A stretch of DNA of 61,445 nucleotides, counting the filler, from Basidiobolus meristosporus CBS 931.73 (taxonomy: Eukaryota > Fungi > Basidiobolomycota), in the NCBI GenBank assembly GCA_002104905.1. It is 4 parts of 4 records of this genome, joined end to end, with 100 filler letters (N's around TTAATTAATTAA, not from the genome) between each part and the next. Parts side by side here need not be neighbours in the genome. Positions count along the whole stretch, not along the records: positions 1 to 21,162 come from MCFE01000994.1; 3 more parts are not named here. One strand, given 5' to 3'. Below are positions 1 to 61,445 of this stretch, piece after piece. Each line of letters opens with the position of its first letter. Positions within the stretch are counted from its first letter, which is position 1. The notes below the pieces were generated by a model. That model did not search any database, was not told the DNA's origin, and was given only the letters and a program-made list of their open reading frames with translations. The translations under genes and the position numbers were made by a program.

Positions 1-985
1 AGGTGACAACTTAAAATACTACAGTGACCATAAGGAAACCTGGATATTCATTGATATTTTGCTAATATTACTCACTTTTAGGACTTGAAATTGCTGTCTC
101 TATGCAAATATGAAGTGACAACCAAATATTACTGGCTTGGTACTTGCAGACATCCACCATACTTAAATTACTGCATCAAGTATCAAAGCTTCTATCCATC
201 ATATGCTAAACCTGCTCCATATTCTTGAGCATAAGACATCTATTACATTTACTGTTAGTGTTTTATTCTTGGAAGCTAGTTCATCAATGCTGCTTGCTTA
301 CAGATGTATTGTATATTAAGCTTACTACTGGATATTTGGCTGTGCTGGGTGCTTCAGTAAAGTTAATTTTGATTTGCAAATGTTGCAAGATTCCAGGATG
401 AACCAGAAAGATCTGGGGAATTTGAACAGTCAAGTGTTTTTCACTTGCTGTTTTTTGAGTTCAGATAAACCAATGATTTGTCTGGCGATAAACAATTGAA
501 CTAATAAGAGCAATGCTCTAAGGAAGGTCCCAGAAAGTGGTGTGCCAAGCTCAAGTGCATTTTCAAGAGCTTGAAGATACTGACAACTTCTATACCTTCA
601 CTGATTATCAGAGTTAGTCATTATCTTACAAACCTAGTACCAGGTTCAAACTCCATAGTCAGGCAATAAACCAAGTGCAATGTTTTGCTCTATGGAAGAT
701 TAAGGGTGAATTCAATTATTGCAGTCACCATATGAGCTCCCAAGTATACAAGCTCACTTCAATTAGATTCTTTGATATGTTTAGCCCAAATGATCAGCTA
801 TGCGGTAGTTTTGTGCCAACAAGAATTGATCTGTAACAAACTCTAGATTGATTTTTTGGTCAGAGCATGTTCAGATGCATGTCAATGATTGAATCTGCAC
901 AAACACTACACATAGCTTTATGGCCATAGGAGTAAAGGGCTTGGCTACAGGCCATCAGATTCTTTCTTTGCTACTCAGGATTAAT

Positions 986-1196
986 AGACTTGTTCCATTG
1001 TGCCATTGATCATAGTGCCAGAAAGTGCTGTATATTTTGTTATTAATTTGATATTTTAGGGTCATATGCATGTCAGTTTTGATCCCAAATTGGCACTGTA
1101 TGGCACTATCTGGCACTCTGTGGCATGATCAGGCACCATCTGGCATGCTATGGCACTATTGGGCACTATGATCAGCTGGAATGATGGAACAAGTCT
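986..1196. mobile_element. 211-bp MITE of the PIF/Harbinger-like family also present at 46951-49707
   Basis: Perfect 13-bp TIR AGACTTGTTCCAT...ATGGAACAAGTCT, AAT on both flanks (3-bp TSD), internal TGGCACT subterminal repeats. Confidence 0.85.
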
Positions 1197-1399
1197 AATG
1201 TATAAAAGTTTCATGCCTTGTATTGAATTTAGTATTCTGTTCAGACTTATCTTTGTAAACTATATGCAATAGAGATCTCTGATATTGAGATTGCTGGAAT
1301 GATGTAATAAGTAAACTCTTTGCAATTTAACAGTCTTAGCTTCTCTGTTAGCAATACTGAATTTCCAGTAGCTGTGTACTTTGTGATGAGAACAGTGTG

Positions 1400-1751
1400 C
1401 CAATAGTTTTGCACAAATACAAACCTAATCCCAGAGTGGTTAGGAGAACAAGTAGACAATGTGGCTTTGACTTAGTAGTTGACTGAATGTATAAGAAGTA
1501 CTCCTACTTTTACATGGTTTTGACAATGCAAACATGTAGAATATGTTTAGGAAGGTCCCAAGTACATGTGTGAATGTTTAGGGCTCTCTGGGCAACTTTG
1601 ATAATTCCAGTGTTCTGGATACCTGATGTTCTTGGTGAAAATATTTCAAGTCCTATAAGGAATTTGGTCAGTGCTCACCATGACTTGAAGGTAATGATCT
1701 AAGTGACTATGATATGTGAATATTTAGGTGGAATTACCAATTTTGACAACA
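1400..1751 (-). mobile_element. Degenerate Ty1/Copia LTR (family of 50639-50987); left boundary approximate
   Basis: Reverse complement aligns by eye with the intact LTR (e.g. GGAAGGTCCCAAG, GGTGAAAATATT, GAATATTTAGGTGG); ends ...GACAACA. Confidence 0.75.
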
Positions 1752-3574
1752 GCCAAACACCAAAATCCTAAACATAGGCACTTGGGAGCTTTTGAATATA
1801 CTTTGCATAGTTTTCTTGTTGGCACCATGCAAATATATACACACTACTTCTACCATATAATAGTCATTCAGCAAGTACTGCAAAATCTACTTGTTCTGTT
1901 TATCACTTTAAATATCTCTGGAGCTCTTATGACACCATCTCCACAGGATTTAGAACTTTACAATAACAACTTACCACAACTGTTATGAGGCTGAGCGCAT
2001 TTAGATGGCCTCCCAATGATCAGCTTGTAGCTGTATGGTGACCATGTGGTGCTAGGCTGCTTTTACTGGGATTCTGCAAGTCTCTGGTCATAACCAGCAT
2101 TAGAGTGATGCTTGCAATGTTGTTATACTCCCCCTTTCAGACAATCTAGCACTTGAAATGCCACTTATAGTCTGCTGTATTAGATGGTATCCTACAAAGA
2201 GTGATTGAGAAAAGCCTGCAAAGTACCATCAGAATATCAGGTGAATTCTTAGATTCACAGTACCAACAACTCTTAATATCTTGTGCGTTGGTTGTGGGGC
2301 AGACCAGCAGATAAACTTTCAAGGAGGAGACTATGACAAGTGGTATTCATACCAAATTTGGTAATGAACTGCTCACTACTGCTATCAAAGATTACAACTG
2401 AAAATTTGAAGGAAAAACATAGGGTCAATACAAGCAAAATACTACTGGAACACCAGCACAATGATGGCTAAAATTCAGATGAATTTCAAGTCTGAGGTTT
2501 TTCATAGTAGAATTTTGCTGGCATTTAGCTGGTAATCTCCCTTGGTATTCCTGATTGTAAGTCTAAATGAAAGTAACACTTTTTTCCAGTTGATAGTGCC
2601 AAAGAGCACTATCCAGTGTATAGAGGCAGATCTATACAGCACTTTGTGGAATATTATGACATGGTAAAAAACTGAAAAAACCAATACTCCATGCTTCAAT
2701 TCTAGCATATTCAAAATATTAACAAAAATATTAAGCTATGCTTCAATGCAAAGGTTAGGTGCCGTACCATCCCAGTTGGACAACCAAGACAATGAATAAG
2801 TTATATACCTTGCAAGCTGCTTTACACAAAAATTAAGAAAAACAACCTGAGTCTCATCTAAAAAAGCTTACACTAGTGCAGGTGGTGGAGCATATTTGGT
2901 AATACTTGTCAGGATGGAGATTTCAAATGCATACCAGCCATAAGGCCCCACTATATATGCTTAGTCTGCTAAAGCCAATTGTTGGAATAGCCCACTGTGA
3001 AAATATACTGATGGAGAAAAATTTCATAACTTACCATTTTAGAGCAAAGAGAACCCCAGCTGATTGCTTGCCAAGCTTATTTCAAGAGGTCAAAGTAATT
3101 GCAACAAAAATATGCACTATGTTAAAGGAAAAAAGTAAAAAAAGCAACATCCAAGGACCATTATAATCTTATCACTATATGACCCTACTGCTTTTATGAG
3201 CAGAAAAGTTGGTAAAAACTACACAATGAGAATCAGAAGTAATATCCAAAGACTTGGTGAAAAATTCTAGGAGGTGTTGCCAGAAGGGTAGAAAAAGAAG
3301 TGGTGCAAGAAACCCATCATCAACATCACTGGGCTGCATATACCTGGCATCTAGTAAGGCAAAAATACACTGTACCACCCCTATACAGAAGAGTATAAGA
3401 AATTGCTCAGGAATACACACTACATATAAGATATCAGAATAATCTACATACAACTCACCTGGATCAAGATCATAATGCATGCAACTGGCCATTAAAAGTC
3501 CTAGGAATTCACTTCATGGAACCAATCAAACTACAAACCACAGAAGCAATATATACTAGTATTTTTGGACCACA

Positions 3575-4000
3575 CTACCAATGCAGAAGTTAACATTGAG
3601 TAAATTTTTGTGTGTTGGTGTAGTTTAAGTGACTCTAGATGAGGTTATTTTGTGATCACAAGAGCAAATCAGCAACAAACTATGTGTATTTCTTATTGCT
3701 AGCACTGGCTTAGATGTAAGTCCAATTGTTAATGAACACACTAATAACAAAATAAGCATAAGCATTACCTTACCATATAATGTAATGTACTATTGGCAAT
3801 TTAGCAGGACAGAAGAGAGTACAGGCAGTGGCACATCACATGTGACTCTATTGTTTAGGTTTGGTGAACTTTGTGTGACTGCTGCAAATATATCTTCAAA
3901 ACATAATGTATCATAGAGCTCAAGAGCTATATTTGGTCAGATGAAATTTAATGATGTATTTCTATTTCCATCTATGGATGCATATATTTTCCTTGGTTTG
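3575..4000 (-). repeat. Decayed inverted copy of tRNA-island spacers (3575-3735 = 20035->19875; 3735-4000 = 20350->20105)
   Basis: Long by-eye alignments, e.g. GTGACTCTAGATGAGGTTATTTTGTGATCACAAGAG vs GTGACTCGAGATGAAATTATTTTGTGATCACAAGAG and CATTACCTTACCATATAATGTAATGTAC vs CATTACCTTACCACGTAATGTAATGTAC. Confidence 0.85.
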
Positions 4001-4149
4001 TTACAATACTCACCACTAAGGGCTTTACACTCAAGTGCAAATTACAATCTAGACTCAGCTAAGCAATATAGTATTTATTAGCCAGCTCAAGGTACTGTCA
4101 GTACAGCTCTTGCCTAGATCCCAGAACATCCTTATTGACCCTTGAGAAC

Positions 4150-5810
4150 TCCTAATACCTTCCAAGACTTGAAAATAGCAAAACAGACATGTCTCACCCC
4201 AAATTTGAGTTGGTCAAAGATATGGAAGCATACATTGATCAGATGGAGGAGTAATTATTACGACTATCTATATCTAGCACAGAGCCAGTGAACAGACCAG
4301 TTGTAGGAATGCATTGAAACTAGCAAAACCAAATACTTTTGATGGAACCAAGAAGGCAATGATATTTGTATCTTGGATCTTTGAGATGGAACAATATCTT
4401 GCTTTTCAAACAAACCTGTAGTATTGAAAATCCAGTATGCAAGCTCCTTTTTGTGAAAAGAAGCAGCACTATGGTGGAAACCCCATAACCAAGGAATTGG
4501 TTGTAGAATACACCCAATTATTGTCACCTGGGACATATTCACCATGGGCTTACAAAAACAACTTATACCCTTCCACTTTGTACAGAATGCCTGTGATAAG
4601 TTGCACATACTAAAGCAAACAAAATCCATAACAGAGAACTACCAACAATTGAATCTGACAATGCTTAAGATTCCTGAAATGCCAGATACTAAACAGAAAG
4701 AATACTACCTCCGAGGACTCTGGCCTCAAATGTGACAAGCAGTAAAATTTCAGGACCCAAAACTCTCATCATTGCCATGACAATTGCAGAACAATATGAC
4801 TCAATCCACTTTAAGCCCTGCAATTACACTCCATGCCAGAAACCTTATACCCACCTCACCAAAAATATTAATAACCTCAGTAACTCATATGTAACTTTCA
4901 GAGTACCCAGTGTGGCCCCTATGAACCTTGATGTATCAGCTTTGTAGTGTTGAAGCAATATTTCAAAAGAAGAATGCCCTCACAAAGGACTGTGATTTTA
5001 TTGCAAAGAACATGGACATCTGATAGACAACTGTCAAAAGCACCTGCCAAACTAAAACCTGTTACCACAAATACAAATACTAAGACACAAACTACACACC
5101 CACTAACAATAGCAGACAATACCAGCCCATCTCTGACACTCAAATTGATGACATTAGATGAATTTATCTGCAGAAGCCTTGTCAGAGTATTGCTAGATAG
5201 TGGCACTGTAGATATATGCATAGCTGATGAATTGGTCACAAAATTCAACATTGAAAAGTACAGTACAAACCATTGATAATTCAATACAGCCAAAACTCTG
5301 TAACAAGTGAACCACCAAACTGTCCCTCAAAAGCTATCATTAGATAGTCTTGTATCTGAGATATTGCCAACAACCATCCCACAGGCTAAGCTTGATATCA
5401 ACCTGGGACAAAGTTGGCACTTAAAGTACAATGCAGAAATTGATTGGTATAGCCAGGAAGTCATGATCTACTAAGACAACCAATTCATCACATTAAGACC
5501 ATAAACAACCCTGCTGTCCCTGTTGGTAAACCCCAGATACCAACTATTAAAGAAGCAGAATACAAAGGCATGTGAACAAGCCAGTCCAAAGCCTAGACAT
5601 GGAGTTGTACATGAACAAACACATAGAATGCAAAAAAATGTCACCAAAGGAAGTGATGGAGATTTTCAACAGCACAGATATCTTAAAGGATGTGATGGTG
5701 AGCATGCACTATGTGGGGAGGAGTATACTGGAAATGCCCATAGCTTAGGGCAGGCAAGGCAAATAATATGCTATGCACATTACCCAAAGTAGGACTACAA
5801 AAAGACAGAT
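4150..5810 (+). mobile_element. Degenerate Ty3/Gypsy gag-protease relic related to the intact element at 12075-17452
   Basis: Broken frames resemble [16 protein letters not shown] of the intact Gag; ORF 4947..5276 contains the protease motif VLLDSGTVDICI; many stops. Confidence 0.75.
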
Positions 5811-7230
5811 TCCAAATACATACCAACCTACACCTTATATAGTGCTTTGTGTATAGCACACTGGATTATGCTAAATGGGTGGGACCAACAAGAATCTCTT
5901 AAGAGGCCAAGATGGACCAGATTATCTTGCAACCAATATGTATTGCAATGGGAGTGAGCAGATTGGCACCATCACAATTACTCTGAAAAATATGCAACCT
6001 GCCGTCAATGAGCCTACTATTGGCCTGGAGAAGAGCCAAATTCATGAGTAGGTACCCTTACACACTCAGAGACCATTTGAGTCATTGGATAAACAGACAT
6101 GCTAAAGGGCACATATTGGTCCACACCACACTGAGTGATCTTGCAAGATGACTAATATGGCAAAGCAAAGGCAGGAAGAAACTGGCAACCTTAAAATTAA
6201 GATGTACAAGAGGCATGGAGCAAACTACCAATTGGCAAAGTAGCTAGGTTGGATGGGAAAACAATAGAAATACCACAATTTCTGGACTGGGACAAGAAAC
6301 TCAGTAAGAAATTTGCCAAAACCATTTCAATACTAGTACAGAAAGCATTGGAATTAGGATATACACCCTCCAATTGAGGACTAGTATAATTTCTACCTCT
6401 ATACAAGAGAAAAGGGGATAAAAAAATATTGTAAACCACCATCTAATATTACTATTTAACATACTAAGATAGCTATTTGAAAAAAGAGCCAAACTATGTA
6501 CAGCAGACCAATCTTGATCAATTAGACATTATGCAAGGAGGATTCCAAAAAAGGCAGGGTACACTAGATTGATTAGTAAGCTTCCAGTATAGTTTGCAAC
6601 ATTTAAACATAAACAATGGAAATATACAAATAATACTACTGGACATTGTGACAGCATTTGACCCCACAAACAGACAAATGTTATGGAAGATATGCCAAGG
6701 AAAAGGACTTGCATGGTGCTCACCAGAGTAATGGCTAGCCTGTACAACCAATGTGATATCTGGATAATAGTAGACAGGAACTTAACTGAAGCAGTAGACA
6801 ACCAGGTGGGTATACTGCAGGGATCACTACTGAGCCCCCTGCAATTTGGGAAATTTTGGATGCTTTACTGGAACACCTGAGGTGCTGAGAGGATGGCCTA
6901 CAAATCCATCACAACCTACACATCAATGCTAAACTATATGTGGACAATGTGATATGTATAGTGCAATGGGATAAGGCACAAGACTTCCTACACAAATGTG
7001 AATTGCATTCAGCACAGAATGTATACAAAAGGAAGCCAGAAAAATGTATTGTATACAACAGGAAGATATAGGAGGTGAGGGGCTCACAATCAATAATACC
7101 CCAATACCAGTGGACAATAAGGCAGTGTACCATGGGGCATTCATAGATAAGCAAGGATTGATTGTAAGCAACAGATAAAGCTCAGGGCTACCAAGGCAAA
7201 TAATATATTATGCATACTATACAAAGTAAG
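5810..7230 (+). mobile_element. Degenerate non-LTR retrotransposon (LINE) reverse-transcriptase relic
   Basis: ORF 6683..6880 contains GILQGSLLSPL (LINE RT QGxxLSP motif); surrounding frames interrupted. Confidence 0.7.
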
Positions 7231-7231
7231 A

Positions 7232-7480
7232 TTATGCAAAGGAGGCATCATGTTGCATATTTTGTGGACAGTTTTGAGTTAGGTGGCCAACTTTTTTGTA
7301 TCTGTTGCAGATGGGAGGTGGATTTTTCCATCTGATGGTTATCATTATTTCCATAATGTGGGGACATTGGGGTATGTTGTGTAACATGTCCATGCTTTGA
7401 CTGATGTCCAGGATTGCCCTAGCAGTACCCATGGTGATTAGTGTATTGGGATAAACATGTTTTTTGATAGCACTGTAGTG
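7232..7480 (-). pseudogene. Retroelement ORF1/gag relic with decayed zinc knuckle
   Basis: WKNPPPICNRYKKVGHLTQNCP = CX2CX4HX4C with second Cys decayed to Tyr. Confidence 0.55.
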
Positions 7481-7481
7481 G

Positions 7482-8277
7482 TATAGGGGTACTCCTGGGA
7501 GAAGCTACACAACTCAAGGTATATAAGGTGTCTGATGGGTGCATTAACCTCTGGGTTTAAACTGCTGCTGTCTTTGTAAATTTGTCGCTATGATAAATGC
7601 TCCTGCTTCACTAGCTTCCTAGTTGCTCCAAGTGTCTCCAAAGGCCTCTGTGTGTCTTGTGTACTCCCCTAAAAGCTCCTTGATGACAAGTCCAGGATGT
7701 AACTGTATAAAGTAGGTGCAGTCATCACCTGCATATCAATAAGGGAGAAGTGCTACTGATAAAAGGGATGATTTACTGAGGAGAGGTTGACTTCCATCAA
7801 GTACTTTTCCTGATTGCTAAGTGACTACTAATGACAAGGTTCTAGAAGATTCCAGGCATCAGTGGAAATCTTGATGACATTGCTGAAAGCTAAAAATACT
7901 CCAAGAAGGTCCTAGAAGGTTCTAAAAGGCACAGCACATCCAACCAATTGGGGATCAGTAGTCTCAAACCTGTGTACCACAGAAATACCATATATGGGAT
8001 TGTAATGGTAGGGATGGTAACAGAGACTTAGGCCATGTATCATGGGTACTGACATAAGTACTTGCCTAATGTAGATATATATACCAATCACAAAACTGAA
8101 TAACATTTGGGATAACTAATGTTAATAACTAATCAGGGTAAACATCATACGAGGACAATACTGATAATATGGGCAAAAGAAGAATGGGATAATACAGATA
8201 AGATAAAATATGGATAAGTGCATCATAATTGCTGTATGGATAAACTTATCTGTGGGAGGTATGCTTACCCTACCACA
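7482..8277 (-). mobile_element. LTR of the family also found at 32968-33619 and ending at 44156
   Basis: Long inverse alignment with 32968-33619 (e.g. CCCATTCTTCTTTTGCCCATATTATCAGTATT) and direct similarity to 43690-43950; no clear TSD here. Confidence 0.7.
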
Positions 8278-8867
8278 GCATTAATTTCTCCATATGTGTG
8301 GAGAAAAGGTCTTAGGTGCTCAGTTGGTTGAGGTATGGACCAAAGTGAAAGATCTGATAAGTGCAAGATAAGCAGATGTTCATTTGTTTAATATATTTGT
8401 TGGAAAGGAATAATAACATTGTTCCATTCAAAAGTGTTGTTAGAAAGATTTTCCATAATATCAGGATGAGAGAAGGCAATAAGGCAACAAGATGGGTTGT
8501 GGTTGAACTTGATTCCAGTTATTTGGTTTGGGACAGTTGCTGACATCCAATTGATAATCTCATTAGGTGATAAGTGGCTTAGCAAAGTTGTATCAAGGCT
8601 TATGGAGTGTTCAGTGTTTGCTTATAAGATTGGCTCATAGCTAGCAATATCACTGGTCATTGTGGAACAAGGAAAAGGTGGCTTGTGATAATTGTGTGCA
8701 ACAATTTGAGATCAGACTGGATTGGGGGGTAGAGGTGAAGCAATTTGTTCATTTGCTGAACTGGTGGTGGACATTTATGTACTCTCATAAAAAGGCCATT
8801 GCCCACACCACCAGGTATCATCAGACCCAGTCTTCAACTAAACCTATCATCCAAATAGCCAAAAAAA

Positions 8868-8939
8868 ATCTCAAACTGGGAATTGAACTCAAATCTCCTG
8901 TGTGACAGGCAGGGATCCTTACCACTATACTATCTGAGA
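8868..8939 (-). pseudogene. tRNA-Asp(GTC) pseudogene
   Basis: Aligns full length to the intact gene at 19440-19511 with 11 differences; 9 are C>T/G>A and all 5 CpGs are destroyed; flank 8776-8867 matches 19512-19600 inverted. Confidence 0.9.
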
Positions 8940-9312
8940 GGGGAATGACTGTTCACTCTTGTGCCTAGTCATTCAACCACATCTTTTATAGGCACTGTCA
9001 CACAGATTCAAGACAGGATGAAACTAGAGGGATGCCACCCACTAAATCAAAGACAGGAAGGTTTACAATCCAAAACAGAAGAGGTAACAGAACACATGCA
9101 ATGCTCCAAATGGAATATGTTTGACTCCATAAGACTGGATGGAACAGAGGCTAGAATAAAGCCAAAACATATATTTGACAATCCAAAAAAACAGTAAAAT
9201 TCAGATGCCAAGCATCAGTACCAGGAGCCAGAAACAAAAGGGAAATATGCAACTGTACATACAGCAAAAACACAATAATGCCAATCCTTAAAAAGTACAA
9301 AAAAAGAAAACA

Positions 9313-10386
9313 TTGTTGGAAATTAAAAATAAAAAACAAAGTAACAACTGGAATCAAGAGGAAGAGACAGTCCAGGAAACAGAAGGAACAGGGACCATTT
9401 CAGAAGAGACAGACCACAAGTATAGTGGACCAACACAGATACAAGGAAACAACAAGAATATAAACTATAGGGAACCATGGGAGGCAAGAGGGAAGACAGA
9501 GGAAAGGGAGTTGATGGTAACTCTGACAAAACTAAACTGGCAGGGAGAGAAGGAGGGAAACAGACTGATAGAAAACGGGGAAAAGGAGATAATCAACAGA
9601 GAGAGGATGGAAAAAGAGCAACCAGTACAACAGAAAAGTCCCATCTGGTACACAACCCTACAATGGAATGTAGAAGGAGAAGGGGAAGAGCAAAGGAACG
9701 AGGTCACTACCAAGGAAGGAACAAGAATGTGGGAAAGAATCAGGGAGATAGAAAAGCAAATGGGCAAGTTAGCAAAGGAACTAGAGGAGATAAACAAAGG
9801 GATCAGTAAAGGGAACCCTATGAAGGGCGAAAATGATATAAAGAGGGGACACAGGAAGGATACAGAGGAATTCTCAACAAGAGCTGGAGAAGTTGAGACC
9901 ACATCAATATACGCCGAAACACTCAAAAAAACGTCATCGACAAATATAATGAGAAAGACACCAGCAACAAGCATCCACCAGGATGGAAATCTGGGCAATC
10001 AACAGAAACTACAAAACAGGCTGCGAGAGCTCAAGAAGACAAACAAAACCTCTCCAACTCAAAATCTAAACATGGAATCGTGCATGAACAAACATATAGA
10101 ATGTACAGAAAAATCGTTAAAGGAGGTAATGGAAATTTTCAACAGTACGGGTATCACTAAAGACATGATCGTGAACATGCACTACGTTGGAAGGAGTATA
10201 CTGGAAATACTTATCCCCGTAGAGCACATTCTGATAGTGGAAAAAACACTGGGGGAGGCGGATCTCAAGCTCAAGGACCCACCAAATCCTTGCATAACAC
10301 AGGGAATGGGTGCAAGATTCCAACACATGAATTCAGAGGAAAAAAGAGAGTGCGCCAGGGAGCTGGCACAAAACAGAATCAAATGA
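9313..10386 (+). CDS. LINE ORF1-like protein (true start uncertain, 5' part decayed)
   Basis: 357-aa open frame, A-rich coding strand, coiled-coil-like MWERIREIEKQMGKLAKELEEINKG, directly upstream of the APE ORF. Confidence 0.55.
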   Translation: MLEIKNKKQSNNWNQEEETVQETEGTGTISEETDHKYSGPTQIQGNNKNINYREPWEARGKTEERELMVTLTKLNWQGEKEGNRLIENGEKEIINRERMEKEQPVQQKSPIWYTTLQWNVEGEGEEQRNEVTTKEGTRMWERIREIEKQMGKLAKELEEINKGISKGNPMKGENDIKRGHRKDTEEFSTRAGEVETTSIYAETLKKTSSTNIMRKTPATSIHQDGNLGNQQKLQNRLRELKKTNKTSPTQNLNMESCMNKHIECTEKSLKEVMEIFNSTGITKDMIVNMHYVGRSILEILIPVEHILIVEKTLGEADLKLKDPPNPCITQGMGARFQHMNSEEKRECARELAQNRIK

Positions 10387-10534
10387 CAGATTTTCTGGGA
10401 CAACGTAGCTGGTAGATGGTACTGGTGGTACGCAAAAACCTTAGGACTGGAAACGGGCAACCTTGAGAAATGCACAACAGAGAACCAAAGTAGACAACAA
10501 AACAAACAGGAGAATCGATTGAATCAAAGATTGT

Positions 10535-11041
10535 AAAATAGTTTTTGCCAATCTGAATGGGGCAAGAAATAAGATGAGTTAAATTAACAATTTTTTGGAC
10601 GTCCACAATGTCGACCTAGTTATGGTAAATGAAACGTGGTTGGTTCATTGTCCTAGGAGCTATTTCCAGGACAGACTAATACTACACAAACCGGCAAAAA
10701 CACCAAAAAAAGAAGGAGATGGGGGACGACCAAACGGCGGAATGATAATCCTCAGAAAGAGCATATTAAAACAACCAATCTGTCAAATGGAGTATGACCA
10801 TCCGGATTGCGACGAAGTAATAGTGCAAGTGGGAGACACAACAATATCGTTTAATTACCTCAAACCCACAGATAACAAGGAATTACTGAAGGAACAATTC
10901 ACACACAACGGAAATAACAAAAACCCAAATATATGGTTGGGTGATTTCAACGCAAGACTAGGAGAACTTGCCAACGATAGCAGAAGTAACAAAAAGGGGA
11001 CGGCGCTTAGAAAAATAATGACACAATACGCACTTAATAGA
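10535..11041 (+). pseudogene. LINE ORF2 N-terminal APE endonuclease, disrupted and truncated
   Basis: KIVFANLNG...*INNFLDVHNVDLVMVNETW...GGMIIL...NYLKP...IWLGDFNARLG; in-frame TAA at 10580-10582; ends before the C-terminal DH motif and RT. Confidence 0.85.
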
Positions 11042-11072
11042 GCGGGGATACTTACCACTATACTATCTGAGA
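11042..11072 (-). pseudogene. 5' 31-nt fragment of tRNA-Asp(GTC)
   Basis: Exact reverse complement of 19440-19470; the rest of the gene is replaced by LINE sequence. Confidence 0.9.
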
Positions 11073-11519
11073 AGATATCTATCAAGTGAAATATTTAATT
11101 TATAACGCACACTATTTAATACTTGGTAAAGCATATTAGGGAGGCTATTGGGCTGGCAAAAACAATTTGAACAATTAGCCTACGTATGAAAATACATTTT
11201 CCCCTCTCCCACCCATCTATGATGTGTGTCAATTTCCCCCAGCTGCACAGTGTATATCTTCTGACTCAGTAAAAACATACACACGATATTTACTACACAA
11301 TAAAATGGGTATATTGCTGCAACGTTGTTGGCCTTTGATTGTACATTGATTAGATTGAATTCAATAAAAATCACAATTTCTACTTTGAGCACTGATTGAC
11401 AAATAAGCGCTAAAATGGATTTACTCATGAATAAAGTACCATACAAGTGACCATCCGACTTCCATTCAACACCCTGCCCCCTACTCCAACTAAATACTGC
11501 ACACAGAAAAAGGTAAAAA

Positions 11520-11593
11520 TGCTCACAGCAGGGGTCGAACCTGCAACCTTGGCGTTATTAGCACCACGCTCTAACCAACTGAGCTATGCGAGC
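11520..11593 (-). tRNA. tRNA-Ile(AAT), left-arm copy
   Basis: Cloverleaf GCTCGCA..TGTGAGCA, anticodon loop CT-AAT-AA, GGTTCGAC T-loop; one CpG transition vs 18921-18994. Confidence 0.93.
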
Positions 11594-11598
11594 ATATA

Positions 11599-11680
11599 CG
11601 ACAACAGCAGGATTTGAACCTGCGCGGGCAGAGCCCATATGATTTCTAGTCATACGCCTTAACCACTCGGCCATATTGTC
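11599..11680 (-). tRNA. tRNA-Ser(AGA), left-arm copy
   Basis: GACAATA..TGTTGTCG, loop CT-AGA-AA, long variable arm; identical to 18834-18915. Confidence 0.95.
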
Positions 11681-11785
11681 TGATATATCAATCCTTCTCT
11701 CTTTAAATATATGACTAAACATTTAACATGATCTTATTTAATAAAGTATGTTGAAGCTATTGTTTTCTAAAAATCGCAGAAAATT

Positions 11786-11857
11786 AGGTCTCGCCGAGAA
11801 TCGAACTCGGATTACAGGATTCAAAGTCCTGGGTGCTAACCATTACACCACGAAACC
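11786..11857 (-). tRNA. tRNA-Gln(TTG), left-arm copy
   Basis: GGTTTCG..CGAGACCT, CAGGA-CT-TTG-AA-TCCTG; identical to 18657-18728. Confidence 0.95.
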
Positions 11858-11982
11858 AGCAACTACCTGTTATAAGCTAATCTATATTATACTACTTACT
11901 CACTCATAATCTTGCATTAAATATTTATTTCTGTAGCCCGCCAATGAAGAATACAATGAAGGGGCTGTGAACCAAAAAGGAT

Positions 11983-12065
11983 TGGTAACAGTGAGATTTG
12001 AACTCACACCTCTTACGAGACCGCAACTTGAGTGCGGCGCCTTAGACCAACTTGGCCATGTTACC
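11983..12065 (-). tRNA. tRNA-Leu(CAA), left-arm copy with three CpG transitions
   Basis: GGTAACA..TGTTACCA, CGCA-CT-CAA-GT-TGCG, variable arm; differs from 18449-18531 at three former CpGs. Confidence 0.88.
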
Positions 12066-12074
12066 GTATATTAC

Positions 12075-12384
12075 TGTTATGAATCAAGGGCAAGCGGAGG
12101 AGGACCGGAGGATGTCCAATACGGATCAGAGAGGTTATCTGAATAGTTGATGAACCGGTAAAAGGTTGATGCTTTATTGATAGTGCTCAAAGGCGTTTAT
12201 ATAGAGATAGCCTCGGAGGGAGAGCTTCCGATAACATAGGGCAAGCTTCCAAAAGGAGGGTTCAAGATGTATTAAATAACGTGTGTATCACTGAGTGCGA
12301 TTGATTGTCTGTGTGCAATTCCAGGTGTTCGATCAGTAGTGTTCAAGTGATCGGTAGTGACTAGTTAGGATTTAAATCATAACA
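12075..12384 (-). repeat. 3' LTR of the Gypsy element
   Basis: TG...CA with 8-bp terminal inverted repeat; 7 differences from 17143-17452 by eye. Confidence 0.95.
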
Positions 12385-12395
12385 TACTCCCACAC

Positions 12396-15300
12396 TTAAA
12401 GAGGTTCTTCTCCTGAAGAGTCCTGTCTATCGGACTTGTAATACCAGTATTTGGTTGGTGGTGTCATTGGATTTTTTAGCTGTGCTTCCTTTAGTCGGTC
12501 TCTATGTACGAGGTCCTCCTTTACTTTACCTGACATGTCTGCGAGTTGAAATGTATTGAAGGGCATTTCTCTTGTGATAATAAAGGGTCCAACCCAATGT
12601 GGTTCTAGTTTTAGCCTACTTTCATTTCGGACTAATACAAGTTTTCCCAAAGTTAAGGGTTTTGTTACCACTGTTTTGTTGTACTGTTCTTTCATCTTCT
12701 CTGCTTGTTGTTTTAAATTCTTGATGGCATCATGTCTTGCATGTCCTAATTCTTCCAGTTCCCTTGTTCTGAATTCCGCCAAGTCTTTTTGGTTCTTTAA
12801 GTCCCAGATGTATGGTGGTAAGGTATCACCTGGGATTCTTGGATGTGTACCATACACTAGGTAGAAGGGGGACTTTTGTGTTGCTGAATGGACTCTAATA
12901 CGACAGGCAAAGAGTGCTTGATGTACAAATTCATCCCACTTATGTTTGGCTCCTTTGACATAAGTAGTCAGCATCTTCCCAAAGAGTCCATTGAACCTCT
13001 CTGTAACCCCATTTGTTCTAGGGTGGTATGCTGATGTCTTCAAATGTCTAACCCCCATTATCTGAAGGTATTCTTTCAAGGTTTGTTCCAAAAAGTTTGC
13101 TCCTCTGTCAGACAGAATTTCACCTGGGCATCCAAACTGCATAAAGATTTCCAGGTAAAGGAATTTTGCAACATTTTTTGCAGTAGCTGCTGGCATGGCT
13201 TTTGCTATACACCACTTAGTGGTATGGTCAATTGCAGTTATGATCCACTTGTTCCCTCTTGAAGTTTCAGGCAAGATTTCAATGAAGTCAATTCCCCATC
13301 TGTAGAATGCTGGAACTGGAGTCAGTGGTTCTAATGGGGCATGTTCCTTGTTGTATGGTCTAGCCAGCTGGCACTCAGGGCAGGTCTTGAGGGTCTCAGC
13401 TATAAATTGTTTGAGTTTAGGCCACCAGGCTCTCCTTTTAGTTATTTCATAAGTTCCTTGGATGCCCCGATGTCCAAAGGCTTTATGATTCTTGATTATC
13501 ATGTCACCTCTGTATACAAATGGAATATATGGTACAGGCCCTATTTCTTCCATGTGTCTGTAAAGTACCTCGTCTTCACCATATGAGAAATTCTCTGCTT
13601 CTTTCTTAATTTTGGCCCTTACTTCCTGTGATAAATCTTCTGGCATTGTCTGACTTGCCAAGTACTCTGGCATGTATTCTGGCCAGTCCAACTCATGATC
13701 TACCATTGATATATGTTGCCTTGAGAGTGCATCAGCAACTGTATTCTTTGGCCCAGGGAGGTAGTGGATTTTAAAATCAAATTGTTGTAGTTCTTCAATC
13801 CATCTAGTTATTCTCCTGGATAATAGCTTCTGGGTGTGAATGTATCTTAGGGATGCATGATCTGTATATACCACAAAGTGTTTGCCCTCCAAGTAGCATC
13901 TCCACACCCTCAGACAATGTAGTATGGCATAGAGTTCTTTTTCATGGACTGGGTAGTTTTGTTCAGTTACTGATAGCTTTTTGGACTCATAAGCAACCGG
14001 GTGTTCTTTTTGAGTCAGTACCCCTCCAACAGCTAGATCTGAAGCATCAGTGTATACACAGAAAGGTTCTGAGAAATCAGGCAACTGAAGCACAGGAGTT
14101 TGGCATAGCTTTTCTTTCAGAGTTAGGAAAGCTGTCTCACAGTTTGGGGTCCATATATAGTCTTTCTCTTTTTTGGTCAAGTCTGTAAGGGGGGCTGCAA
14201 TAGTTGCAAAGTCCCTGATGAATCTTCTGTAATATGATGCAAGTCCCAGGAAGGATCTCATTTCAGTGAGTGACTTTGGGGCTTCCCATTTCTGGATAGC
14301 ATCTATCTTGGCTGGATCCATGTGTAGTCCTTTATCTGAGATTATGTGACCAAGGTATTCAACTGATCTGGTGAGGAATTCACACTTAGGAAGTTGTGCA
14401 TATAGCTGGTGCTTTTTTAGTATAGCCAGTACTGTCTTCAAGTGCTTCATGTGGTCATCCATGCTGGTACTATAGATCAGAATGTCATCTAAGTAGACCA
14501 GGACAAATTTCTCTAAATATGGTTCTAGGATGCTATTCATGAGTGTCTGAAATGTTGCTGGGGCATTAGTCAGGCCAAAGCTCATCACAACAAACTCATA
14601 ATGACCATATCTTGTGTTGAATGCTGTCTTAGAGGTGTCTTCAGGCTTAATTCTGATTTGGTGATATCCAGATGCTAGGTCTATTTTAGAGAATATCTTT
14701 GCCTTCCCCAGTTGGTCAAAGAGGGCATCAATTCTTGGTAATGGGTAGGAATTTCTGACAGTGATTGCATTTAGGGCCCTGTAGTCCACACAGAACCGTA
14801 GCTTCCCATCCTTCTTTGGAGCAAAGAGTACTGGAGCTCCCCATGGTGATTTACTGGGTTTTATCCAGCCTTTAGCCAGGTAGTCCTTCAATGTTTCCTT
14901 CAAAGTATCCATTTCCTTTGGGGAGAACTTATATGGGGCTCTGTTTCTTGGTTTATCATCTGTTACTTCTATGGCATGGTCAATCTCTCTGCTTGGGGGT
15001 AGTGCAGGGATTTCCTTGGGAAAAACCTCTTGAAACTCTGCTAACAAGGTCTTGAGCCTGACATTTGTCACTTCTGTGGTCTCTTGGATTTTGGCAAAGG
15101 CTATCATGTGCAACAGTTTGGGATTCTGTCTGATAGAGTGGGCAAACTGTTTCTTTGATATGGTGTGTTCTGGTGCATTGCCTTTGTCCAGGGTTGGTTT
15201 GGGTGACAGATGATATTTTGCATCTTCCTTGTTGATTACAACTTCCTGAGTCTGCCAGTTTATGTCAGGATTGTGCTTTCTTAGCCAAGTTTGTCCCACA

Positions 15301-16745
15301 TTGATTTCAAAGTTGGCTTGGGGTATGATAATTGGGGAAATGGTGTCTTGGAAGTCCCTGATTTGTAAAGTCAAGGGTTCAGTCCTGCTGTTCACTATAA
15401 TTGATTCCTTGGTGGCACAGAGGATGTGAATTGGGGGGCAAGGGATTGTTTGTAGCTTCATCTGATCAGCTACATCTTTTGAAATGTAGACATCAGTTGC
15501 TCCACTGTCAATGAGTACAGAGACACATTGGTTGTTGTTGAGAATCCCTGGGAGTTTCAGCATCTTTGGGGTAGTATATAAGCTCTGAGTCCTCTGATAC
15601 TCCTTAACAAGGCTGATTGTGTGCTCCTCCTCCTTAGTGGAGAGTTGGAATACTCTTTGTAATGGCCTCTTTGGGCATTCATTGACTTTATGACCCTGTT
15701 CCTTGCAGTAAAAGCATAGTCCAAGCTTGAAGCATTCCTCTTTAGAAGGTCTTGGTGTGCTCTGCATAACATCTAGGTCCATAGGCTCCAGTGTTTGGGG
15801 GTAGTGTGCACCTTGTTCAGTGATTGGTTGACTACTAATAGGTATGTGGTTATTGGCTTTGAAGCCTGTAGTAGTTCTTGAGTGACCAATTCTGTGGTTG
15901 ACAGCCCTTCTGAAGTGTATGGCATCATATCTTTCTGCCAGTTCCATAGCCTCTACTAGGGTTTTGGGGTCTTTGTATTCAATTTCCCATCTAGTGTTGG
16001 ATTTCAGGCCTCTTAGGTATTGCTCAAGTAGTTCAGTATCAGGCATGTTTTGAATTTCCATACTAAGCAAGTTAAACTGCTCATTGTACTCTTGAACAGA
16101 CTTGGCTTGAAAGAGTTTGGACAGTTTTTCTCTTGCCATTCTATCAGCATTGATAGGTGTAAACCTCTTTCTCAATGCTTTAACAAAGTCAGCCCAGGAG
16201 GCTATGGGTGGAAAGATGCCCCTATTCATTCCTTGAATGTGAAGTTTCCACCACATGGTTGCTTCCTTTCTGAAAAGTGAACAGGCATAATGTACTTTGA
16301 CTTCTTCAGAGTCATCTGAGAAGTATAGGTACTGCTCTACTTCAAATATCCAAGTCTCTAGAGTGGCAGTGTGTCTTTTGCCTTCAAAGATGTTGGGTTT
16401 CTGAAGTTTCAGATTTGTTGCTCTATATTGTTTTGTGAAGTCCAGAGAGCCTTGCCCATCTTCTCCAAGATTCAAGGAATTGGGAGGCACCGCAGGTCTT
16501 ACAGATGAGGCTTCACCCTCTCTCTGTATACCTTGACCAGTAAACCATGATCTCTGGGTGTTCACAAAATGTAAAGAGTCCAAGTCTGTCTGCCTACCCA
16601 TTCTTGGGTCCAGACTAGGGAGGGCCGCAGGCTCAGTTGTGTGGGACTGTCCTTGACCGGCTAACTCAGCAACTTGTTGTTCAAGACTCTCAATATAGGC
16701 CAACATTTCTTCTGAAGAGCTAAATTTTGGCTTTTCTTCACTCAT
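12396..16745 (-). CDS. Gypsy Gag-Pol polyprotein, single open frame of 1449 aa (Gag, CCHC, protease, RT, RNase H, integrase)
   Basis: [14 protein letters not shown]; VLIDSGAT; YLDDILIYS; VYTDASD..ELYAI..VYTDH; H..GH..C..C zinc finger; WGIDF/SDRG/TERFN DDE; GPF motif; no obvious chromodomain. Confidence 0.97.
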
Positions 16746-16930
16746 TTTGTTTTTGGGTATTGTTTGATTTGCGGTAGGCGGGTGTGTTTACCAAGGGGGC
16801 TGGTTCTCTGGCAGAATTGACTGGGTACTGTTTTTTTTCTTTTTTTGAGTGAAACGGAGGGTTTCTCTGGGAGGTTGGGAGGGTCTCGGGCAGGTACGGA
16901 GGGTATCTCTGGACAATTGGAAGAATATCT

Positions 16931-17090
16931 GGGAGATCGGAAGAGTTTCTGGGAGATCGGAAGAGTTTCTGGGAGATCGGAAGAGTTTCTGAGAGATTGG
17001 AAAAGTTTCTGGGAGATCGGAAGAGTTTCTGAGAGATTGGAAAAGTTTCTGGGAGATCGGAAGAGTTTCTGAGAGATTGGAAAAGTTTCT
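16931..17090. repeat. Eight 20-bp tandem units in the Gypsy 5' leader
   Basis: A=GGGAGATCGGAAGAGTTTCT, B=GAGAGATTGGAAAAGTTTCT, order A A A B A B A B. Confidence 0.95.
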
Positions 17091-17130
17091 GGGAGGTACG
17101 GAGGTTTTTGTTTTTTGGAGATCGGAGGTT

Positions 17131-17141
17131 CGCTGCTACCA
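17131..17141 (-). promoter_or_regulatory. Gypsy primer-binding site, probably initiator tRNA-Met 3' end
   Basis: TGGTAGCAGCG one nt inside the 5' LTR, complementary to an acceptor end ...CGCUGCUACCA; the iMet assignment is inferred from typical iMet acceptor stems. Confidence 0.75.
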
Positions 17142-17142
17142 A

Positions 17143-17452
17143 TGTTATGAATCGAGGGCAAGCGGAGGAGGACCGGAGGATGTCCAATACGAATCAGAGA
17201 GGTTATCTGAATAGTTGATGAACCGGTAAAAGGTTGATGCTTTATTGATAGTGTTCAAAGGAGTTTATATAGAGATAGCCTCGGAGGGAGAGCTTCCGAT
17301 AACGTAGGGCAAGCTTCCAAAAGGAGGGTTCAAGATGTATTAAATAACGTGTGTATCACTGAGTGCGATTGATCGTCTGTGTGGAATTCCAGGTGTTCGA
17401 TCAGTAGTGTTCAAGTGATCGGTAGTGACTAGTTAGGATTTAAATCATAACA
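17143..17452 (-). repeat. 5' LTR of the Gypsy element
   Basis: 310 bp, TGTTATGA...TCATAACA. Confidence 0.95.
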
Positions 17453-17552
17453 CGCTATACATCAAGGCAACGAAGTACCAAGTCTTATGAGGAGAGTACA
17501 TGTTGTAAAATGGGGTTTTATGTAGGTAGTTAACTACGTAACAAATGTAAGT

Positions 17553-17624
17553 GGGGGGTTGGCGCAACGGTAGCGCGTTCGCCTCCAGAGCGAAAGGTTG
17601 CGTGTTCAAATCACGCACTCCTCA
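17553..17624 (+). tRNA. tRNA-Trp(CCA)
   Basis: GGGGGGT..ACTCCTCA acceptor, TTCGC-CT-CCA-GA-GCGAA, GTTCAAATC T-loop, T-run downstream. Confidence 0.93.
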
Positions 17625-17824
17625 CTGATTTTTGTTTTGGTGGGTGTTGTATCAGTAGGACCTTGGCCAGTCCCCATATATGAAAAAAGATCGATCACTT
17701 TTTGTGTGTATGCTTCACGTAAGGATGGCCTTGATCATTTTGGTATTCTCTACACGGGGCCCTTGAGCTTGCGGCTTTCCTGCATATCATCCCAACCACT
17801 AATAAAAACATAGGACAAAAGTAT

Positions 17825-17895
17825 TTCCCCATCGGGGAATCGAACCCGGCCGTCTCGGTGAAAGCGAGAAATCCTAACCACTGGACCAATGAGGA
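17825..17895 (-). tRNA. tRNA-Glu(TTC); T-stem appears one G short
   Basis: TCCTCAT..ATGGGGAA, TCTCG-CT-TTC-AC-CGAGA; 71 nt vs 72 nt for the Glu(CTC) paralogue. Confidence 0.85.
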
Positions 17896-18076
17896 AGTTA
17901 TTGTTAGAAAGCAAGCAAAATTCTATATTCCCACAAGACTTTACTCCATTCAGAATGCTCACTGTATCATGTACCCATCTTCACATTGAACCCTACCAAT
18001 GCAGATGGGTAGCTAGTCGCAAGGTATAATCAGTGAACATAACATGAAGTCAGGTAATGGGTCAAATACTGAATTC

Positions 18077-18147
18077 GCCATTGTAGTATAGTGGCAGTAC
18101 ATCGCGTTGTGGCCGCGTCGACCTCGGTTCGATTCCGAGCAATGGCA
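18077..18147 (+). tRNA. tRNA-His(GTG)
   Basis: GCCATTG..CAATGGCA, loop TT-GTG-GC, GGTTCGATTCC, followed by T-runs. Confidence 0.93.
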
Positions 18148-18448
18148 TTTTATTTTAGTGGTTGTCAGATCAGTACAGCCCACAGACTTGCATTCAAGGT
18201 GCAAATGAACCACATTTTGAAAGTGCATTACTAGATAGCGTGTGTTCTCATACAAGCACAATCTGGCATCGTTGGTAGCTTTGTGTTTCCTTTTGTTACA
18301 AGCTATTTGGCAATAATTAACGACCACTGAAAATTGACGAATTTGGAAGTTCTTTTAATCACAAAAAAATTAGTATCGAGTGACATGAACACTCTAGGTT
18401 TGCGAACCTTTCTAGTCGTAAGAAAAATATGAGATGGATGTAATATAC

Positions 18449-18531
18449 GGTAACATGGCCGAGTTGGTCTAAGGCGCCGCACTCAAGTTGCGGTCTCGTA
18501 AGAGGCGTGAGTTCGAATCTCACTGTTACCA
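18449..18531 (+). tRNA. tRNA-Leu(CAA)
   Basis: GGTAACA..TGTTACCA, CT-CAA-GT loop, variable arm CTC-GTAA-GAG, GTTCGAATC, TTTTT terminator. Confidence 0.96.
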
Positions 18532-18656
18532 ATCCTTTTTGGTTCACAGCCCCTTCATTGTATTCTTCATTGGCGGGCTACAGAAATAAATATTTAATGC
18601 AAGATTATGAGTGAGTAAGTAGTATAATATAGATTAGCTTATAACAGGTAGTTGCT

Positions 18657-18728
18657 GGTTTCGTGGTGTAATGGTTAGCACCCAGGACTTTGAATCCTGT
18701 AATCCGAGTTCGATTCTCGGCGAGACCT
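18657..18728 (+). tRNA. tRNA-Gln(TTG)
   Basis: Canonical cloverleaf, CT-TTG-AA loop. Confidence 0.96.
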
Positions 18729-18833
18729 AATTTTCTGCGATTTTTAGAAAACAATAGCTTCAACATACTTTATTAAATAAGATCATGTTAAATGTTTAGT
18801 CATATATTTAAAGAGAGAAGGATTGATATATCA

Positions 18834-18915
18834 GACAATATGGCCGAGTGGTTAAGGCGTATGACTAGAAATCATATGGGCTCTGCCCGCGCAGGTTCAA
18901 ATCCTGCTGTTGTCG
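18834..18915 (+). tRNA. tRNA-Ser(AGA)
   Basis: Canonical cloverleaf with long variable arm, CT-AGA-AA loop. Confidence 0.96.
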
Positions 18916-18920
18916 TATAT

Positions 18921-18994
18921 GCTCGCATAGCTCAGTTGGTTAGAGCGTGGTGCTAATAACGCCAAGGTCGCAGGTTCGACCCCTGCTGTGAGCA
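18921..18994 (+). tRNA. tRNA-Ile(AAT)
   Basis: Canonical cloverleaf, CT-AAT-AA loop, TTTTT terminator directly after. Confidence 0.96.
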
Positions 18995-19439
18995 TTTTTA
19001 CCTTTTTCTGTGTGCAGTATTTAGTTGGAGTAGGGGCAGGGTGTTGAATGGAAGTCGGATGGTCACTTGTATGGTACTTTATTCATGAGTAAATCCATTT
19101 TAGCGCTTATTTGTCAATCAGTGCTCAAAGTAGAAATTGTGATTTTTATTGAATTCAATCTAATCAATGTACAATCAAAGGCCAACAACGTTGCAGCAAT
19201 ATACCCATTTTATTGTGTAGTAAATATCGTGTGTATGTTTTTACTGAGTCAGAAGATATACACTGTGCAGCTGGGGGAAATTGACACACATCATAGATGG
19301 GTGGGAGAGGGAAAATGTATTTTCATACGTAGGCTAATTGTTCAAATTGTTTTTGCCAGCCCGATAGCCTCCCTAATATGCTTTACCAAGTATTAAATAG
19401 TGTGCGTTATAAATTAAATATTTCACTTGATAGATATCT

Positions 19440-19511
19440 TCTCAGATAGTATAGTGGTAAGTATCCCCGCCTGTCACGCGGGAGACCCGGGTTCAATTCC
19501 CGGTCTGAGAG
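19440..19511 (+). tRNA. tRNA-Asp(GTC)
   Basis: TCTCAGA..TCTGAGAG, CCCGC-CT-GTC-AC-GCGGG, GGTTCAATTCC, T-runs after. Confidence 0.96.
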
Positions 19512-19779
19512 TTTTCTTTTGGCTATTTGGATGATGGGATTAATTGAAGGTTGGGTTTGATGATACGTGATGGTGTGGGCAATGGCCTTTTTATGAAAGA
19601 ACATAACAGCTAGTAGACATCACAATGCTATCGAGTGAATAATCAAATAAACTATTGTATTGCAGAGGATATGCACTGATTGCAGCCATCATGTCTAGAG
19701 CTTATCATGCCATGAAACTTACAAAAGTAAGTTTGAGTATTAGTATTCCGAGTAACATGGAACATAAAAAATTGTTGTA

Positions 19780-19852
19780 CGAGCATACCAGGGATCGAAC
19801 CTGGAATCTCCTGATCCGTAGTCAGGCGCCTTATCCATTTGGCCATACGCCC
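19780..19852 (-). tRNA. tRNA-Arg(ACG)
   Basis: GGGCGTA..TATGCTCG, CCTGA-CT-ACG-GA-TCAGG, GGTTCGATCCC. Confidence 0.95.
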
Positions 19853-20024
19853 ATGTACAGTCATATTGGAGGTCGGATCATTAACAATTGTACATACATC
19901 TAAACATGTGCTAGCAACAAGAAAGATCTATAGTTTGTCGCTGATCCTCTCTTGTGATCACAAAATAATTTCATCTCGAGTCACTCGTACTACACCAACT
20001 TACAAAAAGTTACTGAATGTGAAC

Positions 20025-20096
20025 TTCCGCATCGGGGAATCGAACCCCGGCCTTCTCGGTGAGAGCGAGAGATCCTGACCACTGGACCAATGCGGA
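20025..20096 (-). tRNA. tRNA-Glu(CTC)
   Basis: TCCGCAT..ATGCGGAA, TCTCG-CT-CTC-AC-CGAGA, GGTTCGATTCC. Confidence 0.96.
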
Positions 20097-20449
20097 TATT
20101 CTTGAACCAGGGAAGATTTATGCGTCCATGGATGGACATGTAACTGAACTGTTGTATTTCATTCGGCCAAGTATAGTTGTTATACTTTGGAGGTGTATTT
20201 GCGGCAGTCATGCAAAGCTCACCGTAGCTACACAATAGAGTCACATGTGATACGCTACTGCCTGTACTCTTTTCTGTCTTGCTCAATTGCCAATGGTACA
20301 TTACATTACGTGGTAAGGTAATGCCTATACTTATTTCGTTATTAGAGTGATCCGGTCATCTGGGATGATCAATCTCAAGGGGAGAAGGGGCTTGGGAATA
20401 AATCTATTACGTTACATCTCTGATTATTGCGTTGCTCCCTTTATCAAGT

Positions 20450-20519
20450 GCATACTTGGTTTAGTGGTATAATTACCGCCTGCCACGCGGTAGACCGGGG
20501 TTCGATTCCCGAGTATGCA
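20450..20519 (+). tRNA. tRNA-Gly(GCC); T-stem appears one C short
   Basis: GCATACT..AGTATGCA, CCGC-CT-GCC-AC-GCGG, GGTTCGATTCC; 70 nt. Confidence 0.88.
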
Positions 20520-21162
20520 TTTTGCTCGCATTTTGTCTAATTATGGCTGCTTTCACTCAAAAAACCGCATCTCTGTTTTCTGCTTCTCCTCTCAACTGTG
20601 ACAAGGGTCACTTTTGCACCGTACACAATCTTCTCCCTAACCCTAGGGATGTGTTTCTCCTCGAAGATGTGTAAACACTAAATCTAGACACAGGGATGAA
20701 TGCCTTTAGCCTCTGGATTGTAGGGTGTGCATCTCAATCCTTCATGAATACTTAATTCTTGGTAACGTTGAGCACATCCTGGGCAAACAAGTTTAGGGTT
20801 AATAAAAGTGAATAAACATTTTTACTCGGTCACGCGCAAACTTTTGCAAAACTGAGTATAGATAATTTTTTCATAACGGCCCAGGTATGTGCCACATTGC
20901 TTATGCTGACAAAGTGCTTATGCCAGCTTCGAACCCATGGGTTAGTTGTCACAGCTAGACGCATTAACAAGAGTGATTTCCTAACCATCGATGCACTGCT
21001 ATCTAGAATAGAAATGGTATCGTAGCAGTATGCACACATAGAACTTTGTGTCCATCTACGTACAATATGAAGATGGGTAACATAATGCGTAGAAGATTGA
21101 AATAGCATATTTACTAGCTGAAAGACCACTACAAAGAAAAGCAGTTATATTCAGAGTTGAAG

Positions 21163-21262
21163 NNNNNNNNNNNNNNNNNNNNNNNNNNNNNNNNNNNNNN
21201 NNNNNNTTAATTAATTAANNNNNNNNNNNNNNNNNNNNNNNNNNNNNNNNNNNNNNNNNNNN
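21163..21262. other. Artificial contig linker
   Basis: 44 N + TTAATTAATTAA (stops in all six frames) + 44 N. Confidence 0.97.
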
Positions 21263-22310
21263 CCTTGTGAAACCATCTCCACCAAGAGTACATTGGAAGC
21301 ATTGGGGGTCATATGTTGACATTGAAGGAATATTTATCCAGAAACAGATCACCTTTGCCAACTTGACACCTCAGCAGCTTTTATGTAAGGAGTTTGTGAC
21401 AGGATTTGAGTAGCTATACTACAAGCATAAGGGTGAATATGTAGATAGCTGTCACTACAGTCTCCATCCTCTACTCCTTCTTGCTTAGTGTGTGGGAAAT
21501 ATTGTGCCTTGTTTTACCTCTTGGGAGTGTCCTATAGAGCAGATATGTGGGGGGATAGGAAGACAAGTCAAGTTACCAGAACTACTGTATCCCAATTGCA
21601 TCCAAATTATTATCTTCAAGTCTGCTGTAGATGTGATGAGTTGGCACACAGAGGACTGCCAGGAAGAGTAGGAAAATACTGAGGACAGATGTGCACATGG
21701 AGACACCTATGCCTTTGGCAATAAGAATCTAAGCAGTGTCAATGTGTGGATAATCAGCTACGTAATGCTAACTTGGGTTTGGCACAACAAGCAACCAATT
21801 TTTATTAGGACAACTTCACAAAGTATATCAGGTTTCTCTTGGTTACAAGCTAGCTTCCATACCATTCACTGCAGGAATTGCATAAACAAGGACTAGAGTA
21901 CACCTAAAAGCAGGACTAGAATCCAGGAGGGTTAAGGAATGTATTGGTTAAATACCATATGTTCTTTGCAGAAGATCAGGAGGTGTTTATGGCAACAGTG
22001 GTTGCAACCAAGAATAGGTTTGCAAGATACATATGCTACCGGCACTGCTAGGAAAATGGCAACCTTGTAAGTAATGCGCTAAAAAGCTGCAAAGTTGAGG
22101 TGATAGAAGTGCATCAATTGCAGCAGGTGTGCAATTTGAGGTAGAAAAGGAAGTACTATTTGGCATATTGTAGCAGTAGCATAATACAGAACTATCTGTA
22201 GGCTGTCATACTGCCATAATAATTTGAACACAGGCTTGCAACAAATTCATCAGGACTCTGTCAAGTTTGGTGTCATACAAGGTAATGGGATGTGCTGGCC
22301 AGTTAGGTCC
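21263..22310 (+). mobile_element. CACTA/EnSpm transposase relic (3' part and terminal region)
   Basis: Aligns with 25060-25570 and, inverted, with 30900-31750 of the Transposase_21-type copies. Confidence 0.65.
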
Positions 22311-22399
22311 CCCAAATAAGTGCAGAGCTCATCAACACCATTAAAATTCCATGCAGTTCCCATCAGAAGACTGCTAAAACACCATTAAGATTTTAGCTG

Positions 22400-25300
22400 T
22401 ATCCATTTGAAAAATAATTGTGATGATCCTGTTGAAAGGCCATCACAAAATTAGAGTCCAGCAACTAAGAGATGTTGATCCCATTATGAAACTGTGCAAA
22501 GACTGCTAAAATAATTGTGCCCCAAATGTTACAAAAAACTTAGTCAAGATTTACCATCACAACAATACATGAGTGGTTGTTGATTCATCCTCTGCCAGTT
22601 TGCTCACTCTATGATCCCAGACACTCAATCACCTCTTATATTTTGTATGTTGGTTGGCTATTGCCTCTTTTTCACACTCCTGACTTCTTGATTCAGCCAA
22701 TTCTCTTACTTTTCATGCATACAACTTGCTTTATTACCTTCAAAACCTCAGTTGTACTTTAATTGAAATTGTAATGACCTATAGAAGTCTCTTTACCCAA
22801 CACCAACATAAAGCCTAACCCCACACTCAAGAAGTAACTCAATTGAAGTCCATTATACAATAAGTATTTCAGCAGTAATACCCTGTTTCCATGCCATACT
22901 GGTGCATCTATTTTGACCTGCTTGTCCCTTGGCAACACTCTTTCAGCCTTGTTTATTGCAAGCTCTAGGGGAAGCAACTGGCTTTTAGCTGTGGCACCCT
23001 TGTTCTTGTGCCTTTGATAATCTCTACTATTCTTGGGATGCACACTTAGTTATCCAATGCTGACCCAAAATTGGTTGGCTTGCTTGAGTCCATGATATGC
23101 TCATGGAACAGTTCAAGTGCATTGAGCTTGGCTTTGAGCTCCTGATGGTCCCATGGTATATCAGCCTTAAGCTGATGCCATGCTAGACTTCTGAAGGACA
23201 CTTGGTGATTACACAGCTCTTCATTGCTTCACTCAATGGCTTCACAAATTGTCAATGTCTTTTGATTTCCAGGATTGGATATAATCACCACAGTTGTTCC
23301 CTCCCAGGCTGCAATAGGTTTTACTGTGAGCTTCATTTTTGGGTACTGTTGATGAGCTTAAAAAACCATACAGTCTTCCTCTACTGTTATACTGAAATGG
23401 CTCAACTCTTGGCTGTGACACTGAGCTACTCAAGTTCCTTCATTGCAGCAAATATAATATATTCCCTATCTGGGATAATGGTTACTCTACACAAGTTATT
23501 TGCCCATGCTGTCACCTTGCACAAACTGAGTCAGGTGAGTTTACAAAGCCTTTTGGCTCATCTCAGCCTTATGAATATGGCACACAGAGTGATAGCTCTG
23601 AAGAAGACGGCTCACTGATGGATTCTGAGCCTATCTCCTCTAACAACAGTGTTGCTGTATGAGCCCAGCAAAATCCCAATATGCATTGAGACAAAGACTG
23701 CAGAAAAAACACCAAGGAGACTTTATGGCACCAAGTGAGCCCAGCACACCATTTGCTGGTGACTGATGTGATGTTGTGGCTAGTGAAGTGGCGTGTTTCC
23801 ACAAATATCAGTAATGGGGGCCTGAGATTTAGACCTACCCCTTGTCAAAATTATTCCAGGATGCAACTTACCATCTGCATAGTACAAATGGACAGCTGTC
23901 ATGAGGCTGGCAACATATGATCTAGAGGCTGCACTGATACTGGCATGTGTTAACAGCTTCATGATATTCACATCAGAAAATATCACCATTGCAAGGTGTG
24001 CAACTTGTTATGAATCCACTACCAAAGGAGGAAAACATTGATCACACTTTGGATATGTTCCAGTAACACCCTATTTAAAGAAGTTCATGCTGGCTAATAA
24101 ATATTGCAAAGCTATATATTACTGCACTCAGTATCAATCAAGCACAAACATCTTCAATATATTAGACAGCAATTGTTACAAACAATGCAGAAGCAAGGGC
24201 TACTTTTAGGGCATGTTTGACTATGTTTTTGCCTTAGCACTTGACAGGTTCTCATTAAACAAGTACTCTAAAGGCAAGTCCTGCTTACCACTGATTTTCA
24301 TTAACCTTGGTCTGCTGCCTATCCTATGGTATTTTGCAGAAATCTATCGTGGTCTCACTAATATCTGAGCCTAGATTACCATCCAACCTGTACAGATACC
24401 TGTATTCATTGCTGGATGAATCTGGTATGCTTTCCAGTGGGATACCACTAAATGGCCATTAGATCAAAGCGCATTGTATTGTCTGCATTGAAGATACCCC
24501 TGCCATCAGAAAGATAGCTGGCTTTTCTGTGCACAATGTAGTGTATTGCTGTTGAATGTTTGGGATCCCAGGGATTTACTCCATAACTCTCACATAATAT
24601 TAATAACCAAGCATCAACACTAAAAACATAATCTACCCACAGAGAGAACATATCAAAGTCAGCATGCAATTTCAGCAAGGTTGGCAACCTATAATCAATT
24701 GGCCACAATATTGAATTAGTTAGAAACTGGAGTTACTAAAGAGAGGAGGTATCTTTTAGAGCAAAAGCTGTCCACTGGGAGCAATGCATTTGCTCTCCAA
24801 TAATATCCATATATTCATGACCAAGTTGTACATGGGGTATTTCTAGCTGAATGAGCCCCTTAAGATACCAGAGAAATTTGAAACAACTGGCCAGATATTA
24901 CAGAGTTGGCTATATATTACAGGGTGTCTGCAGCTAAAGGTACTTCAGACCAGCTCCAATCAATATTCATATTCATATGCAAGAATGCAAATGTAAGGAC
25001 TGGAACAACTAGATATGTATTTATGCTAGTGGCCCATTCAAGCCATTTCTATCAAGAATACATTTGAAGCATTGGGAGTCATATGTTGACATTGTAGGAG
25101 TATTTATCCAGAAGCAAATTACCTATGCCAACTTGACACCTCAGCAGCTTTTATGTAAGGGAGGTTGTGATAGGATTTGAGCAGCTATACTACAAGCATA
25201 AAGGTGAATGTGTAGATCTTGGCTGCTACTGTATTCATTCTCTACTCCATCTTGCTAGGTGAGTGGAAAATGTTGGGCTTTGCTTCACCTTTTGGTAGTT

Positions 25301-25600
25301 TCTGATGGAGTGGATGTGTGGGGAGATAGGAAGACAAGTCAATTTTCAGGTACTGTCATATCCAGTCTCATTAAGAGTCTTACCTTTATGTCTCTCATGG
25401 ATGTGATGAATTGGCAAATGGAGGACAGGCTAGAAGAGTTAGAAAATGCTGATGACAGATTTGAGCATGGAAACACTTATGTCATTGGCATTAAGAAACT
25501 AAGCAGCCCCAATGTGTGGGTATTCAGTGAAGAAATGTAGAGTTGGGTTGGATGCAACAAGCAATTAATTGTTTTGGGACAACTTTACCAAGGTATGCTG
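22400..25600 (+). mobile_element. Degenerate CACTA/EnSpm element: accessory ORF relic (minus, ~22760-23450) and transposase relic (plus, ~23530-25570)
   Basis: Inverse homology to 30900-35300; broken Transposase_21 motifs; terminal motif CCATTTGAAAAATAA near 22403. Confidence 0.7.
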
Positions 25601-25639
25601 GGCTTCACCCAGTCCCAAGCCAATTTTTACATCATTTAA

Positions 25640-28620
25640 TATAATGCCCTTCTATAAATATGGGAGTGGAATCCTTTAAGTACCATAAGAAAGAATGGAG
25701 TGCCATCAACAGCATCTGTTTAAATATGAAAGAACAATGGCTAATTCAATGCTCAAGAGCAAAAGTGGCTAAGAATGCTTGTAGAGCATTAGGAGGCACC
25801 TCTCAGTTGTGTTCAGCTGCTATGAAAATGTATCTTATACAAAAATATGTTACTACAAAGTCACTGCCAGGAGAAGAAATGAAAAATCTAATTAACTAAA
25901 TTACTCTGCTAGTGGAAGAGATGGAATCTGTCAACATACCTACCTCTGATTAGTACATGATAGTTACCATCCTGAATAGCCTGACACATAGGTTTTATGG
26001 CCATGTATCAGCCTTAGATTCCAGAGCTGGAAGTTTGACCTCATATTGTATATATGGAAGGCTCATGGAAGAAAAATCAAGAAAATCAAGCTAAACAAGA
26101 AGGAAGGAGAAAATGCTTTAATAGTCAGCAATAACTAAGCAAGGATATGCCTATGACCCTTTAAAGAAAATAGCAATCTGTCTTGTAACTGCGGCAAAAG
26201 GAAGGGACAATCATCAGACCCTACCTAAATCTGCACTAAATATGATGATAAGCAACTCTTTACAAACATAAAGAAATTCCAATTAAGAAGGTTTTCATGG
26301 GTGATGATAGAACATTTGATACAGTGGGAGAAGGAACTATCCATGTAAACCTTAGGCGCAGTGAAGAAAGTCATACGCTGACCATCAAAGAAGTACACTT
26401 TGTACCAGAAATAGCCAAGTTTCTACTATCTGTAAGCAAGGCAGTAACAGAATGACTTGGTTTTAGCTTTGCCAGCTCTGGATGCAGGATTACTGATCAG
26501 ATGGTGCCCATACTGCTTTGGATATTGGAGATCAGAATCTGGACTACTGACTTCTATTCCATTATATATGGAAGCCAATATAAGTAACCTGACTGAAGAT
26601 TCACCAATGCTTTAGCACAGGAGATTTGAACACATCAGTTTTGATTATTAGAGCAAAACTACCAAATATTTGTTAATTTTCAGAGTAATAATTGATCCCC
26701 CAGCTAGTTTGTAGTACAGTGAAGCCTTCATATATGGTAAACAAGCCAGGGGAATGTTTAAGATCTCTCTGCTAATAAAGACTAAGAAGAAATAGAGTTT
26801 GATTCACTCGGATCTGTGTAGACCTATGCAAAATTTATCCTTGGGTGGGATGAAGTATTTGAGCACTTGTATTGATCATCATACAAGATACATATGTGTC
26901 TACTTCATGGAAAGAATGGAGGATGCTCTGTCTATGCTCAGGGAGCTTAAAGCCATGGTGGAGAGAGAAATTGGTAAAAAAATCAAGAAAATATGCTCCA
27001 GCAATGGTGGAGAATATAGCTCAAAACTCTTCTACCTCTTCTGCAAATTTGTGAGATAAAGCAAGAGACTACTATGCAATACTCCCAATAGCAAACTGTA
27101 GTAGCAGAATGTGCATGCAATCAGTAATTGATGTGGCAAAATCTATGATCTATGATCAATAATTATCATATGATTTTTAGGCAGAATCATATGCCGCATA
27201 TGTATATTTTAAAAGTAGGAGTTATAACAGAGTACTTTGTGATTCTGATCCACTTGAAGCATGTTATGAATACAGACCAAGTGAAGTGTTATGATCTGCC
27301 ACTTGAGTGTTTAAGTTAGATCAGTTTTAGTCAAATCAACTAGTTATATGTTTAGCTTATCAGTATATCTGTTTGATCTATCAAATCAGTAGCATTAGTC
27401 AGCAAATGAATCAGCAGGTCCTTATCAGACAGAAATAGATATAATAAGTAAGGTCTTATTGGGTGATGATGATGAAATCAAATGAGTCATCAGCCATAGC
27501 CTACATTGAGAATTACAATTAGTCAGCAATTCATCTGGCAAAATGTACATAAGAAGCTGCTGGAGCCTCAATAAAGATCAGTTCAAGTTTTAGTGAATAC
27601 AATTCTAGCTAGCCTCCCTAATCCTCTACAACTCTTATACCAAGACTTGTAACAGAAGAATATCTAAGAATATCTGGGTGTAGAGTATATGCCAAGAAAT
27701 TATTTCAGATGATGACAAAAATCTTATCTCAAGTCCACTTTATCAATCTGGTGGACTCTACAACCATGGTTCAGTCTGAATCAGTGCCTGGCATTATCAT
27801 AGAAGTGGTAATTTGGAATCACAAACCAGGAGATCCGACTGACCAGAAATAGCCCAAATCTCTATATCAACAAGGGTGCACATTGCAACAGAGACCTTAG
27901 AAAGCCCTTAGACAAGGTTTTGGAGTTCTTCAATAACTGAGGAGTGTCAGGCCCTGATGAAAAATCAGACTTGTGACTTTGTCAAGTAAGCAATGTACAG
28001 CAATTCAAATGGATGCAGATGGGTCATCAAGACAAAATATAACATTGATGGTACAGTTAAAAGATACAAAGCAAGACTTGTAGCCAAAGGATACTCTCAA
28101 GCAAAAGGAATTGGCTATAGTGAGACCTTTACACCAGTACTCAAGTTTAATTCATCAGATCAATGTTGGCATTGCTGCCAAATGTAAGTTTCTATTACAT
28201 CATATGGATGTAAAAACTGCATTTTGAACAAAAAGCATGATGAGGAGATGTATATGGACCAGCCAGATAGGTTTGTTGACCAAGATAACACCCATTTGGT
28301 CTGTAAGCTTAAAAAATCTCTATATGCACTCATACAATCACCAAAAGCCTGGAATTGCCAGCTAGAATCTTATTTGAAATCTTTAAGTTTCAAAAGGAGC
28401 AATTCTGACTATAGTGTATATTATAAGCCAGATAGAGCAATTTCACTCCTATAGCTCTATATGTAGAAGATCTAATTATAGCCACTAATAACCTAAATAC
28501 ATTGAAAGAGACTAGATCCAGCCTATTTAGAGAGTTCAAGAAATCCAATCTATGAGGACTCAGTTACTACTTAGGGAAATAGTTCTCCATGGACAGAAGA
28601 ACCCCAACTATCACCCTAAG
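25640..28620 (+). mobile_element. Degenerate Ty1/Copia gag-protease-integrase-RT relic
   Basis: IHSDLCRP..CIDHHTRY..NGGEY (integrase), [20 protein letters not shown] and MYMDQPD..CKLKKSLYAL (RT); collinear with 51019-53450. Confidence 0.88.
27287..27654. mobile_element. Solo LTR (368 bp) inserted in the Copia integrase relic
   Basis: TGTTATGA...TGTAACA termini, GAAG on both flanks (4-bp TSD); Copia sequence resumes collinearly. Confidence 0.8.
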
Positions 28621-28629
28621 ACAGTCTGA

Positions 28630-30520
28630 GTATATTCAAGATACACTAATGATATTGGAAGTGATTGGGAGCACAAGTAGATTATGTGGTCTTCACTTAA
28701 TGATTTATTGAATGTAAAGTAGTATTTATACTTTTACATGGTCTTGGGATTACAAACACATAAAATACGCTAAGAAAGGTACCAAGAATATGTGTGCCAA
28801 GTTTGGCGCTGTTTGGACAACCTTGAGATTTTCATATGCTGGGTACCTGCTATTTTGGTGAAAATATTATTAGCAAATCCTGACAAGGAATTTAGACAGT
28901 GTTTTTTAGAATTTAAAGGTAATGATCTAAGTGACTAAGCTATGTGAATATTTAGGTAGATTTACAAATTTTCACAACACTCCCACTAAGCTAAATGTTT
29001 ATACTGACTAGTCTTGATTTTGACTTAAGATACTCAAACTTGTCTCCAGCTAATGGTTTGGTATATATGTCTGCAATCATTTCATCTGTAGGATAGTAAG
29101 CTAGTTTAGCCAAGCTATTTTCTATCACTTCACATATGAAATGATGTCCAATGTCTATGTACTTAGTTTTAGCATGAACAGTGCAACTTCTACATAATTG
29201 TATACATCCTTATTTTTCTTGAAACAAAGTAATTGGTGTTTTTTGACATAGGCTTAAATCTATAAAAGCTTCTTAGCCACATTGCTTCTTTGGCAGCTTC
29301 AAAGGCCTCCCTATACTCTGCCTCTGTGGCAGAAAGTGCTAGGGTTGGTTGCTCTCTTGAATTCTATGAAATTGCTCCTTGACAGTAAAAAAAGGTGTCT
29401 CCTGTGGTGGATCTTCTGACTTCTAAACTTTGTCCCCTATCAGCATCAGAGAATCCCACAAGATACTGTTCTGAATCCTTATAAGTATATCTTAGGCATA
29501 TATCAGCAGCTGCTTTTAGGTGTCTAAAAATCCTCTTAACTGCTGCAATAGGATCATATCCATTGTTCTGATTATGCTAGCTGGCAATTCCTACTGAATG
29601 TGAGATATCTGGACATGTCCCAAGCATGATATACATCAGACTGCCAACCATAGATCAATAAGGGAAGTCCAAGCATTCAGATGGCACCAAGGTGTCTCAA
29701 TTTGGTTGAGTTTTGACCCAGTTAAGATTTGTCCCCATTGGGGTAGCCGCTGGTTTACAGTATTCCATTTGGTACTTATTAGGTATATCTTGAATATACT
29801 TGGATTGCTTAGGGTGATAGTCTGGGTACTTCTGTCTATAGAGAACATTATCCCCAAGTAGTAACTAAGCTCTCCTAGATTGGACATCTTGAACTCCTTT
29901 GGAAATCACAGATTCCAAATAAGAATCTATCTTGCAATTCCAGGCTCTTAGTGATTATTTGAGACCATATAGAGATTTTTCAAGCTTGCAGATCAAATGG
30001 TAGTTATCTTGGTCAGCCAACCTATCAGGCTGGTCTATATACATGCCCTCATCAAGCTTTCTATTCAAGAATGCAGTTTTTACTACTGTTTGATGTATAG
30101 AAAACAGATTTTTGGCTGTAACAGCCAATATTAATCAGAAGGAATTAAACTTGGCTACTAGTGCAAGGGTCTCTGTATAGCCAAGTCCTTTTGTTAGAGA
30201 GTATCCTTTGGCTGCAAGTCTTGCTTTTTATCTTTCAGTTGTACCATGAGCCTTGCACTTTGTCTTAAAGACCCATCTGCATCCAATTGATTTTGGTCAA
30301 TTAGTAATTTGACCTAGTCCCAAGTTTGCTTTTCAGTCAGGGCCTGATATTCCTCAGCAGTTGCAGATCTCCAAAGCCTTGTCTGAGAGCTATATAGGGC
30401 CTCCTTTACAGTCTGGGGCTCATCAACATGGACTCAATAGGTGTGGGCTAGGTTTGTACCCTCATTGATATAGTAATTTTGGCTATTTCTTGTCCAGTAG
30501 AATCTCCAGGCATTTGATAC
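28630..30520 (-). mobile_element. Degenerate Copia 3' part: RT-RNase H relic and 3' LTR (~28630-28979)
   Basis: LGELSYYLGI RT motif (ORF 29636..29887), purine tract GTGGGAG next to LTR ending TCACAACA. Confidence 0.85.
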
Positions 30521-30576
30521 TATAATGTCACTTCTAGGATATTTTTGGGCACTAATTCAGGCTGAGCCACAATTGC

Positions 30577-33500
30577 CCCGTGAAAAATAATTTGGTCCCA
30601 CAGGTGGATCCAATCCGGATCACCTGTCAAGATCCCATTTAGAGACCTTCAAAATACCAGCAGCTTGGAATTAGTGACCCTCCTAACAATCTTATGATGG
30701 GATTATGATGGTGTTTTGCTAATTTTACAGTGCTGTGACAATATTTGCATGGTACTGTTGCAGTCTTTTAGCGCTCTACAACTATTTTAAGTGGATCCAG
30801 TTGGCCAGGACATCCAATTGCCTTATATGGCAAGAAACTTGACAGTATTTTGATGGCCTTGCAGCAAGACTCTGATGGCACTATATTGGCAGTATAATGG
30901 CCTACTGCTGGATCTGTATAATGCTACTGTACCAATCTACCAAATGGTATTTCCTTTTTCTGCCTCCCCTTGTGCAAATCATATATTCCACTGTAGAATC
31001 ACCCCTCTTTGTTTGCTTACCCACTGCTATGTTGGGTATTCCACATATAGTTTGAATCAAAAAAAACTATGGCCTCCTGCTTACTAACCTCTACAAACAC
31101 ACACACCTGCTGCAATTGACATACTTCTATCACCTTAACTTTATGGCTTTTTAGTGTTATACTTGCAGAGTTGCCATATACCTTGTACTGCTGGTAACAT
31201 ATCATCTTGCAAACATATGCTTGGTTGTTGCCACTTCTGCCATGAATACCTCCTGAATATCCGCAAAGAACTTCTTGGTATTTAGCCAATATGTTCCTTC
31301 TCCCTGCTGGATTCCAGTCCCCCCTATAGGTGCCCTCTGGCTTTTGTTTGTGTGAACTCCATATTGAATGGTATGGAAGTTGGCTTGTGACCATGAGAAA
31401 TCCGTCATATCTTGGTAGAGTTTTCCTGATAAAAACTAGTTGCTTGTTGCACCTAACCCAAGTTTGCATTTCTTAACTGATTGCCCACACATTGGAGCTG
31501 CTTAGCTTCTTAATGCCATAGGCATAGGTGTCTCCATGGGCACATTTGTCCTCAGTATTTTCCAACTCTTTCTGGCTGTCCTCCATGTGCCAACTCATCA
31601 CATCCATGATGGACTTGAAGGTAATATTCTTAATGAGATTATTATATGGTAGTACATACAACTTGACTTGTCTTATTCCTACAATGTCCACATATGACTC
31701 CCAGTGCTTCCAATGTACTCTGGGTAAGAATGGCTTCAGAACACCACTTAAATAAATACATATCCAGTTCATCCAGTCTTTGCATTTGTATTATTGCATA
31801 TGTATATAAATATTAATTGGAGCTCATGAGAAGTACTTAGGGTAGCAGACACTCTGTAATATCTTGCCAATTCTTTCAAATTTCTCTGGTGCCTCAAAGG
31901 GCTCATTTAGCTTAAAATGCCCATGTACAACTTGGTCATCAGTATAGGAATATTGTTGAAAAGCAAATGCATTGCTCCCAGTGGAAAGCTTTTGCTCCAA
32001 CAGATACCCTCTATCTTAAGTATCTCTGGTTTCCAATTGATTCCATGTTCTGGCCAATGGATTATAGCTTGCCAACTTTGCTGCAATTGCATGCTTACTT
32101 CTATACATTCTCTCTGTGGAAAGATGATGTTCTTAGTGCTGGTGTTTGGATAATAATAATATGTGTGAGTTATGGAGTAAATCCCCTGGATCTCACATAT
32201 TCAACAGCAATACCATCCATTGTGCCCGGAAAAACCTGCTATCTTGCTGATGGCTGGGGTATCTCCAATGCAGATAATAGTATATGCTTTTACACAACAG
32301 CCATTTACTGTTATCCTGCAGGAAAGCATACAAAACTCATCCAGCAATGGATACATGTAGCTATCCAGGTTGGATGGTGATTTAGGCCCAGATACCAGTG
32401 AGACTACCATCAGATTATTTCTCTGATACCGTAAGATGGGCAGCAGATTCAGGTTGATGAGAATCAGTGGCCAGCAGGATTTGCTGGTAGAGTATCTGTT
32501 TAATGAGAATCCATCAAGTGCTAAAGCAAAGGCATGGCCATACATACCTTCAAAGTAGCCCTTGCTTCTTAGCTGTTTGAAATGTTTGCCATCAAATATA
32601 TTGGATATGTTTGTGCTTGATTGATACTAGGTGTGGTACTTTATAGCTTTGCAATATTTGTTGGACTGCACCAGCTTCCTCAGATGGGGTATGACTTGAA
32701 TATATCTGGAGTGTGAACAATGTTTTCCCTCAATGGTGGTGGATTCCTGACAATTTGGACACATTGCAATGGTAGCATTTTTGGATGTGAATGCCATGCA
32801 ACTGTTAACACATGCTGGAATCAGCACAGTCTCTAGATCATATGTTGCCAGCCGCATGACAGTTGTCCACTTGTACCATGTACATGGTAAGTTGCGTCCT
32901 GGTATGATTTTGGCAAGAAGTAGTAATAAATCCTCAAAGCCCCCATTACTGATACTATTGGAAATGCTGTGGTAGGGTAAACATACCTCCTACAGACAAG
33001 TTAATTCATATAGTCATTATGATGTACTTATCCATATTTTATCTTATCAGTATTTTCCCATTCTTCTTTTGCCCATATTATCAGTATTATCCCCATATGA
33101 TGTTTACCCTGATTAGCTATTAGCATTAGTTATCCCAGATGTTATTCAGCTTTATGATCAGTATATGTATCTACATAAGGCAAGTACCCATGTCAGTACC
33201 TGTGACACATGACCTAAGTCTATGTTACCATCCCTACCATTTCAATACCATATATGGTATTTCTATGTTGCACAGGTTTCAGACTACTGATACCTGATTG
33301 GCTGGATGTGCTGCGCCTTTTAGAACCCTCCAGGACATTCTTGGCATATTTTTAGCTCATAGTGATGTCATCAAGAATTCCACTGATGCCTACAACAGTA
33401 CATCTCAGACCTGCCATCAAGGAGCTTTTCAGGGTAGTGCACAAGACACACAGAGGCCTTTGGAGACACTTGGAGCACCTAGGAAGCTAGAGAAGCAGGA

Positions 33501-36350
33501 GCTTTTACAATAGTGACATATTGACAAAGACACCAGCAGTTTAGACACAGAGGTTATTGCACCCAACAGACACCTCACACACCTTGAGTTGTGTAGCTTC
33601 TCCCTGGAGTACCTCTACAACGCACCACTTCTTTAGCCACAAGATTACTTCATTCTCCAGTAGATGGATTACTGGGCTCACTTGGCTCCATAAAGTATCC
33701 TTGGCATTTGTTTCAACAGGTGTTATCTAACTGCGTATAGGGATTTGACCAGGCTCATATGTGATACTGTTGTTAGAGGAGATAGCCTCAAAATCCATCA
33801 GTGAACCTTCATTGTCAGAGCTATCACTCTGCGTGCCATATTCAGAAGGCTGAGGTGAGCCTAAAGGTGTCACAAACTCACCTGACTCAGTTTGTGCAAG
33901 GTGACAAAGACAGCCAGGTGCCAATATAGAAGTATCAACTGGCCAGCAAGATAATGTTGGTAAAGTAGTGACCAATGAATGGTCAAATATGACTTGGGTG
34001 GCAAAACACTTGTCATGATCCTTGTAATTCTTCCTATACTGTCTGTGTGCTTCATGGCTGAGAGGCTTGCCACAATAGCCACATAGTCTTTTTTCTCTTC
34101 TCTTACAGTGTTGCATTAAAGTAGTCATGTCCATGGGGCAAACAATTTGACCTTCAACAAACTAATACTATTATATCACTTTTTGGTCAATACTCATGTG
34201 AACTTAAGACAGTCTTGCATTTGAGACATTGCACCTACATGAATGTAAGATTTAATTATGACCCACCATAGTAAGCATTAAAAATAAATTTGTGGCACCA
34301 CATACACATGTATATGTAACACTATTTCCCCTTTGGTTTGACTTACTTCCATATATATGCCGCCAAAAAATAAAGCAAAGTTGTCTGGTTCTCAACCAAA
34401 CCCCACTGCTGATGGCAACAGAAGAACAGTTGGACAACAGCTTGCTTTGACATTCAGTGCAACAAGCAGGGCTACATCCAAAAAAGGCCCTGTGGACAGT
34501 GTGCCCATTGAAGGTAATTATGTGGACTCCTCAGGCTCTCAGTCAGGTAGGCAATTGAGAACCTATGTGGAGCCACAAGCTGACTGTTATGCTCAAGCAG
34601 ATGAGAATGTAGCAAATGCAGTACCCTCTGTTGAAGATCAGCAAGTGGGCATGATAACATCACCACCACCCATATTAGGAAGTATGTTGTCAGCTCCTAC
34701 CAAAGCATTAATTAAGTAGTTAGGTGCAGTGGCTGATAGGATAGATGCAATGGCCCAGAGAAATCAGGAAATAGCCCAGAAACAGGATGAGCAAATAATA
34801 CATGTAGAGCAATCAATATCCCAGGTAGAGAAAGCAGTATTTTTGCTGCAAAGAAGGAACTCAAGTAGCTAATGTCACAGCCAAGAATTGAGCCATTTCC
34901 CAACATAACAGCAGAGGAATACTGTACAGTCTTTGAAGCGCAACAACAGTGCCCAAAGATAAAGCCCACAGAGAAACCTATCACAGCATGGGAGGGAGAC
35001 AGTGTGGTGTTTATACCAAAGCTTAAAAATCAAAAGACATTGAAGATCTGTGAAGCCATTGAGTGCAATAATGAAGAGCGGGCTAATATACAAGAAGCCA
35101 TCAGAAGTCTAGCATGCCATCACCTTAAGGCTGGCATACCATGGGACCATCAGGAACTCAAAGCTAAGCAGAATGCACATGACTTGTTCCATGAGCATTA
35201 TCCTGGATTCAAGCAGGCAAACAGATTTTGGGCCAGCATTGGTGTGCCTAGAAAGTATCTTAAGAATAGCAGAAACTATCAAAGGCAGAAGAACTAGTGT
35301 GCCATGGCTAAAAACCAGCAGCTTCCTCAAGAGGCTGTTACAAGCAGGGTCAAAAGCTCCAGACAAGCATCAAAGAGATGTCAGGTAGCTGGAAGAGTGC
35401 CAATTAGGGACAAACAGACAGACACAGATACACCAGCATAACATTTATCAAGAAAAAAGCATAGTACCACTCAAGAAGCACCCAGTCAAAGTATGAGTGA
35501 AGGACTTGGCAGTGATAAAAACCAGCAGCTTTTACAGGAGCCTGTCACAACTACAGTTGGGAGCTCAAAATAAGCAGAAAAGAAATGTCAGGTTCCCAGA
35601 AGAGCTCCAGTAAGGGACAAGAAGGCCAAAACAGATGCATCAGAGCAGAATTTATCTAGGAGAAAACATAGTTCTATATAAGAAGCACTTAGACTAAGCA
35701 GCAGTGAAAGACCTGGCAGTGATAAACAAAAAGGTAAAGGGAAAAATGTCTACCAAAGCCTGAGACAGGGAGGCATGCAAGAAAAACTGCAGTTCTTACC
35801 AATTAACACCGCAAGCCAGAAACAGACTGAATCCCATCATAGCCAAGAAGAATTACCAACACAAAAACAGCTGTTTTCAAAGGAGTTGGAAGTGCAGTCA
35901 GATGAGCTACACCCCAGCAAGGTAGATGAGTTTGCTGAAAAAGACAATTTGTCTACCACAGCCTCTACAGCCTCCACATTCTCTATTGTTGACAGAGTGG
36001 AGATCCTGCTGACAGGCAAGGCTACAATGTCAAGAGCTCAGAAGACTATCACATTGCCTTCAGTGGAGTTTTGGAGCACTGATAGGCACACCAAGATGTT
36101 GCAGCACTTCTTCAAGAGCAGTGCTCAAGAAAATGCACTGGAATATTGCAAGAATTCATTGCAAAGACTGGCAGATGAGGAGCTAGACCTTGCAGTGCCA
36201 GCTTAAGACCAGGATGTGTGAGAACCAGTGAATGAACAGTGGCATAAAGCTGTTGGGTTCCCACCAAAGTTGTGAAACCAGAGTGTACAGCAGAAATACT
36301 TATTGAGTGGTGGATTTTAATGGAGCTACCTGTTAAGTGTGGGGTTGAGC
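30577..36350 (-). mobile_element. Degenerate CACTA/EnSpm element: Transposase_21-type relic (minus, ~30900-34250) and divergent accessory ORF relic (plus, 34357-36206)
   Basis: ALALDGF..CWPLILINLNL..SGPKSPSNLDSYMYPLLDEF..GDTPAISKIAGFSGHNG; terminus CCCGTGAAAAATAA at 30577. Confidence 0.8.
32968..33619 (+). mobile_element. Solo LTR (652 bp) inserted in the CACTA transposase
   Basis: TGTGGTAGGG...CCTCTACA; flanks ATGC/ACGC (4-bp TSD differing by one CpG transition); host sequence collinear with 23790-23820. Confidence 0.75.
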
Positions 36351-38080
36351 TTAATGTTAGTGTAGGGTATAGAGACTTGTATAGGTCAATACAATTGGCA
36401 ATTGAGGTACAACTGAACATTTTGCACAAATAATCATAATTGATGTGCCCAAATCTCCTGTGCCAAAGCATTGGTGTTTCTTCATTTAAGTTACTTATAT
36501 TGGCTGCCAGATATAATGGAATAGAAGTCAACTTATGTAGATTCTGATCTCTGATACCCAAAGCAATATGGGCATCATTTTGATAAGTGATCCTGCATCC
36601 AGAATTGTCAAGGCTGAAACTGAGTCCTTCTGCAGTGGCCTTGCTTACAGATAGTAGGTTCTTGGCTATATCTGGTATATATGGTACTTCTTTGACAGTA
36701 AGAGAATGGCTTCCTTCACTGCTTCTAAGGTTCACATAGATGGTTCCTTCTCCCATTTCATCAAGTGTTCTATTGTCACCCAAGAAAGCTTTCTTAAATG
36801 GAATTTCTTGATATTGAGCTAAAAGTCCTTTTGGGTGTATAAAGTGTTGAGATGCTCAAGAGTCAGGGTGCCACATCTGAGAATCCTTATTTGTGGTCAT
36901 ATTAAGTGCATATATGAATAGTCTATCTTCTGTTGTTGCAGCATTTTCATATTCTGGCATCTTTTGCTGATTATCACTCTTTTGAAAGCTCCAGTCTAAT
37001 GTGTGTCCTTTCCATTTGCTGTATTTGCAAAAACAGGTTGCTGTTGCCTTTGAAGGGTTGTGAGTACCTCCTTTGTTGGTTATCATTGCATATTAAAGCA
37101 TTTTCTTCTTCCTTCTTGTTGATGCTTGATTTTCTGATTCTTGTTCCAGGAGCCTTCAATATATGTCATTTAAGGTCAAATCTTCAGTTCTGGACTCTAG
37201 GGCTGATACAAGGCCCTGAAACATGCCTTTCAGGCTATTCAAAATGGTAAATATCACATCCTCATCAGCAGTTGGTATACCAACAGATTCCATCTCATCC
37301 ACTGTCAGGGTAATTCTGCTAGTTAGATTTTTCATTTCTTCTCCTGGCAGCATCTTTGTAGTATAGAATTTGGTCTGCAATACATTTTCTTAGCAGCAAA
37401 ACATGGCTAGTAGGTGTCTTCTAAAGCCTTCCAGGCGTTCTTTGTGGTTTTTTCTCTTGAGCATTGAATTAGCTATTTTTCTTTGACATTAAGGCAAATC
37501 CAGTTAAAGGCACTTTGTTTTTTCTTCTGGTACTTCAAGGCTTCCTCTCCCACATCTTTATGAGGGCACTCTCCTCCCAAGACAATATCCCAAAGGCTGC
37601 TTCCTTTCAGCTGCATATTCATCTTTACCTTCCACACTTGGTAGTTAGATCCATCCAACTTTTCAGCAGAGGGAAAATTCCAGTAATAGCAGTGGTAAGC
37701 ATTGCAGAGAATGGCAGCTTGGGGCTCATAACCTGTTGTAAAAGTCTTGGAGATATTAGAGGTGACTGGGAAGACAAGTACATTATGTGGCTTTCACTTA
37801 ATGATTTATTGAATGTAAAGTAGTATTTAGAACTTTATATGATCTTGGCATAGAGAGCATGTAGAATAGGCTTAGGAAAGTCCTAAGAACATATGTGCAA
37901 AGTGTGGGGTTGCTTGGTCAGCTTTTGAAAATTTCAGGATCTTGGTACCTAATATTATGGTGAACATATTCCAAGTAAATCCCATCCAGGGAATCTGGCC
38001 AGTATTCTCTAGGATTTGAAGATAATGATCAAAGTGACCAAGTTATATGAATATTTAGGTGTAATTACAAGTTTTTACTA
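36350..38080 (-). mobile_element. Degenerate Copia 5' part (LTR 37734-~38080, PBS, gag, protease, GAG-pre-integrase)
   Basis: DGSNYQVWKVKM, TPMLWHRRFGH; PBS GGTTATGAGCCC at 37722-37733; closely related to 50639-53450. Confidence 0.9.
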
Positions 38081-38084
38081 TAAT

Positions 38085-38818
38085 TTCATGGAATTCAAGA
38101 AAGCAATCAACTGTAGCACTTTCTACCACAGAGGCAGAGTATTTGGCAGTCTGTCAAGCTACAAAAGAAGCAAAATGGCTATGAAAGCTTCTTTTGCATT
38201 AAGGCCTATATCAAAAACATCTGTTACTTTATTTCAAGATAATCAAGGATGTATACAGTTAGGTAGAAGTCACAATTTTCATGATAGAACTAAGCACATA
38301 GATATCAGACATCATCCTATATGTGAAGCTATAGAGAATAACTTAGCTTAGTTTACTGGCCTACAGATGAAATGATTGCGGACATATTCACAAATTATTA
38401 GCTAGAGACAAATTTGAATATCCTAAGTCAAAATAAGGACTAGTCAGTATGAACATTTATTTGAATGGAGTGTTATAAGGATTCAGAACTCCACCTAAAT
38501 ATTCACCTAACTTAGTCACCTAGATCTTTATCTTCATATCCTGGAGAATATTGACCAAATTCCTTGTTAGGATTTACTTAAAATATTTTCTCTAGAATAT
38601 CAGGTACCCAGACATCTAAATTAGATAAGTTGTCCAAACCATCCCAAACTCTACACACATGTGCTTAAAACTTTCCTAATACTATTCCACATGCTTATTA
38701 TGCCAAGACCTTGTAAAAGTATAAATACTACTTTTACAATCAATAAATCATTTGGTGAAAAACCAAATAATCTGCTTGTTCTCCCAGTCACATCAATATC
38801 TCCATGGCACTTATAGCA
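38085..38818 (+). mobile_element. Copia RNase H relic plus 3' LTR (38471-38818)
   Basis: FQDNQGCI..FHDRTKHIDIRHH motif (ORF 38016..38351); LTR aligns with the family LTR. Confidence 0.85.
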
Positions 38819-39269
38819 AAGGGGGGGTAAAAAACAAAAATGCCATTTGGTAAAGGGGTACAGTAGCCTCATACAGAACTAGCTGTAGGTTGCCATACTA
38901 TCAATATAATGCCTGTAGAGGTTTGCAATGAGGTCATCAGAATACTATCAAGTTTCTTGCCATAAAAAGCAATAGGATGTATTAGCCAGCTAGGTCTGCG
39001 CAGATAAATAAAGAGCACATCAAGACCATTGGAATGCCATGCATTTCTTGTCAAAAGATGGCTTGAGCACCATCATATTTTCTACTTTATTTGGCAGTTA
39101 CATCAGCAAAATGTTGCACAATCCCATCATAAGATTGTGTGGAGTGTCAATAATTCCAAGCTGCCGGCATTATGACAGACTCACTGCAGGATCCTGATAG
39201 CTGATCTGGATTGAATCCACCTGCAGGACCTAGTTATTTTTTGTAGGGACAAAAGGGCTAGACTCTACT

Positions 39270-40933
39270 GAGACCTTTGCACTGGTGGCCAAGTTTAATA
39301 CAATCAGATTAATATTTTCTATTGCAGCCAAATATCAGTTTTATAATTATCTAACAGATGTCAACACTGCACTCTTCAATGCGGAGCTTGACAAGGATGT
39401 GTACATGGACCAGCCTGATGGTTTTGCAGACCAAAATAGTCCCAATTTGGTCTGCAAGCTTAAAAAATCTCTATATGGTCTCAAACAATCAGTAAGAGCC
39501 TGAAACTGCAAGATAGAATCTTACTTGGAATCTTTGAGTTTCTAAAGCAGTACTACCAACTGTAGTATCTACTAAGAGCCAGATAGAGCAAACCTGGTGC
39601 TATTATCTCTATTTGTGGATGATCTTATTACAGCCACCTAGGACAAGACTAAATCCAGCCTACCCACGGAGTTCTAGATACTCATATAGGAGAGCTCAGT
39701 TACTACCTAGGGATAAAGCTTGCCATAGACAGGTGTACCCAGACTATCACCCTAAGCCAGTCCAAGTATATTCAAGATATACTTAAAAAGTACCAAATGA
39801 TAGATTGCAAAACAGCAGCTACCCCAATGGAGCCAAAACATAACTTGGTCAAAACTCTACCAAATCAAGGGAGCTTGGTATCATCCAAAATGCCAGAATT
39901 CCCTTACCAATCTATGATCCTCAGTCTGATATATATCATATTTGGAACATGTCCAGATATCTTATACTCTGTGCAGGTTGTCAGCCAGCATAATCAGAAC
40001 TATGGATCTGATCATACTGCAGCAGTTGAACAGACTTTTAGATACCTAAATAGATCTACTGACTTCTGTGTAATGTACACCCAATAAGGATTTAGAACAG
40101 GTTCTTGTGGGATACTCTGATGCTGATTGTGAGCAAAATTTAGAAGACAGAAGATGCTAAAAAAGCTACAGCTTTATTTACTGTAAAGGAACAATTTCAT
40201 TGAATATAAGAAAGCAACCAACTGTAGCACTTTCCACCACAAAGGCCAAGTATTTGGCAGCCTGTGAAGCTACAAAAGAAGCAATGTGGTTAAGAAAGCT
40301 TTTCCAAAACTCAGGCATATGTTAGAAAGCACCAATTACTTTATCTCAAGATAATCAAGGATGTATACAATGAGGTAGAAATCTAACTTTTCATGCTAGA
40401 ACTGAGGACCTGGATATTAGACATTATTTCATACATGAAGCTATAGAGAATAACTTTGTTAACTTAGTTTACTGTTCTACAGATGAAATGATTGCAGACA
40501 TATTTACCAAACCATTTGCTAGAGACAAATTTGAATATCTTAGGTCACAATTAGGACTAGTCAATACAAGCATTTAGTTGAGTGGTATTATTTCAACATT
40601 TGTAACTCTGCCTAAATATTGACCAAATGTAGTCACTTAGATGATGCCTACAAATCTTAATGATTACTGACCAGATTTCTTGTCATGATTTACTTTGAAT
40701 ATCTTCACCAAAATATCAGGAACACTGAGCATGAAATAGCTCTAGTTGTCCAAACAGCCCCAAACTATGCACACATGTTCTTGGGACTTCCTAAGCATAT
40801 TCTACACATTTGCTATGCTAAGACCATGTGAATGTGTAATTGCTACTTTTACATCAAATAAGTCACCAAGTGAAGACCACATAATCTACTTGTTCTTCCA
40901 ATCACTTCAAATATCTACAAGACTCTTAAAACA
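39270..40933 (+). mobile_element. Copia RT-RNase H relic plus 3' LTR (~40588-40933)
   Basis: DVNTALFNAELDKDVYMDQPDGF..CKLKKSLYGLKQS; TCPDILYSV; LTR family match. Confidence 0.85.
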
Positions 40934-40959
40934 ATAAAGCCATAGGGTACCTACAAGAG

Positions 40960-41453
40960 TCATGGGAAAAGGGTGTTATGGCAGAAAGACTGGTTGCATG
41001 GTAGATTTTAATGGAGTTACTTGTTGAGTGTGAGGTTGTGCTTAATGTTAGTGTTGGGTTTAAGGACTTGTATAGGTCAGTGCAATCAATGATAATGCTA
41101 CATCTGAATATTCAATGGAAATAAACCAATTTGTATGCATGAGAAGTAAGAGAATTGGCTGAATCAAGAAGTAAGGAGTGTGAAAAAGAGGCAACAGCCA
41201 ATCAATGTATACAAATGAAGTAGATGATTCAGTGTTTGGGATCAGAAAGTGAGACAAATGGCAGAGAACCTATCAAAAACAATATAGGGACTGTTGTGAT
41301 GAGATGGGTTGACAAAGTTTTTTGCAAAATCTGAGATGCAATTTTTTTCCAATGATTTTTGCAGTGTCCTTATGGCATCAATACATCTAAGTGACAGGAT
41401 CTAGGTTTTGTGACAGCCTTTTGATAGGATCATCACAGTTATTTTTCATAGGG
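40960..41453. mobile_element. Terminal fragment of a CACTA-like element (accessory-ORF side)
   Basis: Inverse match to 22400-22760, direct match to 36300-36420; ends TTATTTTTCATAGGG. Confidence 0.6.
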
Positions 41454-41793
41454 AACCCTAAGAGGAAAAATTAAGAAAAGGCCAGCAAAATACCATTGTA
41501 ATATCAGCTGAACTCCAAGTTATCTCAATATTGACAACTCTCAATATCTCTGTTGTTAGCTTATGAGCAGGCAAGCAAAACAAACTCTCCAGGAGGAGAC
41601 TAGGCCAACGTACCATTCATGTCAAATTTGGTAATTAGCTGTCCATTGATTCCATCAAAAATTGCATTTGAAATTTTGAACCATAAACACCAGCTGAATA
41701 CCAGCTGAAATCAGATGAATTCCAAGTTTGAGACTTTTCATAGGAGCAAATATCAAACTGCATGAATGGTTCAGGTGTAAACTGCATATATAC

Positions 41794-42138
41794 TGTTGTA
41801 AAAATTTTTAATTCCACCTGAATACTCAACTAACTTGGTGACTCAGATCATTACCTACAGATCTTAAAGAATACTGATCAAATTGCTTGTTGAAACTTAG
41901 AATATTCTCATCAAAACACCAGGTACCCAGAGCATGTAAATTCTCAAAGCTGTCCAAACAGCCCCAAACTTTGCATACATGTTCTTGGGACCTTCCTAAG
42001 AGTATTTTATGTGCTTGTTATGCCAAGACCATGTAAAAGGATAAATACTACTTTTACATTCAATAAATCATTAAGTGAAGACCACATAGTCTACTTGTTC
42101 TCCAAATCACTTCCAATATCTCCAAGACTCTTACAACA
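41794..42138 (+). mobile_element. Copia-family LTR without recognisable TSD
   Basis: TGTTGTAA...TTACAACA, 345 bp, aligns with 50639-50987. Confidence 0.85.
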
Positions 42139-42562
42139 CTCACTACATCCAAAAGCTTCAAGCTTTGCATACATATTCTTGTGACCTTCCTAAGCCTATT
42201 GTGCTGCAAGAGGCCATATCAGAAGTGATTGGGGAAGCAAGTATGTTGAGTGAATCTCACTCAATGATCTTTAGAATGTAAAAGGGACTTTTATACTTTT
42301 ACATGGTCATGATAAAATCAATGCTGAGAATATGTATAGGGAGATCCCAAGAACATGTATGCAGAGTTTGGAGGCTTTTGGGCAACCCTAAGAAGTAGGA
42401 TGCTTTTGGGGCTGGTAATAGCTCAAGTGGCTAGTTTTTTGCTTAGCTGCAATGAGATGAGTTCTCACTGTTACCACCACAGTACATACGTTGGATGCAG
42501 TCATAGGTTACCACCTACCCAGCTTTGGCAATGTTCAAATAAAATCCATATTCTACATAGAT

Positions 42563-42662
42563 NNNNNNNNNNNNNNNNNNNNNNNNNNNNNNNNNNNNNN
42601 NNNNNNTTAATTAATTAANNNNNNNNNNNNNNNNNNNNNNNNNNNNNNNNNNNNNNNNNNNN
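42563..42662. other. Artificial contig linker
   Basis: 44 N + TTAATTAATTAA + 44 N. Confidence 0.97.
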
Positions 42663-42999
42663 ATATTACTGATATCAGAAGTTTAGTCATCACTTATGTG
42701 CAATTGCTCAATTTGGATTGCAGAAAATAATGTGCTGTTTGGATCATGACTAATAATAGCAAATCAGTGCAATTGCAACATCTTCTCCTAGGTATTTTTC
42801 CTCACAGGGATTACTACTGAAGCCTTTAGCAGGGATTCACTTTGCCAACCAAGAGTACTCCTTGTAGACAATGATCCTGGCTACTTGTGTATTTGTAGTC
42901 TGTATTTTGCCTCCTAGTTCATGAGTGCAACGCTATGGCTTGGCTGTACTGAACTGCTCCAGATGATGATACTGAACCTGCCTGGAGTGCCACATGCTG

Positions 43000-44156
43000 A
43001 CATGTTTTTTACTTGACAAAGGCTCTAGTGGAGGAAGCACTTCATGTGATTCATTATTGGTTAATTCACCAGAGAAAACTTATGGTGTGGTGGTGTATAA
43101 GTCCAAGGGGGAGATACAACCAACACTTCTCAAGTGTTTTGTGTGTGGGGTGTTCACTGGGTGCAATAACCTCTGGCAAAAGCTTGCTAGGAATACTTGG
43201 GTTCTGTCTCTAATCTAATGTGAAGGGGAATAAAGCCACAAGCTTGTCAAGGGAAAACTATTGAGCTACAATCCCCAACTTAGTTGGTGCCTTAACACAA
43301 GTATGTGTTGTGTTCAGCGTCCTTTGATATGACAATGTACTAAAGCTTCCAAAGTCATAACAACTGTAAGCTCCACCAGCAGGGACTTGATTAGAATGCA
43401 GCAGTGGTCAATCGTTACAAAGACAGAAAAGTATCTTTGCCTGTACAAGAACAAGCTTGGGAAAGAGTCAAATATAATAAAAGATACCTACTCTGAGTAT
43501 TCCTCACAAGTAGTGCCTCCAAGGTCAGTTGGCTGTCAGCGTGGTTTCCTGGGAGTGTCCTGTGGTCTGGGGTTGGAAGCTCAGGTAGCAGCAGGTAGCA
43601 GTGATCACACTAATCAACAAGTTGGTATATTGATAAAAGGGATGATGATTTATTGTTGAGGGATAGCCTCTCTTATATACTTCTCTCACTAGCTAAGTGA
43701 TTACTAATCATGGTGTTCCAGAAGGTTCCGGATATCAGTAGAAATCTTAATGACATCAGAATGACCTAAGAATGTTCTAAGTAGGTGCCAGAAGGTTCTA
43801 AGAGGCACAGCACATCCAACCAATCAGGAATCAGTATTCTGCAACCTGTGTAACATGGGGATACCATATATGGTATGGAAATGGTAGGGATGGTGACACA
43901 GGTTGATCATATGTCATGGGTACTGGCATGGGTACTTGCCTAATGTAGAAGCACTGATAGCTAGTAATCTCACATAAAGTGAGGGGTAACTTATGCAATA
44001 AGGTAAGCAGGTGTGATAGTCAACTGGCTTATGGGATGGTACTGATTGGGTAAGACAAATGGGATAAAACTAAAATAAATGTAGTAGAGATATAGGGAAG
44101 TAGAAAATAAGGGAATGAGCACATCTGCCAGTGGGTGTCACTGTCACCCCTCTACA
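43000..44156 (-). mobile_element. LTR plus adjacent internal relic of the 7482/32968 LTR family; left boundary approximate
   Basis: 43690-43950 matches 7810-8070 directly; right end CCCCTCTACA. Confidence 0.6.
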
Positions 44157-44422
44157 ACAGATGGTTAGGTGTAACTGCACATGCAGGCTCAACTTGATGC
44201 ATTGGCATGGCTCTTGGCTGAGCTTAATGTAATGTGGCATTTTGACCCAACTTGGCCCACTCCAATGGACTTGTGTCTAAATGAGCAGTTTGGCAAGTTC
44301 TGGTGGTTTTACTCTGAAGCGCTGGTGTTGACCCAATGCCTATGACTCAATGAGGGGTACTCTTGTGAAGGGTGTTAGTGTAGTTTGGACTGATGTACAC
44401 CAGCATGCTGAAGTTGCAAAGG

Positions 44423-45042
44423 CTAGTGCAATATAGAGGCTGTTGCTTGCTGTCTGTATTCTTCCTCTTGAAGCTTACCTTCTGATTCATCAAGGTACTC
44501 ACTTACCCTCTTCCTGATACTTTGAAACTGTTGCCTGGATGGCTCTTTTACTCTCAGAAGCCATTTGGCTCTAACAATATACCACGCAAAATCTCTTTGG
44601 TTCCCAAAGCTGAGACACAAACAGATATGTCCAGCCCTTACAGTGCAAATTGTACGCCAAATTGTCCCTACATGGCTTCCTCATCAAATTCCCTTACTCT
44701 CCACTCTATCTTGATTTCAATACTTGTCTTGTCAAATATCTTATGACGTACATCTGCTGGTGTCTTGATGCAGAACTCATGCAACATCCTTCTAGTCAAT
44801 TTGTTCCATCTCTGTAGACTCTCTGAGGTATCTAGCTCAGCTAGATTAATAAGTAGTCTCCAAGTATCTGTGTGAAGGTTCATCATAAACACTTGGACCA
44901 TAATAAACTTGTTTGGCAAGAACTCAAACAGATCAAACATTGTCCTTTCTAGTCTGGACAGCACCTGTAAGCAGGGAGATGTGTTTTGTCTGGGCTGTAC
45001 CAAAGATGAGTTGAGACTTGGCTTAGGGACCATAGTGACCAA
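44423..45042 (-). pseudogene. Probable accessory ORF relic of the Harbinger-like transposon
   Basis: Broken ORFs divergent from the transposase, the usual two-ORF layout; no recognisable domain. Confidence 0.35.
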
Positions 45043-45356
45043 TTTAGATACTTATGCAGTGTTATATTGGCATCAAACTGGTATTGCATGAAATATATAT
45101 GAAAACAAATGTGATTGTTGAGTTTTCCATATGTAAAGCATGATGCATCTTGGATTGCGTTGACACAGATCTGATCACACCAATTGCCAATTTCCTATTT
45201 GATTATAGACTTGCAAGCAAAGCATCAATGAAAGTACTAAGTCATTGTTTGGGGATCCTTTTACAAAATAATGATGGGATACATAGCAATTAATGGGAAT
45301 TAAATCATATAGCATGGAAAGTCAGATAAATAAAGCCATTCACACCAAATCAATTC

Positions 45357-46214
45357 ATGTCAACTCAGCCCAATCACCCAACAACTTTAATGACTTACAT
45401 ATCTGAATGGTCTTTTCTATTCAATCCTATCACAGCCACTGGATTTCCTTTTGACACATTAGAGGAGATCTATACAGAGTCCTGTGGACCATCTGCCCCA
45501 ATCTACTCAAGGAAATCCCTTGTTAAGCTTCTCTGCTATTACAAGAACTATTGCCTTACAGGGCCTCATCCCACCTTCCATGGCAGCAAAAGTCCTAGAA
45601 GCTTGCATTCCCAGCTGGCAGCATTGGAGAACCACCTTGCAGAGGGGATGAATGACTTGAAGAAAGCTTGGAATACTAAGTTCAGAAGCTCCAATAGACT
45701 TCCATATCCCAGAGTGTTCAGCAACAGGTTCCATATCAGGAATATCTTGGATACCTTCCCAGTCAGGATTAATAGGCATTCTATAGGGCAGAAGCCCTTG
45801 TATTCTGGCAATTACAAGTTACATTGTGTGAAGTTTCAAGCATTGTCTAACATTAAGGGCAACATCATCTGGTTTAGTGGGCCATTTGCTGGAAGTAGGC
45901 ATGACTAAGCACTCTGCGTAGAGAATCATCTTGAACTCAACAGAGGGGAGAAATGTATGGTAGACTTAGCTTATATAGGAGAGGACTGTCAGAGAATAGG
46001 ATGTATTACTGCTTATAGGAAGCCAAGGAATGGTGTGCTTGGTAGGAAGCAAAAGTTCTACAATGAGATATTTAACCATTTCAGAGTGAGGGTAGAGTAT
46101 ACATTTGGATATCTGAAGAGATTCAGCATATTGTCTGGTATATACAGAGGAGAGTCATATATAGAAGAAAACAGCAGAATAGGTAGAATAGTTAAGATAT
46201 TAATTAATGCATAG
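45357..46214 (+). pseudogene. PIF/Harbinger-ISL2EU-type (DDE_Tnp_4) transposase with one premature stop
   Basis: ILDTFPVRI; YSGNYKLHCVKFQ..FSGPFAGSRHD*; VDLAYIG; RVRVEYTFGYLKRF; in-frame TAA at 45906-45908. Confidence 0.85.
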
Positions 46215-46348
46215 TACATTCACATAAGAAGAAATCTGCTGAGAGAAATGTGTCTGGAGCATTATGAAGAGTACATAAAGCAAGGAAAGCACTATTCTGA
46301 GGAACATTAGTAAGATTGAGTAAAATCACCGGTAACTGTATCCTACCA

Positions 46349-46457
46349 CTGGCATTGTGGTAGGTACTATAGTGCCAGATAGTACTATTGAGTGCCAGAT
46401 CAAACCTGCACTTTAAGCAGGCTGGCACTATGTGGTACTATCCACTGGAACAGGTCT
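46349..46457. repeat. Right terminus of the Harbinger-like element
   Basis: TGGCACT/AGTGCCA subterminal motifs ending TGGAACAGGTCT, matching the MITE TIR. Confidence 0.75.
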
Positions 46458-46950
46458 CTTTTAAACCCAGCAGTAAGACCACTTAATTACTGTCTTACTT
46501 ATTGCTATACTTTCCAGTAAAAGCTGTAAAACCCTATCACAATCTACTTCAGAATTGTAATCAGTGTCAGGAATTTTAAGCTGCTGGCATTATGATAGCC
46601 TCATTGTGGGGTCCCAATAGCTAATCTAGATTGTATCCTCCTGTTGTACCAGATTATTTTTCATAGGAAAGGTGATAGAAGTGTTCCAATGGCCACAAGT
46701 GTGCCCATTTGTTGATGCTAGTATTTAAGAGGTCATAGTGGTCTTGATATAAACCTTATGAGGAATACCTATGGGAGTAGTATATTATGATGTACAAATT
46801 TGTATTGTACCTAAACACTCACCTAGCTTAGTTACTAGATCCTTGGCTACAAGTTTTAAGCTTTCTAACTAAATTCCTTGTCAAGACTTTGTTGGTATAT
46901 TTCACAAATGCGTCAAGTACCTGGTGTTGTAGGAGTCTTGGAGATATTAT

Positions 46951-47685
46951 AGACTTGTTGCGTTGGATAGTGCCACATTGAGCCATGAGTGCCAAATGAT
47001 GCCATAGTATGACTGAGAGGCCAAGTGAGCATACGCTTGGGCACAGAGTGTGAAACATAGATCTGCATCTTCATGTAAAGCATCCCCTGTGTCTCACCTA
47101 TGATGCAGGAGAAAATCCAATTTTTGACCTTTTTTTGTGGATCAATATTGTGCAGGATGTGCAAGAGCACTAAAGGATTGAAGATATGCATCTAGTACTC
47201 AATACCCATGGCACTCTGAATCTAGCTCCTGTGGCTTGTAACATGTCACAAAAATGAACGGCACTATCTTGGTCCACTGGTACTATCAGGCACTATAAGT
47301 GCTTTGTATTGATCTTACTTTAGAGCTAATATTTAAATATAGTGCCAGATAGTACCAGTGGACCAAGATAGTGCCATGCATTTTTGTGACATGTTACAAG
47401 CCACAGGAGCTAGATTCAGAGTGCCATGGGTATTGAGTACTAGATGCATATCTTCAATCCTTTAGTGCTCTTGCACACCCTGTACAACATTGACCTAAAA
47501 AAAAAGGTTCAAAAAATGGATTTTCTCCAACACAATGAGTGAAACACAAGGGCTGCTTTGCATGAAGATGCAGATCTATGTTTCACACTCTGTGGCCAAG
47601 TGTAGGCTCACTTGGCTTCTTAGGCACTCTATGACATCATTTGGCACTCATGGCTCAATGTGGCACTATCCAATGGAACAAGTCT
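46951..47685. mobile_element. Palindromic MITE 1 (735 bp)
   Basis: AGACTTGTT...AACAAGTCT, ~345-bp inverted arms, 40-bp AT-rich spacer (47298-47337), TAT/TAT TSD. Confidence 0.9.
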
Positions 47686-48054
47686 TATAATTGATTTTGA
47701 GAAATAGTAGATTACGTTGTTTTTGCTTAATGCTTGATTGAAAACAAGAGTAGTATTTATACCCTTACCTGGTGTTAGCATAAAGAGCACATAGAATAGG
47801 TTTAGGAAGGCCTCAAGAACATGTTTGCAATTTTTGAAGCTGTTTAGACATCTCTGGGAATTCTCATATTCCAAGTAAATCCTGACATGGAATTGAGCAA
47901 TATTGTCTTGGGCTTGTAGGTAATGATCCAAGTGAGTCAGTTAGGTGAGTGTTTAGGTGAAATTACAAACTTGTACAACACTCCCACTAACTAAATGCTC
48001 ATACTGACTGGTCCTAATTTCAGCCTTGGATATTGAGACTTGTCACTAGCTAAT

Positions 48055-48787
48055 TGACTTGTTCTGTTAGATAGTGCCACATTGAGCCATGGGTGCCAAA
48101 TGATGCCATAGTGTGCCAGGGAGGCAAAGTGAGCCTACACTTGGCCACAGAGTGTGAAACATTGATCTGCATCTTCATGCAAAGCAGCCCCTGTGTCTCA
48201 CTCATTGTGTTGGAGAAAATCCATTTTTGACCTTCTTTTTTAGGTCAATGTTGTACAGGGTGTGCAAGAGCACTAAAGGATTGAAGATATGCATCTAGTA
48301 CTCAATACCCATGGCACTCTGAATCTAGCTCCTGTGGCTTGTAACATGTCACAAAAATGAACGGCACTATCTTGGTCCACTGGTACTATCAGGCACTATA
48401 AGTGCTTTGTATTGATCTTACTTTAGAGCTAATATTTAAATATAGTGCCAGATAGTACCAGTGGACCAAGATAGTGCCGTTCATTTTTGTGACATGTTAC
48501 AAGCCACAGGAGCTAGATTCAGAGTGCCATGGGTATTGAGTACTAGATGCATATCTTCAATCCTTTAGTGCTCTTGCACATTGTGCACAATATTGATCCA
48601 CAAAAAAAGGTCAAAAAATGGATTTTCTCCTGCATCATAGGTGAAACACCAGGGATGCTTTGCATGAAGATGCAGATCTATGCTTCACACTCTGTGGCCA
48701 AGTAAAGGCTTACTTGGCCTCTCTGGCACACTATGGCATCAATTGGCACTCATGGCTCAATTTGGCGCTATCCAATGGAACAAGTCT
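48055..48787. mobile_element. Palindromic MITE 2 (733 bp)
   Basis: Same TIR family, spacer 48401-48440, AAT/AAT TSD. Confidence 0.9.
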
Positions 48788-48965
48788 AATGACTTGGAAG
48801 GTATGTCTGCAATCATTTCATTGGTACATCAGTAAACTAAGTTAACTAAGTATTCTTTATAGCTCCACATATGAAATGATGGTAATATATTGGTGCTTAG
48901 TTCTGGCATGAAATGCTGGTTTTTGTCTAATTGTATAAATCTGTCATTAACTTGAAATAAGGAAT

Positions 48966-49707
48966 AGACCTGTTCCATTGGATAATGCCACACTGAGCCA
49001 TGTGTACCAAATGATGTCTTGGTGTGCCATGGAGGCCAGGTAGACTTTTACTTGGCTACAGAGTGTGAAACATAGGTCTTCATCTTCATGCAAAGCAGAA
49101 TCTGTGTTTCAACCATTGTACTAGAGATATTCATTGTTTGCCCTTTTTTTGGAGATCAATGTTGTGCATGATGTGTAAGAGCACAGAAGGACTGAAAAAA
49201 AGTATCTGGAACTCAATACCCATGGCACTCTAAGTCTAGCTCCAAAGGCTTGTAACATGCCCCAAAAATACCTGGCACTACTTTGGTCTACTGGCACTAT
49301 CTGGCACTATATTTTAATATCTGCCCTGGAGTAAAACCAATAAAATGCACTTACAGTGCCAGATGGTGCCAGTGGACCAAGATAGTGCCATGAGTTTTTT
49401 GTGCCACATTACAAGCCACAGGAGCTAGATTCAGTGTGCCATGGGGATTGAGTGGCAGATGCATGTCTTCAGTTCTTCAGTTTGTCTGTACTCTTACAGA
49501 TCATGCGCAACAATCATCTCAAGAAAAAGGTCAAAAAATGGATTTTCTCCTGCACAATGAGTAAAGCACAGGGGATGCATTGCATGAAGATGAATATCTA
49601 TGCTTCACACTCTGTGGCCAAGTATAGGCTCACTTAGCCTCCCTGGCATGCTAAGATATCAATTGGCAATCATGGCTCAATGTGGCAATATCCAACAAAA
49701 GAAGTCC
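48966..49707. mobile_element. Palindromic MITE 3 (more diverged)
   Basis: AGACCTGTTCCATTGG left end, long inverted arms, spacer in opposite orientation, flanks AAT/AAG. Confidence 0.85.
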
Positions 49708-50987
49708 AAGAGGTGCTTTTTGACACAAGCCAAAACTTTAAAAAGCTTCCATATACATCTTGCTACTCTGGTAGCTCTACAGACTACCATATACTCTGCC
49801 TCTGTGGTAGAAAGTGCTATGGTTGGTTGCTTTCTTGACTTCCATGAAATTGTTCCTTTACAGCAAAGAGAGGTGTATCCTGTGATGGATCTTCTGTCTC
49901 CTGAGCTATATCCCCAACTAGCATCATAGTAGCCCACAAGGTGTTGTTCTGAATCCTTAAAGGTAGACCTTAAACAGATATCAGCAGCTTCTTTTAGGTA
50001 TTTAAAAATCAGATCAACTGCTGCAATATGATCAGATCTATAGTTCTGATTAGGCTAGCTGACAACTACCACTGAATATGAGATGTCTGAACAAGCTCCA
50101 AGCATGATATACATCTGACTGCTGATTTTCATTTTACATGGAAAGTCAGGGCTTTCAGATATCACCTAGCTTTCTAGACTTGGGTGAGTCTTGACCAAGT
50201 AGAGATTTGTATCCATTGGGGTGGCTGCCAGTTTGAAGTCTTACATTTGGTACTTCTTCAGCATATCTTGAGTTTAAATGGATTTGCTTAGGGTGATAGT
50301 CTGGGTACTTCTATCTATGGAAATCTTTATCCTCAAGTAGCTGCTGATTCTCCTAGATTGGAAATTTTTGGAGTGAAAAAATCTTACTGTTTTGCTCTAG
50401 TCTAATCCCAAATATTGGAGGACCTGAGACCAGACTTACATCATGTTCTGATGTCATTTGTTGTGAATATCTTATACTTTCATAAAAAAACAAGTCCCTG
50501 GACTTAATTAGCTTCCTTGCTTTTATATTTAAGAGTATGTATGCCTTACTTGCATTGCATTAGCCCAAAAATATGCTTTTCCTTTTTTTGGCTTGGTTTT
50601 GACTAATTGTTGGGCTGTTTCTTAGCATATGCTGTATATGTTGTAAAAATTCGTATTTTCCACCTAAATATTCACCTAACTTAGTCACTTAGATCATCAC
50701 CTTCAAATCCTAGAGAATACTGACCAAATTCCTTGTCGGGATTTACTTAGAATATTTTCACCAAAATACCAGGTACCCAGAACATGAAAATTCTCAAAGT
50801 TGTCCAAACAGCCCCAAACTTTGCACACATGTTCTTGGGACCTTCCTTAACCTATTCTATGTGTTTGTAATGCCAAGACCATGTAAAAGTATAAATACTA
50901 CTTTTACATTCAATAAATCATTAAGTGAAACCACATAATCTACTTGTTCTCCAAATCACTTCCAATATCTCCAAGACTCTTACAACA

Positions 50988-50999
50988 GGTTATGAGCCC
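50988..50999 (+). promoter_or_regulatory. Copia PBS complementary to the anticodon arm of initiator tRNA-Met (half-tRNA primer type)
   Basis: GGTTATGAGCCC directly after the LTR = complement of GGGCUCAUAACC. Confidence 0.85.
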
Positions 51000-51018
51000 C
51001 GAGCTGTCACTCTCTGCA

Positions 51019-53450
51019 ATGTCTACTACTGCTATTACTGGAATTTTTCCCTCTGCTGAAAAGTTGGATGGATCTAACTACCAAGTGTGGAAGGTGAAGA
51101 TGAAGATGCTGCTACAAGAAAGAGGCCTTTGGGATATTGTCATGGGAGAAGAATGCCCTCCTAAAAACGTGGGAGAGGAAGCCTTAAAGTACCAGAAGAA
51201 AGAACAAAGTGCCTTTAACTGCATTTGCCTTAATGTCAAGGACAAATTGCTAATTCAATGCTCAAGAGCAAAAACGGCAAAGAATGCCTGGAAGGCATTA
51301 GAAGACACCTACCAGTCATGTTCAGCTGCCAAGAAAATGTATCTGAGAAGAAAATTCTTTACTACAAAGATGCTGCCAGGAGAAGAAATGAAAAATCTAA
51401 TTAACAGAATTACCCTGCTGGTAGATGAGATGGAATCTGTGGGCGTACCAACTACTGATGAGGATGTGATAGTTACCATCCTGAATAGCCTGACAGACAA
51501 GTTTCAGGGCCTTGTATCAGCCCTAGAGTCCAGAACTGAAGATTTGACCTTAAATTACGTATATGGAAGGCTCCTGGATGAAGAATTAAGAAAATCAAGC
51601 GCCAATAAGAAGGAAGAAGAAAATGCTTTAATAAGCAATGATAACCAACAAAGGAGGTACCCAAGACCCTACAAAGGCAACAGCAACCTATTTTGCAACT
51701 ACTGCAAAAGGAAAGGACACACATCAGACCGGTGTTTCAAAAAGAGAGATTATCAGCAAAAGAAGCCTGAATATGGAAATGCTGCAACAACTGAAGATAG
51801 ACTATTCATATCTGCACTAAATATGACCACAAACAAGGATTCTCAGACGTGGTATATTGACTCTGGAGCTTCTCAACACTTTACACACCAAAAAGAACTT
51901 TTTACCCAATATCAAGAAATTCCAATTGAGAAGGTTTTCATGGGTGACAATAGAACACTTGATGCAGTGGGAGAAGGAACTATCCAAGTAAACCTTAGAA
52001 GCAGTGAAGGAAGCCATACACTGACCTTTAAAGAAGTACTCTATGTACCAGAAATAGCCAAGAACCTACTCTCTGTAAGCAAGGCCACAGCAGAAGGACT
52101 CAGTTTCAGTTTTGACAATTCTGGATGCAGGATCACTGATCAAAATGGTGCTCATATTGCTTCGGGCATCAGAGATCAGAATCTATACAAGTTGACTTAT
52201 ATTCCATCATATCTGGAAGCCAATATAAGTAACTTAAATGAAGAAACACCAATGCTTTGGCACAGGAGATTTGGACACATCAATTTTGATTATTTGCGTA
52301 AAATGATCAAAGATCAGCTAATTTCTGGAGTGAAAATTGATCCCCCAGCTATTTTGGAGCACTGTGAAGCCTGCATATATGGGAAACAAGCCAGACAACC
52401 GTTCAAGAGCTCTGGGTTAATCAAAACTAAGAAAAAATTAGATCTAATTCACTCAGATCTGTGTGGACCTATGCAAAATTTATCCTTAGGCGGGATGAAG
52501 TATTTAATCACTTTTATTGATGATTATACAAGATACACATGGGTCTACTTCATGGAGAGAAAGGAAGAAGCTCTGTCTAAGCTCAGGGAGCTTAAAGCCA
52601 TGGTGGAGAGAGAAACTGGTGAAAAAATCAAGAAAATACACTCTGACAATGGTGGAGAATATACCTCAAAACTCTTCATCCACTTCTGCAAAATTCATGG
52701 GATAAAGCAAGAGACTACTGTACCATACTCCCCACAGCAAAATGGAGTAGCAGAACGAGCTAACAGATCAATAATTGATATGGCAAGATCTATGATCCAT
52801 GATCAAAAATTATCCTATGATTTTTGGGCGGAATCAGTTGCCACTGCTGTATACCTTAAAAATAGGAGTTATAACAGAATACTTTGTGATTCTACTCCAT
52901 TTGAAGCATGGTATGGATACAGACCAAGTGCAGAACATCTAAGAATATTTGGGTGTACAGCATATGCCAAAAAACTGGCCGGAAATCAGTCAAAATTTGA
53001 GCCAAAAAGTGTAAAATGCATATTTTTGGGCTACTGCAATGAGAGTAAGGCATACAGACTCTACAATACCGAAGCAAAGAAGCTTATCAAGTCCAGGGAT
53101 GTGTTGTTTGATGAAAATTCAAAATTTTCACAAAAAATGACATCAGATGATGACGAAAATTTGATCTCAAGTCCACCAATTGTCAGGATTGAATCAGAGC
53201 AAAACAATGAAAATTTTTTCACTCCAGGGGACTCTACAACCATGGTTCAGCCAGAATCAGTGCCCAGGAATATCCCAGAAGTGATCATTCCAGTATCAAA
53301 TGCCCGGAGATCCAATCGGACAAGAAATAGCCCAAATTACTATATCAATGAGGGTACAAACTTAGCCTATGCCTATTCAGTCCATGTTGATGAACCCCAG
53401 ACTGTAAAAGAGGCCCTAAATAGCCCTCAGACAAAGTTTTGGAGATCTGC
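51019..53450 (+). CDS. Copia polyprotein, partial (Gag, CCHC, protease, GAG-pre-integrase, integrase)
   Basis: EKLDGSNYQVWK; CNYCKRKGHTSDRC; WYIDSGASQH; LWHRRFGH..CEAC; IHSDLCGP/FIDDYTR/SDNGGEY/QNGVAER; first ATG after the PBS at 51019. Confidence 0.95.
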
Positions 53451-53550
53451 NNNNNNNNNNNNNNNNNNNNNNNNNNNNNNNNNNNNNNNNNNNNTTAATT
53501 AATTAANNNNNNNNNNNNNNNNNNNNNNNNNNNNNNNNNNNNNNNNNNNN
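53451..53550. other. Artificial contig linker
   Basis: 44 N + TTAATTAATTAA + 44 N. Confidence 0.97.
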
Positions 53551-53649
53551 CAGTGTCCTAATAGCATCAATACTTCCTAGTTATGGGATTTTGAATTTTG
53601 TGGTCACCTATTGGTGGGATCATGACAACTTTTTTATAGGGTAATGTAG

Positions 53650-54246
53650 TGGATCAATTTCAGGGAATTCAAGAAAGCAATCAACTGTAGCACTTTCCAC
53701 CACATAGGCAGAGTATTTGACAGCCTGTGCAGCTACAAAAGCAGCAATGTGGCTAATAAAGCTTTTTAAAGACTCAGGCCTATGTCAAAAGCCCCCACTA
53801 CAATATCTCAAGATGATCAAGGATGTAGACAATTAGGTAGAAAACTAATTTTTCATGCTAGAACTAGGCAGATAGATATTGTACATCATTTCATATGTGA
53901 AGCCATAGAGAATAGCGTAGTTAACTAAGTTTACTGTCCTACAGATGAAATGATTGCAGACATATTAACCAAGCCATTGGCTAGAGACAAATTTGAATAT
54001 CACAAATTTCAATTAGAGCTAGCTGATATTAATATCTAGTTGAGTGGGAGTATTGAAAATTTTGTAATTACACCTAAATATTAGCCCAACTTAGCCACTT
54101 GGATCATAGTCTACAAATCTTAGAGAATTCTGCCAAATTCCTTGTTGGGATGTACTTGGAATATATTCACCAAAACACCAGGTACCCAGAATATGCAATA
54201 TCTCAAAGTTGTCCAAACAGCCCCAAACTTTGCACACATGTTCCTA
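53650..54246 (+). mobile_element. Copia RNase H relic and truncated 3' LTR
   Basis: AAGCAATCAACTGTAGCACTTTCCACC region, purine tract GAGTGGGAG, LTR sequence stops at ~54246. Confidence 0.85.
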
Positions 54247-55066
54247 ATCACGAAATCAATGTATTTTTCTTGAGTTAATTTTCGAAGAAATTCACCAATT
54301 CTGTGAAATAGTGAAAATGCCAAAGTTACTGCCCAAACAACACTAAGCGTTATGTACAATTTAGTGGGACCATAAATAGCATAATTGTAATCCATGAGGG
54401 AAATAAACACAACCATTGTCTCCCCACCAAGTACTGAGCCCCGTGTTAGTAAAAGTAGAACATCCCTGGCTTTAACTATTCAAAGAGGTTTGATGGAGCA
54501 TCATTACACCACCGCTATTTTCATACCACTTGTTCCAGATGATTGTTTGGCACTCTCTGCTGCCCTGCAGATAGTGGATCATTTCTAATAAATCTAATAG
54601 ATAGGACTAACATTGATAACAGTTGGAAATAATTGGCCTATGCCTGACTAGCGTGGAAACACCGTACTGGCGCGTTTGTATGTTTACCGATTCCTTTTCA
54701 TATGACAGCTTGATATTGGTGGTTGGGGAGAGCACTTGATCTTCACTTTGTTGCAACGAGGCCGAATTATTGGTGCGTGATGTGTGTGATTGTGATCAGG
54801 ATGCATGGATCGTATTATGGAATGGCATCTTCAGCTATTCGTAAGTGAAGACCCTTGAAACAGCATTGCTTCGGAAGTTGTGAATGTTTCATGCGTTTAG
54901 GAACCCTGCTTTGACATGCGCACCTAAAACGTCCAAGAACGTATCAGTTACACCTTTCAATGCTATAAAAGTTGTGCATTGTTCAGGGTGTCAAGTATCT
55001 ACCTTGACTAGATCCATCCTTTCGTGGTCCCTTTACTGGATTTATATTCTTCTTGGCTCTGCAATC

Positions 55067-56503
55067 ATGTTTCTCGAGGGAAAAGCTCTGTATCTGATTA
55101 TGACTGGCGCAGTGGCGCTTGTCTCTCAAGACATTTATGTTAATGCTGCACCAAGAGATATGAAAACCGTTAAGGCAAAGGGACCATCGACCTACGGTAC
55201 CCCAAGCAAGTTGTACCATGTTGGTAAGCCCGTCATAAAGAAAGTCACCAGTGTACCTAAAGGTAATGATGATGATGATGATGACGATTCGGATGACGAT
55301 TCGGAAGATAAAGGCTCAAAAAATAAGTACGCTACTTCAATGTCAAAGCAAATCTCGTATGCCAAGTCCTCCCGCCCTTCCAAGCCGCACGTCACCAAGC
55401 CAAAGTCATCTGTCACTAAGCCAAGGCCCAAGCCACATGTGACCAAGCCAAAGCCATCTATCATTAAGCCAAGACCCAAGCCATATGTGACTAAGTCAAA
55501 GCCATCTATCACTAAACCAAGGCCCAAGCCACATGTCATTAAGCCAAAGCCTAAACCGCATGTTACTAAGCCAAAGCCTAAGCCATATGTTCCCGAACCT
55601 GAGCCATATAAGCCCGAGCCCAAGCCATATGTTCCTGAGCCTAAGCCCGAACCCAAGCCATATGTTCCTGAGCCTAAGCCTGAGCCCAAGCCCTATGTTC
55701 CCGAACCTGAGCCATACAAGCCCGAGCCTAAGCCATATGTTCCTGAGCCTAAGCCCGAACCCAAGCCATATGTTCCCGAGCCTAAGCCTGAGCCCAAGCC
55801 ATATGTTCCCGAGCCTAAGCCTGAGCCCAAGCCATATGTTCCCGAGCCTAAGCCTGAGCCCAAGCCATATGTTCCCGAGCCTAAGCCTGAGCCCAAGCCA
55901 TATGTTCCCGAGCCTAAGCCTGAGCCCAAACCATATGTTCCCGAACCTGAGCCATATAAGCCCGAGCCCAAGCCATACAAGCCCGAGCCCAAGCCATATG
56001 TTCCCGAGCCTAAGCCTGAGCCCAAGCCCTATGTTCCCGAACCTGAGCCATACAAGCCCGAGCCCAAGCCTGAGCCCAAGCCATATGTTCCCGAGCCTAA
56101 GCCTGAGCCCAAACCATATGTTCCTGAGCCTAAGCCATATGTTCCCGAACCTGAGCCATACAAGCCCGAGCCTAAGCCCGAGCCCAAGCCATATGTTCCC
56201 GAGCCTGAGCCATATCTACCCGACCTGCCAAAGCCAGACTTCAAACCGTATGATCTGGATAATGGATGGAACTCTGACTACGGTCTCGATTCAAAAATCG
56301 ACGGGTACGGCTTCAAACCCGACCTTGCGGACGACTACGGGAATGGGAATGGTAACGGGAACGGGAACGGTATAGGTATCGGTACCGGAGGCTTCGATGG
56401 TAGCAACTACGGAATTGGTGGGTACGGTGGAGATAGCTATGGCTCCAGCGGGCTCAACGATGATCCTTACAACAACGACCTCGGTAGATATAGATGGGAT
56501 TAG
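55067..56503 (+). CDS. Predicted secreted Pro/Glu/Lys/Tyr-rich repeat protein (478 aa), extensin- or cell-wall-protein-like
   Basis: ATG 55067 gives signal-peptide-like MFLEGKALYLIMTGAVALVSQDIYVNA; poly-Asp tract; KP(K/R)PHVT repeats; 33-bp YVPEPKPEPKP repeats with synonymous variation; Gly/Asn/Asp/Tyr tail. Confidence 0.85.
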   Translation: MFLEGKALYLIMTGAVALVSQDIYVNAAPRDMKTVKAKGPSTYGTPSKLYHVGKPVIKKVTSVPKGNDDDDDDDSDDDSEDKGSKNKYATSMSKQISYAKSSRPSKPHVTKPKSSVTKPRPKPHVTKPKPSIIKPRPKPYVTKSKPSITKPRPKPHVIKPKPKPHVTKPKPKPYVPEPEPYKPEPKPYVPEPKPEPKPYVPEPKPEPKPYVPEPEPYKPEPKPYVPEPKPEPKPYVPEPKPEPKPYVPEPKPEPKPYVPEPKPEPKPYVPEPKPEPKPYVPEPKPEPKPYVPEPEPYKPEPKPYKPEPKPYVPEPKPEPKPYVPEPEPYKPEPKPEPKPYVPEPKPEPKPYVPEPKPYVPEPEPYKPEPKPEPKPYVPEPEPYLPDLPKPDFKPYDLDNGWNSDYGLDSKIDGYGFKPDLADDYGNGNGNGNGNGIGIGTGGFDGSNYGIGGYGGDSYGSSGLNDDPYNNDLGRYRWD

Positions 56504-56899
56504 CTAGAAATCAACCATGTATCCACTGAAGTTGCACCCAAAGGACGTTTAAGTTAAGCCTGATGTCGGGATTTTCCACTTGCACCGAAAGGATGAATGA
56601 ATAAAATGGTCAGGTAGTTTGAAAAGAAACGAAAGAAGTTGCGGGAACCTCACGTGGATGATCACCCAGGTGTCAAACCTAGTTTATCTTCGTTCAGTCC
56701 ACAAGCAGAGGGATGAGGAGAACGGGGGGAATAGACGAGGGGACGCAAGACTGTGTCTGGATTTAGCCGGGAAGCCAAGAAAACAATGTAACGGTCGAGA
56801 TGGCCAGAATGGTGAGCATCGGTGTCGCGGATGGTGTAGTGAAAGGTGTAGCCCAATTATGGCAATAAGGGATTTATTTAAAGTACCTTAACTAATACA

Positions 56900-57466
56900 C
56901 TAGGATTTTTTGGGATGGCAATTCCCTTCTGGATCGATCGTGACACAGACCGGCGGTGGCTTGGTTGAACATTCCCCATCTGCATCCCGGTAGGGGCATG
57001 GTGTTTTGACACAATTTCCATCGTGATCCAGGTGACCTCCTGGACAACCTTTCACACTTGCACGTCGTACCTTCTTCCTGGAAGATTTCCGAAGGCCTCG
57101 TGTGGCTAAGGACCGTTTGAACAGCCGTGGCCGATAACTCGAGCTGCTCAGATAGTCCCTGGCCCAGCTCGGTTCACCGTATTGCCCCTGGGAGAGGGAA
57201 GGTGCCCAACCCCCTTGGTAATAGCGGTTGGAATACTGGTGACCCGACCATCCGCCCCAAGGACCTCTGAACCTGGTGATCGTCACTTGCTCATACATCG
57301 GGGTTCTCATCCGTGAAACAATGGGTCTTGACCAGATAGAGGCTCTGTTGCGGTAAAGATCGTCCTCCGCAGACCCAAGGATTTTCTCGTCCAGCGCTTC
57401 CCCCCGAACAGACGAGCCCAAGGCAAGGAACACGCCGACGACCCCTAGTGCTGAGATTACACGCAT
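56900..57466 (-). CDS. Predicted secreted 188-aa protein with dibasic sites and a six-Cys C-terminal triple repeat
   Basis: MRVISALGVVGVFLALGSSVRG signal-like start; LFKR and RKKVRR sites; C..D.(D/E)G(N/E)C motif three times. Confidence 0.75.
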   Translation of the reverse strand: MRVISALGVVGVFLALGSSVRGEALDEKILGSAEDDLYRNRASIWSRPIVSRMRTPMYEQVTITRFRGPWGGWSGHQYSNRYYQGGWAPSLSQGQYGEPSWARDYLSSSSYRPRLFKRSLATRGLRKSSRKKVRRASVKGCPGGHLDHDGNCVKTPCPYRDADGECSTKPPPVCVTIDPEGNCHPKKS

Positions 57467-60400
57467 GACGACAAAGCAGCTCACTTCCACTGCAGAAAAT
57501 AGGTTATATAGTTCACCATGTCACGGCATGAAACCCGTCCAAAAGCAGAACCAAACTTGAAATGATCATCTTGGTTTCAAGTAAGATTTCTCAATGGATC
57601 CGGTGGAATCATCAAACAGCCATGAAACAGGTTTTTCATGCGATGTAGATTCAAATGGAAATTAGGGTCAATGCCGATGGGGCCGCTGTGATTGGCCACG
57701 CTTAGTTGGACTGGGTGGGTGAATCAGTACATTGGTGGAGAGCTGGTACGGAAATAAGCATAATGGCGCCCAGCGGGGATACAGCTATACCTGGAGATTT
57801 TTATTCAGACAGCGGACGAAGGGTTGGGATGAAATAGGGTTCCTTCAGGGAGAAGCATTACGTAAATGCGAATAATTCACTGACCGGAGCCAAGCACTTC
57901 ACCTAAAGAAAACCAATAGTAATTCTAGTCTCTTCTTTAAAGGTAGTTGGGTAGTGAGACCGGTAAATTGCTGTGCTGAGGGCAGATTTCTCACCTTACA
58001 AGAGACTAGCCTGTCCAACTTCTCATAAGGAGAGGTCACCAACAATAGTGGTCGAGAATCTATGCTACCACTCACAGGGTTGCAGAACATTTCCCGATCC
58101 AGCTCCCGAAGACAATAAAGAAGTGCCTAGACCATCCAGGTGGTTATCTGTTAGGTAGCCACCAGCGAAAAGTAAACTGAAGAGTGGGGGCAAAGAACCA
58201 TGTCAGTATTGGGGTCGTAGAGAGGTCTATGAGAATGGCTCAATAACCGTGAAATCAAGGAAATCGTGTTGCCTCTACGGAACGAGTCCAAGTGTGGTCT
58301 ATCCCACCTTGCAGCAAGCATCAAATCATCTGGGGTTCTGTAGGGATACAGGGCACACTTGATGAATCATCGATAGAATTATATCGCACCTACATCTGAC
58401 GTCTCCCAATACCTGACCTATGCAGGCGATCATGTCATTGATTACTTGACGCTATATGACCATCACGCCTTAGATTTACAAAAGAAATCACCTGGGAAGA
58501 CGGTACGGCAATGCAGGTAAACTCCCAAAGGAATATGTGCATCCTCCAGCTGGGTGGTTGCTCGCAAAGGAAAATATCCATCAAGTCCAAAAAAAGGCAT
58601 TACCCTCAACCATCTCTACTACTAGCCAGCCGAATGAATCTAGGCCGTGTATGAAAAAATCAGGAACATATCCATATATCCCACATCATCTTTCCAGAGC
58701 TCCTGTGTTTCAAAAATGAAGACAAAGCCACAGATCCCAGCTTTGCTCAGAAAACATGTGTGTGTGTGTATGTGTGTAGTTTCATTTATTCCTAGCCATC
58801 CGTTCGATATAATACGCATTCCTGACTCCACTCAAAGTCCCCGGTGCAACGGGTGATGAGATTTCCGGTTCACCTATGTAGCCTCTAGCGGAAAATCCCC
58901 AGGACGACATTCCAGTCTATGCCAGACCAAAGAAGAGATGCGATAACGAGAAGGTCACCAATCAGCTGGAGATATATCAATGAATCAAAAGGGTCACTCG
59001 ATACAATTTACCTCGGTGCTATTCGTCCCCTGTGTGTATAATTCAACCAGCTGATGTCATAGGAATCAAACCTTATAATTTTCACAAATACGGGATTTTT
59101 TTTGCCCGACCACCTTGGCTTGGTAGGAATGAACCTTTAGCCATTACTTGTTTGGCCAGCTGCCAGCTACCAGCTACGAGGTACCAGCTACATGCCCTTA
59201 AACCAGTAATACATTGTGGAAGACAACACTATACTTGGGGGAGGAGGATCTTGGCTCCACTGATTAGACAACACGTAACCTAGCGTCCAGTAGCCATCCA
59301 ACCCGTAAAATGATCGCTCATATGACTAGGATTGACTGGGTTCAATTATCACTGATGCCTCTGCTGTAGTGTTGCTGTATAGGCTGGATTGATGTAACAT
59401 GAATCACGGAAGTGATGTTACATGAATCACTACAAATCAAGTCAGTCCATGTATCCAAGCGGACATCCAGAGGAGCTTAGCTGAAGTCTGGGCCAAAAGG
59501 ATGAGGTGCATGACATCCGCCACCAAGCCAACATCTTCTCCCTACAAATCGAATCTCCTCGCCGAGTAACCGTCGAAACAGTTTAGATCTGGATTTCCAC
59601 CAACCATCTGACCCATACATTTTAAGCACACCGGATACGATTACAACTCGGGCGAGGATGGAGGATCACAGCGTGTGGTGAGCAAGCTGCCCACTTGATC
59701 GATAACGTGTTACGGTTACTCAGATTGCTTTGTTTGTCGTTTACCATGATATTACTCGGTATTCAACTCAAATGTCGCGGTGTAACCGTGGGCAAGAGTA
59801 CCTCCCAATTCTGCCATCGCAAGCGGGCGAAGGCTGGGTCAGAGAGGAAGAGGATAGAAATTTTCTTTGTTTTTCTTTGACTTCGCCATGTCCACCAAAT
59901 CAACCACTTCCCTCAACATTCCCAGATTGGCCGGTGGAATTCGATGGGCATTTCCTTATTGGGCTAGATACCTCAACGATCGACCTCCATCGATTGGCCA
60001 TTCGCAAGACAATATACGTCCACAGCTTAACTCCAATATGTTTATCACCTGCGCCCCTGGTCAAGACCTGGTGGGGAAAAAGACACTCGTCAAGGGAGAA
60101 CGGAAGACACAAGACACATCAATCTAACTGTATCCATCATGCGGTTCTAGATGATTATTACCATCTTCCAAATTTATCAGCATTGCAATCGAGATGGAAA
60201 AAGAATCGTGCACATGCCCCATCTGTATTTTTCGATATTTCCCATAAACAACCAGAGTAGTCACAAGCGCAGCCCTCCTGTGAAAAAGAAAAGAGCCTCT
60301 ACAATTTACCCGGGGGGCCGTGGATGTGCAGGAGGGAGTCCTCATGCGGGTGGTTGCCTTGTGGTGGTTAATCAAGTGGAGTTCGCTCCTGCACACGGCC

Positions 60401-60881
60401 CTGTTGAAACATCGTTTGGGCGAAAGCCACCGGGCGCTTTAATTTGCCTACAGGCCGACAAGACCAGTCTCAACCAAACAAGACGATGGGTTCAGAGGCT
60501 AGGCGTTCATTGGCCACGGAGGTGACTTTTCGATGATTTATTGCGATCATGTTATGGTTGCTGCTGAGGTCGAACGATTTCTATTACTATTACAAGTATA
60601 CTAGGATTTATACATCAACTTCTCTCTTGAAGATTAGTTGGGGGGTTGAGGGTTGAGTCAAGGGCAATCTAAAACATAGATTACAATGGTACAAGATCAG
60701 CTTCAGCGGTGATATAGGATTCCGGCTCAATCAAGTTGAGGGTAGTACAGGTTACACGGCATAGAGTCTGACCATCCGTTGGGCTTCTGCTTCATACATG
60801 ACAAATGCATATCCATGGATTGCTCCGTGAAGCAAGGGTAACCATTGAGTATGGAACTACGGCATGATGCTTGGCTGTGAC

Positions 60882-61379
60882 TCAGCGGCAGATACCCACT
60901 GCTTGGGAATAGTAGGAACCATTCATCAGGTCTACATCCGGCGAAGGTGGTGCGCTGTAGGCAAACAGGTCCATCTCGTTGGTGTAGAGCTCTGGAGCGT
61001 CGTACAGATACTCATCCTCCACATCCATGTCGTGATATGGGAAACTATCTTGCAATGCGAAGGACTCGTACTGATTCAGGTACTGCTCCAGGCAGTTGAG
61101 CCACTCGATGTACTCCAGCTCAGAGACAAAGAGGTTGAAGTCTAAAGAGGCCAGAAACTCCACCTCAACCATATTGATGTGCGCCAAGGGGAGTTTAGAT
61201 ATCACAGCCCAGGATTGGTTCGAGTAGGTGTTGTCGTCTTGGAACTTGTGGGCCAGCATCAAGGCAACCACCAGAATGGCGTATTCTGTGTCAGGACCAT
61301 TGACCTTTGTAGGGCAGTTGGCCTTTAGCCGCTGGATATACTCCAGAGCGACTAGAATTGCGGATGGGGAGATATTCAT
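60882..61379 (-). CDS. PHO80/Pcl-family cyclin, partial (N-terminus probably beyond the window or frameshifted)
   Basis: SPSAILVALEYIQRL..LVVALMLAHKFQDDNTYSNQSWAVIS..INMVEVEFLASLDFNL matches the PHO80-like cyclin box. Confidence 0.88.
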   Translation of the reverse strand: MNISPSAILVALEYIQRLKANCPTKVNGPDTEYAILVVALMLAHKFQDDNTYSNQSWAVISKLPLAHINMVEVEFLASLDFNLFVSELEYIEWLNCLEQYLNQYESFALQDSFPYHDMDVEDEYLYDAPELYTNEMDLFAYSAPPSPDVDLMNGSYYSQAVGICR

Positions 61380-61445
61380 TGGTGGAAAGGATGTGGCTAC
61401 AAAAGGAGGTGAAGGAGTTTCCGGAGGGATTGAACTCGAAAGGGA

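Follow-up and report, generated by a model that had tools for sequence, protein, structure and literature searches.

A truncated LINE lies between two copies of a 31-nt tRNA-Asp duplication whose flanks have different histories in Basidiobolus meristosporus

The 5′ part of a LINE in Basidiobolus meristosporus CBS 931.73 is flanked by two copies of the first 31 nt of a tRNA-Asp gene, and comparison with an intact paralogue defines this arrangement as a filled site with a duplication. The two copies have different histories, and the LINE breaks off within its endonuclease domain exactly where sequence that is almost identical to a paralogous arm begins. With about even confidence we favour a two-step origin: the LINE genuinely landed in tRNA-Asp, at or within its 5′ part, and the adjoining stretch was later copied from the right arm of an old inverted repeat by break repair or conversion. 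The window that we analysed is a stretch of 61,445 nucleotides made of four joined parts of the genome, and the locus lies in the first of them (positions 1-21,162, MCFE01000994.1). We located 16 tRNA genes in this 21,162-base piece using ARAGORN. A tRNA cluster is present in the window as an old inverted repeat, whose left arm is packed with broken elements, and there is an additional inverted pair (3578-3998 and 19878-20352, 76-83% identity). The features needed for the comparison of the two arms are the following.

8775-8867, minus strand: old downstream flank of the left-arm tRNA-Asp, homologous to 19512-19606
8868-8939, minus strand: full-length, decayed tRNA-Asp(GTC) (ARAGORN), with nt 1-31 at 8909-8939 (left repeat copy)
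11042-11072, minus strand: tRNA-Asp nt 1-31 (right repeat copy), joined directly to the truncated APE and identical to 19440-19470
11042-12074, minus strand: 'young' segment with Asp nt 1-31, the upstream spacer and tRNA-Ile, Ser, Gln and Leu, compared with 18440-19470
11519-12065, minus strand: tRNA-Ile, Ser, Gln and Leu genes (ARAGORN)
18449-19512, plus strand: equivalent series tRNA-Leu-Gln-Ser-Ile-Asp (ARAGORN)
19440-19511, plus strand: intact paralogous tRNA-Asp of the right arm, the 'empty site' (ARAGORN; Rfam, 63.6 bits; alignment)

The direct repeat 8909-8939/11042-11072, identified with a repeat finder and by alignment, is identical at 29 of 31 positions and corresponds to tRNA-Asp(GTC) nt 1-31 on the minus strand. 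Alignment of both arms identifies 19440-19511 as the empty site and the left arm as the filled site with a 31-nt duplication, and the repeat is not a chance match, since it belongs to a gene that sits uninterrupted in the other arm of the inverted repeat. On the left, the Asp gene has an Rfam tRNA score of 39.9 bits, as compared with 63.6 bits for the intact gene, from which it differs at 11 positions (all five CpGs lost, four other transitions, one T>G and one G>T), and its homology to the right arm ends exactly at tRNA nt 1. On the right, 11042-11072 continues into the native Asp upstream flank and then into the Ile, Ser, Gln and Leu genes; three adjoining inverted matches returned by the repeat finder relate 11042-12074 to 18440-19470, with 99.3% identity over 1033 columns. 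The preliminary description, which was made from the sequence by eye, had seen a 31-nt duplication around the LINE with a full, now decayed Asp gene on the left and the 5′ half of the gene with its native upstream flank on the right, and each of these points is borne out; the target-duplication geometry of Asp nt 1-31 holds relative to the intact paralogue.

Between the two copies, 8940-11041 holds the LINE 5′ leader, ORF1 and the first ∼172 codons of an APE endonuclease.

8940-9513, plus strand: A-rich leader, probably the LINE 5′ UTR, beginning at tRNA nt 1, the exact end of homology to the other arm
9514-10386, plus strand: LINE ORF1, 290 codons from the first in-frame ATG, inside the open frame 9313-10386
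10523-11041, plus strand: N terminus of the ORF2 APE endonuclease, ∼172 codons (Pfam, tblastn, alignment A2)

The leader shows no match to the upstream flank of the right-arm Asp gene and has an AT skew of +0.5, like the remaining element, and so probably belongs to the LINE. The longest open run in the sense frames of the LINE is 364 codons (the maximum in 2000 shuffles is 217), and frame 9313-10386 includes the annotated ORF1 product P0001 (259 aa). A TGA at 10384 occupies a position where a sister ORF1 has Arg, after which the frame continues to 10536. ORF1 returned no Pfam or PDB match bearing on the coiled coil and RRM-like fold of L1/Tx1 ORF1 proteins, and its AlphaFold model is unusable (mean pLDDT 38.5), with a long helix predicted at residues 37-68. 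The APE piece matches Pfam Exo_endo_phos (PF03372) with E = 1.7e-5, above the cut-off, the domain being incomplete; it aligns by tblastn to LINE ORF2 residues ∼17-186 and contains an in-frame TAA at 10580-10582. Alignment A2 reveals a conserved GDFNAR motif in the piece, while the last ∼55-60 residues of the domain are missing together with the SDH motif, to which its relatives extend. A single-sequence PDB search with the APE piece gave nothing useful, and neither did Pfam searches of ten other open reading frames in the window.

The element stops within the APE domain, with neither RT nor tail, as originally described. We could not detect an RT within 8940-11041 by tblastn, nor an A-rich or repeat tail at 11041; the 31-nt flanking repeat is present and ambiguous in origin. 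Truncation explains the lack of RT, which does not count against a LINE family. A missing LINE 3′ part residing elsewhere in the window was considered and rejected, as tblastn located no matching RT beside a tRNA-Asp remnant. The sole LINE RT remnant in the window belongs to another fragment. It is one of several broken elements in the neighborhood, which are listed here together with the intact retrotransposon on the far side of the young segment and a second piece of the insert's own family.

4314-5609: gypsy gag-protease fragment, left arm
5587-5735, plus strand: second fragment of the insert's LINE family, from the C-terminal part of ORF1, cut at both ends and CpG-decayed
6201-6856: LINE RT remnant, a separate fragment in the left arm (tblastn)
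12075-17452, minus strand: intact Ty3/gypsy LTR retrotransposon, bordering the other side of the young segment

The 5587-5735 fragment shares 79% nucleotide identity with 10060-10208 (70% amino acid identity by tblastx). A sister ORF1, ORX94166.1, is encoded on a 127,292-bp scaffold of the same strain and known as a protein only; it is 96% identical to the ORF1 of the insert, with twelve differences, mostly of the C>T/G>A kind. A word search with ORF1 returned only its own cluster, which includes ORX94166.1, and the best matches of the APE piece among 1.84 billion representatives are 30-39% identical, none exceeding 39%. Metagenome scans with protein patterns and with a conserved 21-mer shared by the window's two fragments were blank, as were scans of viral contigs and prokaryote genomes for further copies. 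In an Atlas search ORF1 gave a weak pointer to early-diverging fungi, and the gypsy polyprotein returned no taxon. The family has at least two young copies plus the 150-nt fragment. The A2 profile compared with the PDB scores far better with human L1 endonuclease (E about 1e-18 to 2e-15) than with R1Bm (1e-3) or TRAS1 (0.02), which places the element among L1/Tx1-like LINEs by its APE, the copy having no RT by which to assign a clade. The family is most likely low-copy, recently active and L1-like; it is undescribed but of a known kind. The initial suggestion of a possibly undescribed fungal LINE family is supported by the 96%-identical sister ORF1 and by the lack of any other relative above ∼39%.

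Comparison of the sequences on either side of the LINE revealed two different histories. Over 95 columns, the left flank (8775-8867) and the right arm are separated by 12 differences, namely 10 substitutions and one 2-nt indel; the substitutions have an ordinary spectrum that runs in both directions and includes transversions. The young segment differs by 5 substitutions and two 1-nt G indels (7 differences in 1033 columns). Each of the five substitutions is a CpG transition found in the left copy alone (four in TCG context), the remainder of the 1031 bp is free of substitutions, and the 107 bp beside the 11041/11042 junction are identical to the right arm. That the flank to the left of the LINE is more diverged than the 11042-12074 arm, as the preliminary description had noticed, is therefore confirmed (12/95 versus 7/1033). 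Substitutions other than C>T/G>A in the left copy amount to 8/95 on the left and 0/1031 on the right (Fisher p = 2e-9), and the non-CpG divergence from the right arm steps from ∼10% to ∼0% across the LINE. The left Asp gene carries 2 transversions in 72 nt versus 0 in 1031 bp (p = 0.004). Its 31-nt repeat copy has lost one CpG and has one T>G transversion (transversions 1/31 versus 0/1031 in the young segment, p = 0.03), and the right copy does not differ from the right arm; the two copies are therefore not recent twins. The 364-codon open frame and the 96%-identical sister make the LINE much younger than the ∼10% flank divergence, and we rejected its insertion as the start of the divergence of the outer arms for the same reason.

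We considered the possibility that the 11041/11042 join is an assembly artefact that does not exist in the genome. The piece is an entire 21-kb contig consisting only of repeats, and the two 1-nt G indels between the arms resemble homopolymer read errors. The five private CpG transitions nevertheless make the left copy a genuine separate locus that was copied very recently, not a duplicated read, and the LINE and the tRNA have no sequence in common at the join by which an assembler might be misled. We consider such an artefact highly improbable. A template-switch chimera onto a tRNA was rejected as well, the tRNA pieces being antisense to the LINE and the genomic flanks being kept.

Target-primed reverse transcription begins at the 3′ end of the RNA, so the missing 3′ part is the wrong end for a LINE to lose. 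The loss of the wrong end, the lack of a tail and the jump in identity coincide at 11041/11042, and copying of the right arm is the simplest single cause for all three. We thus regard 11041/11042, where the middle of the APE domain meets tRNA nt 31, as probably a secondary junction, and 8939/8940, where the leader meets tRNA nt 1, as probably the original insertion junction, since homology stops at tRNA nt 1, the leader is compositionally continuous with ORF1, and leader and ORF1 are apparently complete. The order of events and the mechanism of repair that we infer are as follows. The tRNA-Asp gene of the left arm of the old inverted repeat would first have received the LINE, head-to-head, at or within its 5′ part. 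A break within the LINE would then have been repaired from the intact right arm, or the inner segment of the arm would have been re-copied or converted, with the conversion tract ending at the heterology. Either process would have deleted the remaining ORF2 and the LINE 3′ end and laid down fresh Asp sequence from nt 31 to nt 1, through to tRNA-Leu. On this favoured reading, the 31-nt repeat is a real duplication of the filled relative to the empty site, and its length need not equal that of the target-site duplication of the element. Secondary truncations are common locally, as seen for the 150-nt piece of the family, the gypsy fragment 4314-5609 and the gypsy element with non-matching flanks. 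The preliminary description had itself offered a later rearrangement as an alternative origin of the right junction, and this fits better with the ∼10% to ∼0% step (p = 2e-9) and with the identity of the last 107 bp. The following points weigh against a landing followed by repair: the filled-versus-empty geometry is exactly that of a target-site duplication, the secondary junction must fall by chance 31 nt from the homologous point of the 5′ junction, and no microhomology at 11041/11042 points to a particular repair route.

The rival model is a single target-primed event. A sequence-specific endonuclease would nick tRNA-Asp at nt 1 on the antisense strand and, on the sense strand, after nt 31; a 3′-truncated or internally primed RNA would then give the 31-bp duplication and regenerate a full gene. 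The clean 31-nt duplication and the position of the LINE 5′ end at tRNA nt 1 are as expected for such an event, the L1/Tx1-like APE belongs to a group with known target-specific lineages (Dewa, Keno, Mutsu; PMC3706591), and the family has been recently active, its sister ORF1 being 96% identical. The step in divergence might predate the insertion. tRNA gene bodies are conserved, and for this reason the boundary between old and young sequence may already have been inside tRNA-Asp at the time of the LINE insertion, for example through conversion tracts anchored in tRNA genes; with such a boundary, insertion in one step with a 31-bp duplication would again be workable. The single event would however require both a boundary already present in the gene body and a truncated or internally primed RNA, each of which is possible and neither of which is supported. 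Only one junction pair represents it, the element lacks its 3′ two-thirds and any tail, and the identity step coincides with the junction. The 5587-5735 fragment is not beside a tRNA-Asp gene, a weak point since it is cut on both sides, and the representative, metagenome, viral and prokaryote-genome collections yielded no further copies. We therefore consider a one-step origin of both junctions distinctly unlikely.

The broader claim, that an undescribed Basidiobolus L1/Tx1-like LINE family cuts tRNA-Asp in the sense strand after nt 31 and in the other strand at nt 1 and rebuilds the gene with each insertion, is very unlikely in our judgment. One truncated copy in a tRNA-dense, rearranged region does not carry a claim of tRNA-Asp specificity, and with 16 tRNA genes in 21 kb a chance landing in such a gene is not rare. 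The proposal that the family nicks tRNA-Asp near nt 31/32 is thus left unsupported by the one junction pair at hand, and copying from a truncated RNA in trans appears ad hoc for a junction that has no tail.

Alternatively, neither junction may be retrotranspositional. In this repeat-rich region, segmental rearrangement or a template switch during replication at a tRNA gene may have produced both, possibly with another locus that already carried the LINE beside tRNA-Asp as donor. The window is indeed a mosaic of broken elements, and the young segment is bounded by the truncated LINE on one side and by an LTR without matching flanks on the other, neither with canonical hallmarks. The bordering gypsy element itself (12075-17452) has 310-bp LTRs that are 97.7% identical and a 1449-aa gag-pol open reading frame with capsid, protease, RT, RNase H and integrase domains (Pfam); 9 bp separate its LTR from the tRNA-Leu 5′ end, and its flanking pentamers, ATTAC and CGCTA, are mismatched. 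A rearrangement would nevertheless need two precise switches, and a break exactly at tRNA nt 1 next to an apparently complete leader and ORF1 is more simply read as an original 5′ junction. We regard this origin as unlikely.

We compared the insert with known systems of targeted integration. TRE5-A of Dictyostelium, a non-LTR retrotransposon guided by the Pol III complex, inserts ∼47 bp upstream of nearly all tRNA genes, outside the gene and with target-site duplications of variable length (PMC5391098). Like the insert, TRE5-A is a LINE with two ORFs and an APE, and its 5′ end faces the 5′ end of the tRNA gene (PMC5391098), an orientation matched by the single copy here, although one copy shows no rule. 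The insert abuts the tRNA gene at a distance of 0, its duplicated stretch is part of the gene itself, and the likeness noted is in organization and orientation. NLTR-A of D. purpureum, found 2-6 bp upstream of tRNA genes (PMC5391098, PMC5006619), comes closest as a precedent for a LINE that ends almost at tRNA nt 1. NLTR-A differs in having an RNase H domain and in staying outside the gene. Dewa, a Tx1-clade element, targets the spacer of tRNA-Leu arrays and not the tRNA body (PMC3706591). Dewa, Keno and Mutsu resemble the insert, whose APE is nearest to the L1 type, as APE-type LINEs that occupy one position in multicopy small-RNA loci, but their specificity is derived from many copies per site, whereas we have one copy, with its RT missing. 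Dada elements do insert at fixed positions inside tRNA genes (PMC3706591); they are DDE DNA transposons with 6-7 bp duplications and an unrelated mechanism. Endonuclease-independent L1 insertions at double-strand breaks lack signs of endonuclease action and are tied to break repair and rearrangement (PMC1920257), and they differ from the present case in having deletions of target DNA in place of a 31-bp duplication. In the literature on Pol III-guided, Tx1-clade and Dada elements we found no LINE with a fixed site inside the tRNA body.

Cutting of tRNA-Asp at fixed nucleotides, if true, would extend the short list of LINE targets to tRNA gene bodies, would make this the first LINE known at a fixed position within a tRNA gene body, and would provide a new sequence-specific endonuclease from an early-diverging fungus. 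tRNA gene bodies have been predicted to be ideal for target-specific elements, the cases cited being DNA transposons (Dada). At present, the locus is mainly a worked example of a misleading filled-versus-empty duplication, with one flank re-copied from a paralogous arm.

The observed/expected CpG ratio changes along the contig, from 0.00-0.04 in 1-8939 to 0.73 in the young segment 11042-12074 and 0.85 in the right arm 18440-19470. Within the LINE, CpG counts rise as a gradient.

8940-9575: 0 CpG found, ∼24 expected
9576-9900: 3 found, 14 expected
9901-10400: 13 found, 22 expected
10401-11041: 21 found, 25 expected

The gradient places the edge of the CpG-free zone inside the LINE, where it fades at about 9576-9900, and at neither junction, and we thus rejected the CpG boundary as a junction mark. 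This edge behaves as the limit of a chromatin or mutational domain would, and the sharp change from CpG-free to CpG-normal sequence beside a Basidiobolus tRNA cluster is of interest by itself.

The CpG observed/expected ratio is 0.00–0.04 across the first ∼9.5 kb of the window (comparing positions 1–9575 with 9900–21162), whereas it amounts to 0.7–0.85 in the tRNA cluster. The transition from CpG-poor to CpG-normal sequence is a gradient of ∼300 bp located within the truncated LINE (8940–11041). In the young segment (11042–12074), the piece of the left-arm tRNA cluster that is near-identical to the right arm, four of the five first CpG losses are found in a TCG context (p = 0.03). This pattern suggests a process akin to methylation or RIP, with the edge of a domain lying close to active tRNA genes.

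ORF1 of the LINE stops at a TGA codon (10384–10386), and the matching position in the B. meristosporus sister copy (ORX94166.1, 96% identical) is an arginine. Beyond this codon the ORF1 frame is open as far as 10536 and overlaps the beginning of the APE frame, and the native ORF1 is thus probably longer by about 50 codons. Remnants of LINE sequence farther to the left are accompanied by a repeat, which may be a piece of a LINE 3′ region:

5742–5804 and 7179–7241, 63-nt direct repeat (76% identical), one copy following the 150-nt LINE ORF1 fragment, the other following the LINE RT remnant

The young segment is bounded on its other side by a retrotransposon that contains a tandem array:

12075–17452, minus strand, intact Ty3/gypsy element with a 1449-amino acid gag-pol ORF and 310-bp LTRs
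16888–17115, tandem array of about eleven copies of a 20-nt unit (family D1 of the repeat search), between the gypsy 5′ LTR and gag

The two LTRs share 97.7% identity, and the closest protein relative of the element is only 40% identical. One LTR terminates 9 bp away from the tRNA-Leu(CAA) 5′ end, in a Ty3-like placement at the site where Pol III starts. The element is flanked by two different pentamers (ATTAC and CGCTA), an indication that two copies recombined with each other.

The old inverted repeat of the tRNA cluster extends outward into a tRNA-Glu region:

3578–3998 and 19878–20352, outer part of the inverted repeat (76–83% identity)

In the right arm this outer part is separated from the Asp flank by 272 bp, compared with ∼4.8 kb of broken elements in the left arm, which is without tRNA-Arg. 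In both arms, a gap of only 4 nt separates tRNA-Ser(AGA) from tRNA-Ile(AAT) (11594–11599 and 18915–18920), and the pair looks like a dimeric tRNA gene.
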